Origin: Escherichia coli
Lineage (GTDB): Bacteria; Pseudomonadota; Gammaproteobacteria; Enterobacterales; Enterobacteriaceae
Strand: one strand, 5' to 3'
Assembly: GCF_003991155.1 (NCBI RefSeq)
Contig: NZ_CP031293.1
DNA length: 64,000 bases
How positions within the stretch are numbered: the stretch's first letter is position 1; every line of letters starts with the position of its first letter. Below, in pieces: positions 1 through 64,000 of the stretch. The notes under the pieces are model-generated. The model had not been told where the DNA came from, did not search any database, and saw only the letters and a list, made by a program, of their open reading frames with translations. Both the position numbers and the translations under genes were made by a program.

Positions 1-2
1 TG

Positions 3-160
3 ATAAATCCAGAATGGGTGACTTTAGCTGAATCAGGTAGAGACCATGAAATTCAAACAACCCTTAATCCACAACTTGTTCATGAATTAACCATTCCGGA
101 TAAACTATGGGATCAAATTCAGACATCGAAAGGAACTGGCTGGTTTCCGTTAATGGATTA
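3..160 (+). CDS. 3' end of an unidentified ORF entering from upstream of the window
   Basis: Frame 3 is open from the window edge to TAA at 158-160 (...LWDQIQTSKGTGWFPLMD*). No family recognised by eye. Confidence 0.25.
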
Positions 161-634
161 AATATCTATTACTCTCCCGAGAGTAAAACTATCAAACCAA
201 TGAGTAACCGATACAGCCTCACAAATTCTTTCAGATAATTAACCCGTCACTGCGGCACGTTCTCTCGTAAGGCGTGCCTGCAGTGTAATCCAGTATGTAT
301 CCGGCATAGTTGACGGTTTAATAGAACTCAATTCCTCTCCCTGGTTACCTACAACGATATCTTGTATAACACCCCAGGAGATACGACATTACGATGAGAT
401 GCGATATGCTCCTCAGCGCCAATCAACGCCAGGGCTGGGCCAATCTTGAGATCAGACTCATTCCCGGAACTGACTTCAGGCGACATATATCAATGACGTT
501 GGTGCAATAAAAGATAGCCGATGTAATACATCTATTCAAATTTGTGATACATGTCAAAAAATTGGTTGACCAAACTCGTTATTTATATAAGGGCACTTAC
601 GAAGTGCACTCTTTTTTAAAGCGAGGAAGTACCA

Positions 635-736
635 ATGAAAGAGAATAAAGTACAGCAAATCAGTCATAAACTGATTAATATCGTTGTTTTTGTCGCAATT
701 GTAGAATACGCCTATTTATTTCTCCATTTCTATTAA
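635..736 (+). CDS. ykgR: 33-aa small membrane protein YkgR
   Basis: ATG at 635 preceded by GAGGAAG. Product is MKENKVQQISHKLINIVVFVAIVEYAYLFLHFY with a hydrophobic C-terminal half. Matches my recollection of K-12 YkgR beside ykgM. Confidence 0.55.
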   Translation: MKENKVQQISHKLINIVVFVAIVEYAYLFLHFY

Positions 737-1072
737 TAACGGCAATAAACTGTTCACTTCAGTGATATTTAAAATATGCATCCTCTCCCTTTTTTGTAAG
801 TAATTATTATATCCGTGGGAGAGGAATATACGCTGTCAGGTAATCAATCAAACTGCGATAAATCATCGGCCAGTAAAGTGGAGATAGCCTCCATTCTCGA
901 AAAATCCATACTCTCAGCGAAACCATCATCAATCACTCATCCAGGCGTTTATGGGAGCGTAGCCAATGGCTGCTAACAATGCCAGACTTCCCCGTTGCGG
1001 AAATTCCACATCCCACAAATAGTCACAGGGATTGGGTGTTGAAATGATCCGGATGAGCATGTATCTTTATGG

Positions 1073-1088
1073 TTATGTTATAACATAA
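1073..1088. promoter_or_regulatory. Zur box of the ykgMO promoter
   Basis: Perfect 16-bp palindrome TTATGTTATAACATAA lies just upstream of the ykgM start. It fits the Zur-box core (TGTTATAWTATAACA), and Zur control of ykgM-ykgO is established. Confidence 0.65.
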
Positions 1089-1100
1089 CAGGTAAAAATG

Positions 1101-1364
1101 ATGAAACCCAATATCCATCCTGAGTATCGTACTGTGGTGTTCCACGACACCATTGTTGATGAGTACTTTAAAATCGGCTCGACTATCAAAACAGACCGTG
1201 AGATTGAGCTGGATGGCGTAACGTATCCGTACGTAACAATTGATGTCTCTTCGAAATCGCACCCGTTCTATACAGGGAAGCTGAGAACAGTGGCATCAGA
1301 AGGAAATGTTGCACGGTTCACCCAACGTTTTGGTCGTTTTGTTAGCACGAAAAAGGGGGCATGA
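1101..1364 (+). CDS. ykgM: ribosomal protein L31 paralog (type B, zinc-independent)
   Basis: Translation [17 protein letters not shown]...HPFYTGK...RFGRF is the L31 family. Paired with an overlapping L36 paralog and preceded by a Zur box. Confidence 0.9.
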
Positions 1365-1504
1365 TGAAAGTCCTTAACTCTCTGCGTACCGCAAAAGAAC
1401 GCCATCCAGACTGTCAGATTGTGAAGCGAAAAGGACGGCTGTATGTGATTTGTAAATCTAATCCACGTTTTAAGGCCGTTCAGGGTCGTAAGAAAAAACG
1501 TTGA
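1364..1504 (+). CDS. ykgO: ribosomal protein L36 paralog
   Basis: 46-codon [49 protein letters not shown]. Its start overlaps the ykgM stop (ATGATGA). It is below the ORF-track size cutoff and was read directly. Confidence 0.85.
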
Positions 1505-1562
1505 TTTAAAATTCGACGAATTAACGATATTTGTCTGATTAATAATCAGACCGGATTAATGT

Positions 1563-1590
1563 TGGTGTATTTATTACACCAGCATTAATT
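1563..1590 (+). terminator. putative terminator after ykgO
   Basis: Hairpin TGGTGTA-tttat-TACACCA followed by a T-rich tract (gcattaatttt). Confidence 0.4.
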
Positions 1591-2519
1591 TTCCTGGGGA
1601 TGTATCTTCCTGTTCATTTAAGGTCAACTGCCTGACGTTTCTCTCCGAATATTCCATTATATTAATGTTGACTTGTTGACCAGCTTCGCCCTGTATGCTG
1701 GCATCAACTCTATTTTAGACTGAACACGTCACTCAGTTTCCTCCCTTTGCGACGCAGCCTGCATTTACACTCAAACTGTTAAGATGATAAATGTGGTAAA
1801 TCTGTTGGTACTGACATAAAAACGTTTACGCCACAGGAACGGCCAGATCCATCGGTAACCCCATCGCCGACGTTCGAGTGCCAGTTAGAGTAACGCGCAC
1901 AGATGACTGAATGCAGTGCCCTGGCAAAGAGGCCATCGTTCCTGTGACAACTGGCAGTCTTCGTTTAACTTCACTTAATTTGGCTCTTAGGGGGCTTACC
2001 GGACATGATGACGCACTTACACCTGTTTAATTTTTCATCACTTATTGGAGTGAACACCCATAACCATTTTGTGCGGCATGTTAACCCATTAAAACACCTT
2101 ACTGATTGGCAAATCATCTTTAATTATGACTCATGATAGTTTTATATTCTATTTCTTATCATTTAAACTTGTTTTTTTACTAGTCCATTACACAACACAT
2201 TAAGACTATTCCTAACACCTCAGGGCAAAGTTCCTGGCTAATATAAAATGCAAGTAAGAATTGAACGTTATATTGCCAATAACCTTATGAAACTGAATGT
2301 CTTTTTCTTCTTATCAAAAAAGCAATATTTTCATTTTTTGTAAATATTGACTTAACCATGGAATTCATTTTCTGTTCACATATTGACACTCATCAGGAAA
2401 AAAACATAAATTTAAACCTAATCGAAATAATTAAAACTTAATCTCGTTTAACCTATATTGATATGTGCTACGTATCTTATTTACTTCCGATTTACTAAAG
2501 AAACTGAATGTACCTGTAA

Positions 2520-3131
<612 letters not shown>

Positions 3132-3205
3132 ACTCCAGGCAAGTTAGTTTTAAAAAATGACTCACCGGGACTTCATGTCCTCAATTCAACTCGGGAAGAA
3201 AAGCA

Positions 3206-3793
3206 ATGAAAAAAAAGGTTCTGGCAATAGCTCTGGTAACGGTGTTTACCGGTACAGGTGTGGCGCAGGCTGCTGACGTAACAGCTCAGGCTGTAGCGAC
3301 CTGGTCAGCAACAGCCAAAAAAGACACCACCAGTAAGCTGGTTGTGACGCCACTCGGTAGCCTGGCGTTCCAGTATGCCGAAGGCATTAAAGGTTTTAAC
3401 TCACAGAAAGGTCTATTTGACGTGGCTATCGAGGGTGACTCAACGGCTACCGCCTTTAAACTGACCTCACGTCTTATCACCAACACCTTAACCCAGTTGG
3501 ATACCTCAGGTTCCACACTGAATGTGGGCGTGGATTATAACGGCGCGGCAGTCGAAAAAACTGGCGATACCGTGATGATCGATACCGCCAACGGCGTACT
3601 GGGCGGCAACCTTAGCCCGCTGGCTAACGGTTACAATGCCAGCAATCGTACCACCGCACAGGATGGTTTCACTTTCTCCATCATCAGCGGCACCACCAAT
3701 GGTACCACCGCAGTAACCGATTACAGCACTCTACCGGAAGGCATCTGGAGCGGCGACGTTAGCGTACAGTTCGACGCGACCTGGACCAGTTAA
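3206..3793 (+). CDS. ecpA: E. coli common pilus major subunit (MatB/EcpA)
   Basis: 195 aa with signal peptide [22 protein letters not shown] and a Thr/Ser/Gly-rich pilin-like body. First structural gene of the ecp operon. Confidence 0.9.
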
Positions 3794-3850
3794 TCTCTCT
3801 GATGTACCAGCAGGGGTAGCCCCCCTGCTTTATTCCTGGACGGAATTGTT

Positions 3851-4519
3851 ATGAAAAAGCACCTTCTGCCTCTCGCTTTGCTGTTATCCGGAATATCTCC
3901 GGCCCAGGCGCTGGATGTCGGCGATATATCATCGTTTATGAACAGTGACAGCAGCACGCTGAGCAAAACGATCAAAAACAGTACCGACAGTGGTCGCCTC
4001 ATCAATATCCGTCTCGAACGGCTCTCTTCACCGCTTGACGACGGGCAGGTTATCTCAATGGACAAGCCGGATGAGTTGCTACTCACTCCCGCTAGCTTGC
4101 TGCTACCCGCCCAAGCCAGCGAAGTGATCCGCTTCTTCTATAAGGGACCCGCAGATGAAAAAGAGCGCTACTACCGCATTGTCTGGTTTGATCAGGCCCT
4201 CAGTGATGCGCAGCGCGATAATGCCAACCGCAGCGCTGTGGCCACTGCTTCCGCCCGCATCGGCACCATTCTGGTCGTCGCACCCCGCCAGGCAAACTAC
4301 CACTTTCAGTACGCCAACGGCTCCCTGACAAATACAGGAAATGCGACGCTGCGGATCCTCGCCTACGGCCCCTGCCTGAAAGCCGCCAATGGTAAAGAGT
4401 GTAAAGAGAATTACTACCTGATGCCGGGCAAGTCGCGTCGTTTTACCCGCGTGGACACGGCGGATAACAAAGGACGGGTTGCACTTTGGCAGGGTGATAA
4501 GTTCATTCCCGTGAAATAG
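3851..4519 (+). CDS. ecpB: ECP periplasmic chaperone
   Basis: 222 aa with a signal peptide, in the operon position between ecpA and the usher. Shares motifs with the downstream paralog EcpE (ERYYRI/V, VVAPRQ/VVRPRQ). Confidence 0.85.
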
Positions 4520-4544
4520 ATAGCTGTGCAGATGGATAACGACA

Positions 4545-7070
4545 ATGCCTTTACGACGGTTCTCCCCAGGACTGAAAGCCCAGTTTGCCTTCGGCATGGT
4601 CTTTTTGTTCGTTCAGCCCGATGCCAGCGCTGCTGACATAAGTGCGCAGCAAATAGGTGGGGTGATTATTCCGCAGGCCTTCAGTCAGGCGCTCCAGGAC
4701 GGCATGAGCGTCCCGCTCTATATTCATCTCGCCGGTAGCCAGGGTCGCCAGGACGATCAGCGAATCGGCAGCGCTTTTATCTGGTTGGATGATGGACAGC
4801 TACGCATCCGGAAAATACAGCTGGAAGAGAGTGAAGATAACGCCAGTGTCAGCGAACAAACTCGACAGCAGCTGATGGCTCTGGCGAACGCCCCGTTCAA
4901 TGAGGCCCTTACCATCCCCCTGACTGACAACGCGCAGCTGGATCTCAGCTTGCGCCAACTGCTGCTGCAGCTGGTGGTCAAGCGCGAAGCGCTGGGCACT
5001 GTACTACGCTCACGTAGCGAAGACATCGGGCAGTCCAGTGTTAACACCCTCAGCAGTAATCTGAGCTATAACTTCGGCGTCTATAACAACCAGTTGCGTA
5101 ACGGCGGGAGCAACACATCCAGCTATCTGTCGCTGAATAACGTTACTGCACTGCGCGAACATCATGTGGTGCTCGACGGCTCACTGTACGGGATTGGTAG
5201 CGGTCAACAGGACAGTGAATTATATAAAGCGATGTATGAACGCGATTTTGCTGGTCACCGATTTGCCGGTGGAATGCTCGACACCTGGAACTTGCAGTCC
5301 TTAGGGCCGATGACCGCCATTTCAGCAGGGAAGATTTACGGCCTTTCCTGGGGAAACCAGGCCAGCTCCACCATCTTCGACAGCAGCCAATCGGCCACGC
5401 CAGTGATCGCCTTTTTACCGGCGGCGGGCGAAGTACATCTCACCCGTGATGGGCGACTACTAAGCGTTCAGAACTTCACCATGGGCAATCATGAAGTGGA
5501 TACCCGGGGTCTACCGTACGGTATTTACGATGTGGAAGTTGAGGTAATCGTTAACGGTCGCGTGATCAGCAAACGCACCCAGCGGGTCAATAAGCTGTTT
5601 AGCCGGGGGCGTGGTGTCGGTGCACCGCTGGCGTGGCAGATATGGGGCGGTAGCTTTCATATGGATCGCTGGTCGGAAAACGGGAAAAAGACGCGACCAG
5701 CCAAAGAGAGTTGGCTGGCAGGTGCCTCGACCTCCGGCTCACTGAGTACGTTTAGCTGGGCGGCAACGGGATATGGATACGATAATCAGGCGGTGGGTGA
5801 AACCCGTCTGACGCTGCCGCTTGGGGGGGCGATCAACGTTAACCTGCAAAACATGCTGGCCAGTGACAGCTCATGGAGCAACATCGCCAGCATCAGCGCC
5901 ACTCTACCTGGAGGCTTCAGTTCGCTGTGGGTTAACCAGGAAAAAACCCGCATTGGCAATCAATTGCGACGTAGCGATGCCGACAACCGTGCAATCGGCG
6001 GCACACTCAACCTGAACTCACTGTGGTCGAAGCTGGGTACGTTCAGCATCAGCTACAATGATGACCGCCGCTACAACAGCCATTATTACACGGCAGATTA
6101 CTATCAAAGTGTCTACAGCGGTACCTTTGGTTCGCTTGGCCTGCGGGCCGGTATTCAGCGCTATAACAACGGCGACAGCAGCGCCAATACAGGGAAATAT
6201 ATCGCTCTCGATCTCTCGCTACCACTGGGCAACTGGTTTAGCGCAGGGATGACCCATCAAAACGGCTACACCATGGCAAACCTGTCAGCACGCAAACAGT
6301 TTGATGAAGGAACCATTCGCACTGTTGGTGCCAATCTGTCACGAGCCATCTCCGGCGATACCGGTGATGACAAAACCCTCAGCGGTGGGGCGTATGCACA
6401 GTTCGACGCTCGTTACGCCAGCGGAACGCTGAACGTCAATAGCGCGGCGGACGGCTACATCAATACTAATTTGACCGCCAACGGCAGCGTCGGCTGGCAG
6501 GGTAAAAACATCGCTGCCAGCGGGCGGACCGATGGCAACGCTGGGGTGATATTCGACACTGGCCTGGAGAACGATGGTCAGATCAGCGCCAAAATCAACG
6601 GGCGGATTTTCCCGCTTAACGGCAAGCGTAACTATCTCCCGCTCTCTCCCTATGGAAGATATGAGGTGGAGTTGCAGAACAGCAAAAACTCACTCGACAG
6701 TTACGATATCGTCAGCGGTCGCAAAAGTCATCTGACTCTCTATCCAGGCAATGTCGCTGTCATTGAGCCAGAGGTGAAGCAGATGGTTACCGTCTCCGGT
6801 CGTATCCGTGCGGAAGACGGCACACTGCTGGCTAACGCACGGATTAACAACCATATCGGCCGAACCCGAACCGATGAAAACGGCGAGTTTGTCATGGACG
6901 TGGATAAGAAATACCCCACTATCGATTTTCGCTACAGTGGCAATAAAACCTGCGAAGTGGCACTGGAACTCAACCAGGCGCGCGGTGCCGTCTGGGTCGG
7001 TGATGTGGTCTGCAGCGGCCTCTCATCGTGGGCGGCGGTGACGCAGACAGGAGAAGAGAATGAGAGTTAA
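4545..7070 (+). CDS. ecpC: ECP outer-membrane usher
   Basis: 841 aa with a signal peptide and beta-rich Gly/Asn/Ser/Tyr composition. Size and position fit the ecp usher. Confidence 0.9.
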
Positions 7071-8703
7071 CCTACTGATAGCGATGATAATCTTTGCGCT
7101 AATCTGGCCTGCAACCGCGCTCAGAGCGGCAGTGAGCAAAACAACCTGGGCGGATGCTCCGGCACGCGAGTTTGTGTTTGTCGAAAACAACTCAGACGAC
7201 AACTTTTTCGTCACTCCTGGCGGGGCGCTGGATCCGCGCCTGACCGGTGCCAACCGCTGGACCGGTTTAAAATACAATGGTTCAGGAACCATCTATCAGC
7301 AAAGCCTCGGCTACATTGATAACGGTTACAACACCGGCCTTTATACCAACTGGAAGTTTGATATGTGGCTGGAAAATTCACCAGTTTCATCTCCTTTAAC
7401 TGGCTTGCGCTGCATCAACTGGTACGCAGGGTGTAATATGACCACCAGTCTTATCCTGCCGCAAACCACCGACGCCAGTGGATTTTATGGCGCGACGGTG
7501 ACCAGCGGCGGCGCGAAATGGATGCACGGCATGTTGTCAGACGCGTTTTACCAGTATCTGCAACAAATGCCCGTCGGCAGCAGCTTTACAATGACCATCA
7601 ATGCCTGCCAGACCTCTGTGAACTATGACGCCAGCAGCGGCGCACGCTGTAAGGATCAGGCCTCCGGCAACTGGTATGTTCGCAACGTCACCCATACGAA
7701 AGCAGCAAATCTACGGTTGATAAATACCCACTCGCTGGCGGAAGTATTTATCAACAGCGACGGAGTACCGACTCTGGGCGAAGGGAACGCCGACTGCCGG
7801 ACGCAAACCATCGGCAGCCGTTCAGGATTAAGTTGTAAGATGGTTAACTATACCCTGCAAACAAACGGACTCAGCAACACCTCAATCCATATATTCCCTG
7901 CGATCGCCAACTCGTCGTTAGCCTCGGCCGTCGGGGCGTACGATATGCAGTTCAGTCTGAATGGCAGTTCATGGAAACCGGTGAGCAATACCGCCTATTA
8001 CTACACCTTCAACGAGATGAAGAGCGCAGACTCGATCTATGTTTTCTTCTCGAGCAATTTCTTTAAGCAGATGGTGAACCTCGGGATCAGCGATATCAAT
8101 ACCAAAGATCTGTTCAACTTTCGCTTTCAGAACACCACATCACCGGAGTCTGGCTGGTATGAATTTTCTACCTCCAACACGCTGATTATCAAACCCCGTG
8201 ATTTCAGCATCAGTATTATCTCCGATGAATATACTCAGACACCGTCGCGGGAGGGATATGTTGGCAGCGGCGAGTCGGCACTCGATTTCGGCTATATCGT
8301 AACCACCAGCGGTAAAACAGCTGCTGACGAAGTGCTGATCAAGGTGACCGGACCCGCGCAGGTGATTGGCGGGCGCTCCTATTGTGTCTTCAGCTCCGAT
8401 GACGGTAAGGCGAAAGTACCGTTCCCGGCGACGCTTTCCTTTATTACCCGCAACGGAGCTACAAAAACCTACGATGCCGGGTGCGATGATAGCTGGCGGG
8501 ATATGACCGATGCGCTGTGGCTGACTACACCGTGGACTGATATCTCTGGCGAAGTGGGGCAGATGGATAAGACCACAGTCAAATTTTCGATTCCAATGGA
8601 TAACGCCATTTCGCTGCGTACGGTAGATGATAACGGCTGGTTTGGCGAAGTCAGCGCTTCAGGAGAGATTCATGTTCAGGCGACGTGGCGTAACATTAAC
8701 TAA
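7060..8703 (+). CDS. ecpD: ECP tip/adhesin subunit
   Basis: 547 aa with a signal peptide. Overlaps the ecpC stop by 11 nt. Position in the ecp operon. Confidence 0.85.
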
Positions 8704-9382
8704 GGCCCTGCTGACAGTGGTCTGTATGCTGGCGGCACCTTTGACACAGGCGATTTCGGTCGGCAATCTGACATTTTCGCTGCCGTCCGAGACTGACTTT
8801 GTCAGCAAACGTGTAGTGAATAACAACAAAAGCGCGCGGATATACCGTATTGCCATCAGTGCTATCGATAGCCCGGGCAGCAGTGAATTGCGCACTCGAC
8901 CGGTGGATGGTGAACTGCTTTTCGCCCCCCGCCAGCTGGCGTTGCAGGCTGGTGAGAGCGAGTATTTTAAATTTTACTATCATGGTCCACAGGATAACCG
9001 CGAGCGCTACTACCGGGTCTCATTTCGCGAGGTCCCCACTCGCAACCAGACAAGACGTAGCCCAACCGGCGGCGAGGTCAGCACAGAGCCGGTGGTGGTG
9101 ATGGATACCATTCTGGTAGTACGACCACGTCAGGTTCAGTTTAAATGGTCCTTCGACCAGGTGACAGGAACGGTAAGTAACACCGGCAACACGTGGTTTA
9201 AGCTACTGATTAAACCAGGATGTGATTCGACCGAAGAGGAAGGCGACGCCTGGTATCTACGTCCGGGAGACGTGGTTCATCAGCCTGAGTTACGTCAGCC
9301 GGGGAATCACTATCTGGTCTATAACGACAAATTCATTAAGATTAGCGATTCCTGTCCGGCTAAGCCCCCTTCGGCGGACTAA
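8672..9382 (+). CDS. ecpE: ECP second chaperone
   Basis: Internal Met of the 8627 ORF gives a 236-aa product, [27 protein letters not shown]... (signal peptide). It is a paralog of EcpB. Confidence 0.8.
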
Positions 9383-9694
9383 GACTTATCCATCAGACGA
9401 GGGAAGAATTCCACCTCAGAGACTCAAAAATCGTTTAAATGATGTGGAAGCGATCGTCAATGTCACCTGTAACGATGAGCTTTCTCATATGCACACCACA
9501 GTGTTCAGGAGACACGGAAAGGTACCAGGCGGCCTGCTAACGAGTGGTTTCTTCACGAATTAGGACGTAAAATCGGTAACGGCTGGAAATCATTCAATAC
9601 TCACACTATCGAAAGTACACCAGCCAACCGCGATACGTCCCTGCATACGACGTACCGCAGTTCTCTTTACGATTTATAGCTGTACTGGTGAATT

Positions 9695-10024
9695 ATGAGC
9701 AATCTGAATCCATGCATGACGTGTGGTGCCTGTTGTGCATTTTTCCGCGTCTCTTTTTACTGGGCCGAAGCCGACGATGCTGGCGGTACCATTCCCGCCA
9801 GGCTCACTGAACAAATATCCCCTTTTCACCGATGCATGAGCGGTACCAATCAGAAAAACCCCCGATGTATTGCCCTTGCAGGAACACCGGGCAAAAATGC
9901 CTGCTGCACGATATATAAAAATCGATCTTCCACGTGCAGAGAATTCGCCATGTCTGGTGAGAACGGAGTCGTCAATGAGGCTTGCAATCGTGCAAGAGCT
10001 AAATACGGGCTGACACCGTTATAA
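9695..10024 (+). CDS. ykgJ: Cys-rich putative Fe/Zn-binding protein YkgJ
   Basis: 109 aa with CxxCxxCC and further Cys clusters ([11 protein letters not shown]...CCTIY...C). Conserved neighbour of ecpE and yagU. Confidence 0.8.
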
Positions 10025-10047
10025 ATATGCAATAATTAATTGCACTG

Positions 10048-10080
10048 CCCCGCCAGCTATAATCGCGGGGCTTCGTTTTT
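10048..10080 (+). terminator. rho-independent terminator of ykgJ
   Basis: CCCCGC-N11-GCGGGG hairpin followed by cttcgttttt. Confidence 0.6.
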
Positions 10081-10273
10081 CAGGGATAACAAAACCCGAA
10101 ACTTCTTCCATCTGCCAGCAACAATGCCTCTTCCTCTATAGTGTTCTCCGGATCTACAGCATCCTGAAGTAGCGCGATGTACTCACTGGCTATCTGCCAT
10201 CAGAAAGTTAAAAACAATGTTTTTAACCTATAAAAATGGCGCTGTATTTGCGCCATTTTTATCATTCAATGCA

Positions 10274-10888
10274 TTATCTGTTTGAGCCTAAAGGGATCTC
10301 AGGGTCTGGCTCATGAGTAATTCTGTTTCGTAAATCTCTGCGAATAATTTCAATGGACCAGAACCAGACTAAATGTCCAAAAATTTCAGAAACATTCTCA
10401 TACCACGGGAGATCAAACAGAGGTGGCGTCAGTCCCATGAGAGGGAATGAAATCATATGAACAAAAAGTTGGGCTAAAGCACCTGCCAGTAAGCCCTGCC
10501 AGAGTTTAATTTTTGGAAATACTTCAGCGACCACACAATAACCGACAGCAAACACTATCGAAAAGATAATGTGCGTAACACCAACCCAGTTAAAGACATG
10601 CCCGGCAAAGGTATAAACAGCCGCATTGGGATCTGTCAGCCCCAGCCAGTCTCGAAGAAAAATATACGGAGGATTGAGAAAATTACGGGAGCAATCAATT
10701 TGCCCAGCAGCCCTGATTAATGATTCCGGACCACACGCTGCATTAAACATATCCACCGGGCTACGTGGCGGCAATGGAACTTCAGCCCCCCACTTCACAA
10801 ATGCGGAAACAACGCCAGCAATCAGCCCAATGAATGCAGCAAGACCATAACGTCTGCGGTTCGGTGGAGTTTGTTCAAATATATTCAT
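10274..10888 (-). CDS. yagU: inner-membrane protein YagU (DUF1440)
   Basis: 204 aa with several hydrophobic helices. The sequence matches my memory of K-12 YagU. A GC hairpin with flanking A/T runs at 10233-10262 acts as its terminator. Confidence 0.85.
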
Positions 10889-11095
10889 ATTTACCCTGTT
10901 TGTTTAATTATGTTGTACACCTCTTCAGGAGTATTCATAAAACAAGACAAATGTAAAGAACTGTATTGTTTTGTATAACCACATGGTTACCTAATCGCCA
11001 ATTAATATAAGCTCCATTATTTCTCCATATTTTTATGTTAGAAGTGACAAGGAGAAATGTAATGTTTCTCTCAGAGAATATAAATCATTCCTTTT

Positions 11096-11120
11096 GCCCA
11101 CCTTAATGGTGGGCTTTTTT
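11096..11120 (+). terminator. rho-independent terminator overlapping the stop of a 14-codon mini-ORF
   Basis: GCCCACC-ttaat-GGTGGGC followed by TTTTTT. The mini-ORF at 11062-11106 (MFLSENINHSFCPP*) has an AAGGAG RBS. Confidence 0.5.
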
Positions 11121-11282
11121 ATGCAAAACCTGAACGTCCTGTGGTATTCCTCTGGCATAATGATTTTCGCGATTAACCAACAACCAGACCAGCAAAGACG
11201 CCACCACAAGCACAGCAACATCCTTCAGGCTTGCCACACCCCATACGTGCGGCTCAAAGCCGCCATGGCATATTAATCCGCT

Positions 11283-11474
11283 TGCCATTTTCGAACAGCT
11301 GATTGGTTTAGTCCGGTGTTTCCCTGCTTGCACTTAAAAATGAGCGGATGGGAAACTCTCGAAATGGTTCGTCGATATGCTCACCTTTCAGTCAGGCATT
11401 TCACCGCGCACGCGAGCAAAATCAAAGGCACAAGAGGAGAACGTAGTTTACTGAAATGTGAGGTAACTTATTGA
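11283..11474 (+). pseudogene. C-terminal fragment of a tyrosine integrase (lambda/P22-like), outside the island
   Basis: The frame reads ...LKMSGWETLEMVRRYAHLSVRHFTAHASKI...*, containing the conserved C-terminal RYAHL (catalytic Tyr) box. No upstream catalytic domains are present. It ends 4 nt before the att repeat. Confidence 0.55.
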
Positions 11475-11478
11475 TTTA

Positions 11479-11497
11479 AATGGTGCGATAATAGGAA
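11479..11497. repeat. attR: distal copy of the thrW 3' end
   Basis: AATGGTGCGATAATAGGA matches AATGGTGCCGATAATAGGA at 31059-31077, with one C missing. Confidence 0.75.
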
Positions 11498-11558
11498 CAA
11501 TACACATAGGCGATAAGCTTTGTTTTTGTTGCCTTTTTTATTGTTCATTTTTTATAGA

Positions 11559-11578
11559 TACCCCCAAAAGTACCCCCA
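11559..11578. repeat. tandem TACCCCCA arm-type repeats (attR arm)
   Basis: TACCCCCAaaagTACCCCCA sits about 60 bp inside attR. The same pair with the same 12-bp period occurs at 30928-30947 next to int. Confidence 0.6.
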
Positions 11579-11697
11579 TATCTTTTTCCGCCCCTGAAAT
11601 TTGGTTGTTATTCATACAGCATATCAGGCGGTAACGCTCTCCCTTTAACCCACTTATTGTATGATAGTGCTATCCCACAATAAGGAATCAGCCAGCC

Positions 11698-12057
11698 ATG
11701 AGAATGACCAGTCGCAAAAAAGAGATACTTAGCTACTTTGAACCGGATAACCTCGAATGGGTGACTGGTGAGATTGGTGCGCCGCCGTTCGATGTGTCGG
11801 GTGTGGCCTACCTGCTTCATGGCATGGTGTCGTTCGATAAGCGTCACCAGCTCGAATCAACCCGGCGAACACTGGAAAGCATGGTTGCTGGTGGACTGCT
11901 TGAGCGGGTGACAGTGTATGAATCGCGCCAGATACGGCGCGGCGGTGATACTAACGCAACGGTCGTGCGCTACGGTTTACCCGGTCAGTGCGCTGTTATG
12001 CGCGATACTGGCGGCGCTGACAACGCAATATCAGGTGAATACATGCGGGTCAGTTAA
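11698..12057 (+). CDS. hypothetical 119-aa protein (possible winged-helix)
   Basis: ORF preceded by an 8-bp inverted repeat, CTTATTGT-N16-ACAATAAG. Its 3' end overlaps the convergent pRiA4b-ORF3-like gene by 8 nt. No family recognised. Confidence 0.45.
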   Translation: MRMTSRKKEILSYFEPDNLEWVTGEIGAPPFDVSGVAYLLHGMVSFDKRHQLESTRRTLESMVAGGLLERVTVYESRQIRRGGDTNATVVRYGLPGQCAVMRDTGGADNAISGEYMRVS

Positions 12058-12592
12058 TAGCCTGCAATCTGTCGTTGATGCGGCTCAGGTCGTAAACCCG
12101 GCGTTCAATATCCAGCATCAGGAAATTGTGGATCTCGGCCTGCTCAGGATTATCAGACTCTCTGGCCTGTAATAGCAATTCATTGTAACCATGCAAGCCG
12201 CCTGAGTTTTCCGCCGGGGTGGTGCCTTTCCCACGCAGGCAGCTAATGGGCTGATTACTCGTATCGTGTGTTTGCTTCTCCAGCACAATGACGCAATCCC
12301 ACCAGTCGCCAAAGTCATACGTGTAAACCAGCTTGTCACCCTCATTCTGGAGCGCCGCCCATAGTGGCGTGATTGCCGCGTTACCCATGCTTTCATCCTC
12401 ACCCCATACGCGATACTCGCTACCTGGATCACCTTTACGCCCTTTCTCGAACATATACAGGTGTTCGTCATTCCAGCCAAAAGCTAACTGGATCACGGCA
12501 TGAAGTTTACTAAAGGGGATTTGCTCTGGAACCAGCACACGCCGCCATATAGGTGGTTTGCTGTCTCGGATGGTTATCTTTAGCTGGTACAT
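12050..12592 (-). CDS. plasmid pRiA4b ORF-3 family (MM3350-like) protein
   Basis: N-terminus MYQLKITIRDSKPPIWRRVLVPEQIPFSKLHAVIQLAFGWNDEHLYMF plus DFGDWW and GGLHGYNELL motifs, typical of this family as I remember it. Confidence 0.7.
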   Translation of the reverse strand: MYQLKITIRDSKPPIWRRVLVPEQIPFSKLHAVIQLAFGWNDEHLYMFEKGRKGDPGSEYRVWGEDESMGNAAITPLWAALQNEGDKLVYTYDFGDWWDCVIVLEKQTHDTSNQPISCLRGKGTTPAENSGGLHGYNELLLQARESDNPEQAEIHNFLMLDIERRVYDLSRINDRLQAIN

Positions 12593-12712
12593 GCAAATCC
12601 TGAATAAATGCGAATCGGAAGGATAACGATACTGACGTACTCACAATTCTGTAAAGGTGAATAAAGGAAATTTGCTTAATACGCATAAGTTACATGTGGA
12701 ATAATCCCATAT

Positions 12713-12898
12713 CTACCTGCGCGGCGCTGGCTTCTTCCACTGGTAGGCAGGTGCTCGCATCATTTCGCGGAACCTGTCGCGCCGGGCTATATCGGCATTA
12801 ACTGATCGTTCTATCTCCCGTTGATCTGCCTGTGTAAGCTGGTGGCCTCCGTGCTCAAGTTTGGCGATGGTCAATAAGGCTATTTCGCGTGGTGTCAT
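12713..12898 (-). CDS. hypothetical 61-aa basic protein
   Basis: ORF with GAGGG about 10 nt upstream of the ATG. No homology recognised. Confidence 0.4.
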   Translation of the reverse strand: MTPREIALLTIAKLEHGGHQLTQADQREIERSVNADIARRDRFREMMRAPAYQWKKPAPRR

Positions 12899-13127
12899 AC
12901 GTCATACCCTCTGGAAGGATGAAACACGCCCGGATTAAATTTCATTTTTCGCGGGTATAAAAAAACGATGGGGCGGGCAGTCCCGGATAGTCAGGGCTGT
13001 AGAGATTTGACTACCCCCTCCCCACTGGATTCAGGTTACTGCTATTCCGTTAAGCGCTGCTTACGGGGATAGCTGCGTTGTGATTTTGACCATTCAGGTC
13101 GCCGCTATTTCCTCACCGATTGGGTGC

Positions 13128-13147
13128 TACGCGCGCGCGTACTTGTC
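13128..13147. repeat. GC-palindrome repeat R1 (TACGCGCGCGCGTACTTGTC)
   Basis: First of four related copies (see 14520, 14754, 14807). R1 and R2 align over about 45 bp. Confidence 0.6.
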
Positions 13148-13195
13148 CCGAAATACCAGAAACCGCCAGCCAGAGGATGATTTCCCTCTGGTGGT

Positions 13196-13477
13196 CTACC
13201 TTTGCCTCTTGCCGCCATTTAACCGGAAGGCGTTACCGTTCGGTTGCGCTATCCCCATGCGGTGTTGCGTTTCGGTAACAGCTTTATGCAGGTCGCCAAA
13301 TTCCTCAACCTTCACGGGCGGGCGCTTCACGTTCTCCAGACACGTTTCACGGCGGCGCTTTATCCATTCCCGATCATCGTCCTCGGTGCATAACAGCATG
13401 ACTTCCATCCATCGTGCGGCAGCTCTCCGGTATAGCCCTTTTGACTCCAGCTCTTCAGCTTTCCTGTCCCTTATCAT
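13196..13477 (-). CDS. PerC/Pch-family transcriptional activator-like protein
   Basis: 93 aa. MIRDRKAEELESKGLYRRAAARWMEVML...RRRETCL matches the PerC-family signature (LE-KGL-RRAA-RW) as I recall it. Confidence 0.6.
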   Translation of the reverse strand: MIRDRKAEELESKGLYRRAAARWMEVMLLCTEDDDREWIKRRRETCLENVKRPPVKVEEFGDLHKAVTETQHRMGIAQPNGNAFRLNGGKRQR

Positions 13478-13506
13478 TTCTGCCTCTCAGATTATATAGA
13501 TAAGCA

Positions 13507-13634
13507 AAAAGGTGTTGGTTCAGTTGGTTCAGTTGGTTCAATTTGTAAAGATCGTTGTTTTTATTGTGTTTTTTCTGAAATGTTGAACCAACATCAACTC
13601 ATTTTGAACCAACACAGCCCAGCTCTGAACCAAC
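13507..13634. repeat. iteron-type origin-like element (ori-prime / crr-like)
   Basis: Three contiguous GTTGGTTCA (13514-13540), a 43-bp AT-rich spacer, then three inverted TGAACCAAC at 13584, 13605 and 13626 (21-bp phasing). Confidence 0.7.
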
Positions 13635-13686
13635 AACACAGCGATAGCTTTGTGATTGGTCCGTTATTTTCTGGCTGATATTTGAG

Positions 13687-13717
13687 CGTATAACAGTGTT
13701 ATACAGTGGTATACTGT
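13687..13717. promoter_or_regulatory. two adjacent palindromic operator-like sites upstream of the RHH gene
   Basis: TATAACAgTGTTATA (13687-13701) and ATACAGTggtatACTGTAT (13699-13717). They overlap a TATACT -10-like hexamer. Confidence 0.4.
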
Positions 13718-13736
13718 ATGGATATTACTCACTGAT

Positions 13737-14192
13737 ATGGTCTTTGCAATGAGCAAATCTAATCTGATCGCGTTCCGCATCCCATCTGAATTGCAGGATG
13801 AGTTTAATCGGTCTGTTCTCGCTTCTGGAGGGGATAAAACCTCCTGGCTTGTTGATGCGATTCGCATGAAGCTGGGACAGCCGGAAAAGTCTATTGATTC
13901 ACGAATGCTTGGGCTGGTGGAGCGCATGGAAAAAGCCGCTGCGTCGCTTATTGCCGGAAAGCCGAACATCCCACCAAAGCCATATAACGAAACGGCAGTT
14001 ATAAAGATCATTGCCGATACCATCCAACAGGGATTTGATAATGGGCGTGTGATAGCTGAACGGATCAATGAAGCAGGCTATCAAACAAAAGCTGGTAAAG
14101 CGTGGGATAAAGATATTTACAGCGCGTGGAAGCGTCAGGGAAGCAATGCTGAAAAGTTAAAAGCGGTGATTGATTGTAAGGTCAGCGTATAA
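13737..14192 (+). CDS. ribbon-helix-helix (Arc/Mnt/CopG-like) DNA-binding protein with an extra C-terminal domain
   Basis: N-terminus SNLIAFRIPSELQDEFNRSVLASGGDKTSWLVDAIRMKL fits the RHH strand-helix-helix pattern. The alternative start is 13749. The remaining ~100 aa are unassigned. Confidence 0.55.
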   Translation: MVFAMSKSNLIAFRIPSELQDEFNRSVLASGGDKTSWLVDAIRMKLGQPEKSIDSRMLGLVERMEKAAASLIAGKPNIPPKPYNETAVIKIIADTIQQGFDNGRVIAERINEAGYQTKAGKAWDKDIYSAWKRQGSNAEKLKAVIDCKVSV

Positions 14193-14271
14193 ACATGAGT
14201 GCCCATTGGAAAGCTGCTTGGGCCAATACCTTTATACACCAGCAGGTGGTGACGATAGGTGAGGATTAGGC

Positions 14272-14493
14272 ATGAAAGGCAGAACGCCACACATTGAACA
14301 TCAAGCCAACCACTTCTCGGATGTTCGCAATGAGATGATTGCCATTCGCGGTGATATGCACGGCTTGGAGCGTCGAATTATTGATAAGATTGATGAAAAT
14401 AGAGATAAGGCCAGTGAAAATCAAAAGTGGATCATCGGCCTGTTGATTTTATCAATTCTTATCCCGCTACTTATCGCATTGGTCACAAAATGA
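14272..14493 (+). CDS. 73-aa protein with coiled-coil N-terminus and a single C-terminal TM helix
   Basis: GAGG RBS 9 nt upstream. The C-terminus is WIIGLLILSILIPLLIALVTK. The architecture resembles XhlA/holin-like small membrane proteins (inference only). Confidence 0.5.
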   Translation: MKGRTPHIEHQANHFSDVRNEMIAIRGDMHGLERRIIDKIDENRDKASENQKWIIGLLILSILIPLLIALVTK

Positions 14494-14519
14494 ATATCCA
14501 ATGTGTATGCTGTCGATGC

Positions 14520-14537
14520 TACGCGCGCGTACTTGTC
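14520..14537. repeat. GC-palindrome repeat R2 (TACGCGCGCGTACTTGTC)
   Basis: See R1. Located 27 nt after the stop of the 73-aa gene. Confidence 0.6.
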
Positions 14538-14753
14538 GCAAAATATCAGGCAAAGGCCAGATTCAGAAATTCGTGATAACCACCAGCACAACATGAGAGG
14601 TCATGTAACGCGATTTATCACACCAGATACATGTGATTGGTGTACCCGCATAAAACATCGTCATAGCGCGTCCTGTGCGCATATACGCCGATAATCAACA
14701 CATCACCACCACTCTGTCTCATGTAGAGAACAGTTTTATGGTACTCCCCTCCA

Positions 14754-14770
14754 TCGTGCGCGTACTGGTC
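14754..14770. repeat. GC-palindrome repeat R3 (TCGTGCGCGTACTGGTC)
   Basis: Degenerate copy, same orientation as R1, R2 and R4. Confidence 0.5.
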
Positions 14771-14776
14771 GGACGT

Positions 14777-14798
14777 AGTTGCAAAATTTTTTGCAACT
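14777..14798. repeat. inverted repeat AGTTGCAA-N6-TTGCAACT between R3 and R4
   Basis: 8-bp perfect arms read directly from the sequence. Confidence 0.5.
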
Positions 14799-14806
14799 GA
14801 TACCCC

Positions 14807-14823
14807 TCGCGCGCGTACTGGTC
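14807..14823. repeat. GC-palindrome repeat R4 (TCGCGCGCGTACTGGTC)
   Basis: See R1. Confidence 0.55.
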
Positions 14824-15036
14824 ACGAAATTGGTGTTTTGCTGTGGCAGTGATATCAGAAAAATCTTCCTGTTTCACATAAAGCGGATATGCGCGTAATG
14901 TAACGGCCCCATCAACTGGGAGCGGATTTGAGCCCGAATGTGTAGGCAATGTCACTTAACGTTTGTCGCATACCTTCCAGAAAAAGCGATTCATGAATAA
15001 TAGGGGCATGAATGCCCGGCGTACCGGGCTTATTAG

Positions 15037-15735
15037 TTAATTTGGTGCTTTAGGGTCAACATTAAAAGTTATATCACCTTCTGTATTTTTCCCGGCATAG
15101 CTAGCGGCTATTCTCGCCAACCCTTTGTAATCAGCAATTCCATCAGACTGTTGCGAGACGACTGAGCTACCAACTTTCCATAACATATTAATCTGCCGAT
15201 TATTGAGATAAGCCTTGGCATCAAACGACTGGAGTATCACCCCTGCGCCGTAGAACGTGTCCGTCACAGTTGTGTTATACGCGCCAGTAATTCCATAAGT
15301 AGGCGTATAAACTGTTGTTGCCGTTCCAGTGGTATTAGCTGTACCGTAGCCACCACCATAACTATTGAACGTGGTGTTCGAGTTTCCGTACGTTGTTGCT
15401 GAGCTCACACCAGTTTGCCCGTATATTGGGATGGTTACATTACGAGTATTTGAAATGGCCCCGCTTCTCAAAAAGTTCAAGAGAATTACCTGGTCAGCCA
15501 ATTTTTCATCTTTAACTTGTGTATATCCTTGGCTTGATAAACTGGCGGCTACTACCGTAGCTATTTGAGTGTATTCAATCTGTTTGGTGTTCCAAAGTTC
15601 TTGGCTTGCGGGGATGATCAAGAACTTCTTACCGACAGATTGCCCGGAAGATAAAGCATTGACCGTTACTAACGGTTTTTGTACGCATCCAGCCAATAAT
15701 GACAGGGATAATATTAAAAGAAGATTTTTAATCAT
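15037..15735 (-). CDS. lipoprotein (moron-like)
   Basis: 232 aa. Signal peptide with lipobox MIKNLLLILSLSLLAGC. The central region is Thr/Gly/Tyr/Asn-rich. AGGTGAG RBS. It has its own 150-bp upstream spacer after the 908-aa gene. Confidence 0.75.
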   Translation of the reverse strand: MIKNLLLILSLSLLAGCVQKPLVTVNALSSGQSVGKKFLIIPASQELWNTKQIEYTQIATVVAASLSSQGYTQVKDEKLADQVILLNFLRSGAISNTRNVTIPIYGQTGVSSATTYGNSNTTFNSYGGGYGTANTTGTATTVYTPTYGITGAYNTTVTDTFYGAGVILQSFDAKAYLNNRQINMLWKVGSSVVSQQSDGIADYKGLARIAASYAGKNTEGDITFNVDPKAPN

Positions 15736-15885
15736 GATAATCTCACCTAAGAATTGCGTGGTTATAAATTATCATCACTGTAAGCGAATGTAAGCCACAG
15801 GCTCGTAATGTGATATGGAATTTTGATAGTTGGCTCAATATCAGTATGCCGTCCTTGGCTATTATGGTTTTGTTAGTTAGAGCGT

Positions 15886-18612
15886 CTATTCCCATTCGCT
15901 AACATCTTTCATGCCACTGAGGGTAGCTACAATCCCGGCCCTTGTCAGTTTCACGAATTCTTCAGCCCCAACGGCATCACGAATTGCTTTCATGGCAATT
16001 TTATTGGCCGAAAATCGTTTCTCTGCTGCGGCGATCGCTGCTGGTGATGCCCCTGCGCGCACTGCTTTTGTAGCTTCCTGAACGGCTTTCTCTATCGCAT
16101 ATCGACCACTTCTTGTCGCCCCAATCTTAGCCACAGCATTTCTTAGCGCGCCACCAGCAACCAAACCACTAATCGAACCAATTACACCACCGCCAAAGCC
16201 TCCAGCGATCGCACCTGACTGTTGAACTCCGTTCATAATCACGCCGACGATCTTTGGAAGGCCTGAATCGAGCGTTTTGAGAGCCTCAGTTGTTCTTCCC
16301 GTGCGCTCTACGTATCGCTGCGGTCTGGTACTGGCTTTAGCGAGTACACCGAACTCTTTCATCATTCTACCGAGATCTGGCGCATGACGACTGATGGCGT
16401 TTACATTCTGCTGGGTCATGAGCTTGGCAAAATACTGGATACCTGACTCTTCACCGATTCCTCCCTTCTCTCCCTGCGCCACAGCATGCTGAAGAATAGA
16501 TGCTATTGCAGGTTGGCGTTCTGCTTCCGGCAGCGCGGAGATAAGACGGTGAAAAGCTCCCGTTCCAGTGTTTGCGGATGCCTTAAGCGTATCGGCACCT
16601 TTTCTTACCATAGCGTCTGATGCGAGATCTCGACCAAAAACAGATTCGGCATTTTGTTTGGCGATAATGTAACTTTTAGAGAGATCGTTAGCTTTCTGCC
16701 ATTCTGTGAGGAAGTTTCCTTTTTCAGCCATGATGCGCATGTCATCAGTGATAGCTCTGCGCATTTCTCCGGCAATCCGGGCGGCATTGGCCTTACCTGC
16801 CCGGGTGTTTGCTTGTTCAGCATCAGCAAACTTAGCACGCCATGCCTTCATCCCGTCGAAGGTTATGCCGCCACCTTGGTTGTTGGCAGCCTGAAACTGT
16901 TTCATCTCCGGGCTGAGTGGAACATTGGCTGCTTTTTCTGCTTGGACGACAGCCATCCCATTACTCATTTTCATCCTTTCGCGTGGCATCGTGCTTCGCA
17001 GTTCTGCCCATGCCATATTCTCTGCTGTTTTCATATCACTGAGGCTCGCGATGATGCGCTCTTTAATTGCTGCGCTTTTTTCTGATGCGCTTCCAGACTC
17101 AGCACCGAAATCAGACAACTGCTTATTCAACTTTGAGGATATTTCATTGAAGGCCGTAAGGTGAGCATCCTGAACATTCCCAGGAGTTGATGCCAGAACA
17201 CCTTCTGCTTGGGCAATTCCACGACTACCTGAGCGCATTCCAGGCGTCAGGGTGTTGATATTAATACCAGTGATTTTCGCCGCCTTAGCGACATCATCTC
17301 TGACGTTTGATGCCTGCGATGCGATATGCTCTCGGCCTACGGCAGAACGCGCTGCTTTCGATACATCATTGGCGGTTTCCAGAGTATTTGCTGCCCCTAA
17401 CACATGGCCTGATTGATTTGTATTACTCCGCAATACATCTCGCATTACGTCACTGGCTGTCTGTCCGCTCTTTATTAAAGCGCGTGCTCCTAGCGATCCT
17501 GCTAGGCCAATACCTGTCTCTTTTGCTAGGTCTTCTGGGCTGATCTGCCCGTTCTTTTGGGCGTTCACCAATGTACCTGGCAGGTTTTCTGCCAACATAC
17601 TAGCCACCTTTGTGGCCGCACGTTCAGCACGTGGAGCGTTGGCAACTGAAGAAGCTGCGGTAGCTGCCTTTCCTGCACCTAATCCTGTAATAAGGTAAGG
17701 TGCTAGCTGCTCACCAGCCTGCGCGTATGGATCTGTAGGTTGGTCTACTGGGCGAAAGACAGGTGATATGGGCGTGTATGTGCCATCACCCACACCAAGC
17801 TTCTGAGCTGCCCATGCTCCGGCTGATTGCGCCGCATTGACTACCCCCACGCCTGCGTCCATTACATCAAACGGTATATTAGCAATCCCTCTGGCCATCT
17901 GCTCTGGCGCAGCTTTCAGTCCTGGCGAAAGATATTCCATCTCAGGATTAAGGTTAGACTTGGCTACTTGCTGCTGCGGTTCCCCGGCATTTTCATCGGC
18001 GAGAAACTGAGCTCTTTTCTGCTCCCATGAACTGGCTGTTGGTAGTCCTGCTTCTATGTTCTTAAATTGCTGACGTTTTGCTTCCCATGCAGAAATATCT
18101 CCCACCTGAGAGATTTCTTTATCAAGCTCTGAGTAGTCAGGCTGCTGAAGATTGCGATGTTGACTGGTTTGTGCAAACTGCAAGATTTCACTGTCATCAG
18201 GGATTATTCCGGCATCTGCAAATTTACTTACGTAATTAGCCGTTTCATCTGGCAGTGTAGATTTACCGTTTCTGACGGCATTAATACGAGCATAGCCAGA
18301 ATTATACCCAGCCAATGCCATACCTATATCACCAAATCGCTTCATTCCTTTATTGAGATGGTTTGCTGCGATATCCATTTGCTTTTCAAATGGCAGTGAG
18401 CGCGGATCTGTTCCACGATAACCAGCATCACTCATTACTGAGGGCATCAGTTGAGCAAATCCTCTAGCTCCTTTCGGTGACTCGGCACTTCCGTTACCAC
18501 TAGATTCATTGCCAACTAATGTTTCCATCGTCCCTGATGGGAAACCATATTTTTCATCGAGATGACGGGAATAGGCTTTCTGTTTTTCTGTCAGTTGTGC
18601 CATCATTGCCAT
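15886..18612 (-). CDS. 908-aa protein with N-terminal soluble lytic transglycosylase domain (ejection / internal virion protein-like)
   Basis: SLT motifs near the N-terminus: NESSGN...GARGFAQLMPSV...ALAGYNSGYARI. The remainder is Ala-rich and helical with a Gly-rich hydrophobic segment near the C-terminus. The start overlaps the upstream ORF by 10 nt. Confidence 0.75.
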   Translation of the reverse strand: MAMMAQLTEKQKAYSRHLDEKYGFPSGTMETLVGNESSGNGSAESPKGARGFAQLMPSVMSDAGYRGTDPRSLPFEKQMDIAANHLNKGMKRFGDIGMALAGYNSGYARINAVRNGKSTLPDETANYVSKFADAGIIPDDSEILQFAQTSQHRNLQQPDYSELDKEISQVGDISAWEAKRQQFKNIEAGLPTASSWEQKRAQFLADENAGEPQQQVAKSNLNPEMEYLSPGLKAAPEQMARGIANIPFDVMDAGVGVVNAAQSAGAWAAQKLGVGDGTYTPISPVFRPVDQPTDPYAQAGEQLAPYLITGLGAGKAATAASSVANAPRAERAATKVASMLAENLPGTLVNAQKNGQISPEDLAKETGIGLAGSLGARALIKSGQTASDVMRDVLRSNTNQSGHVLGAANTLETANDVSKAARSAVGREHIASQASNVRDDVAKAAKITGININTLTPGMRSGSRGIAQAEGVLASTPGNVQDAHLTAFNEISSKLNKQLSDFGAESGSASEKSAAIKERIIASLSDMKTAENMAWAELRSTMPRERMKMSNGMAVVQAEKAANVPLSPEMKQFQAANNQGGGITFDGMKAWRAKFADAEQANTRAGKANAARIAGEMRRAITDDMRIMAEKGNFLTEWQKANDLSKSYIIAKQNAESVFGRDLASDAMVRKGADTLKASANTGTGAFHRLISALPEAERQPAIASILQHAVAQGEKGGIGEESGIQYFAKLMTQQNVNAISRHAPDLGRMMKEFGVLAKASTRPQRYVERTGRTTEALKTLDSGLPKIVGVIMNGVQQSGAIAGGFGGGVIGSISGLVAGGALRNAVAKIGATRSGRYAIEKAVQEATKAVRAGASPAAIAAAEKRFSANKIAMKAIRDAVGAEEFVKLTRAGIVATLSGMKDVSEWE

Positions 18613-19922
18613 CCCTTAAGTTTTGCCTGATAGTAACTTTCCGGCAGATAGCCATGTGCGGTCACATAATCCTTAACCAGTGAAGGATCCTGCAACAGCA
18701 TTTTGGTATCAGTTTCTTCGTCCTTAGATTTGGTTACAGGAATACCGAGCCCGGCAATCTGTCGTTTCTGCATTCGAATAATTACGTCCTGCGCTTTATT
18801 CAACTCTCGCAAAAATGCCTCATTGCTGGTTGCTGACTTAATGCCATTTTGAGATTGCATAAGGGCAGCCCTTTCCCCTTCGGTTGGGTTAGAGCCAAAA
18901 GTCCCTTTGAGGCTAGGCAGAATAACCTTTAGGTTGTATTCATCAGCTTTGGCGCGTAGGCTTCGTGTGTCTTCTGCTACATCAGGAAGGAATCCAAACC
19001 CCAGCGTCAGGGGGTTATAGTTCTGCGAGCGGGTAACGGCCGAAGGATGTTTCCCTACAATTCCCGCCAGTTCATGACCCACTTCAAGCGCAGAGTTCAA
19101 GGAGTCGATGTTACCTACAACAGTATTAATTTTATCGTTCATCTTCTCCACTTTCGCCTGCTGTACCTTGCTCAGTTCAGCATTGAGCTTGTCTCTCTCG
19201 ATGTCATTTTGAGCACGTCCAAGTCGTGCTTTCAGAACCATTTCTCTCGTGCGTAGTTGGTTATCGGATAGGACTTTGAACTGCTCCATATCGAGACGTC
19301 GATTACCCTGTTCCGCATTAACCTGAGCATTATATGCGGATGTATCTGCGTTCTGCTGTGCAATGCTCTGCCCTTGCTGCTTCTCTTGAACACTAAAGTA
19401 ACTATTTGGATCAGCATGGAGGTGGATGAGGTCAGTGATTCTGTTGAATTCCTGTGGGTCATTCTGCCAAGACTGATAAACCTCTTCAGCAGGAAGACCA
19501 AATCGCTGTAATACTGGATTTGCCTGCTGAATGGCCTTCTGCATGGTCAGTGGATCTCCAGTTTGTGACGCAAGACGCAGATTCATGGCAGCGTCAGCGG
19601 TCTGTCGATTTTGCTCAGCATCAATGAATCCCATCTGTTTTTGAGAATCAGCCATAAACTGGGGATACTGGGCCATTAACTTCTGCACGCCAACACGATC
19701 ATTATTAGCTACCGCACTACCCAACCGTGCCTGATATTCTTTTAACTGCTGGGAAATTTGCGCCTGCTGATTAATCTCAGCAACGCCTCTTAGCCCCTGT
19801 AGCGCCATTAAACCTACGTTTGGCTGCTGCTGATACTGCACAGGCTGAGGAACGGAAGAACGAGGAGCATTATCATTTTGCGGTGCCATGCTAGGCAGCC
19901 CGCCAAGTTGCCATGTCGCCAT
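18603..19922 (-). CDS. 439-aa Gln-rich coiled-coil protein (ejection protein-like, P22 gp20-sized)
   Basis: Long uninterrupted ORF. Its start overlaps the upstream stop by 1 nt. Composition and position inside the cassette are the only evidence. Confidence 0.6.
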   Translation of the reverse strand: MATWQLGGLPSMAPQNDNAPRSSVPQPVQYQQQPNVGLMALQGLRGVAEINQQAQISQQLKEYQARLGSAVANNDRVGVQKLMAQYPQFMADSQKQMGFIDAEQNRQTADAAMNLRLASQTGDPLTMQKAIQQANPVLQRFGLPAEEVYQSWQNDPQEFNRITDLIHLHADPNSYFSVQEKQQGQSIAQQNADTSAYNAQVNAEQGNRRLDMEQFKVLSDNQLRTREMVLKARLGRAQNDIERDKLNAELSKVQQAKVEKMNDKINTVVGNIDSLNSALEVGHELAGIVGKHPSAVTRSQNYNPLTLGFGFLPDVAEDTRSLRAKADEYNLKVILPSLKGTFGSNPTEGERAALMQSQNGIKSATSNEAFLRELNKAQDVIIRMQKRQIAGLGIPVTKSKDEETDTKMLLQDPSLVKDYVTAHGYLPESYYQAKLKGWQ

Positions 19923-20599
19923 TAGAATCCAAGCCCCCCAACAAGACCAATAAGCCCACCACCAATAGCGCCGGCCGCAGTTCCTATTCCAGGAACAACG
20001 GAACCAAGTTGCGCACCCGCTAAAGCGCCTGATGCTGCCCCACCAATACCACGCGCAAGACTGGATGGCTGCTGCGCCTGACCTGCACGAATAGCGCCAA
20101 GCCCCTGCAAGAGTTGTCCGGTATTATTGGCGTAGTTTTGCCCTGCCGTTGCCTGCCCTGATGCCGCATTCATCCCGACATTTAGCAGGTTTCCATAATT
20201 TTGCATTTGCCCACTAAGCCAATTGTTATAAAGCATGGGCGCAATGGAAGATAACTGGTTACTGGTAGCTGTTGAGCCAAGCCCCCCGGTAGCTTCTGCT
20301 GAGACAAGGTTCTGATAACGGGCCTGATCTGCCTGTGTTTTATATAAACCAGAACCAAAGAAATCATTCGCGGCTTTATTCTGCCCTTCCAGAGTCATCA
20401 GTCCTTGCAGTTGTTGTAAAGCAGGCAATCCGACTTCTGCATACGGCTTGAGATTATTCATCACCGTATTCCACTGCTCGCGCTGCAAATCAATTGCCTG
20501 CTGCTGGGCCTTCGCCTGAGCTTTAGAGGCACCACCATCACCGCCTTTTTCGTATACGGCACGATTGAGATGTTTATGAGCTATATGGGTAATTAACAT
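19922..20599 (-). CDS. 225-aa Gly/Ala/Gln-rich protein with hydrophobic Gly-zipper C-terminus (ejection protein-like, P22 gp7-sized)
   Basis: ATGTTAA start/stop overlap with the upstream ORF. C-terminus is GSVVPGIGTAAGAIGGGLIGLVGGLGF. Confidence 0.55.
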   Translation of the reverse strand: MLITHIAHKHLNRAVYEKGGDGGASKAQAKAQQQAIDLQREQWNTVMNNLKPYAEVGLPALQQLQGLMTLEGQNKAANDFFGSGLYKTQADQARYQNLVSAEATGGLGSTATSNQLSSIAPMLYNNWLSGQMQNYGNLLNVGMNAASGQATAGQNYANNTGQLLQGLGAIRAGQAQQPSSLARGIGGAASGALAGAQLGSVVPGIGTAAGAIGGGLIGLVGGLGF

Positions 20600-21054
20600 T
20601 CGCTGAATTCCTTATATTGTTGCCGAGTTAACTGATAAAGCGTTACGCCGACGGGTTTACCACATCTGATATAAGCATCATCAAGGTGACCAACACGGGT
20701 AGCGCCAAGCAAACGGATAATTGCCCGTCCATATTTTGTGGTGTCAGGAACCATAGTGATGCTGTTAAGGAATGGTGAGTTTTCGAGAAGCCATTTGCAG
20801 AATAATCGATGCCCTTGCAGTGCATATTCACCACGGAATCCGGGGTCGTACACCGCATGGCATTCAACAACGCTATGCCAGAAGTTACGCACTTCATGAA
20901 CGCCAGCCAGCACTAATCCTTCGTAGATGCCGAGATATACCGCATCAGGCTTGATGTAGTACGTGTGCCCCGGCTCAACAATATTTTCGGTATTGCCTGG
21001 CTCGTTAAGAAAGGCCTGTAATCGCACAGGGTTATCAATAAATTTTAGTTCCAT
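20593..21054 (-). CDS. 153-aa protein, possible acetyltransferase-like fold (P22 gp14-sized)
   Basis: ORF contains DPGFRGEYALQGHRLFCKWLL, which resembles GNAT motif A. First large gene of the cassette. Assignment is tentative. Confidence 0.5.
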   Translation of the reverse strand: MELKFIDNPVRLQAFLNEPGNTENIVEPGHTYYIKPDAVYLGIYEGLVLAGVHEVRNFWHSVVECHAVYDPGFRGEYALQGHRLFCKWLLENSPFLNSITMVPDTTKYGRAIIRLLGATRVGHLDDAYIRCGKPVGVTLYQLTRQQYKEFSEC

Positions 21055-21070
21055 GCGATGCCATCCATTT

Positions 21071-21232
21071 TCACATACAGCCTGCCAGCGCCTTATCTAT
21101 TAACCCTCGTGCAATTTCATGCAGAGTTGGCGCTACTCCAATTCCTGATTTTTTACGCTGCTCTTCCTGAATTTTCTTTATCGCTTCCATTTGCTTCTCA
21201 CTTATCAATACCGGCTTTACTGAAATAGCCAT
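21071..21232 (-). CDS. 53-aa possible ribbon-helix-helix protein
   Basis: AAGGGGGG RBS before ATG 21232 (MAISVKPVLISEKQMEAIKKI...). The longer 96-aa ORF-track version would include an intrinsic terminator, so the internal start is preferred. Confidence 0.45.
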   Translation of the reverse strand: MAISVKPVLISEKQMEAIKKIQEEQRKKSGIGVAPTLHEIARGLIDKALAGCM

Positions 21233-21328
21233 AACGCCCCCCTTAGAACTGTATAAAACAACAGTTATTATAGTTTCACAAATCGCAATATTCATCATCG
21301 TAATTGCAAAATATGAAACAAATAGCAC

Positions 21329-21361
21329 AAAAAAATGCCACCGCTCAGTAGCTGGTGGCAT
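21329..21361 (-). terminator. rho-independent terminator ending the primase operon
   Basis: On the minus strand: ATGCCACC-N11-GGTGGCAT followed by TTTTTTT. Confidence 0.7.
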
Positions 21362-21681
21362 CGTTCTGTGTGTCAGGTTTTGACAGGTTTTTTATGGACT
21401 CTAAAAACTATATTTATGGTATCGCATTACTCTTCACGGCAGGTGCTTTTCAGTTCTGCCCTTGCTTCTGGCTCCATTGGTAATTTGATTCGCGATCAGC
21501 TATGCGGATGGTTTGCTGAACAGGCATAACAACTTCTCAGAGGCTGTTTTTTGAACTACGAAAATTTCGTAGTGCTCACTTTCAAAAACGTCACGCCCTT
21601 GTACACAGGATTTTACGAAAGTCTCGTAAAACACTCTCTGATGCCAGCCAGGTGTTGTGCGCATCAATTCAGTCACATTGT

Positions 21682-21799
21682 GTCGGTTCAAAATACCGTG
21701 TTGTTGGTTCAGTGTTGGTTCAATAAAAAGAATAAAATCCTTATAAAACAATACACTTTACAAATTGAACCAACTGAACCAACTGAACCAACACCTTTT
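21682..21799. repeat. iteron-type replication origin adjacent to the primase gene
   Basis: GTCGGTTCA and two GTTGGTTCA (21682, 21703, 21714), a 43-bp AT-rich spacer, then three contiguous TGAACCAAC (21766-21792). 21756-21799 is the exact reverse complement of 13507-13550. Confidence 0.75.
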
Positions 21800-21817
21800 C
21801 TACGCACATGAAGAAGC

Positions 21818-24577
21818 TCATTCTTCAGATGAGTTATAATCTCCTGGCTGGTAATTGAGTACATAAACGTTTATTTGTCGTCCCTGAATACGTGGTGATT
21901 TTCTTTGGTATCCACGACCGCTGTTTGGTGGGGTTAGCATCCCGGCTTTTTTCAACACTTCAGCAAACTGTTTTGCGTTGAAACCACATGCGATCTCCTT
22001 TTCAAATGTGGCCGGGAATGTGTAGAAAATCATTGGGCTTTCGTCATGTTCTCCACGCTGACGGTATCCGGCTAAATCTTTGATGGGCAAATCTGCCGGG
22101 CTGTATGGAAATGGTGCAAAACGGCTAAGCCCATAGGCATTAAGAAATGCCTCCGTTTGTTCAATAATCTGCTGATGCTCTTTGTTACCTGTGCCGAACT
22201 CGCGCAACCATGCGTTATAGCTGTGCTGTATCGCATCACGGCATGTCTGAGCATCCCAGCCTGTTACAACCTCGCCTAACAACAATGCGGCCTCCAGAAT
22301 GGCAAATCGCGCGGCTACACGGTGAACCTGCTCACCATAATCGGATGGGATCAGGCTTCTCCATCTGCTTTCGCAATCACGAACGGTTTTAATAGCCTGT
22401 TGCTGGTGGTGTGCCAGCCATTTAATCCACTCACGCCCGGACGCGCCGTGGTGATGCTGGTAAGCGTCTTTCAGTGCGTCTGCGTGCTGTTTTCCGTTCT
22501 GGTAATCGTGAAAGCGTACTGCTTTACTCAACGGAATATTCAGCAGTCGCACCAGTTGCCCGGCTTTGGTTTTTCGCCCGGAAGTAGCGATAAATGTTTC
22601 TAAATCCATTTCTCCGGTGCTGATTGCCACTGTACGCCAGCGTTTTAGATCCCGGTTTCCACCATCTTTAGCGCCTTGCAGTTTCCCTACACCGTTAAAT
22701 AACGCATAGGCAGACTGTGAAACGCTGACAGGATCAGCGCCCTGACCAACTTCATCAAGCGGCATTAGTCCGTCATTGTGGGCGGCGGCCTCATTTGCCA
22801 GCCCCAGCGCGGTTCCGTACCACGTCAGCCGCAGTAAATCAGGGTTGCCGTATAAGCTGCTCGCCACGTTTGCCGTGGTGGTCTTACCTGCGCTCGACTG
22901 CTCATAGAAATGAATGCCGAACCCGTCAGCGCCCACCAGCCCAATCAATGGCGCTGCCAGTGCTGCGCCGATCCCGGTCATCATTGAATAGTTACCAAAG
23001 GCCAGACGCGCCACGTTATCACGCCAGCTTTTCGCGCTCCCTGAGACGGTATATCCGGCTGCGGCTGAGCTTCTCCCGCTGAACAGCACAGGATTTTCAG
23101 GTGTTCCGATGATTTCCCCATCAGGCATGATGTACGCTCCGCATTGCCAGCCAGTGGCATGAGCAACACGCCACAATTCACGAGAGCCACTGCGTTGTAG
23201 CCAGTCTGCCAGTATTGCTCTGAGGCTGCTTTTGGTCGTGACATTTACCCCACCAGCTTTAAGTGTGCGCCATCCTTCACGTTCACCAATATCAGCCAGT
23301 GGAATGGCAGCGGTTGTCGGCGTTTCAGAACCAAACGACAGCCAGCGAAGAATGAGATACTGGTCTTTATCGTCTCTGCCAGTACCGATAACGCTTAACG
23401 GAGAACATAACCAGCTTTCGTTATTGATGATTTCTCCACTCTGGCTGTCAGCTCTCGGAGATACCCAATAAATACCATCCTCGCGGCTTTCTATTCTTGG
23501 TTTCAGTGGGTCGGTATCCATAACCTTAAAATCGCTTCCCTCAATGGTCTGTGGCTCCTGTTTCACGCCATTACCCTGTGGTTGGTACATTGACTTATTG
23601 AACGCTTCTGTGGCGCATTTAATGCCGTGTTTTTGGTGGTAATCATTCCAGTCTGCTTTGTGATCTGTCGGGGGTAATGCCACCCATCCAGAAACAGATA
23701 AAGCTGCTTTTTCTGCTGCTATTCTCCCCGTGTTTTGTCTTCCTTCGCTGTGGTCGTTATCCGCAGCAATGATGATTTGTGCTGAAGGAAATTTATCCCG
23801 CAGTACCTGGGCGACATATAACAGGTTCCCGGCATCAATCGCCGCCACTGTCAGCGCCTCTGGACGAATTAAATGGGCAGATAATGCCGTTGCCAGACCT
23901 TCTGCGATTAAGATGCTCTGTGTTGTTTCTGGTGCGTTTATGGCGTGATATGCCCCCCGCTTTGCTGAACCTGTCAGGAGTCTTTTTTCACCATGTGAGG
24001 TAATAGTCTGTGCTGCTGTGACTGCGCCGGATTTATCCACCAGCGCCAGCAACAGAGATCCATCGGGCAACACGGGGAATGTAAAATCACCTACCCCTTT
24101 CGCAACCAGATAATCAGATTTGCCGTTTACAGCCTTTCTGCGCATGTCATCAAACTGACGGGAAAACGTATCCCGTCTTTGTTGTTCGTCCTTCTCTGCC
24201 CTTTTCAGGCGCTCCTGTTCGCGTCGCTGGCGCTCGGTTTCCAGTTGTTCCCGTTTCTGGCTGGTGGCTTCTGGTGTTTCCGTTGTCCGGTAATCAATAC
24301 CCAGAACATCAGCGGCAAGAAGCGCCGCCTCTGTTGTGTCGCAGTTATTTACGCGTTTAATTAAATCCAGCCCATCACCAGCGCCGCACTGATTACAGAT
24401 GAAGCTACCGCGCCCGTTGTCATCGAACCGGAATCGATCTTTGCCCCCACATGCAGGGCAGGGAGCATGACGGCGCGGAGAGTCAGGGACATTTATGTTC
24501 AGGCAGCCCAGCACATGAGGCCAGTTGTTTTCAGACGCACTGATAACCTGACGGATAAGATCAATGTTTCGCATCAC
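21818..24577 (-). CDS. primase-helicase (Zn-ribbon + TOPRIM + DUF927/P-loop), functional analogue of P4 alpha
   Basis: Zn ribbon CPACGGKDRFRFDD...FICNQCG; TOPRIM-like ILIAEGLATALS...IIIAADND; Walker A YEQSSAGKTT. GTG 24577 or ATG 24574 start overlapping the upstream stop. Confidence 0.85.
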   Translation of the reverse strand: MMRNIDLIRQVISASENNWPHVLGCLNINVPDSPRRHAPCPACGGKDRFRFDDNGRGSFICNQCGAGDGLDLIKRVNNCDTTEAALLAADVLGIDYRTTETPEATSQKREQLETERQRREQERLKRAEKDEQQRRDTFSRQFDDMRRKAVNGKSDYLVAKGVGDFTFPVLPDGSLLLALVDKSGAVTAAQTITSHGEKRLLTGSAKRGAYHAINAPETTQSILIAEGLATALSAHLIRPEALTVAAIDAGNLLYVAQVLRDKFPSAQIIIAADNDHSEGRQNTGRIAAEKAALSVSGWVALPPTDHKADWNDYHQKHGIKCATEAFNKSMYQPQGNGVKQEPQTIEGSDFKVMDTDPLKPRIESREDGIYWVSPRADSQSGEIINNESWLCSPLSVIGTGRDDKDQYLILRWLSFGSETPTTAAIPLADIGEREGWRTLKAGGVNVTTKSSLRAILADWLQRSGSRELWRVAHATGWQCGAYIMPDGEIIGTPENPVLFSGRSSAAAGYTVSGSAKSWRDNVARLAFGNYSMMTGIGAALAAPLIGLVGADGFGIHFYEQSSAGKTTTANVASSLYGNPDLLRLTWYGTALGLANEAAAHNDGLMPLDEVGQGADPVSVSQSAYALFNGVGKLQGAKDGGNRDLKRWRTVAISTGEMDLETFIATSGRKTKAGQLVRLLNIPLSKAVRFHDYQNGKQHADALKDAYQHHHGASGREWIKWLAHHQQQAIKTVRDCESRWRSLIPSDYGEQVHRVAARFAILEAALLLGEVVTGWDAQTCRDAIQHSYNAWLREFGTGNKEHQQIIEQTEAFLNAYGLSRFAPFPYSPADLPIKDLAGYRQRGEHDESPMIFYTFPATFEKEIACGFNAKQFAEVLKKAGMLTPPNSGRGYQRKSPRIQGRQINVYVLNYQPGDYNSSEE

Positions 24578-24932
24578 CGTACCCCACGTGGTCTATAGCG
24601 TTTGCGATATGGCTAACCAGCATCTGCCACTTGGTTATTCCGTAATCAGTCAGCATGCCATCATTGTTTAGCCACATATCAAATTCAGCGGTTGTCGCAA
24701 GTTTCCACTTATCGCCGTGGACAGTCCTCATTGCTGGGTACATGAATGCGCAAATCAGATCACAAACATCTGACGGCTTCAGAGATGTAGTAATGGTGCG
24801 TCCCTCTGGCGTCTGAATTGCCATTTTCTCTTCACCAGTAGAATGAAGGTTATGAATCCACACAGCACCAGCAATCTTTGCCACCTGCTCTCCGATTGCG
24901 GAGCTAAGCGCCATTTCTGCATTTTCACGCAT
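24561..24932 (-). CDS. hypothetical 123-aa protein (paralog family B)
   Basis: GGAGG RBS. 8-nt overlap with the upstream stop. Shares ...YP...DG-LTD-G--WQ-(M/L)V with the 113-aa ORF. Confidence 0.55.
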   Translation of the reverse strand: MRENAEMALSSAIGEQVAKIAGAVWIHNLHSTGEEKMAIQTPEGRTITTSLKPSDVCDLICAFMYPAMRTVHGDKWKLATTAEFDMWLNNDGMLTDYGITKWQMLVSHIANAIDHVGYGDAKH

Positions 24933-25266
24933 GAGAACCTCCCGCTACAGTTGCGCCCATGTCATTAACCATGCTTTGCCATATCTCACGCCCGACGTCA
25001 GTCAATCCGTCCTTAGTGACGCAACGTTCAAGAAGCTCGATCCCCACGGTTTCCCACTGCGGGTAGAACACTTTCATGGCTGCCAGTGTGTAGCTATCGA
25101 TCAGGCTGCGAACGCCTTTTACTCCATTGACGATTTCCACACGGACGGCCTCGCCGTCCGCATCAACCATGAAATAGTCCCCGCCGCTGGTGGAGGTAAT
25201 GTGGTTATACAGTGCCGACGCATACTTATTTGCCAGCGCATTCAGTCGGAAATTTTTAGTAATCAT
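24925..25266 (-). CDS. hypothetical 113-aa protein (paralog family B)
   Basis: GGAG RBS 5 nt upstream. C-terminal motif is FYPQW...KDGLTDVGREIWQSMV. Confidence 0.55.
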   Translation of the reverse strand: MITKNFRLNALANKYASALYNHITSTSGGDYFMVDADGEAVRVEIVNGVKGVRSLIDSYTLAAMKVFYPQWETVGIELLERCVTKDGLTDVGREIWQSMVNDMGATVAGGSHA

Positions 25267-25276
25267 GGCTCCATCC

Positions 25277-25879
25277 TCAGTGCGTCACTGGTTCCGCTGG
25301 CATGCCGTTTTCATTCAGTTCAGCTATAAAGCTGTTGTGAAGTTCAGCAAGCGTTTCACGCCCAAATGGAGTCAGTGCTCCTTGTTCCACATCCATCATG
25401 GCTCTGTAGAAAATAATGGCGCGTTCTGTGCCAGACTCGATGCCAAAACGTTCTATCATCGCGCCCTCAATGTTGTTTGCCATAGCGAGGCGCTCTGCTA
25501 CTGGATACAGCGGCATGGCGACGATGCCGTTGGAATAAACAGCCACTTCGGAAGGATTGCCAGTATCATCAATGATGCTGACAGTGCCGTTTTCCTCTCT
25601 CATTTCCAGCATGAATACTGTTGCGATCAGCCATCTCCACATAATGACGTTATGCTGTGATGTGTAATCGAAATATCCCTGGTTACCGCCATCGGCAATA
25701 GCGAGATGTATTGACATACCTTCATCTGGTTTATCGTCATAATCCCCGGCATCCAGACGATTTACGGCATCAATATATGAGATGGCCTCAACGCGTTCTG
25801 TCATGCCATCGTTGCTGCGGTACATGATGTTTACGCCGTCAGGCGTTGCTTCTGCATGGAAAGTTAAGAAATTATTCAT
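25277..25879 (-). CDS. hypothetical 200-aa protein (C-terminal half related to family B)
   Basis: Internal start MNNFLTF with a GAGG RBS, overlapping the upstream stop by 8 nt. The C-terminal half carries LYPVA...GALTPFGRETLAEL. Confidence 0.5.
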   Translation of the reverse strand: MNNFLTFHAEATPDGVNIMYRSNDGMTERVEAISYIDAVNRLDAGDYDDKPDEGMSIHLAIADGGNQGYFDYTSQHNVIMWRWLIATVFMLEMREENGTVSIIDDTGNPSEVAVYSNGIVAMPLYPVAERLAMANNIEGAMIERFGIESGTERAIIFYRAMMDVEQGALTPFGRETLAELHNSFIAELNENGMPAEPVTH

Positions 25880-26093
25880 GTTTCGCCTCGCCTGAATGAT
25901 TCTGTAACTCATATTTGCCCAACAATTCGTCCGCTTCCTGAATAGCTTCTGGTACGCCATTGAGCAGTGACATAACCGCGCCAATCATTAACTTGTCTCT
26001 GTTGCTGGGGCTGGCCCCTTCAAGCCAGAACCCTAAAACAGTCTGAACCTGTTCGATGCGACATTGCGCTTCAATGAGCTGGATGTTGGTCAT
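25872..26093 (-). CDS. hypothetical 73-aa helical protein (paralog family A)
   Basis: Its start overlaps the upstream ORF's stop by 4 nt. Predicted two-helix pattern. Confidence 0.45.
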   Translation of the reverse strand: MTNIQLIEAQCRIEQVQTVLGFWLEGASPSNRDKLMIGAVMSLLNGVPEAIQEADELLGKYELQNHSGEAKHE

Positions 26094-26353
26094 TTCGCAC
26101 TCTCCACATCGATTAAACCGATATCTATCAGGGAGGTAACTTTTTGTAGCCAGCTATTGATTACTGTCGCCTGTTCCCCTCCCACCGAGGGAACAATCTC
26201 ATTCATCACATGAACCAGACCTGTGCGCGCTCTGGTAAGCCGTTCAGTCGCGCAATCTGCGGGAGTGAATGTGTCTGGATATGGCTCTTCACGCCCCAGC
26301 AATGATTCAATTTCCAGCTCACACGGATGACGATAAATTAAGTTGATATTCAT
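26090..26353 (-). CDS. hypothetical 87-aa protein (paralog family A)
   Basis: Its start overlaps the upstream ORF's stop by 4 nt, and its own stop is overlapped by the downstream start in the same way. Confidence 0.45.
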   Translation of the reverse strand: MNINLIYRHPCELEIESLLGREEPYPDTFTPADCATERLTRARTGLVHVMNEIVPSVGGEQATVINSWLQKVTSLIDIGLIDVESAK

Positions 26354-26544
26354 TTTTCACCCCCAAGAATTACCAGCTCGGCACGGGCATCGTTAACCAA
26401 AGATGAGCACGCTTTAATCGCATCCACGACATCAGCAGCGTCCATTTCTTCAGCCGAAAGACTGACAGCAACCAGGACAGCCGCTGCTTGCTCGATTAAT
26501 TGAAGTGCGGACGTAAGTCGAGGGGCATTAATTGAGTTATTCAT
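26350..26544 (-). CDS. hypothetical 64-aa helical protein (paralog family A)
   Basis: Start MNNSINAPRL with a G-rich RBS. 8-nt overlap with the upstream stop. Confidence 0.45.
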   Translation of the reverse strand: MNNSINAPRLTSALQLIEQAAAVLVAVSLSAEEMDAADVVDAIKACSSLVNDARAELVILGGEK

Positions 26545-26755
26545 TGGTTGCCCCCGTTTTTCCTGGCATTTCGCCACCTTCCAGCAGGAAATGAACGTCA
26601 CGAACGGCGAGATCCAATATCGCGAGTAACGCCTTCAGTCTTTCGTCTCGTGAGGGAGAGTTGCTCACCAGAATGTCGTTAATCACTTCTGTCAGTGTGA
26701 TGATCTGGCTTGTGCGTTCGAGGGGATCCATATGCACATCGTAGGTTTTAATCAT
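26537..26755 (-). CDS. hypothetical 72-aa helical protein (paralog family A)
   Basis: ATG 26755 preceded by GGAGGTGG; it overlaps the icd-like stop. It is the C-terminal part of the 355-aa composite reading frame listed in the ORF track. Confidence 0.5.
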   Translation of the reverse strand: MIKTYDVHMDPLERTSQIITLTEVINDILVSNSPSRDERLKALLAILDLAVRDVHFLLEGGEMPGKTGATNE

Positions 26756-26942
26756 GAGCCACCTCCATGCGGATACGACCAGCAAAAAAGCAGACGTGAT
26801 CGCGCACCAGAGAACGGCGAGCATCGCGTTCAGACTCGGCAGCAATATGATGAATTTTGGCGGTAATTGTCGAGCAATCGCGGCGAACTGCGGCGATAAT
26901 CCAGATAAATTGCGGTTTTTGGGTAGGGGTAGTAGCCAGCAT
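26748..26942 (-). CDS. Icd-like (cell-division-inhibitor-like) small protein
   Basis: ATG 26942 with GGAGG 7 nt upstream. MLATTPTQKPQFIWIIAAVRR...AAESERDARRSL resembles proteins I remember as annotated Icd-like in P4-like islands. Its RBS is complementary to the upstream antisense RNA. Confidence 0.5.
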   Translation of the reverse strand: MLATTPTQKPQFIWIIAAVRRDCSTITAKIHHIAAESERDARRSLVRDHVCFFAGRIRMEVAHD

Positions 26943-26951
26943 GTGGCAGCC

Positions 26952-26991
26952 TCCATTCGATAGCATGTAACGCTACCACCGGAAACGCCAA
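26952..26991 (-). promoter_or_regulatory. downstream target pair of the CI/C4-like RNA (seqC-like), covering the icd-like RBS
   Basis: Minus strand reads TTGGCGT...TCGAATGGAGG. The two boxes are complementary to ACGCCAA and TCCATTCGA in the RNA loops. Confidence 0.55.
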
Positions 26992-26997
26992 TTTCGC

Positions 26998-27077
26998 TGG
27001 TGGTAGCCCAGACAGGGTTGGCGTAACCGGCTCGAATGGATACCGGCGCTTCCGAAGAAGCCCCTGCCTGAGCCACC
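26998..27077 (-). ncRNA. P4 CI / P1 C4-like antisense immunity RNA (tRNA-like acceptor stem + ACCA 3' end)
   Basis: 80 nt. GGUGGCUCAG pairs with CUGGGCUACC (10 bp, 2 G-U), followed by ACCA. Internal UUCG-capped hairpin GCUUC-UUCG-GAAGC. Exposed UCCAUUCGA and ACGCCAA have complements both upstream and downstream on the same strand. Confidence 0.6.
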
Positions 27078-27144
27078 ATTGATTGACAAAGGCGCTGGAT
27101 TATACACCAACGCCCAAAAAATGGGTGAGTCAGACCTACGACAT

Positions 27145-27166
27145 AAAAAAAGACGCTCGGCGCGTC
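27145..27166 (-). terminator. intrinsic terminator just after the upstream RNA target pair (immunity terminator-like)
   Basis: Minus strand: GACGC-gccga-GCGTC followed by TTTTTTT. It lies inside the 355-aa ORF-track frame. Confidence 0.55.
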
Positions 27167-27174
27167 ATATGTCG

Positions 27175-27198
27175 CCATTCGATTTACTAGGACGCCAA
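27175..27198 (-). promoter_or_regulatory. upstream target pair of the CI/C4-like RNA (seqA-like)
   Basis: Minus strand: TTGGCGT-N9-TCGAATGG. Same two boxes in the same order as the downstream pair. Confidence 0.5.
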
Positions 27199-27597
27199 TC
27201 CCGGCACCCGTTTTATGAGGTGCCTTATAACCATAAACCGTGTTGCCGCATAACGGCAAGCTCTTTTTTATGGACTCCGAAAACTCGCTATTGGAAGCAC
27301 CAGATGCACAGTACATCGCGCTCATTTCGTTAACGTCACGCGCGTGGACGAATGTTTTTGTGGAGTCACTACACGAGCGGAAGACATCATCTACGACCAG
27401 AAATTTTCTGGCGCAGCCGCTGACCTTCTCAATGCTAATATCATCGCCCGAGATTTCTGATATGGTTAAGGCATCCGTTCCGACCACCAGCAAATGATAA
27501 ACTTTGCTTGTATCTGCTGTATTAATGCCTGACTTTGCCGTCATATTGCTGGATTTTGGCGACATACCAGCCAGTGAAAATGTCTTCTTCTGGACGG

Positions 27598-27780
27598 TTA
27601 GCATTTGTTAACCTCCGCGAACTCCTTCATGAAACGCGCCAGCGGTTGTACGCATGGCGATTGATACCCGTCGCGATAAAACGTCACTCGGTTGTGAGAC
27701 ACGCTTTCGACAGTAACGAGTGCTCCGTGGGCATCTTTGTAGCGTTTTTGTGGTTGTGGTGTTCCTGTTGGCTTAGACAT
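27598..27780 (-). CDS. hypothetical 60-aa protein
   Basis: ATG 27780 with a GGAGG RBS, overlapping the antirepressor stop by 8 nt (MSKPTGTPQPQKRYKDAHGALVTVESV...). Confidence 0.5.
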   Translation of the reverse strand: MSKPTGTPQPQKRYKDAHGALVTVESVSHNRVTFYRDGYQSPCVQPLARFMKEFAEVNKC

Positions 27781-28606
27781 TGACCACCTCCAGACGCTTG
27801 GCGAGCCAGCGTTGCGACAGGCGGGTGAGTTCTCCTTTGCGCTGCTCATATTCCATGCCCATATCAATTAACGTGATATTGGTGCTTTCGAGATATGAGA
27901 GGTGCTCAAGCTGTTCTGCGTTCATATGGTCGCGAGGTTCGCCAGAATAGCCATTTATCCGCGCCCACTGCTTAGCAGTTAGCCCACCAAGAACGATACG
28001 AGAAATCATATTGCTCTCGTTTGTGTAGTGGTGTTGCTGCGTCGTTTTACCCATCTCGGCACGGGCCATATTCAGCGCATCGCACATTGGCTTAAAGTTG
28101 TTTGCGGCACTGAGACGGGCTTTTAGCTGGCGACGATAGCGGGCGGCGATTTCAGGCACGCTACGCTGTAATTCTTCCTCGCACTGGATGAAATAACGGC
28201 GGATAGCGCGACCCTGATCATTGCGTTCGATCATTGCCAGTTCTTTCGCCATTCCGACACTTAACAGATAGTCTTTGCCGGGTCTGCCAGAGTGCTTTAT
28301 CTTGCTGTAAGCCGCGCCATTCGGGCTTTTCCCCAAATTTGGGGAAATTGTTTTATGGACTGAGTAATCGTGCCCAATGGTGAAGTCATATTCAGAGATG
28401 CGATCAGTGATCCATGTAGAGAAGTCTTTTCCCACGCCCAACGCTTTGTGTAACGCTTTTGCGCTAACAATATTGGTTTCACGCCCACCGATATGACCAG
28501 GAATAACCGGGACAATTGCGGCAAATTCATTACCGTTAATTGTGCTCAGAGAGGCGTTCAGATGAGGGGCGGCCTCAGAAATTAATCTGCTTTTTTCGAT
28601 GTTCAT
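27773..28606 (-). CDS. phage antirepressor (AntA/Rha-type N-terminal domain)
   Basis: 277 aa. NIVSAKALHKALGVGKDFSTWITDRISEYDFTIGHDY is the AntA/AntB-type DNA-binding region as I recall it. Confidence 0.7.
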   Translation of the reverse strand: MNIEKSRLISEAAPHLNASLSTINGNEFAAIVPVIPGHIGGRETNIVSAKALHKALGVGKDFSTWITDRISEYDFTIGHDYSVHKTISPNLGKSPNGAAYSKIKHSGRPGKDYLLSVGMAKELAMIERNDQGRAIRRYFIQCEEELQRSVPEIAARYRRQLKARLSAANNFKPMCDALNMARAEMGKTTQQHHYTNESNMISRIVLGGLTAKQWARINGYSGEPRDHMNAEQLEHLSYLESTNITLIDMGMEYEQRKGELTRLSQRWLAKRLEVVNV

Positions 28607-28618
28607 TTTCAGTCTCCG

Positions 28619-29050
28619 TTAGGCGGCGTTAAACGCGTCCGGGTAGAGTTTCAGAATGTCGGCAATTTCCTGCTGAGAAAGTCCGTTGTGATCATTTATG
28701 TTCGCAAGATGGTTAATATGAGTGATCACTTTCAGAACATCACCACGGCAGGAGAAACGGTAGCGAAGGTGTGTTCCGATACCATCAGGATTCTTTTCGT
28801 CGATACGCTCCAGAGTGATTCCAAGCTGGCGTTCTAACTCTGTTGCATAGTTACGACCAGAAGACAGACGGCAGTAGCGAAGAATGTCATTTTCTGTCCA
28901 TCCCTCTATACCAGTACGCAGCATATAGACTCTGGCACGATGCTTTTTCGGTGTGCGCTTTGGTGCTTGAAGGGATTTTGTAAGGGGCGTAACATCAGAT
29001 ACACGAATATCTGAATTAGCCGCCTGTAATGGGCGGTTTTTCTTTTCCAT
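28619..29050 (-). CDS. hypothetical 143-aa protein of the island early region
   Basis: ORF whose start overlaps the alpA stop by 1 nt. The N-terminus is basic. No family recognised. Confidence 0.5.
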   Translation of the reverse strand: MEKKNRPLQAANSDIRVSDVTPLTKSLQAPKRTPKKHRARVYMLRTGIEGWTENDILRYCRLSSGRNYATELERQLGITLERIDEKNPDGIGTHLRYRFSCRGDVLKVITHINHLANINDHNGLSQQEIADILKLYPDAFNAA

Positions 29051-29253
29051 CAGGCCACCTCGTCTCTAGATTCTAATATACACTTCTCAATCCATTCATC
29101 TATTTCAGACTCAACAAAAGCAATTGCCCGACTTCCAATTTTTACCTGTTTAGGGAACCTCCCCTGACTAATAAGACGATAAATCCATGCTTTGCTATAA
29201 CCAGTTCGCCTTTGAACTTCAGAGAGACGAATTAATGAATTGTAATTAGCCAT
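29050..29253 (-). CDS. alpA: AlpA-family transcriptional regulator / excisionase
   Basis: 67 aa. LIRLSEVQRRTGYSKAWIYRLISQGRFPKQVKIGSRAIAFVESEIDEWI is the AlpA/MerR-type HTH signature. Located next to a P4-type int. Confidence 0.8.
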   Translation of the reverse strand: MANYNSLIRLSEVQRRTGYSKAWIYRLISQGRFPKQVKIGSRAIAFVESEIDEWIEKCILESRDEVA

Positions 29254-29342
29254 TTATTAATATCCTGTACTAATGACGCAATAACCCCCTCCTGCAACGA
29301 ATGGCGAGAGTTTTATTTGCGTCAAATGTCGAATACGCCAAA

Positions 29343-29375
29343 GACCACAATATGAAAAACATATTGCGGTCTTTT
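29343..29375. terminator. hairpin terminator between int and alpA
   Basis: 12-bp stem GACCACAATATG/CATATTGCGGTC (1 mismatch) with T runs on both sides. Confidence 0.45.
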
Positions 29376-29680
29376 ATAAAAGATAGTCAGATTGTTTTGG
29401 TTTGTTTGCTCCACAAGGGTAGAGCTACCCTGCATTTCGGCAGGATCACGCTATTAGGCGTGACATCCAGTAGTTTTAAAGAACAATTGCGCTTTGTCAG
29501 CGCCAAAGCCTGTTAAAGAACATTCCGCTTTTCAGCAGCGTAGAAGGCTCAATACACCTTCGTTTATAAAAGAGCGATTGCCCTTCTCCAGGGCTAACTG
29601 TTAAATAGCAATCCTCTGTGAGTTTTTATCAATCTACTCCCCTATACTTTAGTAAACCTCTGTATACTTGTCCAGTTGTT

Positions 29681-30895
29681 TCATGCGTGTTTTTCAAACA
29701 CCATATGCACCACATTTCCGCCATGCTCGAGAGAATCCATATAGTCGGCATACCATTGAAGCATCTCCCGCCGTCCATCCAGATATTGCGCATGGTTGTA
29801 TGTGCCACGAATTGAGTTCTTATCAACGTGAGCGAGCTGCGTTTCTATCCACGCGGTGTTATAGCCCTGCTCATGCAAAATCGTGCTCATAGTGTGTCGG
29901 AACCCATGACCAGTTACACGTCCAGCGTAGCCAATGCGCTTAAACACTTGGTTTATGCTGGCCTCACTCATTGTTTTCCTTGGATCATTGCGCCCGGGAA
30001 ACATAAGAGGGTAATTGCCTGTTATTTCTCTAATCTTCCCAATAAGCGAAAGAGCCTGCTCAGACAATGGCACAATATGAGGCCGCCGCATTTTCATACG
30101 TGAAGCGGGTATCTCCCATATAGCCTTGTTGAAATCAATTTCATCCCATAATGCGCCACGTAGTTCGCCAGTTCGCAAGCCGGTGATAATCAGTAGACGA
30201 GCCGCCATAACAACCAATGCGCTTCCTGAGTAACTGGACAATGCCTTGAAAAAATCAGGTAATTCTTTGGTCGTAAGGAAAGGGTAATGATTAGATTCAT
30301 GGCCTTGCATCGCGCTAGTAAGGTCTGGTGCAGGGTTATACTCTGCGCGACCAGTGACTATTGCATAGCGGAAAACTTCCCCGCACCGCTGCCTCACTTT
30401 TTTGGCTTTTTCTGTCGCACCGCGCCCCTCGATGCGCCGCAGCACATTCAGAAGTTCAAGTGGTTTGATTTCGGCGATTGGTTTTTTGCCAATGTAAGGG
30501 AACACATCTTTGTTGAAGGCTTCGAGGATGTCTGAAGCATAACCAGCAGACCATTTTTTTAATTTGCTGCTGTGCCACTCAAGGGCAATATCTTTGAAGG
30601 TGTTGTTTAACTGCGTTTCCCGGGCAATCTTTTCCTCTCGTTTCGCTTCCATCGGATCGATACCACCAGCGATACCTCTTTTCGCATCTTCACGTTTTGC
30701 CCGAGCATCGGCTAGAGTAACCTCAGGATACACACCTAGTGCCAATAGCTTCTCTTTACCAGCTACACGATATTTAAGTCGCCAGTATTTACCTCCATTA
30801 GGTTTTACCAAGAGATACAAACCGCCACCATCGGCCAGCTTGTAAGCCTTCTCTTTTGGCTTGGCTGTGTCTATTTGACGGGCATTGAGTTTCAC
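29681..30895 (-). CDS. int: P4-type tyrosine integrase
   Basis: 404 aa, GTG start. N-terminal MKLNARQIDTAKPKEKAYKLADGGGLYLLVKPNGGKYWRLKYR (DUF4102-type arm-binding domain). C-terminal HGFRHT...AHV...YNHAQY catalytic boxes. Adjacent to the tRNA. Confidence 0.9.
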   Translation of the reverse strand: MKLNARQIDTAKPKEKAYKLADGGGLYLLVKPNGGKYWRLKYRVAGKEKLLALGVYPEVTLADARAKREDAKRGIAGGIDPMEAKREEKIARETQLNNTFKDIALEWHSSKLKKWSAGYASDILEAFNKDVFPYIGKKPIAEIKPLELLNVLRRIEGRGATEKAKKVRQRCGEVFRYAIVTGRAEYNPAPDLTSAMQGHESNHYPFLTTKELPDFFKALSSYSGSALVVMAARLLIITGLRTGELRGALWDEIDFNKAIWEIPASRMKMRRPHIVPLSEQALSLIGKIREITGNYPLMFPGRNDPRKTMSEASINQVFKRIGYAGRVTGHGFRHTMSTILHEQGYNTAWIETQLAHVDKNSIRGTYNHAQYLDGRREMLQWYADYMDSLEHGGNVVHMVFEKHA

Positions 30896-30927
30896 TTGGG
30901 GGTACCTCCACTAAACCGAACAGCAAA

Positions 30928-30947
30928 TACCCCCATAAGTACCCCCA
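30928..30947. repeat. tandem TACCCCCA arm-type repeats (attL arm)
   Basis: TACCCCCAtaagTACCCCCA. A third, inverted copy lies at 30897-30904 over the int RBS. Confidence 0.6.
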
Positions 30948-31058
30948 TCTGACCGTAGATTTTGAGGGACTTTAGTAGACGTCAAAAGACGAACGGGGCT
31001 TTAATACGCGGATTATAAGGGGTTTTGAAAGACTTTAGTAGACTTGGGGAGATGTTTG

Positions 31059-31077
31059 AATGGTGCCGATAATAGGA
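31059..31077. repeat. attL core within the thrW 3' end
   Basis: AATGGTGCCGATAATAGGA is repeated at 11479-11497. Confidence 0.75.
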
Positions 31078-31136
31078 GTCGAACCTACGACCTTCGCATT
31101 ACGAATGCGCTGCTCTACCAACTGAGCTATATCGGC
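31061..31136 (-). tRNA. thrW: tRNA-Thr (CGU)
   Basis: The reverse complement reads GCCGATATAGCTCAGTTGGTAGAGCAGCGCATTCGTAATGCGAAGGTCGTAGGTTCGACTCCTATTATCGGCACCA. Cloverleaf with CGT anticodon. Confidence 0.95.
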
Positions 31137-31250
31137 CCTGAAAGGACATATTCACGAACGTGAATCACGGTGGACAAGGTTAAAACTAACCGGGCGATGC
31201 GTCAATGGCCTTGTGAATCAAATGGCTACTTTTGCATCACCCGGTTTTAT

Positions 31251-32504
31251 TTACGCACGAATGGTGTAATCACCGATGCCGATCCACTTGTAAGTGGTCA
31301 GTGCTTCCAGGCCCATCGGGCCACGCGCGTGGAGTTTTTGTGTGCTTACCGCCACTTCCGCTCCCAGACCAAACTGGCCGCCGTCGGTAAAACGCGTAGA
31401 GGCGTTAACGTAAACAGCGGACGAATCCACTTCGTTAACAAAACGCTGGGCGTTGCGCATATCGCGGGTCAGGATCGCATCGGAGTGTTGCGTGCCGTGT
31501 TCACGAATATGGGCGATGGCATCGTCAAGATCGCTGACGATTTTGACGTTCAAATCTAATGACAGAAACTCATCGTCATACTCTTCGGCTTTAACCGCCA
31601 CCACCTTCGCGGGGCCTGTCTGCAACTGCGCCAGCGCAGCAGCATCTGCGTGTAACGTCACGCCGCTTTCCGCCATTTGCTTGCTTAATGCGGGCAGGAA
31701 GCTATCGGCGATGTTTTTATTTACCAGCAAGGTTTCTACCGTATTACATGTGCTCGGTCGCTGAGTTTTCGCGTTGACGATCACTTTTAATGCTTCAGCG
31801 ATCTCTGCGCTTTCATCAACGTAAATATGGCATACGCCTATACCACCAGTGATCACCGGGATTGTCGACTGTTCGCGGCACAGTTTATGCAAACCAGCCC
31901 CGCCGCGCGGGATCAGCATGTCGATGTATTTATCCATACGCAGCATTTCACTGACCAGCGCACGGTCAGGATTATCAATCGCCTGCACGGCACCCGCCGG
32001 TAAGCCACAGGATTTCAGGGCGTCCTGAATCACTGCCACCGTTGCCGCGTTAGTGCGACACGTTTCTTTGCCGCCGCGCAGGATCACTGCGTTACCTGTT
32101 TTCAGGCACAGCGAAGCGACATCAACCGTCACGTTCGGGCGCGCTTCATAAATCACGCCAATAACCCCCAGCGGTACGCGACGACGCTCCAGACGCAGGC
32201 CACTGTCCAGTACGCCGCCATCGATTACCCGCCCCACCGGATCGGCGAGATTGCACACCTGGCGCACATCGTCGGCAATGCCTTTCAGCCGTGCGGGCGT
32301 CAGTGCCAGACGGTCAAGCATCGCTTCGCTAAGGCCATTGGCACGCGCGTCAGCAACATCCTGGGCGTTAGCGTTGAGGATGATTTCGCTTTGTGCTTCC
32401 AGTTCATCGGCGATTTTTTCCAGCACGCGATTTTTTTCGCGGCTGGAGAGTTGCGCTAATTTATAAGAGGCTTGCTTCGCGGCAATGCCCATTTGTTCCA
32501 GCAT
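31251..32504 (-). CDS. proA: gamma-glutamyl phosphate reductase
   Basis: 417 aa. [21 protein letters not shown]... Position downstream of proB. Confidence 0.95.
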
Positions 32505-32515
32505 CAGCCTGCTCC

Positions 32516-33619
32516 TTAACGGGTAATCATGTCATCACGGTGAACGGCAACCGGGCCGTATTCATATCCCAGTATTGCATCAATTTCTTGCGAGTGGTGT
32601 CCGGCAATACGGCGTAATGCATCGCTGTTGTAACGACTGACGCCGTGAGCGATATCGCGACCTTCGAGGTTGCAAATGCGGATGACTTCACCACGCGAGA
32701 AGTTGCCAGTCACGCTTTTAATGCCTTTCGGCAACAGGGAGCTGCCGCGTTCGAGAATGGCGGCGGTTGCCCCTTCATCTACCGTGATTTCACCCGCCGG
32801 CGGCGCACCGAAAATCCAGCGTTTGCGGTTTTCAAGCGGAGTCGCCTGGGCATGGAACAACGTACCGACGGAGATGCCTTCCATCACATCACCAATAACG
32901 CCCGGCTTGCTGCCCGCGGCAATAATGGTGTCGATACCCGCACGGCAAGCCACGTCTGCGGCCTGCAATTTGGTACTCATGCCGCCAGTTCCGAGGCCTG
33001 AAACGCTGTCACCGGCAATCGCGCGCAGTGCGTCATCAATGCCGTAAACATCTTTAATCAGTTCTGCCTGCGGATTGCTGCGCGGGTCAGCGGTATACAA
33101 ACCTTTTTGATCGGTCAGCAGCAACAGTTTATCGGCACCCGCCAGAATCGCCGCCAGCGCAGAAAGGTTATCGTTATCGCCGACCTTAATCTCTGCAGTC
33201 GCGACAGCATCGTTCTCATTGATTACCGGAACGATATTGTTATCGAGCAACGCACGCATGGTGTCGCGGGCGTTCAGGAAGCGTTCACGGTCTTCCATAT
33301 CAGCACGGGTCAGCAACATCTGCCCGACATGAATGCCGTAAATTGAAAACAGCTGTTCCCACAGTTGAATCAGTCGACTCTGCCCTACCGCCGCCAGCAG
33401 TTGTTTCGAGGCGATAGTCGCTGGCAGTTCCGGGTAACCCAGGTGCTCACGTCCGGCGGCGATCGCGCCCGACGTCACAATAACAATCCGATGCCCGGCG
33501 GCATGTAACTGCGCGCACTGGCGAACAAGTTCAACGATATGGGCACGGTTCAGGCGGCGCGATCCGCCTGTTAGCACACTGGTGCCGAGTTTTACCACCA
33601 GCGTCTGGCTGTCACTCAT
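32516..33619 (-). CDS. proB: glutamate 5-kinase
   Basis: The internal Met of the track ORF gives 367 aa, [19 protein letters not shown]... Confidence 0.95.
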
Positions 33620-33807
33620 GATTCTCTGCCATTCAATTTTAGGAAAAATGATATCAAACGAACGTTTTAGCAGGACTGTCGTCGGTTGCCAACCATCTGC
33701 AAGCAAAGCATGGCGTTTTGTTGCGCGGGATCAGCAAGCGTAGCGGCAGTTGTTTACGCTTTTATTACAGATTTAATAAATTACCACATTTTAAGAATAT
33801 CATTAAT

Positions 33808-33826
33808 CTGTAATATATCTTTAACA
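33808..33826 (+). promoter_or_regulatory. Pho box of the phoE promoter
   Basis: CTGTAATATATCTTTAACA fits the PhoB-box pattern (CTGTCATAWAWCTGTCAY), about 80 bp upstream of phoE. Confidence 0.55.
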
Positions 33827-33906
33827 ATCTCAGGTTAAAAACTTTCCTGTTTTCAACGGGGCTCTCCCGCTGAATATTCGCGCGTTAATTAAAATCAGGA
33901 ATGAAA

Positions 33907-34962
33907 ATGAAAAAGAGCACTCTGGCATTAGTGGTGATGGGCATTGTGGCATCTGCGTCCGTAAAGGCCGCAGAAATATATAACAAAGACGGTAATAAAC
34001 TGGATGTCTATGGCAAAGTTAAAGCCATGCATTATATGAGTGATAACGACAGTAAAGATGGCGACCAGAGTTATATCCGTTTTGGTTTTAAAGGCGAAAC
34101 ACAAATTAACGATCAACTGACGGGTTATGGTCGTTGGGAAGCAGAGTTTGCCGGTAATAAAGCGGAGAGTGATACTGCACAGCAAAAAACACGTCTCGCT
34201 TTTGCCGGGTTGAAATATAAAGATTTGGGTTCTTTCGATTATGGTCGTAACCTGGGCGCGCTGTATGACGTGGAAGCCTGGACCGATATGTTCCCGGAGT
34301 TTGGTGGCGACTCCTCCGCACAGACCGACAACTTTATGACCAAACGTGCCAGCGGTCTGGCGACGTATAGGAACACCGACTTCTTCGGCGTTATCGATGG
34401 TCTGAACTTAACCCTGCAATATCAAGGGAAAAACGAAAACCGCGACGTTAAAAAGCAAAACGGCGATGGCTTCGGCACGTCATTGACATATGACTTTGGT
34501 GGCAGCGATTTCGCCATCAGTGGAGCCTATACCAACTCTGATCGCACCAACGAGCAGAACCTGCAAAGCCGTGGTACAGGCAAGCGTGCAGAAGCATGGG
34601 CAACAGGTCTGAAATACGATGCCAATAATATTTATCTGGCAACTTTCTATTCTGAAACACGCAAAATGACGCCAATAACTGGCGGCTTTGCCAATAAGAC
34701 ACAGAACTTTGAAGCGGTCGCCCAATACCAGTTTGACTTTGGTCTGCGTCCGTCGCTGGGTTATGTCTTATCGAAAGGGAAAGATATTGAAGGAATCGGT
34801 GATGAAGATCTGGTCAATTATATCGATGTTGGTGCTACGTATTATTTCAACAAAAATATGTCGGCATTTGTTGATTATAAAATAAACCAACTGGATAGCG
34901 ATAATAAGCTGAACATCAATAATGATGATATTGTCGCGGTTGGCATGACCTATCAGTTTTAA
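33907..34962 (+). CDS. phoE: phosphate-starvation porin PhoE
   Basis: 351 aa. Signal peptide [35 protein letters not shown], and C-terminal ...VGMTYQF porin signature. Confidence 0.95.
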
Positions 34963-35000
34963 TGGATATTGCCGGATGTGATGCATCCGGCACATTTCAC

Positions 35001-35459
<459 letters not shown>

Positions 35460-36704
35460 TTAACACAATCGTTTTTCGATCCAGTCGGTGATTTCCTGAA
35501 GACCTTTGTCAAAATTCCGATACACCGGGTTAAATGGGATCTCTAACAATTTACCGTCAGCAGATGATGAGGTGATTAAGCGTGAGTCCTCTTCCGGGCT
35601 GAACGGATCGTTCTTCCAGTAGCCTGATAACATTGGCGTTGGGCAGCGACGTCCCAGCAATCCTTGCACTTTTAATGAATAGCGATTCAGCTCCACGCGC
35701 AACGCTTCGTCGGAAGCATCATGCATCCCCAAACGGCTCGCCAGAACGTCAAGATACATTTCCGGCACCTGTTGCTGGCACTTAAAATCACTCAACAGGG
35801 TATGAACTACCGGACCAAGACAGGCAACCGCTTTCAGACGCGGCGATTCAAGGTATGCCAGACGCACGGCAACGTTAGCGCCGAAACGGAAACCAAAGGC
35901 CGCGACGCGAGTGTGATCTACCCACGGTACGTTAGGCAGCGCCTTTAAGACGTGCTGATGCAACAGGCTGGAGTCCTGGGTGAGCTTCCATTTTGAAGAA
36001 AAGCCCACCGACGGCATATCAATAGTCAGCATCGCAATGCCGCGCGGCGCAAAATAACGTTCATACAGGCTGTAATAGTCCGTCTGCATCGCATCCAGAC
36101 CACCACACATTAATACTGTCGGGAACGGGCCATCACCTTTCGGCATATGCAAAAAGCCGGTGATGGGCGCACCGCCGGGTACGGTAAACTCCATCTGCCG
36201 CATCGTGCCCGGCAGACGCTGAGCGGCCTCTTCATAGGCGCGGTTTGACAAAGCCTGCGCTTGCTCGGCCAGGTCATCTCCTTTCAGATGAGGATAGGCA
36301 GCAATGTTGTACAACGTAGCCGCATGCAGCCAGTGTCGACCGCTGAGTTGCGGATCTTCTTCCGCACAGGCTTTTTGTTGCCACACCATCGCCTGGGTAG
36401 CCCACTCATAAATCCAGTTGCCGCCGCGGTAGCCAATCACCGTATCGTATAAATCATCGTCGGTACGTTCGGCATCGCTCATCACAATACGCGCCTGGAC
36501 GTCGAGGATTTCACGTGGGTCAATGCCGCGCCAGATCCACATCAGACGGTTAATCATGCGATACCAGTGAGGGATGGTTTTACCATCAAGGGCCGACTGC
36601 ACAGGCGGTTGTGCGCCGTGATTAAAGCGGCGGACTAGCGTCGAGGTTTCAGGATGTTTAAAGCGGGGTTTGAACAGGGTTTCGCTCAGGTTTGCCTGTG
36701 TCAT
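35460..36704 (-). CDS. frsA: fermentation-respiration switch esterase FrsA
   Basis: 414 aa, alpha/beta-hydrolase. Conserved position between crl and gpt. Confidence 0.9.
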
Positions 36705-36795
36705 GGATGCAGCCTCCAGAATACTTACTGGAAACTATTGTAACCCGCCTGAAGTTAAAAAGAACAACGCCCGGCAGTGCCAGGCGTTGAAAAGA

Positions 36796-37254
36796 TTAGC
36801 GACCGGAGATTGGCGGGACGAATACGACGCCCATATCCCACGGCTGTTCAATCCAGGTATCTTGCGGGATATCAACAACATAGTCATCAACCAGCGGACG
36901 ACCAGCCGGTTTTGCGAAGATGGTGACAAAGTGCGCTTTTGGATACATTTCACGAATCGCAACCGCAGTACCACCGGTATCCACCAGGTCATCAATAACG
37001 ATGAAGCCTTCGCCATCGCCTTCTGCGCGTTTCAGCACTTTAAGCTCGCGCTGGTTGTCGTGATCGTAGCTGGAAATACAAACGGTATCGACATGACGAA
37101 TACCCAGTTCACGCGCCAGTAACGCACCCGGTACCAGACCGCCACGGCTTACGGCAATAATGCCTTTCCATTGTTCAGAAGGCATCAGTCGGCTTGCGAG
37201 TTTACGTGCATGGATCTGCAACATGTCCCAGGTGACGATGTATTTTTCGCTCAT
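36796..37254 (-). CDS. gpt: xanthine-guanine phosphoribosyltransferase
   Basis: 152 aa, [23 protein letters not shown]..., PRPP motif [13 protein letters not shown]. Confidence 0.95.
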
Positions 37255-37514
37255 GTGAAGTGTCCCAGCCTGTTTATCTACGGCTTAAAAAGTGTTCGAG
37301 GGGAAAATAGGTTGCGCGAGATTATAGAGATCTGGCGCACTAAAAACCAGTATTTCACATGAGTCCGCGTCTTTTTACGCACTGCCTCTCCCTGACGCGG
37401 GATAAAGTGGTATTCTCAAACATATCTCGCAAGCCTGTCTTGTGTTGACAACATTTTCTGCTAACCCTGTGACCTGCAATACTGTTTTGCGGGTGATCGA
37501 CAAGGAGACTTAAC

Positions 37515-38972
37515 GTGTCTGAACTGTCTCAATTATCTCCACAGCCGCTGTGGGATATTTTTGCCAAAATCTGTTCTATTCCTCACCCGTCCTATCATGA
37601 AGAGCAACTCGCTGAATACATTGTTGGTTGGGCAAAAGAGAAAGGTTTCCATGTCGAACGCGATCAGGTAGGTAATATCCTGATTCGTAAACCTGCTACC
37701 GCAGGTATGGAAAATCGTAAACCGGTCGTCTTGCAGGCCCACCTCGATATGGTGCCGCAGAAAAATAACGACACCGTGCATGACTTCACTAAAGATCCTA
37801 TCCAGCCTTATATTGATGGCGAATGGGTTAAAGCGCGCGGCACCACGCTGGGTGCGGATAACGGCATTGGTATGGCCTCTGCACTGGCGGTTCTGGCTGA
37901 CGAAAACGTGGTTCACGGCCCGCTGGAAGTGCTGCTGACCATGACCGAAGAAGCCGGTATGGACGGTGCTTTTGGCTTACAGAGCAACTGGTTGCAGGCT
38001 GATATTCTGATTAACACCGACTCCGAAGAAGAAGGTGAAATCTACATGGGTTGTGCGGGGGGTATCGACTTCACCTCCAACCTGCATTTAGATCGTGAAG
38101 CGGTTCCAGCTGGTTTTGAAACCTTCAAGTTAACCTTAAAAGGTCTGAAAGGCGGTCACTCCGGCGGTGAAATCCACGTTGGCCTGGGTAATGCCAACAA
38201 ACTGCTGGTGCGCTTCCTGGCGGGTCATGCGGAAGAGCTGGACCTGCGCCTTATCGATTTCAACGGTGGCACACTGCGTAACGCCATCCCGCGTGAAGCC
38301 TTTGCGACGATTGCTGTCGCAGCTGATAAAGTCGACGCACTGAAATCTCTGGTGAATACCTATCAGGAGATCCTGAAAAACGAGCTGGCAGAGAAAGAGA
38401 AAAATCTGGCATTGCTGCTGGACTCTGTTGCGAACGATAAAGCTGCCCTGATTGCGAAATCTCGCGATACCTTTATTCGTCTGCTGAACGCCACCCCGAA
38501 CGGTGTGATCCGCAACTCCGACGTGGCAAAAGGCGTGGTCGAAACCTCCCTGAACGTCGGTGTGGTGACCATGACTGACAATAACGTAGAAATTCACTGC
38601 CTGATCCGTTCTCTGATCGACAGCGGTAAAGACTACGTGGTGAGCATGCTGGATTCTCTGGGTAAACTGGCTGGCGCGAAAACCGAAGCGAAAGGCGCAT
38701 ATCCTGGCTGGCAGCCGGACGCTAATTCTCCGGTGATGCATCTGGTACGTGAAACCTATCAGCGTCTGTTCAACAAGACGCCGAACATCCAGATTATCCA
38801 CGCGGGCCTGGAATGTGGTCTGTTCAAAAAACCGTATCCGGAAATGGACATGGTTTCTATCGGGCCAACCATTACCGGTCCACACTCTCCGGATGAGCAG
38901 GTTCATATCGAAAGCGTTGGTCATTACTGGACACTGCTGACTGAACTGCTGAAAGAAATTCCGGCGAAGTAA
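37515..38972 (+). CDS. pepD: aminoacyl-histidine dipeptidase PepD
   Basis: 485 aa, GTG start, M20 peptidase motifs (HLDMV, GADNGIG). Confidence 0.95.
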   Translation: MSELSQLSPQPLWDIFAKICSIPHPSYHEEQLAEYIVGWAKEKGFHVERDQVGNILIRKPATAGMENRKPVVLQAHLDMVPQKNNDTVHDFTKDPIQPYIDGEWVKARGTTLGADNGIGMASALAVLADENVVHGPLEVLLTMTEEAGMDGAFGLQSNWLQADILINTDSEEEGEIYMGCAGGIDFTSNLHLDREAVPAGFETFKLTLKGLKGGHSGGEIHVGLGNANKLLVRFLAGHAEELDLRLIDFNGGTLRNAIPREAFATIAVAADKVDALKSLVNTYQEILKNELAEKEKNLALLLDSVANDKAALIAKSRDTFIRLLNATPNGVIRNSDVAKGVVETSLNVGVVTMTDNNVEIHCLIRSLIDSGKDYVVSMLDSLGKLAGAKTEAKGAYPGWQPDANSPVMHLVRETYQRLFNKTPNIQIIHAGLECGLFKKPYPEMDMVSIGPTITGPHSPDEQVHIESVGHYWTLLTELLKEIPAK

Positions 38973-38982
38973 TAACGATAAC

Positions 38983-39010
38983 GTCCACGCCTGCGGGCGT
39001 GGACTTCTGT
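38983..39010 (+). terminator. pepD terminator
   Basis: GTCCACGCC-tgcg-GGCGTGGAC followed by ttctgttt. Confidence 0.6.
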
Positions 39011-39019
39011 TTGAAGCCA

Positions 39020-39262
39020 ATGGCTATCTATATCGAAATAACAAAACATTATGAAACTCATGAAAAGGTCGCATATTTATATAGCTGCGACCATATTTCA
39101 TGGGGGGAGTTTCTGATCACCAAAGAAAGTTTTGCGCTGGAATCCGTGAAAGAACTTAAGGGTGAAAAGCAGAATTTTTATATGTTCAGAGCCTGGGGCA
39201 AAGTCAGGAAAACATACTTAGCCACGGGAGAATTTCCCCAGGAAACATGTTACGCCGCTTAA
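39020..39262 (+). CDS. hypothetical 80-aa protein (as I recall, not present in K-12)
   Basis: Start moved to MAIYIEITKHYE..., because the track start lies inside the pepD terminator. No family recognised. Confidence 0.35.
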   Translation: MAIYIEITKHYETHEKVAYLYSCDHISWGEFLITKESFALESVKELKGEKQNFYMFRAWGKVRKTYLATGEFPQETCYAA

Positions 39263-39278
39263 AGTCAGAATTATTTTT

Positions 39279-39788
39279 TCATGCATTTACCATTTTGGCA
39301 TTACGCCTGTACCACATGGCAATGGCGGCAACCACTAATGCCAGTTCAAGTAAAAACGACCAGTGTAATAAAAAATTGAGCCACCACGGATGATGTACCG
39401 CCGTAATATGAAAGAGTGCAAAGGGTTGGTTAACGAAAGGCATCAACCACCAGATATCACCGACCAGCGTATCGAGTAATAAATGCACGATACCATTCAG
39501 GCAAAACACCACGCCCAACCACGCCGGAAGTTTATTCTTCGCAATTGCGGCCCAAACTAATGTCGCCGCCAGCAGAGCAAACCATAATAATGGCCAATGA
39601 GACGGGTAAAGATGATGATGGCGTTGCCCGTTATCAACCAGATAGCACCAGAAAAGATCAAAATCGGGCGCAATGGCCCCAACTAAGCCAATAACCATCG
39701 CCCAGCGCGCATGACGAGCAATCAGTGGCAAGCGTTTCACTAAAGTACAAGTTATTAAATAACCAGCCGGAAGATGACCGATAAACAT
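39279..39788 (-). CDS. membrane-bound metal-dependent hydrolase (YdjM/DUF457-like)
   Basis: MFIGHLPAGYLI... with several TM helices and His clusters (QRHHHLYPSHWP, HHPWW). Start uncertain (39788-39842). Sits directly downstream of prfH. Confidence 0.6.
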   Translation of the reverse strand: MFIGHLPAGYLITCTLVKRLPLIARHARWAMVIGLVGAIAPDFDLFWCYLVDNGQRHHHLYPSHWPLLWFALLAATLVWAAIAKNKLPAWLGVVFCLNGIVHLLLDTLVGDIWWLMPFVNQPFALFHITAVHHPWWLNFLLHWSFLLELALVVAAIAMWYRRNAKMVNA

Positions 39789-39849
39789 GACGATTCCTTT
39801 CGTTTTGCCCGCCGCTTTCATATAGAAAACGGCGGGAGACATTCCTCAA

Positions 39850-40464
39850 TTACACAGCAACAAAAGCCATCCCTGTAAATGTCCGTCGCGGGTTGCCACG
39901 TTCAATCTGGTGATGGAACATTCGCCGCTGCGATTTCAGCACCGCGCTATTTTCCTGTTGCTGTTGTTCCAGCTTCCATGCAATCAGCAATCGCGCCAGC
40001 CGCTTGTTAGCATGCTGACTACGCTCTGACTGAACCTTCACGCTAATTCCGGTAGCCAAATGCGTGGCGCGTACCGCCGAGTCGGTTTTATTGACATGTT
40101 GACCGCCCGGCCCCGACGAACGCAGCGTCTCATAACGGATCGCGTCGGATTGCTCCTGCTCATCAGCGGTAAAACGCCCAATGCCCAGAAACCAGTTTTT
40201 GCGCCTATGATGAGGCCGATACGGACTCGGACAAATCCACTGAATAGTGCCGCACCAACTTTCGCTTAATGCCCATGCGTTATCGCCATCCAGAGAAACC
40301 AGCGCTGAACGCAGCGTGTCAGAGTAGCGGCCCGTTTCTGTTTCCAGCACCGTTACCGCGACGTCTTGTCGGGTAGCTTCTTTAATCAGCCTGTCCAGCG
40401 CCTTTTTCACTGCCAGGCAACATTCTTCCGGCCCCTGAGCTGAGGAGAGTTGTAGCAAGATCAT
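39850..40464 (-). CDS. prfH: peptide chain release factor H (full length)
   Basis: 204 aa from [16 protein letters not shown]..., GGQ motif [20 protein letters not shown] overlap with the rtcB2 stop. Confidence 0.85.
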
Positions 40465-41612
40465 CCTTTTTTCCCTCCACTGTTTTTGAGCGTTAGCACC
40501 GGACGCAGTCGCGCGACAGGAATAATTAACCCAGCCTGCACCAGACATTGCACCACGCTTTCAGCCGATTTATAAGCTTGTGGCGCTTCTTCAAAGATGA
40601 GTTGTTTATCGCGACAAATTACCCGGCTGCCAAGTTCAGTACGTGAGAGCTGCGTCGCTGTGTATTTCGCTGCCAGACGCCCTTTACACTCAGTACGTCC
40701 CCATTTGCGCCCTGCCCCATGCGCCAGCGAGTGGAGCGTTTTTTCGTTCGCAACAGGTTTAACCAGCCAGGAGTAATCGCCGCGTGAACCGGGAATAATC
40801 ACCAGACCGTTGTCATCCGGCGTGGCGCCTTTACGATGCAACCAGCCCTGTTGATCGCCGATTTGGCACGCGCTAACAAAGTTATGCGCCACATCCAGAA
40901 CCGGACTTCCGGTGGCCTTAACTTGTTGCATTATGCGCAAAGCGATCAGCTGGCGATTAATACGCGCAAACGCCAGCGCATCATCATGTTCCACAATATA
41001 ACTTAGCGCGTCGTCACTGCCTTCAGGCAAACCATGATGCGAAAACGAGGCAATATGCCGCTGTAAAATAGACTGGCCCAAACCCCGCGAGCCGCTATGA
41101 ACCAGCAGTTGCAGATGCTGCGCATCCAGACCTGTCAGTGCAAACAGTTCAGCGTCGATAATTTGATCAACTTGTTGCAGTTCTGCGAAGTGGTTTCCGC
41201 CACCGATGGAACCCAGCGAGCTGCGCCACGGATGCTGTGCTAACGCTGACGGCAGGTTTTCCTCCAGCCAGCTTTCTTCAGCAACGTCATCCAGCGCAGA
41301 TAATCGCTTTTCAAACTTATCGGCGTTGTATTTGCGCGCGAAAATATCTGTTTGCCATAGCGCCATACCGCAGCCGATATCATTGCCGACCAGTGCCGGG
41401 TAAAAACGGCCTACGGAGAAGAACGCTGCGCCAATCGGATAGCCGCGTCCGGGGTGTAAATCTGGCATCCCTACTACGCGTTGCATGTCGGGTAAATTTG
41501 CCGTGGTGTGTAATTGTTGGATCGCTAAACTCTCGATCCACAGGTCATCAGATGCGATGGTAAATACCGCATCGGATAAGGGACGAATATATTTGCCCAT
41601 GTACCATTCCAT
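40461..41612 (-). CDS. rtcB2: RtcB-family RNA ligase paired with PrfH
   Basis: 383 aa with RtcB metal/GMP-binding motifs ([31 protein letters not shown]). The start may be MGKYIRP at 41600. Confidence 0.85.
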
Positions 41613-41790
41613 TTATGAATAAAAATCAGGAAATGGCAGACGAATCCAGGGCAAGAAAAAAAGAATTAATCCTGGAAAGGTCTGCAAAGAGTCATTGATA
41701 AAGGATTTGTCATGATTTACCTCCTTGCAGTTTGTGGAATAAGAAAACGCGCACATACTAGGCGGGCGTTATTTTCTTTGCAAGCTGGAT

Positions 41791-42243
41791 TTAATGTTGC
41801 GGTTTATATCGCATATAAAAATTAGTAAACCACGCTCCCCGGCATTCAACGCGCTGCTGCTTAACTGTCTGAAAACCATAACGTTCAAAAAAGGGTTTTG
41901 CGGTTATGCTGGCATCTACCGTTAGTTCGGATTCAGACTTAATCAAAGGTTTTAACAAAGCGCTGGCAACCCCACGGCGGGTGTATTCAGGGTCAACAAA
42001 TAACATATCGATATAGTGTTCAACGCAGGTAATAAAGCCGACCAGTTTTGCATTAATGACTGCAACCCGCACTTGTGATTTCGCGAGTTTCTCCTTCCAG
42101 CGAGATTCGTCAATCTGCGCCCAGGCGGCAATTTGTTGTGGTGAATAATGCTGACTGGCGGTCATCGTAACCGCTCTAAGGAAAATAGCGCATAGTTGCT
42201 GAAAATCGCCAGGCTGATAGTTTCTTATTTGTATGTTATTCAT
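41791..42243 (-). CDS. yafP: GNAT acetyltransferase YafP
   Basis: 150 aa, [17 protein letters not shown]... Its ATG overlaps the dinB TGA (ATGA). Confidence 0.85.
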
Positions 42244-43295
42244 AATCCCAGCACCAGTTGTCTTTCCATTTGAGGGTCAAGTAACGTCACATGCAGCCCC
42301 ACCAGACGCACACCGCGCCCGCCACGGCGTTCATTCCAGGTTTTACGCGCGGTGGCGATTAAGTCAGCTTTATTCAGCCGCGGCCAGACGTGCTCCTGAG
42401 TGGTTTGCTGAAAATCATCAAACTTTAATTTCACCCCCTGGCGAGCAATCAGTAAATCAGGTTTTACCTTTGCCAGACGGCGTTCAAGTTCAGGATACAG
42501 CCGCTCAATAATCGCTTCACATTCAGACCAGTGATGAATATCTTCCGCCATCGTGCGTTCCACGCCGACGGATTTTCGCAACCGTTCGCTGTTAACGTCG
42601 CGCTCGTCAATCCCCTGACTACGCTCCCACAAAATGCGTCCAAATTTGCCAAAACGTTTGAGCAGAGTCACCAGATCACACTTTTGCACATCACCGCAGG
42701 TCCGCAGCCCCATCGCTTCCAGTTTTGCCGCCGAGACTTTGCCGACGCCGGGAATTTTTGCCAGCGGTAAGGTTTGCAGAAATGCCGGAACTTCTGCCGG
42801 CGTAATCACAAACTGACCGTTGGGTTTATTCATGTCGGAAGCAATTTTGGCGAGAAACTTTACCGGCGCAACGCCCGCAGATGCCGTCAGTTGCAGCTCG
42901 TTAAAGATCGTCTGGCGGATTTCCTGGGCGATGAGGGTCGCGGAGCCGTGGCAATGCACACTATCGGTGACGTCGAGATAGGCTTCATCCAGTGATAACG
43001 GTTCAATGCGCGAGGTATAGCGCGAGAAAATTTCGCGGATATGATTTGAGGCTTCTTTGTAGGCGTCAAAGCGCCCTGGAAGCAGCGTGAGATGTGGGCA
43101 TAATTTGAGCGCCATCCCTGTCGGCATAGCGCTGCGTACGCCAAATTTACGCGCGGGATAATTGGCGGTGCTGATCACCCCCCGACGTTCGCGGCTGCCG
43201 CCAATAGCAATAGGGATATCGCGCAGGGCAGGATTGTCGCGCATCTCCACCGCTGCGAAAAAGCAGTCCATATCCACATGAATGATTTTACGCAT
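42240..43295 (-). CDS. dinB: DNA polymerase IV
   Basis: 351 aa, [33 protein letters not shown]... Confidence 0.95.
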
Positions 43296-43311
43296 TGCTC
43301 ACCTCTCAACA

Positions 43312-43327
43312 CTGGTAAAGTATACAG
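43312..43327. promoter_or_regulatory. LexA box of dinB
   Basis: CTGGTAAAGTATACAG (CTG-N10-CAG), 17 bp upstream of the dinB start. Confidence 0.8.
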
Positions 43328-43365
43328 TGATTTCAGGGCTTGAGAAATGCGTAAAGATTCAGCAT

Positions 43366-44127
43366 TTAACGCGTTCGCTGTGAAAGCACCTGCTGCTTAT
43401 CCAGCTTTTGCACCAGCGGCTGCACCACTTTATCCCCATGCTGACCAAAGTATTGATACAGCGTATCGGACGCGCTTTTAGTCAGCACCATAATCTCAAT
43501 GCGCCGGTTGCCCGCGCTTTGCGGATTTTTCGCGTCCAGCAGCATCTGGTCCGCCATTGCGCTCACCTGCATCACTTTATCTTCCGGCATTCCTGCCTCT
43601 TCCAGCACCCGACGAGCCGAAAGCGCGCGGTCACCCGAAAGGTTCCAGTTGTTGTAGATATTGTTTTTGTAGGCCATCGCATCGGTATGCCCGGTAATAA
43701 TAATTTTGTTATCGAGCGAGTCGAACACTGGCGCGAGCTCCACCAGCAGCGTTTTAAAGAACGGCATAATCTGCGCGCTGCCACGTTCGAACATATTGCG
43801 ATTCTGGTCGTCTTTAATCAGCACGCGTAATCCCTGCGGGACAATCTCCATCTCCAGATTCGCTTCCATATGCGCATCACGGGCAATGGTGTTGATACTG
43901 GTTGCCAGCTCACCAAGCTCGGTGGCGGATTTCTTCTTCAGCAGCGCCGTTTTCTCGTTGACGTCGCGCGCTTTTTTCTCCGTTTCTTCCGGCACCGCCA
44001 CGGTGGCAGGTTTTGACGGATGAGACGGGCTGATTTTATTTAACGGCGACAGCCCACCACCGTTAAAAATCGACTGCCCGTGCAGCGCGGCGATAATGCT
44101 TTCACGCTCGGATTTACTGACGCTGTT
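43366..44127 (-). pseudogene. lafU: lafU' (MotB-like, 5'-truncated): Flag-2 remnant
   Basis: OmpA/MotB C-terminal domain (ITGHTD...NWNLSGDRALSARRVL). The N-terminal part of the track ORF is just antisense lfhA sequence. Junction is near 44127. Confidence 0.7.
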
Positions 44128-45835
44128 GACAATCAACTTTATCGTCGTCACCAAAGGGGCCGAGCGTATTTCCGAGGTTTCTGCCCGCTTTACCCTGGAC
44201 GCGATGCCCGGCAAGCAGATGGCGATTGACGCCGATCTTAACGCCGGGTTGATCAATCAGGCGCAGGCGCAGACCCGGCGTAAAGATGTTGCCAGCGAGG
44301 CCGATTTCTACGGCGCGATGGACGGGGCATCGAAGTTTGTGCGCGGGGATGCCATCGCCGGGATGATGATTCTGGCGATCAACCTGATCGGCGGCGTCTG
44401 TATCGGGATCTTCAAATACAACCTGAGCGCCGACGCCGCCTTCCAGCAGTATGTGCTGATGACCATCGGCGACGGGCTGGTGGCGCAGATCCCTTCCCTG
44501 CTGCTCTCCACCGCGGCGGCGATTATCGTCACCCGCGTCAGCGACAACGGCGATATCGCCCATGACGTGCGCCACCAGCTGCTGGCAAGCCCGTCGGTGC
44601 TCTACACCGCCACCGGGATCATGTTTGTGCTGGCGGTGGTGCCGGGGATGCCGCATCTGCCATTTTTGCTGTTCAGCGCCCTGCTTGGCTTTACCGGCTG
44701 GCGGATGAGCAAACGCCCGCAGGCGGCGGAGGCGGAAGAGAAAAGCCTCGAAACACTGACCCGCACCATCACCGAAACCAGCGAGCAACAGGTCAGTTGG
44801 GAAACCATTCCGCTGATCGAGCCTATCAGCTTAAGTCTCGGCTACAAGCTGGTGGCGCTGGTGGACAAAGCGCAGGGGAACCCGCTCACCCAGCGGATTC
44901 GCGGCGTGCGGCAGGTGATATCCGACGGCAACGGCGTGCTGCTACCGGAGATCCGCATTCGGGAAAACTTCCGCCTCAAGCCCAGCCAGTACGCCATTTT
45001 CATCAACGGCATTAAGGCTGATGAAGCGGATATTCCGGCGGATAAACTGATGGCCCTGCCCTCCAGTGAAACCTACGGTGAGATTGACGGCGTGCTGGGG
45101 AACGACCCGGCGTATGGGATGCCGGTCACCTGGATCCAGCCCGCGCAGAAGGCGAAGGCGCTGAATATGGGGTATCAGGTGATCGACAGCGCCAGCGTAA
45201 TTGCCACACATGTGAATAAGATTGTGCGCAGCTATATTCCTGACCTCTTTAACTATGACGATATTACGCAGTTGCATAACCGCCTGTCGTCGATGGCACC
45301 GCGCCTGGCGGAGGATTTGAGCGCGGCGCTCAATTACAGTCAGTTGCTGAAAGTGTACCGGGCGCTGCTGACCGAAGGCGTTTCCCTGCGCGATATCGTC
45401 ACCATCGCCACCGTGCTGGTTGCCAGTAGCGCGGTGACCAAAGATCATATTCTGCTGGCGGCTGATGTGCGCCTGGCGCTGCGGCGCAGCATTACCCATC
45501 CGTTCGTTCGCAAACAGGAGCTGACGGTGTATACGCTGAATAATGAGCTGGAAAATCTGCTGACCAACGTAGTGAATCAGGCGCAACAGGGCGGCAAAGT
45601 GATGCTCGACAGCGTGCCGGTGGACCCGAATATGCTTAACCAGTTCCAGAACACGATGCCGCAGGTGAAGGAGCAGATGAAAGCGGCGGGGAAAGACCCT
45701 GTGCTGCTGGTGCCTCCGCAGTTGCGCCCTTTGCTGGCGCGCTACGCAAGGTTGTTTGCGCCGGGGCTGCATGTGCTGTCGTATAACGAAGTGCCGGACG
45801 AGCTGGAGTTGAAGATTATGGGGGCGTTGATGTAG
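44128..45835 (+). pseudogene. lfhA: lfhA' (FlhA-like, 5'-truncated): Flag-2 remnant
   Basis: FlhA homology starts abruptly at ...INFIVVTKGAERISEVSARFTLDAMPGKQMAIDADLNAG. The N-terminal TM region is missing. Confidence 0.7.
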
Positions 45836-45945
45836 GTATCCGGCATCTGCGCACAACCGCCGGATGCGGCGTGAACGCCTTATCCGGCCTACCGTTCAGG
45901 CACGATTCGTAGGCTAAGCGTAAGCGCATCCGGCATCGGCGCGCA
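45836..45945. repeat. REP/BIME element
   Basis: GCCGGATGCGGCGTGAACGCCTTATCCGGCCTAC plus an inverted partner. Confidence 0.8.
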
Positions 45946-45946
45946 A

Positions 45947-46444
45947 TTATACAATGATACGCTCCCCGGCACTAAAATCCGTTACGTCCCCCGCCCAATC
46001 GATGGGATATAACCCCTTCGCGACATCGCGATGAAACGTTGAGAATGGCCAATCACTCACTTGCTTTACCCAGCCATGTTTTACTGGATTTATATAAATA
46101 TAATCAACATGATGGCGATAGTCTTTGGTATTGCGGATGGCGTGCTCCCAAAAACGCGGTTGCCAGATATTTTGCAATCCACAAGCATGGGTGAACTGTT
46201 TTTTAATCTCCCGCCAGCGAGAGGAAAAATCATCATCGCTTTCGGGTAATGTCCAGATACAGTGCATATGCTCCGGCAAAACTACCCAGGCGTTAATTTC
46301 AAAAGGTCTGGCTCGCTTAACGTTAATAATGACTTTACGGAGCATCTGGAACTGAGCGGTCAGAAGATGGCTTCGACGATTTCGTAGGTTAACCGTGAAA
46401 AACCAGGTTCCCCCTTTGATGTAATAACGACGATATTCAGACAT
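45947..46444 (-). CDS. rayT: REP-associated tyrosine transposase
   Basis: 165 aa, MSEYRRYYIKGGTWFFTVNL...HVDYIYINPVKHG (HUH/Y1 type). Flanked by REPs on both sides. Confidence 0.85.
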   Translation of the reverse strand: MSEYRRYYIKGGTWFFTVNLRNRRSHLLTAQFQMLRKVIINVKRARPFEINAWVVLPEHMHCIWTLPESDDDFSSRWREIKKQFTHACGLQNIWQPRFWEHAIRNTKDYRHHVDYIYINPVKHGWVKQVSDWPFSTFHRDVAKGLYPIDWAGDVTDFSAGERIIV

Positions 46445-46538
46445 GGCGACTCCTTTTTCTCAACGGTAAGAAGAAAAGGAAAGGTCGGCAATGAGGTGAT
46501 GGAATAACGGGAAAGCGGCTCGCATAAACGCACAGATT

Positions 46539-46623
46539 TGTAGGCATGATAAGACGCGCCAGCGTCGCATCAGGCATCGGTGCACAATTGCCGAATCCGG
46601 CGTGAACGCCCTCTCCGTCCTAC
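46539..46623. repeat. REP element pair
   Basis: GTAGGCATGATAAGACGCGCCAGCGTCGCATCAGGC and a second REP that ends over the yafL stop. Confidence 0.75.
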
Positions 46624-47369
46624 AAAATCGTCTCTTCCGTCAAAATCCGCCGCGCGCCTAAAAAATGATCCTGCCAGAAAGGTTCAGCTAACCGGCTTAT
46701 CCGAATGGTTTCGCCGGTACGTGGTGACTCGATAAACTGACCGTCTCCCAGATACACCCCCATATGATCGGCTATCTCGCGGCTGTGAATATGGAAAAAC
46801 AGCAAATCTCCCCGGCGCAGGTCGTTGTTCGCCACAATCGTTGCCCGATGGTAGTGATACATCTCATTGGCTGTGCGCGGGAGCTTCGCCTCAAGGATCT
46901 TGTTGTAGGCATAAAAAACCAACCCGCTACAGTCGAAGCCTTTATCGGGCCGCGTGCCGCCCCAGACATAAGGCTTGCCAAGCTGCTGCTCCAGGCGGTG
47001 AATCGCCACTTCGGTGATGTTATGCAGGTGATCGCTGCTTAAAAAGTGGTTGTTTTCCGCCAGCGCCTGCCAGCGTCTGTCACTCGCCTTGAGCGGCGCA
47101 GGAAACCATTCTGGATGCTGTTTTATCTGCTCCCGGTTGTGCTGGCGTAGCGCCCTTCTGCTTTCGGCATTGCCTTCCACAATATAGCTGGCCTGTTTTT
47201 TCAGATGGGTTTGGTACTGTTTTAATAAACGCGCACGGTTTTGCATCCGCTGGCGGGCGGCGTAGCTGAAAGAGATATGTGATGTGGTGGCGCTGGCAAA
47301 TGAAGAAAACGGCAAGCAAAGCAACAGTAATCCCGACAACACAAAAGAGGGAATCGACGGCAAAGACAT
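46620..47369 (-). CDS. yafL: NlpC/P60-family lipoprotein YafL
   Basis: 249 aa from MSLPSIPSFVLSGLLLLCLPFSS... NlpC/P60 core GFDCSGLV...H. Confidence 0.8.
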   Translation of the reverse strand: MSLPSIPSFVLSGLLLLCLPFSSFASATTSHISFSYAARQRMQNRARLLKQYQTHLKKQASYIVEGNAESRRALRQHNREQIKQHPEWFPAPLKASDRRWQALAENNHFLSSDHLHNITEVAIHRLEQQLGKPYVWGGTRPDKGFDCSGLVFYAYNKILEAKLPRTANEMYHYHRATIVANNDLRRGDLLFFHIHSREIADHMGVYLGDGQFIESPRTGETIRISRLAEPFWQDHFLGARRILTEETIL

Positions 47370-47546
47370 TCTCAATAATGGCTGGTCATGCATTGATGTT
47401 GCAGTGTATCCCGGCCCGTACCTGAACAAACTTAATAAACCATTATTATAAAATTAATAAATATATTTCAGTTAATTATGTAAAAACATCCGTTTATTAA
47501 ATTACTCATGGATTGTCGCTGTTGCTCATTTGAGCTACAATTCAAG

Positions 47547-47562
47547 CTGAATAAATATACAG
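47547..47562. promoter_or_regulatory. LexA box in the dinJ-yafQ promoter
   Basis: CTGAATAAATATACAG (CTG-N10-CAG), 17 bp upstream of dinJ. Confidence 0.7.
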
Positions 47563-47578
47563 CACAGGAGATATCCCA

Positions 47579-47839
47579 ATGGCTGCTAACGCGTTTGTTC
47601 GCGCCCGAATCGATGAAGATCTGAAGAATCAGGCGGCGGACGTACTGGCCGGGATGGGGCTGACCATCTCTGACCTGGTTCGCATAACCCTCACAAAGGT
47701 CGCGCGTGAAAAGGCATTGCCGTTTGATTTACGCGAGCCTAATCAATTAACTATTCAATCAATCAAAAACAGCGAAGCTGGCGTTGGTATTCATAAGGCC
47801 AAAGACGCCGATGATTTATTTGATAAATTAGGAATTTAA
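47579..47839 (+). CDS. dinJ: antitoxin DinJ
   Basis: 86 aa, MAANAFVRARIDEDLKNQAADVLAGMGLTISDLVRI... (RHH). Confidence 0.9.
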   Translation: MAANAFVRARIDEDLKNQAADVLAGMGLTISDLVRITLTKVAREKALPFDLREPNQLTIQSIKNSEAGVGIHKAKDADDLFDKLGI

Positions 47840-47841
47840 AT

Positions 47842-48119
47842 ATGATTCAAAGGGATATTGAATACTCGGGACAATTTTCAAAGGATGTAAAACTTGCACA
47901 AAAGCGTCATAAGGATATGAATAAATTGAAATATCTTATGACGCTCTTATCAATAATACTTTACTGCTTCCAGCTGTTTATAAAGACCACCCGCTGCAAG
48001 GTTCATGGAAAGGTTATCGCGATGCTCATGTCGAACCGGACTGGATCCTGATTTACAAACTTACCGATAAACTTTTACGATTTGAGAGAACTGGAACTCA
48101 CGCGGCGCTATTTGGGTAA
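47842..48119 (+). pseudogene. yafQ: yafQ toxin gene with a -1 frameshift
   Basis: Codons 1-36 read MIQRDIEYSGQFSKDVKLAQKRHKDMNKLKYLMTLL. The YafQ continuation INNTL...YKDHPLQGSWKGYRDAHVEPDWILIYK...HAALFG* is in the +1 frame from about 47950. The in-frame product stops early at 48051. Confidence 0.7.
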
Positions 48120-48274
48120 AGCCCGCTGCCGATGAAATTTGTAAACCCTGCGCCGACAGGCTTGCGTAAAACTCTTTTGGTGATAATGTGAGCCTTCCAA
48201 ATCCAGACTATTCCGATTTGGGATCCATTTTGCCGTCCTGGCGTGTGTAACCGTTTTATCAAGGAATAAGCAGT

Positions 48275-49015
48275 ATGCGTAAAATCGCATTAATTCTTGC
48301 GATGTTGTTGATCCCGTGCGTTTCGTTTGCCGGTTTGCTGGGCAGCAGTAGCTCGACCACGCCAGTGAGCAAAGAGTATAAGCAGCAGTTGATGGGATCC
48401 CCTGTCTACATCCAGATCTTCAAGGAAGAACGTACGCTCGATCTCTACGTCAAAATGGGCGAGCAATATCAACTGCTCGACAGCTATAAAATCTGTAAAT
48501 ATTCCGGCGGCTTAGGGCCAAAACAGCGTCAGGGCGATTTCAAAAGCCCGGAAGGGTTTTATAGCGTCCAGCGTAATCAGTTAAAACCAGACAGCCGTTA
48601 CTACAAAGCGATTAATATTGGATTCCCCAATGCCTATGACCGTGCGCATGGTTATGAAGGGAAATATCTGATGATCCACGGCGATTGTGTTTCCATCGGC
48701 TGCTACGCGATGACCAATCAGGGTATTGATGAGATCTTCCAGTTCGTTACTGGTGCGCTGGTGTTTGGTCAGCCGAGCGTGCAAGTGAGTATTTACCCGT
48801 TCCGCATGACCGACGCCAATATGAAGCGCCATAAATATTCCAACTTTAAGGACTTCTGGGAGCAACTGAAGCCGGGCTACGACTACTTTGAGCAAACCCG
48901 TAAGCCACCGACCGTTTCTGTGGTCAATGGCCGTTACGTGGTCAGCAAGCCGTTAAGCCACGAAGTTGTGCAGCCACAGCTGGCATCAAACTACACGCTC
49001 CCCGAGGCAAAATAA
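48275..49015 (+). CDS. yafK: YkuD-fold periplasmic protein YafK (DpaA/LdtF)
   Basis: 246 aa with a signal peptide. YkuD catalytic region IHG...SIGCYAM. Confidence 0.85.
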
Positions 49016-49753
49016 GCGCCATTCGCCTGGCATAATCTTTTGCCAGGTTTCATTGCCCGTCAGCGGCTGTGTTGCAATCACCGTGACCACATCATTCGGT
49101 GTGGTCTGCGAGCTGAAGTCGATTTCCACATCCTGATCCAGCAACGTTGCCACGCCAAACGGCGCGCGGCGGGTGATCCAGTGTAAATTAGTCGAGCAAT
49201 ACGCCATTACATAGCGTCCGTCAGAAAGCAGCATGTTGAAAACGCCCTTCTGCCGCAGTTCATCCGCCAGTGAGGCGATATATTTAAACACTGCCGCCAT
49301 ATTGCCCGGTGTGCGCGGGTAACGCTGCGTTAATTTATGCAGGAGCCAGCAGAAGGCTTTTTCGCTGTCGGTTTCACCGACCGGGCGGAAGTTGCCGGTT
49401 TCCAGTGATTTGTACCCCGTCAGTTGCCCGTTATGGGCATAAGTCCAGTTACGTCCCCATAACTCGCGGGTAAACGGGTGAGTATTTTCCAGCGCCACCT
49501 CGCCCCGATTGGCCTGGCGAATATGAGCCACAACCGAACAGGATTTTATCGGGTAGTCCTGGACAAGTTTGGCGATGGGGGAATTAAAGCTGGGTTGTGG
49601 ATCTTTAAATGTGCGACAGCCTTTACCTTCGTAAAAGGTGATGCCCCAGCCATCTTTATGTGGCCCGGTTCCACCACCACGCTGTACAAGCCCGGTGAAA
49701 CTAAAGCAGATATCAGTAGGGACGTTGGCGCTCATCCCGAGCAATTCGCACAT
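48986..49753 (-). CDS. yafJ: class II glutamine amidotransferase YafJ
   Basis: 255 aa starting [14 protein letters not shown] (N-terminal Cys nucleophile). Confidence 0.85.
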
Positions 49754-49868
49754 GGGTAACCTCCACAACAGCGGGAGCGCATGGCCCCCGGCGAAGATTG
49801 ATTAAAAAGTACAAAGGTGCAGGCTGTTACCCTCACCCCGGCCCTCTCCCTGAAAGGGAGAAAAGACC

Positions 49869-50447
49869 TTACTTAACCATCTCTTTTTCAATTAACTGGA
49901 TCAGGATATGGATCACTTTAATGTGGATCTCCTGAATGCGGTCGGCATAACCAAAGTGCGGAACGCGAATTTCAATATCCGCCGTGCCAGCCATTTTGCC
50001 GCCATCTTTACCGGTCAGGGTGATCACTTTCATCCCCTTCTCACGCGCCGCTGCGATCGCTTTGATCACGTTTGCAGAGTTACCGGAGGTAGAGATCCCC
50101 AGCAGTACATCGCCTTCGCGACCTACCGCTTCAACGTAACGGGAGAAAATATCATTGAAACCAAAATCGTTACCGACGCAGGAAATATGACTAACGTCAG
50201 AAATGGCAATCGCCGGGTAGCCCGGACGGTTTTCACGGTAGCGCCCCGTCAACTCTTCAGCAAAGTGCATAGCGTCGCAATGGGAGCCGCCGTTGCCGCA
50301 AGAAAGCACTTTGCCACCGCCTTTAAAGCTGTCTGCTAACAGGACCGCCGCGCGCTGAATGGCGTGAATATTGGCGTCATCTTTTAAAAAATTAGCCAGC
50401 GTTTCCGCCGCTTCGTTCAGTTCGTTACAAATAAGATCCTGGTACAT
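49869..50447 (-). CDS. gmhA: phosphoheptose isomerase
   Basis: 192 aa from [19 protein letters not shown]..., SIS domain. Confidence 0.9.
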
Positions 50448-50686
50448 GAGGATATCCTTCAGCATAAATGTAATAGACAAAATGCAGTGTACCGGATACC
50501 GCCAAAAGCGAGAAGTACGGGCAGATGCTATGACCAGGACTTTTTGACCTGAAGTGCGGATAAAAACAGCAACAATGTGAGCTTCGTTGTAATTATATTG
50601 TAAACACATTGCTAAATGTTTTTACATCCACTACAACCATATCATCACAAGTGGTCAGACCTCCTACAAGTAAGGGGCTTTTCGTT

Positions 50687-53131
50687 ATGATGATTTTGAG
50701 TATTCTCGCTACGGTTGTCCTGCTCGGCGCGTTGTTCTATCACCGCGTGAGCTTATTTATCAGCAGTCTGATTTTGCTCGCCTGGACAGCCGCACTCGGC
50801 GTTGCTGGTCTGTGGTCGGCGTGGGTACTGGTGCCTCTGGCCATTATCCTCGTGCCATTTAACTTTGCGCCTATGCGTAAGTCGATGATTTCCGCGCCGG
50901 TATTTCGCGGTTTCCGTAAGGTAATGCCGCCGATGTCGCGCACTGAGAAAGAAGCGATTGATGCGGGCACCACCTGGTGGGAGGGCGACTTGTTCCAGGG
51001 CAAGCCGGACTGGAAAAAGCTGCATAACTATCCGCAGCCGCGCCTGACCGCTGAAGAGCAAGCGTTTCTCGACGGTCCGGTAGAAGAAGCCTGCCGGATG
51101 GCGAATGATTTCCAGATTACCCATGAGCTGGCGGATTTGCCGCCGGAGCTGTGGGCGTATCTTAAAGAGCATCGCTTCTTCGCGATGATCATCAAAAAAG
51201 AGTACGGCGGGCTGGAGTTCTCGGCTTATGCCCAGTCTCGCGTGCTGCAAAAACTCTCCGGCGTGAGCGGGATCCTGGCGATTACCGTCGGCGTGCCAAA
51301 CTCATTAGGCCCGGGTGAGCTACTGCAACATTACGGCACTGACGAGCAGAAAGATCACTATCTGCCGCGTCTGGCGCGTGGTCAGGAGATCCCTTGCTTT
51401 GCACTGACCAGCCCCGAAGCGGGTTCCGATGCGGGCGCGATTCCGGATACCGGGATTGTTTGCATGGGCGAGTGGCAGGGCCAGCAGGTGCTGGGGATGC
51501 GACTGACCTGGAACAAACGTTACATTACGCTGGCACCGATTGCGACCGTGCTTGGTCTGGCGTTTAAACTCTCCGACCCGGAAAAACTGCTGGGTGGCGC
51601 AGAAGATTTAGGTATTACCTGTGCGCTGATCCCGACCACCACGCCGGGCGTGGAAATTGGTCGTCGCCACTTCCCGCTGAACGTACCGTTCCAGAACGGA
51701 CCGACGCGCGGTAAAGATGTCTTCGTGCCGATCGATTACATCATCGGCGGGCCGAAAATGGCCGGGCAAGGCTGGCGGATGCTGGTGGAGTGCCTCTCGG
51801 TAGGCCGCGGTATCACCCTGCCTTCCAACTCAACCGGCGGCGTGAAATCGGTAGCGCTGGCAACGGGTGCGTATGCGCACATCCGCCGTCAGTTCAAAAT
51901 CTCTATTGGTAAGATGGAAGGGATTGAAGAGCCGCTGGCGCGTATTGCCGGAAACGCTTATGTAATGGATGCTGCGGCATCGCTGATTACCTACGGCATT
52001 ATGCTCGGTGAAAAACCTGCCGTGCTGTCGGCTATCGTTAAGTATCACTGTACCCACCGTGGGCAGCAGTCGATTATTGATGCGATGGATATCACTGGTG
52101 GCAAAGGCATTATGCTCGGGCAAAGCAACTTCCTGGCCCGTGCTTACCAGGGCGCACCGATTGCCATCACCGTTGAAGGGGCTAACATTCTGACCCGCAG
52201 CATGATGATCTTCGGACAAGGAGCGATTCGTTGCCATCCGTACGTGCTGGAAGAGATGGAAGCGGCGAAGAACAATGACGTAAATGCGTTCGATAAACTG
52301 CTGTTCAAACATATCGGTCACGTCGGTAGCAACAAAGTTCGCAGCTTCTGGCTGGGCCTGACGCGCGGTTTAACCAGCAGCACGCCAACCGGCGATGCCA
52401 CTAAACGCTACTATCAGCACCTGAACCGCCTGAGCGCCAACCTCGCCCTGCTTTCTGATGTCTCGATGGCGGTGCTGGGCGGCAGCCTGAAACGTCGCGA
52501 GCGTATCTCGGCCCGTCTGGGGGATATTTTAAGTCAGCTTTACCTCGCCTCTGCCGTTCTGAAGCGTTATGACGACGAAGGCCGTAATGAAGCCGACCTG
52601 CCGCTGGTGCACTGGGGCGTACAGGATGCGCTGTATCAGGCTGAACAGGCGATGGATGATTTACTGCAAAACTTCCCGAGCCGCGTGGTTGCCGGGCTGC
52701 TGAATGTGGTGATCTTCCCGACCGGACGTCATTATCTGGCACCTTCTGATAAGCTGGATCATAAGGTGGCGAAGATTTTACAAGTGCCGAACGCCACCCG
52801 TTCACGTATTGGTCGCGGTCAGTACCTGACGCCGAGCGAGCATAACCCGGTTGGTTTACTGGAAGAGGCGCTGGTGGATGTGATTGCCGCCGACCCAATT
52901 CATCAGCGGATCTGTAAAGAGCTGGGTAAAAACCTGCCGTTTACCCGTCTGGATGAACTGGCGCATAACGCGCTGGCGAAGGGGCTGATTGATAAAGATG
53001 AAGCCGCTATTCTTGTGAAAGCTGAAGAAAGCCGTCTGCGCAGTATTAATGTTGATGACTTTGATCCGGAAGAGCTTGCGACGAAGCCGGTAAAGTTGCC
53101 GGAGAAAGTGCGAAAAGTTGAAGCCGCGTAA
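50687..53131 (+). CDS. fadE: acyl-CoA dehydrogenase FadE
   Basis: 814 aa from [21 protein letters not shown]... Confidence 0.95.
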
Positions 53132-53173
53132 TTGAATAACGGAGCCGAAAGGCTCCGTTTCTTTATCCGCTAA

Positions 53174-53647
53174 TTATTTAAAATTAAAGCCATCCGGATG
53201 GTTTTCCAGGCTGCCGGTCAACGCCGCGAACAGCACCGTTTTACCATCAATAGAAAGCGCATCGTTCACATTCAACCAGGTGAGTTTCTCTTGCGACGTT
53301 TTCTCATCAATGGTCGAGAACAGCCCCGTCATCTGATTAGATTTCTCGGACCACATCACAGCGATACGTTGCGAGCCACAGTCATGCGGTTTGCACGCGC
53401 TCATCACCTGATACGTCTCATCTCCCAACGTTACGGTTTGTGCAGGGGTATAAGTACCGCCTTTCATCACCCAGGCAGGCAGCTTATGCCCTTGCACCAT
53501 CTGATTAAACGCAGCTTTGGTGGTTTCGCCCTTTGCAAGGCTGCTAATGGTTAAATCATCCTGCGCCATTGCACTGGTGGCGATGACCAGAGCGGCGACT
53601 GTCGTTATTGCCTTAAACATCATTCCTCCCGAGCTTATCCTGCCCAT
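53174..53647 (-). CDS. ivy: inhibitor of vertebrate lysozyme
   Basis: 157 aa with a signal peptide and the CKPHDC loop motif. Confidence 0.9.
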   Translation of the reverse strand: MGRISSGGMMFKAITTVAALVIATSAMAQDDLTISSLAKGETTKAAFNQMVQGHKLPAWVMKGGTYTPAQTVTLGDETYQVMSACKPHDCGSQRIAVMWSEKSNQMTGLFSTIDEKTSQEKLTWLNVNDALSIDGKTVLFAALTGSLENHPDGFNFK

Positions 53648-53800
53648 GTTATTAACCTCCTAAAGCCTGGCGATAACACGATAATTTGCAAATCAGATAT
53701 TTCCAATATCAGCATTTGTTATCAATTTATTCTGCGCTAAGGCAACTGCCTGATAAGGTGTTAGAGTTATAAAACCCTTCGCATAAAGGAGTTGTACACC

Positions 53801-54571
53801 GTGCCTGGTTTGAAGATTACGCTTTTGCAGCAACCACTGGTGTGGATGGATGGCCCTGCCAACCTGCGCCATTTTGATCGTCAACTGGAAGGTATTACCG
53901 GGCGCGATGTGATCGTTCTACCGGAGATGTTTACCAGCGGCTTTGCCATGGAAGCGGCAGCTTCGTCGCTAGCACAAAATGACGTAGTGAACTGGATGAC
54001 AGCTAAGGCGCAGCAGTGCAATGCGCTGATTGCAGGCAGTGTTGCATTACAAACGGAGTCTGGTTCGGTTAACCGCTTTTTGCTGGTTGAGCCGGGCGGC
54101 ACGGTACATTTTTATGATAAGCGTCATCTGTTCCGCATGGCAGATGAGCATCTGCATTATAAAGCGGGCAATGCGCGAGTGATTGTGGAATGGCGCGGCT
54201 GGCGTATTTTGCCGCTGGTGTGCTACGACTTACGTTTTCCTGTGTGGTCGCGCAATCTCAACGATTATGACCTCGCCCTGTACGTCGCCAACTGGCCTGC
54301 TCCGCGCTCTCTGCACTGGCAGGCATTGCTGACAGCCCGCGCGATTGAGAATCAGGCGTATGTGGCGGGATGCAATCGCGTCGGCAGCGATGGCAACGGC
54401 TGCCATTATCGTGGTGACAGCAGGGTGATTAATCCACAGGGCGAGATTATCGCTACTGCCGACGCGCATCAGGCAACGCGCATTGATGCGGAGCTGTCGA
54501 TGGTGGCATTGCGGGAATATAGAGAAAAGTTTCCGGCATGGCGGGATGCGGATGAATTCACATTTCGTTAG
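53801..54571 (+). CDS. yafV: nitrilase-family omega-amidase YafV
   Basis: GTG start giving (M)PGLKITLLQQPLVWMDG... CN-hydrolase motifs (LPEMF, CYDLRFP). Confidence 0.85.
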   Translation: MPGLKITLLQQPLVWMDGPANLRHFDRQLEGITGRDVIVLPEMFTSGFAMEAAASSLAQNDVVNWMTAKAQQCNALIAGSVALQTESGSVNRFLLVEPGGTVHFYDKRHLFRMADEHLHYKAGNARVIVEWRGWRILPLVCYDLRFPVWSRNLNDYDLALYVANWPAPRSLHWQALLTARAIENQAYVAGCNRVGSDGNGCHYRGDSRVINPQGEIIATADAHQATRIDAELSMVALREYREKFPAWRDADEFTFR

Positions 54572-54630
54572 AGGGTGAATATGGCTACGAGATAAGTTTC
54601 GTGGCTATTTTTCTCTGGAACTTAAACGAC

Positions 54631-54662
54631 GAAAGCCCGAATCAGTAATGATTCGGGCTTTC
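54631..54662. terminator. hairpin between yafV and aspV
   Basis: GAAAGCCCGAATC-N6-GATTCGGGCTTTC, 13-bp perfect stem. Confidence 0.55.
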
Positions 54663-54669
54663 TGAATAT

Positions 54670-54746
54670 TGGCGGAACGGACGGGACTCGAACCCGCGAC
54701 CCCCTGCGTGACAGGCAGGTATTCTAACCGACTGAACTACCGCTCC
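54670..54746 (-). tRNA. aspV: tRNA-Asp (GUC)
   Basis: The reverse complement is GGAGCGGTAGTTCAGTCGGTTAGAATACCTGCCTGTCACGCAGGGGGTCGCGGGTTCGAGTCCCGTCCGTTCCGCCA. Confidence 0.95.
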
Positions 54747-54878
54747 GCGTTGTGTTCCGTTGGGAACGAGGCGAATATTACGGATTGCCTCACCCTTCGT
54801 CAACGGTTTTTCTCATCTTTTGAATCGTTTGCTGCAAAAATCGCCCAAGTCGCTATTTTTAGCGCCTTTTACAGGTAT

Positions 54879-55610
54879 TTATGCCCGCCAGAGGCAGCTT
54901 CCGCCTTTCTTCTGCACCAGATCGAGACGGGCTTCATGTGCCGCAAGCTCTTCATCTGTCGCAAAAACAACGCGTAACTTACTTGCCTGACGCACAATGC
55001 GCTGAATTGTTGCTTCACCTTGTTGCTGTTGTGTCTCTCCTTCCATCGCAAAAGCCATCGACGTTTGACCACCGGTCATCGCCAGATAAACTTCCGCAAG
55101 GATCTGTGCATCGAGTAATGCCCCGTGTAGCGTTCGTTTACTGTTATCTATTTCGTAGCGGGCACATAACGCATCGAGGCTGTTGCGCTTACCAGGAAAC
55201 ATTTTCCTCGCCACCGCAAGGCTATCGGTGACCTTACAGAAGGTATTGGTCTTCGGAATATCGCGCTTAAGCAACGAAAACTCGTAGTCCATAAAGCCGA
55301 TATCGAACGCTGCGTTATGGATCACCAACTCCGCGCCGCGGATATAGTCCATGAACTCATCGGCTACCTCGGCAAACGTGGGCTTATCGAGCAAAAATTC
55401 ATCGGCAATACCATGTACGCCAAAGGCTTCCGGATCCACCAGCCGATCGGGTTTGAGATAAACATGGAAGTTATTGCCCGTCAGGCGACGGTTCACCACT
55501 TCAACGGCACCAATCTCAATGATCTTGTGGCCTTCATAGTGCGCACCAATCTGGTTCATACCGGTGGTTTCGGTATCGAGAACGATCTGGCGTGTAATTG
55601 CAGTGCTCAT
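54879..55610 (-). CDS. dnaQ: DNA polymerase III epsilon (proofreading) subunit
   Basis: 243 aa from [20 protein letters not shown]... Confidence 0.95.
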
Positions 55611-55674
55611 AGCGGTCATTTATGTCAGACTTGTCGTTTTACAGTTCGATTCAATTACAGGAAGTCTACCAGAG

Positions 55675-56142
55675 ATGCTTAAACAGGTAGAAATTTTCAC
55701 CGATGGTTCGTGTCTGGGTAATCCTGGACCTGGGGGTTACGGCGCTATTTTACGCTATCGCGGACGCGAGAAAACCTTTAGCGCAGGCTACACCCGCACC
55801 ACCAACAACCGTATGGAGTTGATGGCCGCTATTGTCGCGCTGGAGGCGTTAAAAGAACATTGCGAAGTCATTTTGAGTACCGACAGCCAGTATGTCCGCC
55901 AGGGGATCACTCAGTGGATCCATAACTGGAAAAAACGTGGCTGGAAAACAGCAGACAAAAAACCAGTAAAAAATGTCGATCTCTGGCAACGTCTTGATGC
56001 TGCATTGGGGCAGCATCAAATCAAATGGGAATGGGTTAAAGGCCATGCCGGACACCCGGAAAACGAACGTTGCGATGAACTGGCTCGTGCCGCAGCGATG
56101 AATCCCACACTGGAAGATACGGGCTATCAAGTCGAAGTTTAA
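55675..56142 (+). CDS. rnhA: ribonuclease HI
   Basis: 155 aa from [23 protein letters not shown]... Divergent from dnaQ. Confidence 0.95.
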
Positions 56143-56861
56143 GCCTGTGGTTTACGACATTGCCGGGTGGCTCCAACCGCCTGGCGAATTCGTGGCTTGT
56201 TTTTACTCTGTTTCATCGGGTTTAGCGTTAAAGGAATAGTCCGTTTCCGGGCAACAATAAGTTGTAAGCAACCAAGCGCAGGAATATGCGCATTCAATAG
56301 TTTTCCTCCGTGTTTGTTCCACGGGAGAACGTGGAAACGGCTGGCGTGCAGCACTTCAAAATTCAACAAAGAGAGCCAGTCCAGTTGCCGCATCAGAGTA
56401 AACATCCGGCTGTTATAGGGCGAGGTTTTTCGCAATACCGGCACAAGTTTGCGTAATCCCATTAAACTGATGGGATTGAAGCCACTAATCACCAGCCAGC
56501 CATCATCAATCAGTACCCGATCGGCTTCACGCAATAAACGATGCGGATCGGTGCACCACGGCAAGGTATGTGCCAGTAGACAAACATCAACGGATTTATC
56601 GGCAAAAGGAAGATGAAGTGGATCTGCCTGCACCTGGACGGGCATTCCTTGCGCAGAAACATTCACTTGATGAGAAACCGCGCACGCTTCGCAATTGATT
56701 TCTGCGCTTAAATTGCCAATCTTAAGCAGATGAAAACCATACATTTTAGTGAACCACGGGTTGAGCTGGCGCTCCAGCGCCTTGCGATAAAGCTCTCCCC
56801 AGGGCAAATCGCCCCAGCAATCAGGAGCCACGACAGTTTGAGGGACTCTTGCCGGTTTCAT
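56139..56861 (-). CDS. yafS: SAM-dependent methyltransferase YafS
   Basis: 240 aa from [22 protein letters not shown]... Confidence 0.8.
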
Positions 56862-56891
56862 CACAACCTTCCGTTTCACACTGAGAGGTAA

Positions 56892-57650
<759 letters not shown>

Positions 57651-57721
57651 TAAAACTTTCTTGTCATCGGCTCCGTTCGCCGTTATGATCGGTCGTCTTT
57701 TAAGCAACTATTGACACACAC

Positions 57722-59080
57722 ATGAAGGCAAAAGCGATATTACTCGCCTCTGTCCTGCTCGTGGGTTGCCAGAGTACCGGCAACGTTCAACAGCACGCAC
57801 AGAGCCTTTCTGCAGCTGGTCAAGGGGAAGCAGCAAAGTTTACAAGTCAGGCACGATGGATGGACGATGGGACGTCTATCGCGCCAGATGGTGACTTGTG
57901 GGCTTTCATTGGCGACGAGCTAAAGATGGGAATTCCGGAAAATGACCGGATTCGCGAACAGAAACAGAAATATTTACGCAATAAGAGCTATCTCCACGAT
58001 GTAACTTTACGGGCAGAGCCGTATATGTACTGGATAGCAGGGCAAGTTAAAAAACGTAACATGCCTATGGAACTGGTACTACTACCCATAGTGGAGAGCG
58101 CTTTTGATCCTCACGCAACGTCTGGCGCCAATGCCGCAGGCATCTGGCAGATCATTCCGAGCACGGGGCGCAATTATGGTTTGAAACAGACCCGCAATTA
58201 TGACGCGCGTCGCGATGTTGTTGCTTCAACAACTGCCGCGCTGAATATGATGCAGCGTCTGAACAAAATGTTTGACGGCGACTGGCTTCTGACCGTAGCG
58301 GCTTATAACAGCGGCGAAGGTCGGGTCATGAAGGCAATTAAAACGAACAAAGCGCGTGGGAAATCCACGGACTTCTGGTCGTTACCGTTGCCGCAGGAAA
58401 CGAAGCAGTACGTGCCTAAAATGCTGGCATTGAGTGATATTCTCAAAAACAGCAAGCGTTATGGCGTACGTCTGCCAACGACCGATGAAAGCCGTGCTCT
58501 GGCGCGTGTGCACCTGAGTAGCCCGGTTGAAATGGCGAAGGTTGCAGATATGGCGGGGATTTCCGTCAGCAAGCTGAAGACATTCAACGCTGGCGTGAAA
58601 GGCTCCACGCTGGGCGCAAGTGGGCCGCAGTACGTGATGGTGCCAAAGAAGCATGCAGATCAACTGCGTGAATCTCTGGCTTCAGGCGAAATTGCTGCTG
58701 TACAGTCGACGCTGGTTGCCGACAATACGCCGCTTAACAGCCGTGTTTACACCGTACGCTCTGGCGACACGCTTTCAAGTATCGCTTCACGTCTCGGCGT
58801 AAGCACCAAAGATTTGCAGCAGTGGAACAAACTGCGCGGATCTAAGCTGAAGCCAGGCCAAAGTTTGACGATTGGCGCAGGCAGTAGCGCACAGCGACTG
58901 GCAAACAACAGCGATAGCATTACTTATCGTGTGCGCAAAGGCGATTCGCTTTCAAGCATTGCTAAACGCCACGGCGTGAACATCAAAGATGTGATGCGCT
59001 GGAACAGCGACACTGCGAATCTGCAACCAGGCGATAAGCTGACGTTGTTTGTGAAAAACAACAACATGCCAGATTCCTGA
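57722..59080 (+). CDS. mltD: membrane-bound lytic murein transglycosylase D
   Basis: 452 aa. Lipobox LLVGC, SLT domain, two C-terminal LysM repeats (YTVRSGDTLSSIA, YRVRKGDSLSSIA). Confidence 0.95.
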   Translation: MKAKAILLASVLLVGCQSTGNVQQHAQSLSAAGQGEAAKFTSQARWMDDGTSIAPDGDLWAFIGDELKMGIPENDRIREQKQKYLRNKSYLHDVTLRAEPYMYWIAGQVKKRNMPMELVLLPIVESAFDPHATSGANAAGIWQIIPSTGRNYGLKQTRNYDARRDVVASTTAALNMMQRLNKMFDGDWLLTVAAYNSGEGRVMKAIKTNKARGKSTDFWSLPLPQETKQYVPKMLALSDILKNSKRYGVRLPTTDESRALARVHLSSPVEMAKVADMAGISVSKLKTFNAGVKGSTLGASGPQYVMVPKKHADQLRESLASGEIAAVQSTLVADNTPLNSRVYTVRSGDTLSSIASRLGVSTKDLQQWNKLRGSKLKPGQSLTIGAGSSAQRLANNSDSITYRVRKGDSLSSIAKRHGVNIKDVMRWNSDTANLQPGDKLTLFVKNNNMPDS

Positions 59081-59127
59081 CAAATCAGATAATCAAAAGG
59101 CACCGATTCCCCCGGTGCCTTTTTTAT

Positions 59128-59898
59128 TTATGCCGCTTTATGTGCTTCTACCATGATGATATCACTGGTGAAAGAGCCGTCATTCTGCAAGGCAAAATAC
59201 GTTCTCACCTCTGTCGATGCGCTCTGTTGGTAAATGCGAATAGCGTCTACTAACGCTTCTGGCGTACGCATTCTCGCGACCCATGAAGAAAATTCCAGCG
59301 GTAACTTATCTGTAATTAAATTATCAACTATCAGATTGGCTTCATTGATTAACGTCAACCACTCACCGCTGGCGTAGTTTCGTACGTGAGAGGTATCGCG
59401 TAATGCTTCTACCGTCTGTAACCAGACGTCGCGCACTGGGTGACCCGGAGACATTACGTCCATCACAATCAGCCTACCGCCAGGTTTCAATATCCTATTC
59501 ACTTCTCGCAGTGCTGCACCAACATCATGCCAGTGATGGGCAGAATAACGGCTGATAACAATATCAAATGCGTTATCGGCAAATGGCAGACTTTCGGCAT
59601 ATCCCTGGCGGGTGGCGATATTTTTCAGGTGCCCGGCTTCGGCAGCTTGTGCCACGACATCCAGCATTTGGGCAGATAAGTCATACGCCACCACCGCGCT
59701 CACGTTTTGCGCAGCGACAAAGCTGGCATGCCCTGCTCCGCAGCCCATATCAAGTACGCTTGCATCAGGATAATCAGCCAGACGCACCGCCAGGCGCTGT
59801 AAATCTCGCCCGGATGCATGTACGGTACTGGTTAAATACTCACTGGCCTGCGAGCTAAACTGCTTTTCTACGTGGTCATGGTGGGATTGTGTTGTCAT
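59128..59898 (-). CDS. yafE: class I SAM-dependent methyltransferase YafE
   Basis: SAM motif VLDMGCGAGH. Position between mltD and yafD. Confidence 0.8.
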   Translation of the reverse strand: MTTQSHHDHVEKQFSSQASEYLTSTVHASGRDLQRLAVRLADYPDASVLDMGCGAGHASFVAAQNVSAVVAYDLSAQMLDVVAQAAEAGHLKNIATRQGYAESLPFADNAFDIVISRYSAHHWHDVGAALREVNRILKPGGRLIVMDVMSPGHPVRDVWLQTVEALRDTSHVRNYASGEWLTLINEANLIVDNLITDKLPLEFSSWVARMRTPEALVDAIRIYQQSASTEVRTYFALQNDGSFTSDIIMVEAHKAA

Positions 59899-59974
59899 TG
59901 CGCTGTCCTTTTATTGTTTGATTAAAAAGGGCAGCGCCAAACGTTGGTCTGCCCTGTGGCAGACTTGACATACC

Positions 59975-60826
<852 letters not shown>

Positions 60827-61015
60827 CTACTGTTATAGGGATTTTAGCTCACTCTTTCAACGAGCAATTGTATATTGCTATGTAAGCAAGTGCTTACACC
60901 GGTCAGAAATTTGCTCATTATTGAGAACATTAAATCGGATGACATATCTCGCATCCTGATGGTTTAATGACAATTAAATTCAAAATATCTCTTCTATTTT
61001 GCAACAGGAGCAAAA

Positions 61016-61930
61016 ATGAAAGCCACGTCGGAAGAACTCGCCATTTTTGTTTCAGTCGTCGAAAGCGGCAGCTTTAGCCGGGCAGCGGAACAATTAGGGC
61101 AAGCAAACTCAGCGGTAAGCCGGGCGGTGAAAAAGCTGGAGATGAAACTTGGCGTTAGCCTGCTTAATCGGACCACGCGGCAACTTAGCCTGACGGAAGA
61201 AGGCGAGCGTTATTTTCGTCGCGTACAGTCAATTTTGCAGGAGATGGCAGCGGCAGAATCAGAAATTATGGAGACGCGTAATACACCGCGTGGACTGTTA
61301 CGGATCGATGCCGCAACTCCAGTGGTGCTGCACTTTCTGATGCCGTTGATTAAGCCTTTTCGTGAACGCTATCCGGAAGTCACTTTATCGCTAGTCTCCT
61401 CCGAAACGATTATTAATTTGATCGAAAGAAAAGTGGATGTCGCGATACGCGCCGGTACGTTAACGGATTCCAGCTTACGTGCCAGGCCGTTATTTAACAG
61501 TTATCGAAAAATTATCGCCTCCCCCGATTATATTTCCCGCTACGGGAAGCCAGAAACGATCGACGATTTAAAGCAACATATTTGCCTGGGATTCACTGAA
61601 CCCGCTTCCCTCAATACCTGGCCGATAGCCTGTAGCGATGGACAATTACATGAGGTGAAGTACGGTTTGTCATCCAATAGTGGGGAAACACTGAAACAGC
61701 TTTGCCTGAGTGGCAACGGGATTGCGTGTTTGTCCGACTACATGATCGACAGAGAAATCGCTCGCGGAGAATTGGTGGAGTTAATGGCAGATAAAGTATT
61801 GCCAGTGGAAATGCCATTCAGTGCCGTATATTACAGCGACCGTGCGGTAAGTACACGCATCCGGGCTTTTATCGATTTCCTTAGCGAGCATGTAAAAACA
61901 GCTCCCGGAGGAGCTGTCAGAGAGGCTTAA
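61016..61930 (+). CDS. yafC: LysR-family regulator YafC
   Basis: 304 aa with N-terminal [38 protein letters not shown]. Confidence 0.85.
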
Positions 61931-62730
61931 TCCCATTCAGGAGCCAGACCTTCCGGGCTAACCAGGCGGTCGTTGCAATCCAGTGCGGCGATCGCTTTTT
62001 TATCTTCGGCATCAAGCTGTAAATTTTGTGCCTTAAGATTACTTTCCAGGTTTTTACGTTTAGTAGAAGAAGGAATTACGGAGTAACCTTCCCCCATAGC
62101 CCACGCCAGAATCACTTGTGCCGGAGTCGCATTGTGTTTAGCTGCGATACGAGCAATAACCTCATCTTTCAGGGCCTTACCATACGCCAGCGTCATATAG
62201 GAAGTAATATGGATGCCGTGCTGTTTAGCCCAGGCGACCACTTTACGGTTTTGCAGATAAGGTGAGAGTTCAATCTGGTTAGTAGCGATGTTTTCAGCGC
62301 CAACAGCAGCAATCGCCTTTTCCATCAATGGGATCGTGAAGTTGGAAATACCGATCTCACGCGTCAGCCCTTGTTTTTTGGCTTCCAGCAGCGCCTGCAT
62401 AAACTCTTCAACAGAGACTTCATCGTTTGGTGACGGCCAGTGGATTAGCGTCAGATCAACATAATCGATACGCAATTTTTGCAGGCTCTCTTTCAGACTC
62501 GGGATCAATTTGTCTTTGCTGAGATTTTCAATCCAGATTTTAGTGGTGATGTAGAGTTCATGACGTGGCACGCCACTTTCTGCAATCGCCTGACCTACTG
62601 CGGCTTCGTTATCATAGATTTGTGCGGTATCAATTACGCGATAACCAAGTTCAAGCGCCGTTTTCACAGATGAAATAACAACGTCGTCTTTCAGACGGAA
62701 AGTACCTAAACCAAATGCAGGGATAGCCAT
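61927..62730 (-). CDS. dkgB: 2,5-diketo-D-gluconate reductase B (aldo-keto reductase)
   Basis: 267 aa, [22 protein letters not shown]..., AKR motifs. Confidence 0.9.
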
Positions 62731-62852
62731 AATATGCCTCTTTTAATGCTATTTTCGTTAACTGAAGTGATTATGGGCTTTAGAATGTTGCGGAAAAAGG
62801 GCGTAAAACGCAGAGGATTTTTGCGATTTAAGCAATAATAGAAATATAGACG

Positions 62853-62881
62853 AAAAAAAACCTCGAGCGTTAACTCGAGGC
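62853..62881 (-). terminator. rrnH operon terminator after aspU
   Basis: Minus strand: CCTCGAG-ttaacg-CTCGAGG followed by TTTTTTTT. Confidence 0.75.
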
Positions 62882-62892
62882 TTCTTAATAAG

Positions 62893-62969
62893 TGGCGGAA
62901 CGGACGGGACTCGAACCCGCGACCCCCTGCGTGACAGGCAGGTATTCTAACCGACTGAACTACCGCTCC
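62893..62969 (-). tRNA. aspU: tRNA-Asp (GUC)
   Basis: Identical in sequence to the aspV copy at 54670-54746. Distal gene of the rrn operon. Confidence 0.95.
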
Positions 62970-63021
62970 ACCGAATTCTTTTACAACCACCGGTTTTATG
63001 ACCGGCTTACTGCTTAATTTG

Positions 63022-63141
63022 ATGCCTGGCAGTTCCCTACTCTCGCATGGGGAGACCCCACACTACCATCGGCGCTACGGCGTTTCACTTCTGAGTTCGG
63101 CATGGGGTCAGGTGGGACCACCGCGCTAAGGCCGCCAGGCA
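63022..63141 (-). rRNA. rrfH: 5S ribosomal RNA
   Basis: The reverse complement begins TGCCTGGCGGCC and ends ...GGGAACTGCCAGGCAT. 120 nt. Confidence 0.95.
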
Positions 63142-63240
63142 AATTCTGTTTTATCAACACGTCCTGTTCTGACCTGTCGATTTAATCTGTATCAAGCTTA
63201 CTTGTCGATGTCTCTTCCGCCAAAACACCTTCGGCGTTGT

Positions 63241-64000
<760 letters not shown>

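Follow-up and report, generated by a model that had tools for sequence, protein, structure and literature searches.

An ejection cassette of the P22 type was identified on a satellite-like island within a 64,000-nt stretch of Escherichia coli DNA (contig NZ_CP031293.1), which is referred to below as the window. Four of its products are directly homologous in sequence to gp14, gp7, gp20 and gp16 of P22, and the similarity to ejection proteins, supposed in an earlier sequence-only reading, is strong for each of them (E-values in Table 1). The island is an EcCIMP1-type PICI, integrated in thrW, and a satellite of P22-like (Lederbergvirus) podophages. The results suggest that the island equips the particles it takes from a helper phage with injection proteins of its own. 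As a variant of EcCIMP1, published in 2025, the island itself was already known; new are a terminator, a dyad operator and a promoter, all conserved, that belong to the cassette itself, the lipoprotein end, the count of 500 among 5,426 genomes, the cross-genus synteny, the cassette types and the selection acting on them. To our knowledge, none of the satellites reported to encode virion parts supplies a DNA-delivery conduit.

The island and its relationship to EcCIMP1

The borders of the island are set by two att cores (Table 1), exact copies of a 10-mer found twice in the window with 0.05 occurrences expected, and their spacing agrees with the previously estimated size of ~19.6 kb. Gene by gene, the DNA is 98-99.6% identical to EcCIMP1 (OR778291) of E. 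coli MP1 (Pick, Stadel & Raivio, ISME J 2025; PMC11773190). The gene order is equal, both elements are integrated at tRNA-Thr between proA and yagU, and there is no difference between them in the protein sequences of p53, the lipoprotein and PerC. The att core sequenced on excision of EcCIMP1 is also the same TCCTATTATC (PMC11773190). In contrast to EcCIMP1, the island described here is without alpA_1, has no Vat island next to it and differs in its small cargo genes.

Excision and transduction of EcCIMP1 were obtained only with the P22-like podophage Kapi1. Its authors identified no structural genes, found EcCIMP1_017-019 weakly similar to DNA transfer/DUF2824 proteins and proposed a packaging role for them (PMC11773190). 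The statement of the sequence-only reading that no such satellite had been described therefore holds in part: EcCIMP1 had been published with 'DNA transfer' as the label of these genes, but they were not recognised there as a complete ejectosome. That paper reports neither the full gp14-7-20-16 identity nor the operator, and it does not deal with the fold of the lipoprotein, the types of the cassette, its conservation across genera or the selection on it.

Profile searches of the island ORFs outside the cassette resulted in no capsid, terminase, portal, tail or lysis match, in accordance with the earlier description of an island having no further virion genes. Homologs of capsid, sid, psu and delta were likewise absent from the island (profile search), and no pac-site mimic or late-promoter mimic was found in it. 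The inverted repeats I1, I3 and I9 of the second iteron cluster are complementary to the ori-proximal cluster (55 nt 93%, 33 nt 82% and 21 nt 90%, respectively), and this second cluster resembles crr of P4. The inverted copies noticed earlier are thus real; however, the segment between them, 13640-21678, also holds the lipoprotein gene and two small ORFs and is not filled 'exactly' by the cassette.

Table 1. Coordinates of the island features in the window.
Feature	Position	Strand	Evidence or remark
Distal att core TCCTATTATC	11487..11496	-	Island end far from thrW; exact 10-mer match
Second iteron cluster, TGAACCAAC/GTTGGTTCA units	13507..13639	.	Inverted relative to the ori-proximal set
Outer-membrane-type lipoprotein, 232 aa	15037..15735	-	Lipobox LLAGC; sixth gene of the type-A module
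SLT-gp16 fusion, 908 aa (906 aa in RefSeq)	15886..18612	-	SLT (PF01464) 1.1e-12; phrog_770 5.3e-121
gp20-family ejection protein (periplasmic conduit), type A, 439 aa	18603..19922	-	Inj_translocase (PF16928) 3.7e-22; phrog_917, phrog_2534
gp7-family ejection protein, 225 aa	19922..20599	-	P22_gp7 (PF25688) 6.6e-73
gp14-family protein (DUF2824, 'head morphogenesis'), 153 aa	20593..21054	-	PF11039 1.5e-61; phrog_651 1e-66
p53, 53-aa lead gene	21071..21232	-	Found only in these satellites; strong Shine-Dalgarno AAGGGGGG
Predicted cassette promoter and operator	21267..21318	-	Conserved dyad, -35, -10
Intrinsic terminator	21329..21361	-	GCCACC..GGTGGC hairpin and T-run; terminator scan and sequence
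Ori-proximal iteron cluster	21679..21799	.	Directly 3' of the primase gene; 3 tandem GTTGGTTCA units and more TGAACCAAC copies
Satellite primase/replicase (Zn-ribbon, Toprim, DUF927)	21818..24577	-	PF08273, PF13362, PF06048; phrog_1139 2.4e-178
AlpA regulator	29050-29253	-	PF05930 7e-20
Island tyrosine integrase	29681-30895	-	PF00589, PF13356, PF22022
Second att core TCCTATTATC	31068..31077	-	Inside tRNA-Thr(CGT) thrW (31061-31136)

Organization and control region of the cassette

All five coupled minus-strand ORFs that had been placed between 21232 and 15886 are present there, in the order p53, gp14, gp7, gp20 and SLT-gp16, followed in type A by the lipoprotein gene. The overlaps of 7, 1 and 10 (or 4) nt at the junctions and the 16-nt gap after the 53-aa gene fit translational coupling. 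The first gene list was incomplete, as the lipoprotein gene, which is a sixth conserved member of the module, and the conserved dyad operator had been missed. The strong terminator noted before was recovered on the minus strand (~21361-21329); its hairpin and T-run are conserved in the alignment of seven divergent satellites, and it insulates the cassette from the primase/ori region. The dyad arms TTTCATATTTTGCAAT (21318-21303) and ATTGCGATTTGTGAAA (21289-21274) lie on either side of a weak -35 (ATGAAT, 21295-21290), which is followed by a perfect -10 (TATAAT, 21272-21267). The invariant columns of the seven-satellite alignment are the symmetric dyad positions and the -10, and within the island the dyad occurs only upstream of the cassette. 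Since the consensus promoter scan did not pick up this promoter, the promoter region proposed earlier is retained as a predicted one. Expression of the cassette is implied by its having a promoter and operator of its own together with Shine-Dalgarno sites.

The p53 gene leads the cassette in most of the satellites examined and is uncalled or absent in two of them (L018 and L024). Its product shows 81-85% identity to the p53 of satellites from Salmonella and metagenomes, and the Pectobacterium protein is 50% identical. The former 'RHH-like' label was withdrawn: p53 had no Pfam, PHROG, NCBIfam, PADLOC or phage match, the predicted structure has two helices behind an extended N-terminus, and no match came from the fold search. 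A role as a small DNA-binding regulator is possible. The 153-aa protein was reassigned by profile searches to the gp14 family, with 84% identity to Kapi1_055 and 23% to P22 gp14 (E=2e-8). The gp7 of the island is 56% identical to P22 gp7 and 58% to that of Kapi1, and an N-terminal propeptide-like segment is conserved between the island and Kapi1. The type-A gp20 had no sequenced phage relative above 29% identity, being 26% identical to Kapi1 gp20 and, in its N-terminus, 28% to P22 gp20. For the 908-aa ORF, which in RefSeq starts two codons later, the SLT lytic transglycosylase domain was located at residues 17-119 and phrog_770, 'DNA transfer protein' of the P22 gp16 family, at residues 189-864. 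The transglycosylase motifs reported before (ES, GFAQLMP, AGYNSG) are conserved in all relatives. Full-length homologs with 47% identity were found in phages Dewey and Huey, whereas the identity to Kapi1 gp16 was 25%. The identity to the helper thus drops along the operon from gp14 to gp16.

The same four protein families, order and gene coupling are found in P22/Lederbergvirus, so the comparison with P22 gp14-7-20-16 made in the sequence-only reading applies by homology. In P22, the ejection genes belong to the late virion operon between the tail-needle gene 26 and sieA/immI; the island cassette is not so embedded, and it has p53 and its own promoter/operator, the lead gene being absent from phages. 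The N-terminal SLT is shared with Dewey and Huey and is lacking in gp16 of P22, Kapi1, HK620 and CUS-3. The parallel with T7 was limited to analogy. The layout of T7 gp14-gp15-gp16 is analogous, with a small protein in the outer membrane, a tube across the periplasm and a large inner-membrane protein whose N-terminus is a lytic transglycosylase (PMC8954989), but no sequence relationship between the T7 ejectosome and the island cassette was detected beyond the SLT domain.

Distribution, cassette types and selection

The cassette head was detected in 500 of 5,426 complete E. coli genomes and type-A gp20/gp16 DNA in 71-73 of them. All seven type-A copies that were opened lie in islands, and a prophage copy of type-A gp20/gp16 above ~69% nt identity was not found among the 5,426 genomes. 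The synteny behind the satellite primase is kept in Salmonella, Pectobacterium, Serratia and metagenome contigs with gp20 identities of 49-83%, whereas the relatives with gp20 identity of 46% or lower are located in complete P22-like prophages. Elsewhere, the same architecture is associated with different integration sites, integrases and replicases. The cassette types are swappable around an invariant core of p53, gp20 and gp16; types A and B have gp14 and gp7, which types C and D lack. In type D, gp20/gp16 has 88% nt identity to the genes of Kapi1 itself. A recombination breakpoint between types A and B lies in gp20 at nt 161, and the mosaic units, gp7 with the gp20 N-terminus and the gp20 C-terminus with gp16, match known functional pairings (PMC10883804).

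The dN/dS values determined against EcCIMP1 were 0.10-0.14 (pooled changes: 32 synonymous, 12 nonsynonymous), and those against the Salmonella satellite were 0.06-0.085, with a pN of 0.08-0.13 for the cassette and 0.22 for the primase. The cassette is under purifying selection equal to or stronger than that on the primase. Frequent inactivating mutations were looked for, and the genes were intact in nearly all copies examined; the damaged ones were a frameshifted gp20 (L006) and a gp16 interrupted by both an intron and an IS element (L013).

Use of thrW by P22-like phages has been reported, and the cassette genes are ultimately of phage origin. The cassette could therefore be viewed as a decay remnant, left by a P22-like prophage once in thrW and now fused to an unrelated int/primase island. 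As a recent event, the capture of such a fragment was rejected, and we regard it as highly improbable. The cassette is intact and selected, with dN/dS about 0.1 or less (0.06-0.14 over both comparisons), no truncated structural genes flank it on either side, and it has a conserved control region and a satellite-only lead gene. Its conservation across genera, its recurrence at other sites with other integrases and replicases and the lack of a close type-A prophage copy among the 5,426 E. coli genomes also argue against a remnant.

The only DNA in common with Kapi1 is gp14-gp7 (81% over 596 nt, locally 90%). This homology could lead to cointegrates and passive headful packaging, or to exchange of E-alleles, with the proteins being secondary. 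The cassette slot clearly exchanges modules with phages, the island has no detected packaging gene or pac mimic, and the transduction rate of EcCIMP1 is low (PMC11773190), all of which would suit such a recombination function. It is nevertheless quite improbable in our estimation, as protein-level purifying selection is strong on all genes, including gp20/gp16 without helper DNA homology, types C and D lack the homologous pair, and the control signals imply expression.

Possible role of the cassette in helper particles

Among the three explanations offered by the sequence-only reading, a satellite supplying its own ejection proteins to helper-built particles is the best supported. It appears somewhat probable that helper procapsids take up the cassette products, which might help in overcoming SieA-type exclusion. 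That gp14, the N-terminal segment of gp7 and the catalytic motifs of SLT have been retained points to a function in the virion. E-proteins with 22-26% identity assemble and function in P22 virions; gp16 and gp20 must match as a pair and gp7 is interchangeable (PMC10883804). Mutations escaping SieA were located in gp16 and gp20, and the HK620 E-proteins gave partial SieA resistance (PMC10883804). On the other hand, SieA was robust against most divergent E-protein sets, of which the HK620 set alone escaped, partly (Leavitt et al.). The transduction rate of EcCIMP1 was very low, ~5e3 per ml (PMC11773190), and a Kapi1-like prophage was present in only 2 of 21 EcCIMP1 strains. E-proteins enter procapsids ahead of DNA and so could not be targeted to satellite-filled heads; helper virions would change too. 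The Kapi1 titres remained unchanged on EcCIMP1 induction (PMC11773190), which counts against loading into helper procapsids.

The cassette might also rescue the helper by complementing prophages with lost or damaged E-protein genes. A comparable 'insurance' is known for alpA_1, as it can take the place of Kapi1 xis (PMC11773190). Sets of E-proteins from other phages work in P22 (PMC10883804), and gp20 and gp16 alone would be supplied by types C and D. This is, however, a special case of the loading model, as entry into helper capsids is still needed; helper prophages are not known to lack E genes commonly, and it does not account for cassette types that have diverged far from every sequenced phage. 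We consider it rather unlikely.

The lipoprotein encoded directly after gene 16, on the same strand, occupies the position of P22 sieA, although SieA is an unrelated inner-membrane protein. Its predicted fold is of the PelC/TraT/DUF4136 type with a long beta-hairpin, and the scores against Pfam TraT and DUF4136 were below threshold. The lipobox and fold type are common with TraT, the surface-exclusion lipoprotein of F-like plasmids, making it a candidate for a protein of the surface or of superinfection exclusion; it is probably an exclusion factor in its own right, made by the resident island. The cassette as a whole could be an anti-phage weapon, acting through gp16/gp20 mismatch in helper virions or through resident proteins blocking incoming P22-like phages. 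Mismatched gp16/gp20 pairs make P22 particles non-infectious (PMC10883804), the island gp20 and gp16 are just 25-26% identical to Kapi1's, lysogens gain additional superinfection immunity to Kapi1 from EcCIMP1 (PMC11773190), and the TraT-like protein adjoins. That immunity could, however, stem from the lipoprotein alone, and EcCIMP1 did not lower Kapi1 titres on induction (PMC11773190). The complete matched set is kept, including the assembly gene gp14, the helper-like gp20/gp16 of type D would not poison by mismatch, and the cassette had no PADLOC match. The E-proteins have no signal peptides for envelope placement from inside the cell. An exclusion device, as suggested earlier, thus fits the lipoprotein better than the E-proteins, and for the cassette it is a minor, unlikely rival.

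Satellites whose own structural or morphogenetic proteins become part of particles derived from the helper are the capsid-forming PICIs and P4 (Sid, Psu); unlike the island, they alter or build capsids. If the cassette products are loaded into helper procapsids, the operon would be turned on upon helper induction, with excision and replication of the island, and the products would follow the route of the helper's own E-proteins. Particles from such a cell, including those packaging island DNA, would therefore carry the satellite's conduit. In the recipient, gp7 would form the outer-membrane channel and gp20 the periplasmic tube, and gp16 would serve the inner membrane step, its SLT domain cutting peptidoglycan. 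The likely benefit would be satellite entry independent of the helper's E-protein type, including entry into cells with SieA-type exclusion, i.e. lysogens of helper-like phages. It is in such lysogens that a satellite can be mobilised again.

Gene families and control region of the cassette

The five minus-strand ORFs of the sequence-only reading were all recovered, and four of the five predicted products were assigned with high confidence by profile searches. The coordinates are presented in the table below. The overlaps between adjoining genes amount to 7, 1 and 10 (or 4) nt and the lead gene, which encodes the 53-aa protein p53, is followed by a 16-nt gap; this arrangement fits translational coupling. 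The RefSeq start of SLT-gp16 is at the third codon, resulting in 906 aa.

Coordinates of the island features in the window
Feature	Position	Strand	Length	Remarks
att core	11487			TCCTATTATC
Direct repeat	11558-11579		22 nt	ATACCCCCA[A/T]AAGTACCCCCAT
CGCGCGCGTACTTGTC-type repeats	13132, 14522, 14808		28 nt
PerC-family protein	13196-13477			WP_000617443.1, identical to EcCIMP1_025
Iteron cluster	13507-13639
Cargo slot	13640-15036			variable; between lipoprotein gene and PerC
Cargo ORF	13749-14192	plus
Cargo ORF	14272-14493	plus		C-terminal transmembrane helix; phrog_6324 match
GC-rich hairpin	15004-15029			directly after lipoprotein stop codon
Lipoprotein	15037-15735		232 aa	lipobox; sixth gene of type-A module
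Promoter-like site	15861-15888			9/12 matches; in 150-nt gap between gp16 and lipoprotein gene
SLT-gp16	15886-18612	minus	908 aa	SLT (PF01464) 1.1e-12; phrog_770 5.3e-121
gp20 family	18603-19922	minus	439 aa	Inj_translocase (PF16928) 3.7e-22; phrog_917 1e-44; phrog_2534 1e-42
gp7 family	19922-20599	minus	225 aa	P22_gp7 (PF25688) 6.6e-73; phrog_598
gp14 family	20593-21054	minus	153 aa	DUF2824 (PF11039) 1.5e-61; phrog_651 'head morphogenesis' 1e-66
p53	21071-21232	minus	53 aa
-10 box	21272-21267			perfect TATAAT
Dyad	21318-21303 and 21289-21274			TTTCAT-N5-GCAAT ... ATTGC-N5-TGAAA
Terminator	~21361-21329			hairpin and T-run
Iteron cluster	21679-21799			adjoins primase
ash	26537-27604			labelled 'incomplete' by PGAP; ORF intact
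Tyrosine integrase	29681-30895
Direct repeat	30927-30948		22 nt	as at 11558-11579
att core	31068			TCCTATTATC; inside tRNA-Thr

The PF25688 score of gp7 was 245.8 bits against a cutoff of 28, and its N-terminal segment, whose counterpart in P22 is cleaved, was conserved. In gp20 the PF16928 match spans residues 34-196; the C-terminal half could not be aligned with gp20 of P22 or of Kapi1, the P22-like helper podophage of EcCIMP1. SLT-gp16 consists of an SLT domain on residues 17-119 (48 bits, cutoff 21.3) and of phrog_770, 'DNA transfer protein', on residues 189-864, and its homologs bear a precomputed PF26808 match. The ES, GYxQLMP and AGYNxG motifs of the SLT domain were invariant in the satellite and phage homologs. 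With this domain and its catalytic Glu-Ser motif, the N-terminus of SLT-gp16 is predicted to be an SLT lytic transglycosylase. For P22 gp14, an assembly role is indicated by its label 'head morphogenesis' in PHROG and RefSeq. No relatives were obtained in PDB sequence searches with the four assigned proteins, and no PADLOC matches with the cassette and cargo proteins.

P22 and Kapi1 share with the cassette the contiguous order 14-7-20-16, in which the DUF2824 gene immediately precedes gene 7. Judged by this order and by its gp7, gp20 and gp16 families, the cassette is a P22-type ejection module. It is not placed inside a complete virion late operon (after the tail-needle gene 26 and before sieA/immI/tailspike).

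Ahead of the cassette stand a terminator of its own, which had been noticed already in the sequence-only reading, a dedicated promoter and p53. When the sequences preceding p53 in seven divergent satellites were aligned, four conserved elements emerged: the terminator hairpin, a dyad, TATAAT and a Shine-Dalgarno sequence. The dyad flanks a weak -35 and was found once in the island, upstream of p53; it was not enriched in Kapi1. The identity of p53 was 81-85% in the satellites from Salmonella and metagenomes, compared with 50% in Pectobacterium, and p53 was not found in phages by tblastn. Searches of Pfam, PHROG, NCBIfam and PADLOC gave no matches. The single-sequence AF2 model of p53, an extended N-terminus and two helices, is compatible with an RHH fold, and Foldseek against PDB gave nothing significant with it; the earlier label 'RHH-like' was thus not established by Pfam, NCBIfam or Foldseek. 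p53 is the obvious candidate for the protein that binds the upstream dyad.

Relationship of the island to EcCIMP1

The window matches E. coli STEC383 with 100% identity. The island is situated in thrW, between proA and the pao/yagU region, and the att repeats flank it at the tRNA gene. EcCIMP1 is a 19,963-bp PICI that occupies this tRNA-Thr site in E. coli MP1; it is excised and circularised only with Kapi1 and is transduced by this phage (Pick, Stadel & Raivio 2025, PMC11773190). The MP1 transcriptome paper reports up-regulation of EcCIMP1 genes in lysogens, with the limit that reads of the gp14 region could cross-map with Kapi1. Since the att core, the gene order and the per-gene DNA identities agree, the island is a variant of this published and experimentally validated satellite.

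Comparison of the island genes with those of EcCIMP1, P22 and Kapi1
Gene	DNA identity, EcCIMP1	dN/dS vs EcCIMP1	Identity, P22	Identity, Kapi1
p53	100%
gp14	98.1%	0.14	23% (E 2e-8)	84%
gp7	98.2%	0.10	56% (E 5e-54)	58%
gp20	99.2%	0.11	28% (E 1e-13), N-terminal 203 aa	26%
gp16	99.6%	0.10	46% (E 2e-15), 76-aa block	25%; Kapi1 gp16 without SLT domain
Lipoprotein	99.4%
Primase	99.4%	0.13

The island has the features of a Gram-negative PICI: an integrase with att sites at a tRNA gene, AlpA (PF05930, 7e-20) downstream of int, a primase with an iteron origin, and a length of 19.6 kb within the 10-20 kb range of PICIs. The remaining ORFs matched Int, AlpA, AntA, DUF4222, Ash, Zn-ribbon/Toprim/DUF927 primase, PerC and PRiA4_ORF3, besides small unknowns. 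Pfam and PHROG scans of all ORFs detected no capsid, terminase, portal, tail or lysis genes, which bears out the earlier view of an island lacking other virion genes. Profiles of PICI packaging-redirection genes (Rpp, TerS, Ppi, capsid-size factor) had no matches in the island either. Pac-like DNA common to the island and Kapi1 was not found: the comparison of both at word size 9, in which a mimic of a pac site or late promoter was sought, gave gp14/gp7 as the sole match.

In contrast to P4 satellites, whose psu, delta and sid genes hijack the capsid, no island ORF matched these genes in Pfam or PHROG. The alpha-like primase, Ash, an Icd-like gene, AlpA and two iteron sites are traits shared with P4, and the island is of mixed P4/PICI character. 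Both inverted iteron clusters of the sequence-only reading are present, about 8 kb apart and reminiscent of the P4 ori/crr arrangement; the segment between them holds more than the cassette, so the claim that the cassette lies exactly between the two did not stand. Each att core is accompanied, some 70-140 nt further into the island, by a copy of the 22-nt direct repeat, a possible arm-type site for integrase binding.

The cargo slot looks like a defence or cargo hotspot, because related islands have Abi_2 or ImmA/IrrE there. The adjoining PerC-family protein is identical to EcCIMP1_025, which silences LEE1 expression (Pick et al., PMC11773190), and the host strain is named STEC383; the island may therefore affect virulence regulation. 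In NZ_CP091026.1 (STEC383), a second match to the p53/promoter head was observed outside the window (two places in the record).

Cassette types, origin and selection

Four cassette types were distinguished in annotated regions of other genomes, with the same backbone occurring with several of them. Common to all types are p53, gp20 and gp16. The breakpoint between types A and B is at nt 161 of gp20.

Cassette types and the regions in which they were found
Type	Content	Regions
A	p53, gp14, gp7, gp20 (439 aa), SLT-gp16 (908 aa), lipoprotein	this window; L008 (yicC site, different integrase); L006 (DUF5906 replicase)
B	same p53, gp14, gp7; then gp20 (473 aa), gp16 (701 aa)	L004, L010, L011, L012
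C	p53-like, gp20 (488 aa), gp16 (701 aa); without gp14, gp7	L005, L014
D	p53-like; gp20/gp16 88% nt-identical to Kapi1's own; without gp14, gp7	L013

The cassette head, p53 with its promoter, was detected in 500 of 5,426 complete E. coli genomes. Up to three copies occurred per genome, which means that islands of the EcCIMP1 family coexist. Type-A gp20-gp16 DNA of at least 99% identity was found in 71-73 of the same 5,426 genomes, and all seven copies that were opened lay within islands of the EcCIMP1 kind. Below 99%, the next matches were only partial, with prophage gp16 genes agreeing at 65-69% in their C-terminal part. No gp20 in the 50,697 phage records was more than 29% identical to that of the island. 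The type-A module was therefore not acquired recently from any phage or prophage in the sample. The similarity to the helper Kapi1 drops along the operon from gp14 to gp16. The full-length SLT-gp16 fusion was present in the phages Dewey and Huey with 47% identity (50,697 records); gp16 was 46-52% identical to those of Dewey, Huey, CUS-3, epsilon34 and HK620, with 48-52% in the body for the last three.

Type-A gp20 homologs were found across Enterobacterales. At 49-83% identity the context was a satellite, with the layout int, AlpA, Bro/AntA, Ash, primase/DUF927, p53, (gp14, gp7), gp20, SLT-gp16 and sometimes the lipoprotein: Salmonella (L017-L019), Pectobacterium (L016), Serratia (L023), metagenomes (L015, L025) and a decayed copy (L024). 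At 46% or less, it was a complete P22-like prophage with the order terminase, portal, scaffold, coat, gp4, gp10, gp26, gp14, gp7, gp20, gp16, mnt/arc, tailspike (L020, Serratia; L021, Providencia; L022). The three Salmonella satellites (6531-8450) have extra genes between primase and p53, a ProQ-domain protein among them, and the metagenome satellite L015 has an SSB gene in that interval. The IMG/VR matches, viral contigs of 17-22 kb, stem from isolate genomes or a single metagenome and are no evidence of encapsidation.

Compared with EcCIMP1, the pooled cassette had 32 synonymous and 12 nonsynonymous changes. With the Salmonella satellite the synonymous sites were near saturation, and the cassette pN, 0.08-0.13, was below that of the primase, 0.22; the corresponding dN/dS values of the cassette genes were 0.06-0.085, and the lipoprotein had 0.04. 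A decay-remnant origin of the cassette was rejected.

Individual lesions were detected: the gp20 frameshift in L006 is real, and in L013 (E. coli FORC_031, 326-5643) gp16 is broken by IS3 fragments and a group II intron (ltrA). The 'truncated' type-B gp16 'pseudogenes' were rejected as a sign of decay, as the 701-aa ORF is intact at every locus and the annotation is a PGAP artefact. The 'incomplete' labels on the 701-aa 'injection protein' (L004, L005, L010) and on ash likewise concern intact ORFs. Such artefacts on gp16 and ash could give the islands a decayed look. Islands of this kind are scored as doubtful 'type C' PICIs or 'incomplete prophages' because the ejection protein (E-protein) genes resemble phage remnants.

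Proposed role of the ejection proteins in helper particles, and the linked lipoprotein

The cassette is homologous to the P22 genes, lies in a satellite context, is conserved and under selection, and has a control region dedicated to it. The best-supported model of its role, in which we infer both capsid loading and the selective benefit, is that satellite E-proteins would enter helper procapsids and would then serve as the delivery conduit of the particles carrying the satellite. The benefit would be independence from the E-type of the helper, possibly including a bypass of SieA-type exclusion in helper lysogens. A packaging role of the cassette genes was proposed by the authors of EcCIMP1 (PMC11773190).

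In favour of loading, EcCIMP1 is mobilised by Kapi1 (PMC11773190) and P22 virions tolerate foreign matched E-protein sets (PMC10883804). E-proteins of merely 22-26% identity assemble into functional P22 virions; gp16 has to be paired with a matching gp20, whereas gp7 is interchangeable (Leavitt et al. 2024, PMC10883804). The mutations escaping SieA lie in the C-terminal portions of gp16 and gp20, and HK620 E-proteins provide partial SieA resistance (PMC10883804). Against loading stand the very low transduction rate of EcCIMP1 (PMC11773190) and the fact that E-proteins cannot be sorted to satellite-filled heads; against the SieA bypass, SieA is robust to most E-protein sets (PMC10883804). The island E-proteins might instead poison virions or act in exclusion, the cassette might rescue defective helpers, or it might act as a module of recombination homology; each of these ranks lower than the loading model.

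The lipoprotein goes with type A across genera. Distant homologs bear DUF4136, and the MSA-based model (pLDDT 82) resembles ring-forming outer-membrane lipoproteins, with a Foldseek probability of 0.82-0.87 for TraT. In P22 sieA follows gene 16, and the lipoprotein gene occupies the corresponding position in the island. The lipoprotein is a candidate for the cause of the reported EcCIMP1-dependent superinfection immunity (PMC11773190). Because of the promoter-like site and the hairpin after its stop codon, the lipoprotein may also be expressed separately, like sieA from a prophage.

A wider reading is offered tentatively, and we regard it as somewhat doubtful: a widespread family of Enterobacterales satellites, which about 9% of complete E. 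coli genomes carry, would hijack P22-like particles and replace or supplement their conduit with swappable gp20/gp16, with or without gp14/gp7. The range of cells open to the stolen particles, helper lysogens guarded by SieA-type exclusion among them, would thereby be set by the satellite and not by the helper, and the linked TraT-like lipoprotein would exclude competitors.

The element itself, EcCIMP1, is already known. In the literature searched, no paper on a satellite with an ejection-protein module was found; absent from it was the recognition that a widespread satellite family has, for its conserved 'hijack' module, a complete, selected and self-regulated P22-type ejectosome, as were the cassette types and the linked TraT-like lipoprotein. 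The model is directly testable with the validated Kapi1/EcCIMP1 pair and P22 genetics.

Islands of the EcCIMP1 family occur commonly in E. coli, in commensals as well as pathogens, and carry PerC-type virulence regulators and variable defence cargo. Satellites are known to exploit phages in induction, capsid size, packaging specificity and capsid building; a satellite equipped with ejection proteins of its own would extend this list to entry. If true, the piracy of the satellite would target genome delivery instead of capsid size or packaging and would define a new category. Few virion genes of P22-like phages vary as much as those of the E-proteins, and the reason for this variability would then be an arms race of phages, satellites and exclusion systems.

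Follow-up and report, generated by a model that had tools for sequence, protein, structure and literature searches.

A P4-type satellite prophage of Escherichia coli with a likely RNA-based immunity switch nested in an eta-like read-through reading frame

In a 64,000 bp stretch of Escherichia coli DNA (contig NZ_CP031293.1, in the following called the window) an uninterrupted reading frame of 355 codons covers a region in which a preliminary description, made from the sequence alone, had recognized an antisense RNA immunity module of the P4 CI / P1 C4 type. The locus thus raises the question whether it encodes a protein, a set of regulatory RNAs, or RNAs in a frame that has a function of its own. 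Taken together, the observations described below make it very probable that the locus serves a P4-type satellite prophage as an immunity switch based on RNA, combined with an eta-like read-through ORF. The satellite is integrated at tRNA-Thr(CGU) of E. coli, and its immunity module is a further example of an already known type of system. The following features were assigned (positions are those of the window):

27604-26537, minus strand: eta-like read-through ORF of 355 codons, extending over the putative promoter, the leader with its terminator, C4 with its targets, and icd in another frame, with a small real gene at its end
27259-27230, minus strand: putative PLE-like promoter, TTGCCG (27259-27254), 18 nt, TATGGT (27235-27230)
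27223-27146, minus strand: isrK/seqA-type leader RNA, full model of Rfam isrK RF01394
27198-27192, minus strand: box a1 of the leader
27182-27175, minus strand: box b1 of the leader
27166-27145, minus strand: intrinsic terminator, counterpart of P4 t1, GACGC-GCCGA-GCGTC followed by T7
27104-27099, minus strand: TATAAT hexamer, uncertain candidate for a second C4 promoter
27083-26996, minus strand: C4/CI-family antisense RNA gene, assigned by Rfam RF01695, fold, covariation and identity to P4
27040-27032, minus strand: b' box UCCAUUCGA, C4 loop within a GCCGG/CCGGU hairpin, varying among relatives with b1 and b2
27024-27018, minus strand: a' box ACGCCAA, unpaired C4 junction; allele L126-129 and P4 show co-variation with a1 and a2
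26991-26950, minus strand: seqC-type downstream target, consisting of a2 TTGGCGT (26991-26985) and b2 (26960-26950)
26942-26748, minus strand: icd/kil-like gene of 64 aa, ATG at 26942
26755-26537, minus strand: 72-codon gene with its own GGAGG, in frame with the long ORF, its ATG overlapping the icd stop

The assignment of the antisense RNA was borne out by the Rfam C4 covariance model (RF01695), which matched 27083-26996 over its full length (79.5 bits, E 6e-14, model positions 1-87 of 87; gathering cut-off 45 bits). Over C4 the sequence shared 71% of its nucleotides with the cI region of P4. The predicted minimum free energy structure (-47.2 kcal/mol, z = -5.8, with 0 of 200 shuffled sequences folding equally well) had the architecture of the Rfam model, namely a closing helix, two hairpins and an unpaired a' junction. 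The 10-bp acceptor-like stem proposed earlier (GGTGGCTCAG, beginning at 27077 of the minus strand, and CTGGGCTACC, which is followed by ACCA with the end at 26998) has to be corrected, the closing helix being actually 17 bp long. The RNA does fold as claimed, but it can be called tRNA-like only in a loose sense, as ARAGORN called no tRNA at the C4 site. The UUCG-capped hairpin (GCUUC-UUCG-GAAGC) was present as described, and of the two segments said to be exposed UCCAUUCGA forms a hairpin loop and ACGCCAA an unpaired junction. In 29 distinct relatives all stem pairs of C4 were kept (100% of 783 pair cells, compared with only 32-52% of cells paired in slid controls), and two-sided, compensatory changes were seen at 8 pairs; helix 3, fixed by the search pattern, is uninformative in this count. 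Cleavage by RNase P on the 5' side of GGU is predicted to leave a mature RNA that extends from about 27077 to about 26998. Processing by RNase P is known for C4 of P1, where the b' loop occludes the ribosome binding site (PMC5320573). The TATAAT hexamer between terminator and C4 was kept in three E. coli alleles and was absent from most other relatives with a long spacer; its -35 region is poor, and it was not flagged by the sigma-70 scanner.

The leader RNA was matched by Rfam isrK (RF01394) at 27223-27146 (60.5 bits, model positions 1-77 of 77; gathering cut-off 50 bits). The upstream target and the terminator make up one full-length isrK match, and the leader agrees with the description of this family and of c4-a1b1 (RF03163), in which two 5' hairpins and single-stranded boxes are combined with an intrinsic terminator. 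Folded alone, the leader was no better than shuffled sequences (z -1.27). An intrinsic terminator had been placed immediately after the upstream boxes, and it was indeed found at 27166-27145, where it was also flagged by a terminator scan. The predicted transcription start, at about 27223, is the first base of the isrK model. The sequence TTGCCG-18-TATGGT aligns by position with TTGCCT-18-TATAGT of P4, which lies just upstream of the isrK match of that phage, and it contained no variable sites in seven relatives (88-100% identity). It was not flagged by the sigma-70 scanner because only 8 of 12 positions match the consensus. The element is regarded as a putative promoter because of its positional homology with P4 and its invariance, and it would presumably be active.

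The upstream target, TTGGCGT-N9-TCGAATGG, was found at 27198-27175 of the minus strand, where exact complements of both C4 segments had been reported. The downstream boxes lie over the ribosome binding site of the Icd-like ORF, also as reported, with the difference that the second box ends at 26950 and not at 26952: b2 (TCGAATGGA; TCGAATGGAGG at 26960-26950) overlaps the GGAGG Shine-Dalgarno sequence. The pattern TTGGCGT-N5-30-TCGAATGG occurs three times in the 64 kb, against 0.02 expected, and these occurrences are the two targets and the complement inside C4. When the same pattern was searched for in viral contigs as a possible trans target in helper phages, only single scattered matches in unrelated metagenome contigs were obtained, approximately the number estimated to arise by chance for 15 specified bases. 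All 16 loop variants examined had the complement of their own loop about 33 nt 3' of C4, and 13 of the 16 had it also upstream at a fixed register, compared with about 5 nt of matching in cross-type loop/target controls. Three immunity alleles occur in otherwise near-identical E. coli elements, and across them a1/a'/a2 and b1/b'/b2 change jointly, so that the three-way complementarity is perfect in each. Predicted duplex energies were -15.6 to -18.6 kcal/mol for cognate and -5.6 to -10.4 kcal/mol for non-cognate combinations. The alleles differ at 37 of the 88 C4 positions with zero indels and zero stops. Such alleles in near-identical elements point to diversified immunity specificity. The core claim of the preliminary description, a C4/CI-type antisense immunity module with two targets, is thus upheld by the Rfam C4 and isrK matches, the parallel with P4 and the co-variation of stems and boxes.

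The ORF at 26942-26748, which had been called Icd-like, was matched by NCBIfam NF033153 (phage_ICD_like) at 69.7 bits, well above the cut-off of 25 bits, and P4 Kil matches the same family. In pairwise comparison the product shared 44% of its residues with P4 Kil (E 2e-11). A tblastn comparison of the 64-aa protein with a phage collection gave no match at E <= 1e-3, the protein being too short for a database of that size. The icd/kil gene would be the first gene under C4 control; it is in frame 2 relative to the 355-codon ORF. The 72-codon gene that follows showed the marks of a coding sequence, a third-position bias (1/3/8 variable sites) and a synonymous/nonsynonymous ratio of 8/4 in its own frame versus 0/11 and 2/9 in the others. 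Its product had no family match.

The immunity region of P4 is organized as PLE - seqA - t1 - cI/CI RNA - seqC - kil, nested in eta, with PLE acting as a constitutive promoter. Analysed in the same way, it scored 74.9 bits with the C4 and 60.8 bits with the isrK model, in the same order as in the window, and it resembles the window also in the position at which the putative promoter of the latter lies, the homologous Kil/Icd and the Shine-Dalgarno sequence within the downstream box. P4 Eta (199 aa) shares with the window ORF the frame-0 layout, the coupling to the upstream gene (in P4 an ATGA overlap with an AlpA homologue) and the same Pfam Phage_ASH footprint; judged by position and layout, the 355-codon ORF is probably the counterpart of eta. 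IsrK and C4 homologues are employed by P4-like satellites as seqA and CI RNA (PMC3632133). According to a secondary summary, eta contains both CI and the promoter, and translation of Eta is reported to prevent termination (PMC10111431). There are also differences. The a and b boxes are not those of P4, and therefore the two elements are predicted to be heteroimmune. Unlike in P4, icd is one base out of the frame of the long ORF, so the nesting of Eta and Kil is not reproduced. The part of the long ORF upstream of the leader comprises 127 codons, compared with about 25 in P4, and at its other end the ORF continues into the 72-codon gene.

In the immI regions of P1 and P7 the order is a1b1 - c4 - a2b2 - icd - ant1/2. 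A C4-family RNA and an isrK-type a1/b1 leader, both tested with the P1-like RCS47, are common to this arrangement and the window, as are a2/b2 over the icd ribosome binding site, an Icd-like first gene and the relative frame of all the pieces. In the P1-like phage, unlike in the window, stop codons separate the ORFs of the leader and of C4 from each other and from icd. Whereas in P1 and RCS47 ant follows icd, in the window a 72-aa ORF follows icd and an AntA-family gene lies upstream, in a tightly packed gene chain feeding the long ORF, which was recognized by Pfam matches and by overlapping or nearly abutting starts and stops:

29253-27598, minus strand: the upstream chain as a whole
29253-29050, minus strand: alpA, Pfam Phage_AlpA 71 bits
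29050-28619, minus strand: ORF of 143 aa
28606-27773, minus strand: AntA antirepressor-family gene, Pfam AntA 76.3 bits
27780-27598, minus strand: DUF4222 gene, Pfam DUF4222 85.4 bits

AntA had been assigned to the same operon as the module. A long upstream transcript could indeed be common to both, but with AntA upstream of the module this is not the C4 control seen in P1. The interposition of AntA, DUF4222 and the 143-aa ORF between alpA and the long ORF also distinguishes the window from P4.

P4-like satellites are defined genomically by int, alpA, the alpha primase, epsilon, psu, delta and sid. Among island ORFs of 90 aa or more a Pfam scan revealed int, AlpA and a Toprim-DUF927 primase, and no Psu or delta; epsilon had no Pfam match in the element, and for Sid there is no Pfam model. 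P22-type gp14, gp7 and gp20 and SLT genes (Pfam) take the place of psu and delta, following the primase. Since psu and delta of P4 are missing by Pfam and P22-like ejection genes are present, the element cannot be called a canonical P4. When the window was searched for an attR repeat of the tRNA-Thr 3' end, the tRNA itself was the sole match. Of 5426 complete E. coli genomes, 1258 (about a quarter) matched the locus, 478 of them with a coverage of at least 80 per cent.

What, then, is the 355-codon ORF? It begins with GGAGG-N7-ATG, the ATG overlapping the stop of the DUF4222 gene as ATGCTAA, and an overlap of this start with the stop of the upstream gene was seen in 75 of 98 contexts. Across the module, 90 of the 97 unique related loci had no stop in frame 0, compared with 11 and 0 of 97 for the other frames, counts that come from related sequences and are not fully independent. 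Non-redundant variable segments contained no stop in 452 codons, about 21 being expected (0 in 254, 100 and 98 codons against 9.5, 5.4 and 5.9), and the spacer length differs among loci by 39 nt, that is, in frame. In the clade of the window the +1 frame of icd, which is frame 0, was stop-free in 14 of 14 cases; of the Icd genes that are in frame, 6 of 12 are interrupted there by stops. Our first hypothesis, that the long ORF and its Phage_ASH match were simply spurious, was dropped in its simple form after frame conservation had been measured. It survives as the proposal that the locus is purely an RNA module whose frame opened by chance, was merged into one protein by gene callers and is never translated to any purpose. 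Several observations fit this. Amino acid constraint is confined to the last 70 or so codons, with none in codons 1-220; neither codon periodicity nor an excess of synonymous changes was found in the N-terminal 115 codons and the module; the spacers lack conservation at the amino acid level; a putative promoter, a terminator and a structured RNA all lie within the ORF; a subfamily with a 9-nt loop and the P1-like RCS47 have the RNAs with a broken frame; and PGAP annotates the ORF inconsistently between records. Against it stand the open frame in the related loci and variable segments, the in-frame spacer difference and the 37 changes in C4 free of indels and stops, the canonical Shine-Dalgarno sequence and ATG overlapping the upstream stop, and the precedents of P4 eta and Gifsy-1 orf45. 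We regard a chance opening as unlikely; the frame is probably kept open for regulation and is not merely a wrong gene call. The earlier verdict on the 355-aa ORF, very likely wrong, therefore holds in the sense that this is not an ordinary protein gene, and fails in view of the conserved open frame, the start-stop overlap and the equivalence to P4 eta.

The opposite proposal, that the region primarily encodes a folded regulatory protein of the Ash family and that the RNA matches are incidental, draws on the Pfam match of Phage_ASH (PF10554, 105 bits) to residues 124-232 of the long ORF, on the ability of this profile to match relatives with many different flanks, on the conserved frame and on the occurrence of the exact 355-aa product, labelled "ash family protein", on 780 contigs. 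However, the profile span, 27235-26909, corresponds exactly to isrK + C4 + a2/b2, and the conserved "residues" are conserved RNA elements read in frame 0. Substitutions track stems and boxes and not codon positions (variable sites by codon position 7/6/3, 9/9/7, 13/10/14 and 7/6/7), compensatory changes in the stems alter the "protein" at both sides, and the synonymous/nonsynonymous ratio of frame 0 (12/55) equals those of the other frames (13/57 and 7/60). Codon periodicity and stem covariation had been named as opposing signatures, and with periodicity absent from the module and covarying stems the RNA is favoured; a folded Ash protein as the primary product we consider extremely improbable. 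Nearly as improbable is that the module is an inactive remnant in a decaying cryptic island. The missing attR repeat, the absence of psu and delta by Pfam and a relative in strain 83972 annotated with a truncated ORF would agree with decay, but every part of the module is intact, the promoter region is invariant, the locus is present in the many genomes counted above, and three alleles retain perfect three-way complementarity and an intact frame. A different mode of action is suggested by the isrK - orf45 (STnc1160) - anrP region of Gifsy-1 in Salmonella, which has an isrK leader and terminator like those of the window. There an RNA of about 80 nt is processed from the orf45 region, orf45 is translated across the C4 region and coupled to the next gene, and IsrK supplied in trans raises anrP translation about 140-fold via orf45 (PMC4825925). 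In a related Salmonella phage locus, L003, the 5' end of C4 carries a conserved frame-0 AUG, and this appears to be the orf45 start at +107. Transferred to the window, which matches the same isrK family, a short isrK-like RNA ending at the terminator would act in trans, either by pairing with the C4 region of read-through transcripts or by titrating C4, and thereby switch on downstream translation; a1/b1 and a2/b2 being identical in sequence, free leader RNA could compete for C4. This would supplement the immunity model and not replace it. The same elements give repression and termination in P4, and the Gifsy-1 study concerns the lambdoid short-spacer type (b1 about 59 nt upstream of C4, compared with about 98 nt in the long-spacer satellite type of the window), with a Rha-type antirepressor gene instead of icd downstream and a published model in which activation by IsrK carries more weight than repression by the C4-like RNA. 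Activation of this kind is possible but rather doubtful for the window.

The preferred reading, an immunity switch combined with a read-through ORF, can be put into the following steps, of which those of the immune state are modelled on P4 and P1. The PLE-like promoter (27259-27230), inside the long ORF, would start the isrK/seqA-type leader (27223-27146). Transcripts reading through would carry the C4/CI-family RNA (27083-26996), which RNase P presumably sets free by cutting at the GGU at 27077. Its a' junction and b' loop would pair with a1/b1 of the leader, an interaction by which in P4 termination is favoured and CI autoregulated, and also with a2/b2 over the Shine-Dalgarno sequence of icd/kil, so that translation would be blocked. 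The small genes further downstream and the Toprim-DUF927 primase may then be silenced through termination and polarity. Selection appears to keep the 355-codon frame free of stops, and ribosomes on transcripts from an upstream promoter would as a consequence translate through leader, terminator and C4 and override immunity. The sequences themselves show RNA family membership, the co-variation of structure and boxes, frame conservation, start-stop coupling and the homology to P4 Eta and Kil; we infer promoter activity, RNase P processing, termination and the translation-dependent bypass.

In RefSeq records the long ORF appears as "ash family protein", either intact or as a pseudogene, icd is masked in some of them, and the two RNAs, C4 and isrK, were listed in none of the inspected records. 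In satellite detection PF10554 has been taken as a marker of P4 epsilon (PMC8628076); in the present analysis its matches were to Eta and the RNA module and not to epsilon. We see an even chance that the Ash family PF10554 is no protein domain but the frame-0 footprint of the isrK-C4-target module, lying on a "ribosome track" that is selected to stay open and from which icd has slipped off in the clade of the window. In P4-like satellites, in PICIs and in many lambdoid prophages the frame would then be selected only for openness and upstream coupling, and a track indifferent to sequence would let upstream transcription override RNA immunity. If this is true, a track kept open over an out-of-frame icd and on into the next gene would separate the production of Icd from the override mode. 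A conserved open frame with a passing Pfam match is not proof of a protein, and a structured RNA within an ORF is not proof that the ORF is meaningless. For this widespread satellite of E. coli, it is probably the module described here that decides between silence and replication.

The elements named in the preliminary description were all present on the minus strand, where the following were read directly from the sequence, except the terminator, which came from a terminator scan.

from 27077, minus strand: start segment of the C4 RNA, GGTGGCTCAG
to 26998, minus strand: end segment of the C4 RNA, CTGGGCTACC-ACCA
within the C4 RNA, minus strand: hairpin GCUUC-UUCG-GAAGC
27040-27032, minus strand: UCCAUUCGA, loop of the GCCGG/CCGGU hairpin (b')
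27024-27018, minus strand: ACGCCAA, unpaired junction (a')
27166-27145, minus strand: intrinsic terminator GACGC-GCCGA-GCGTC-T7
26960-26950, minus strand: second downstream box TCGAATGGAGG, 7 nt ahead of the ATG at 26942

The predicted fold of the 88-nt C4 stretch had a free energy of -47.2 kcal/mol (z = -5.8), a stability reached by none of 200 shuffled sequences; its closing helix comprises 17 bp instead of the 10 bp proposed for the acceptor-like stem. When the entire window was scanned with Rfam at gathering thresholds, the C4 antisense RNA family (RF01695) was recognized at 27083-26996 with 79.5 bits (threshold 45) and isrK (RF01394) at 27223-27146 with 60.5 bits (threshold 50), both over the full model. 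The upstream target together with its terminator thus represents a known RNA family in its own right. The two-box pattern TTGGCGT-N5-30-TCGAATGG was found three times in the 64-kb window (0.02 expected): at the upstream (27198-27175) and downstream (26991-26953) targets, and as the complement within the C4 RNA. The 64-aa ORF, described as Icd-like, matched NCBIfam phage_ICD_like with a score of 69.7 (cut-off 25). Other Rfam matches in the window (10067-10268, 46543-46620 and 62896-64000) were to IS009 RNA (191.7 bits), to naRNA4 (60.4 bits, barely over the threshold of 59.5) and to the 3' end of an rRNA operon (tRNA, 5S, partial 23S). A perfect 6-bp inverted repeat, TTGCCG-TTATG-CGGCAA (27243-27259), extends over the -35 hexamer and spacer of the PLE-like promoter and is unchanged in 7 relatives; the scanner took it for a terminator-like hairpin on the plus strand, and it may serve as an operator or form a hairpin in the mRNA.

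With a search pattern constrained at the invariant parts of C4 alone, 120 viral contigs were found, yielding 97 unique extracts with 16 distinct b' loops. All 16 loop types are matched by a cognate reverse complement of 7-10 nt located ~33 nt 3' of C4, and 13 also have it upstream in a fixed register of ~59 or ~98 nt, the window belonging to the 98 type; matches between loops of different types averaged ~5 nt. Across 29 distinct C4 sequences 783 of 783 cells were standard pairs, and pairing fell to 32-52% when the partners were slid. The preliminary description had set codon periodicity of the 355-aa frame against stem covariation; the relatives showed covariation, with two-sided changes at 8 pairs, and no codon periodicity in the module. 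Three immunity alleles, flanked by invariant sequence, are represented among six E. coli relatives (88-96% identity over the ORF, no indels); in these alleles a1/a'/a2 change in concert, as do b1/b'/b2. Duplexes between b loop and b2 had energies of -15.6 to -18.6 kcal/mol for cognate and -5.6 to -10.4 kcal/mol for non-cognate combinations. Because the three alleles are discrete and show no indels, allele exchange by recombination between satellites is suggested. Compared with the window, 98 of 281 positions vary in the immunity cassette (26943-27223), a hot spot, versus none of 36 promoter positions and 5 of 195 icd positions. Some viral contigs have two C4 copies (L073: 7712 and 8578).

Systems of this kind have been described before, in P4, P1 and Gifsy-1, and are recognized by Rfam. 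In P4 the ORF annotated as 'cI gene product (AA 1-137)' is 71% identical to the C4 region of the window, C4 scores 74.9 bits, isrK (60.8 bits) and c4-a1b1 lie upstream of it, and Kil scores 76 bits as an Icd-like protein and shares 44% identity with the 64-aa ORF. These matches, the Rfam C4 and isrK hits and the covarying boxes bear out the core interpretation as a C4/CI-type immunity module. The homologues of IsrK and C4 used by P4-like satellites are named seqA and CI RNA (PMC3632133); IsrK and seqA are structural homologues, and 'orf45' yields a ~80-nt processed RNA (PMC4825925). In P1, RNase P cleaves C4 at a GGU, the b' loop occludes the RBS and a' confers specificity (PMC5320573). The P1-like phage RCS47 has isrK (60.2 bits), C4 (75.4 bits), icd and then ant, all in the same relative frame, with the pieces separated by stop codons. 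P1 ant is under C4 control, whereas the AntA-family gene of the window lies upstream of the module and is therefore not placed under C4 control in that way.

The long ORF (27604-26537), called in RefSeq an 'ash family protein', is less simple. Its Pfam Phage_ASH match (PF10554; residues 124-232, 27235-26909) coincides exactly with isrK, C4 and a2/b2, and the conserved 'residues' are no more than the conserved RNA elements as read in frame 0. Variable sites at the three codon positions numbered 18/9/18 in the N-terminal 115 codons and 7/6/3, 9/9/7, 13/10/14 and 7/6/7 in the module segments; synonymous/nonsynonymous changes in frame 0 were 13/31 and 12/55, respectively, the same as in the other frames. 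Only the last 70 codons behaved differently (variable sites 1/3/8; 8/4 changes versus 0/11 and 2/9 in the other frames; control genes 7/3 and 7/2). PF10554 served as a marker of epsilon in a survey of P4-like satellites (PMC8628076); P4 epsilon (L002:1832-2119) has no PF10554 match and matches PF25738, whereas P4 Eta (L002:1240-1839) bears the complete profile (82 bits). The 'Ash protein family' looks like an RNA footprint, not a protein domain.

Nevertheless, measurements of frame conservation spoke against the initial suspicion that the ORF and the Pfam match are simply spurious, and the view that the 355-aa call is simply wrong is not supported. Over the entire ~600-nt extract frame 0 has no stops in 90 of 97 loci, the other frames being open in 11 and none. 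Non-redundant variable segments of 254, 100 and 98 codons contain no frame-0 stops (9.5, 5.4 and 5.9 in shuffles); their other two frames do contain stops. The first ATG overlaps the stop of the upstream ORF in 75 of 98 contexts, in the window as GGAGG-N7-ATGCTAA across the DUF4222 stop. ORF length ranges from 180 to 600 aa, with differing N- and C-terminal extensions, and in a 9-nt-loop subfamily and the P1-like phage the frame is broken and the RNAs are retained. On some viral contigs a tandemly duplicated module and a Rha-type gene are fused in a single frame-0 ORF (L068, 599 aa).

The start codon of the downstream gene lies in frame 0 in most relatives ('MAT.P.L...'); in the clade of the window, that of icd is shifted to frame 2 by a one-base difference. 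Even so, none of the 14 distinct clade sequences has a frame-0 stop within icd, compared with stops in the corresponding +1 frame of 6 of 12 in-frame Icd genes (Fisher p = 0.004, with sequences that are not independent). After icd, frame 0 runs into a 72-codon gene with its own RBS (26755-26537), which, despite its coding-type substitution bias, is never annotated separately in the records of the window locus and the six relatives (L001, L126-L131). PGAP annotates these near-identical copies inconsistently, either as an intact 355-aa CDS without icd or as a truncated pseudogene with icd, and no RefSeq record inspected has an RNA gene at the module. The exact 355-aa product, named 'ash family protein', is on 780 contigs; some of its cluster mates are named 'injection protein'.

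The 1.2-kb region was matched in 1258 of 5426 complete E. coli genomes, in 478 of these over at least 80% of its length. The island adjoins tRNA-Thr(CGU) (31061-31136) and encodes, in order, integrase, AlpA, a 143-aa ORF, the AntA-family protein, DUF4222, the long ORF, icd, small ORFs, a Toprim-DUF927 primase and P22-type genes. The latter (15886-21054, same strand), an unusual cargo for a P4-type regulatory core, encode DUF2824 (gp14-like head morphogenesis), a gp7 ejection protein, a gp20-like injectosome translocase and a 908-aa SLT-domain protein.

A precedent for the open frame is found in P4, where a 199-codon ORF, whose start codon shares the sequence ATGA with the stop of the AlpA homologue orf88, traverses the promoter TTGCCT-18-TATAGT, leader, terminator and CI in the same frame as the ORF of the window. 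This ORF is eta, with kil nested inside. PMC10111431 places CI and a constitutive promoter within eta, describes Kil as a truncated Eta, and reports that eta is coupled to the alpA homologue and that termination is prevented when Eta is translated. Gifsy-1 orf45 begins at +107 and its translation was demonstrated experimentally (PMC4825925); this start probably corresponds to the conserved frame-0 AUG at the C4 5' end in the related Salmonella phage locus L003. By homology, promoter activity, RNase P processing, C4-dependent termination and its translation-dependent bypass would be expected here as well. The best reading is that a read-through frame resembling eta encloses an immunity region of the P4 type; judged from its conservation, this frame appears to be selected for translatability and not for a particular peptide, in agreement with the eta precedent.
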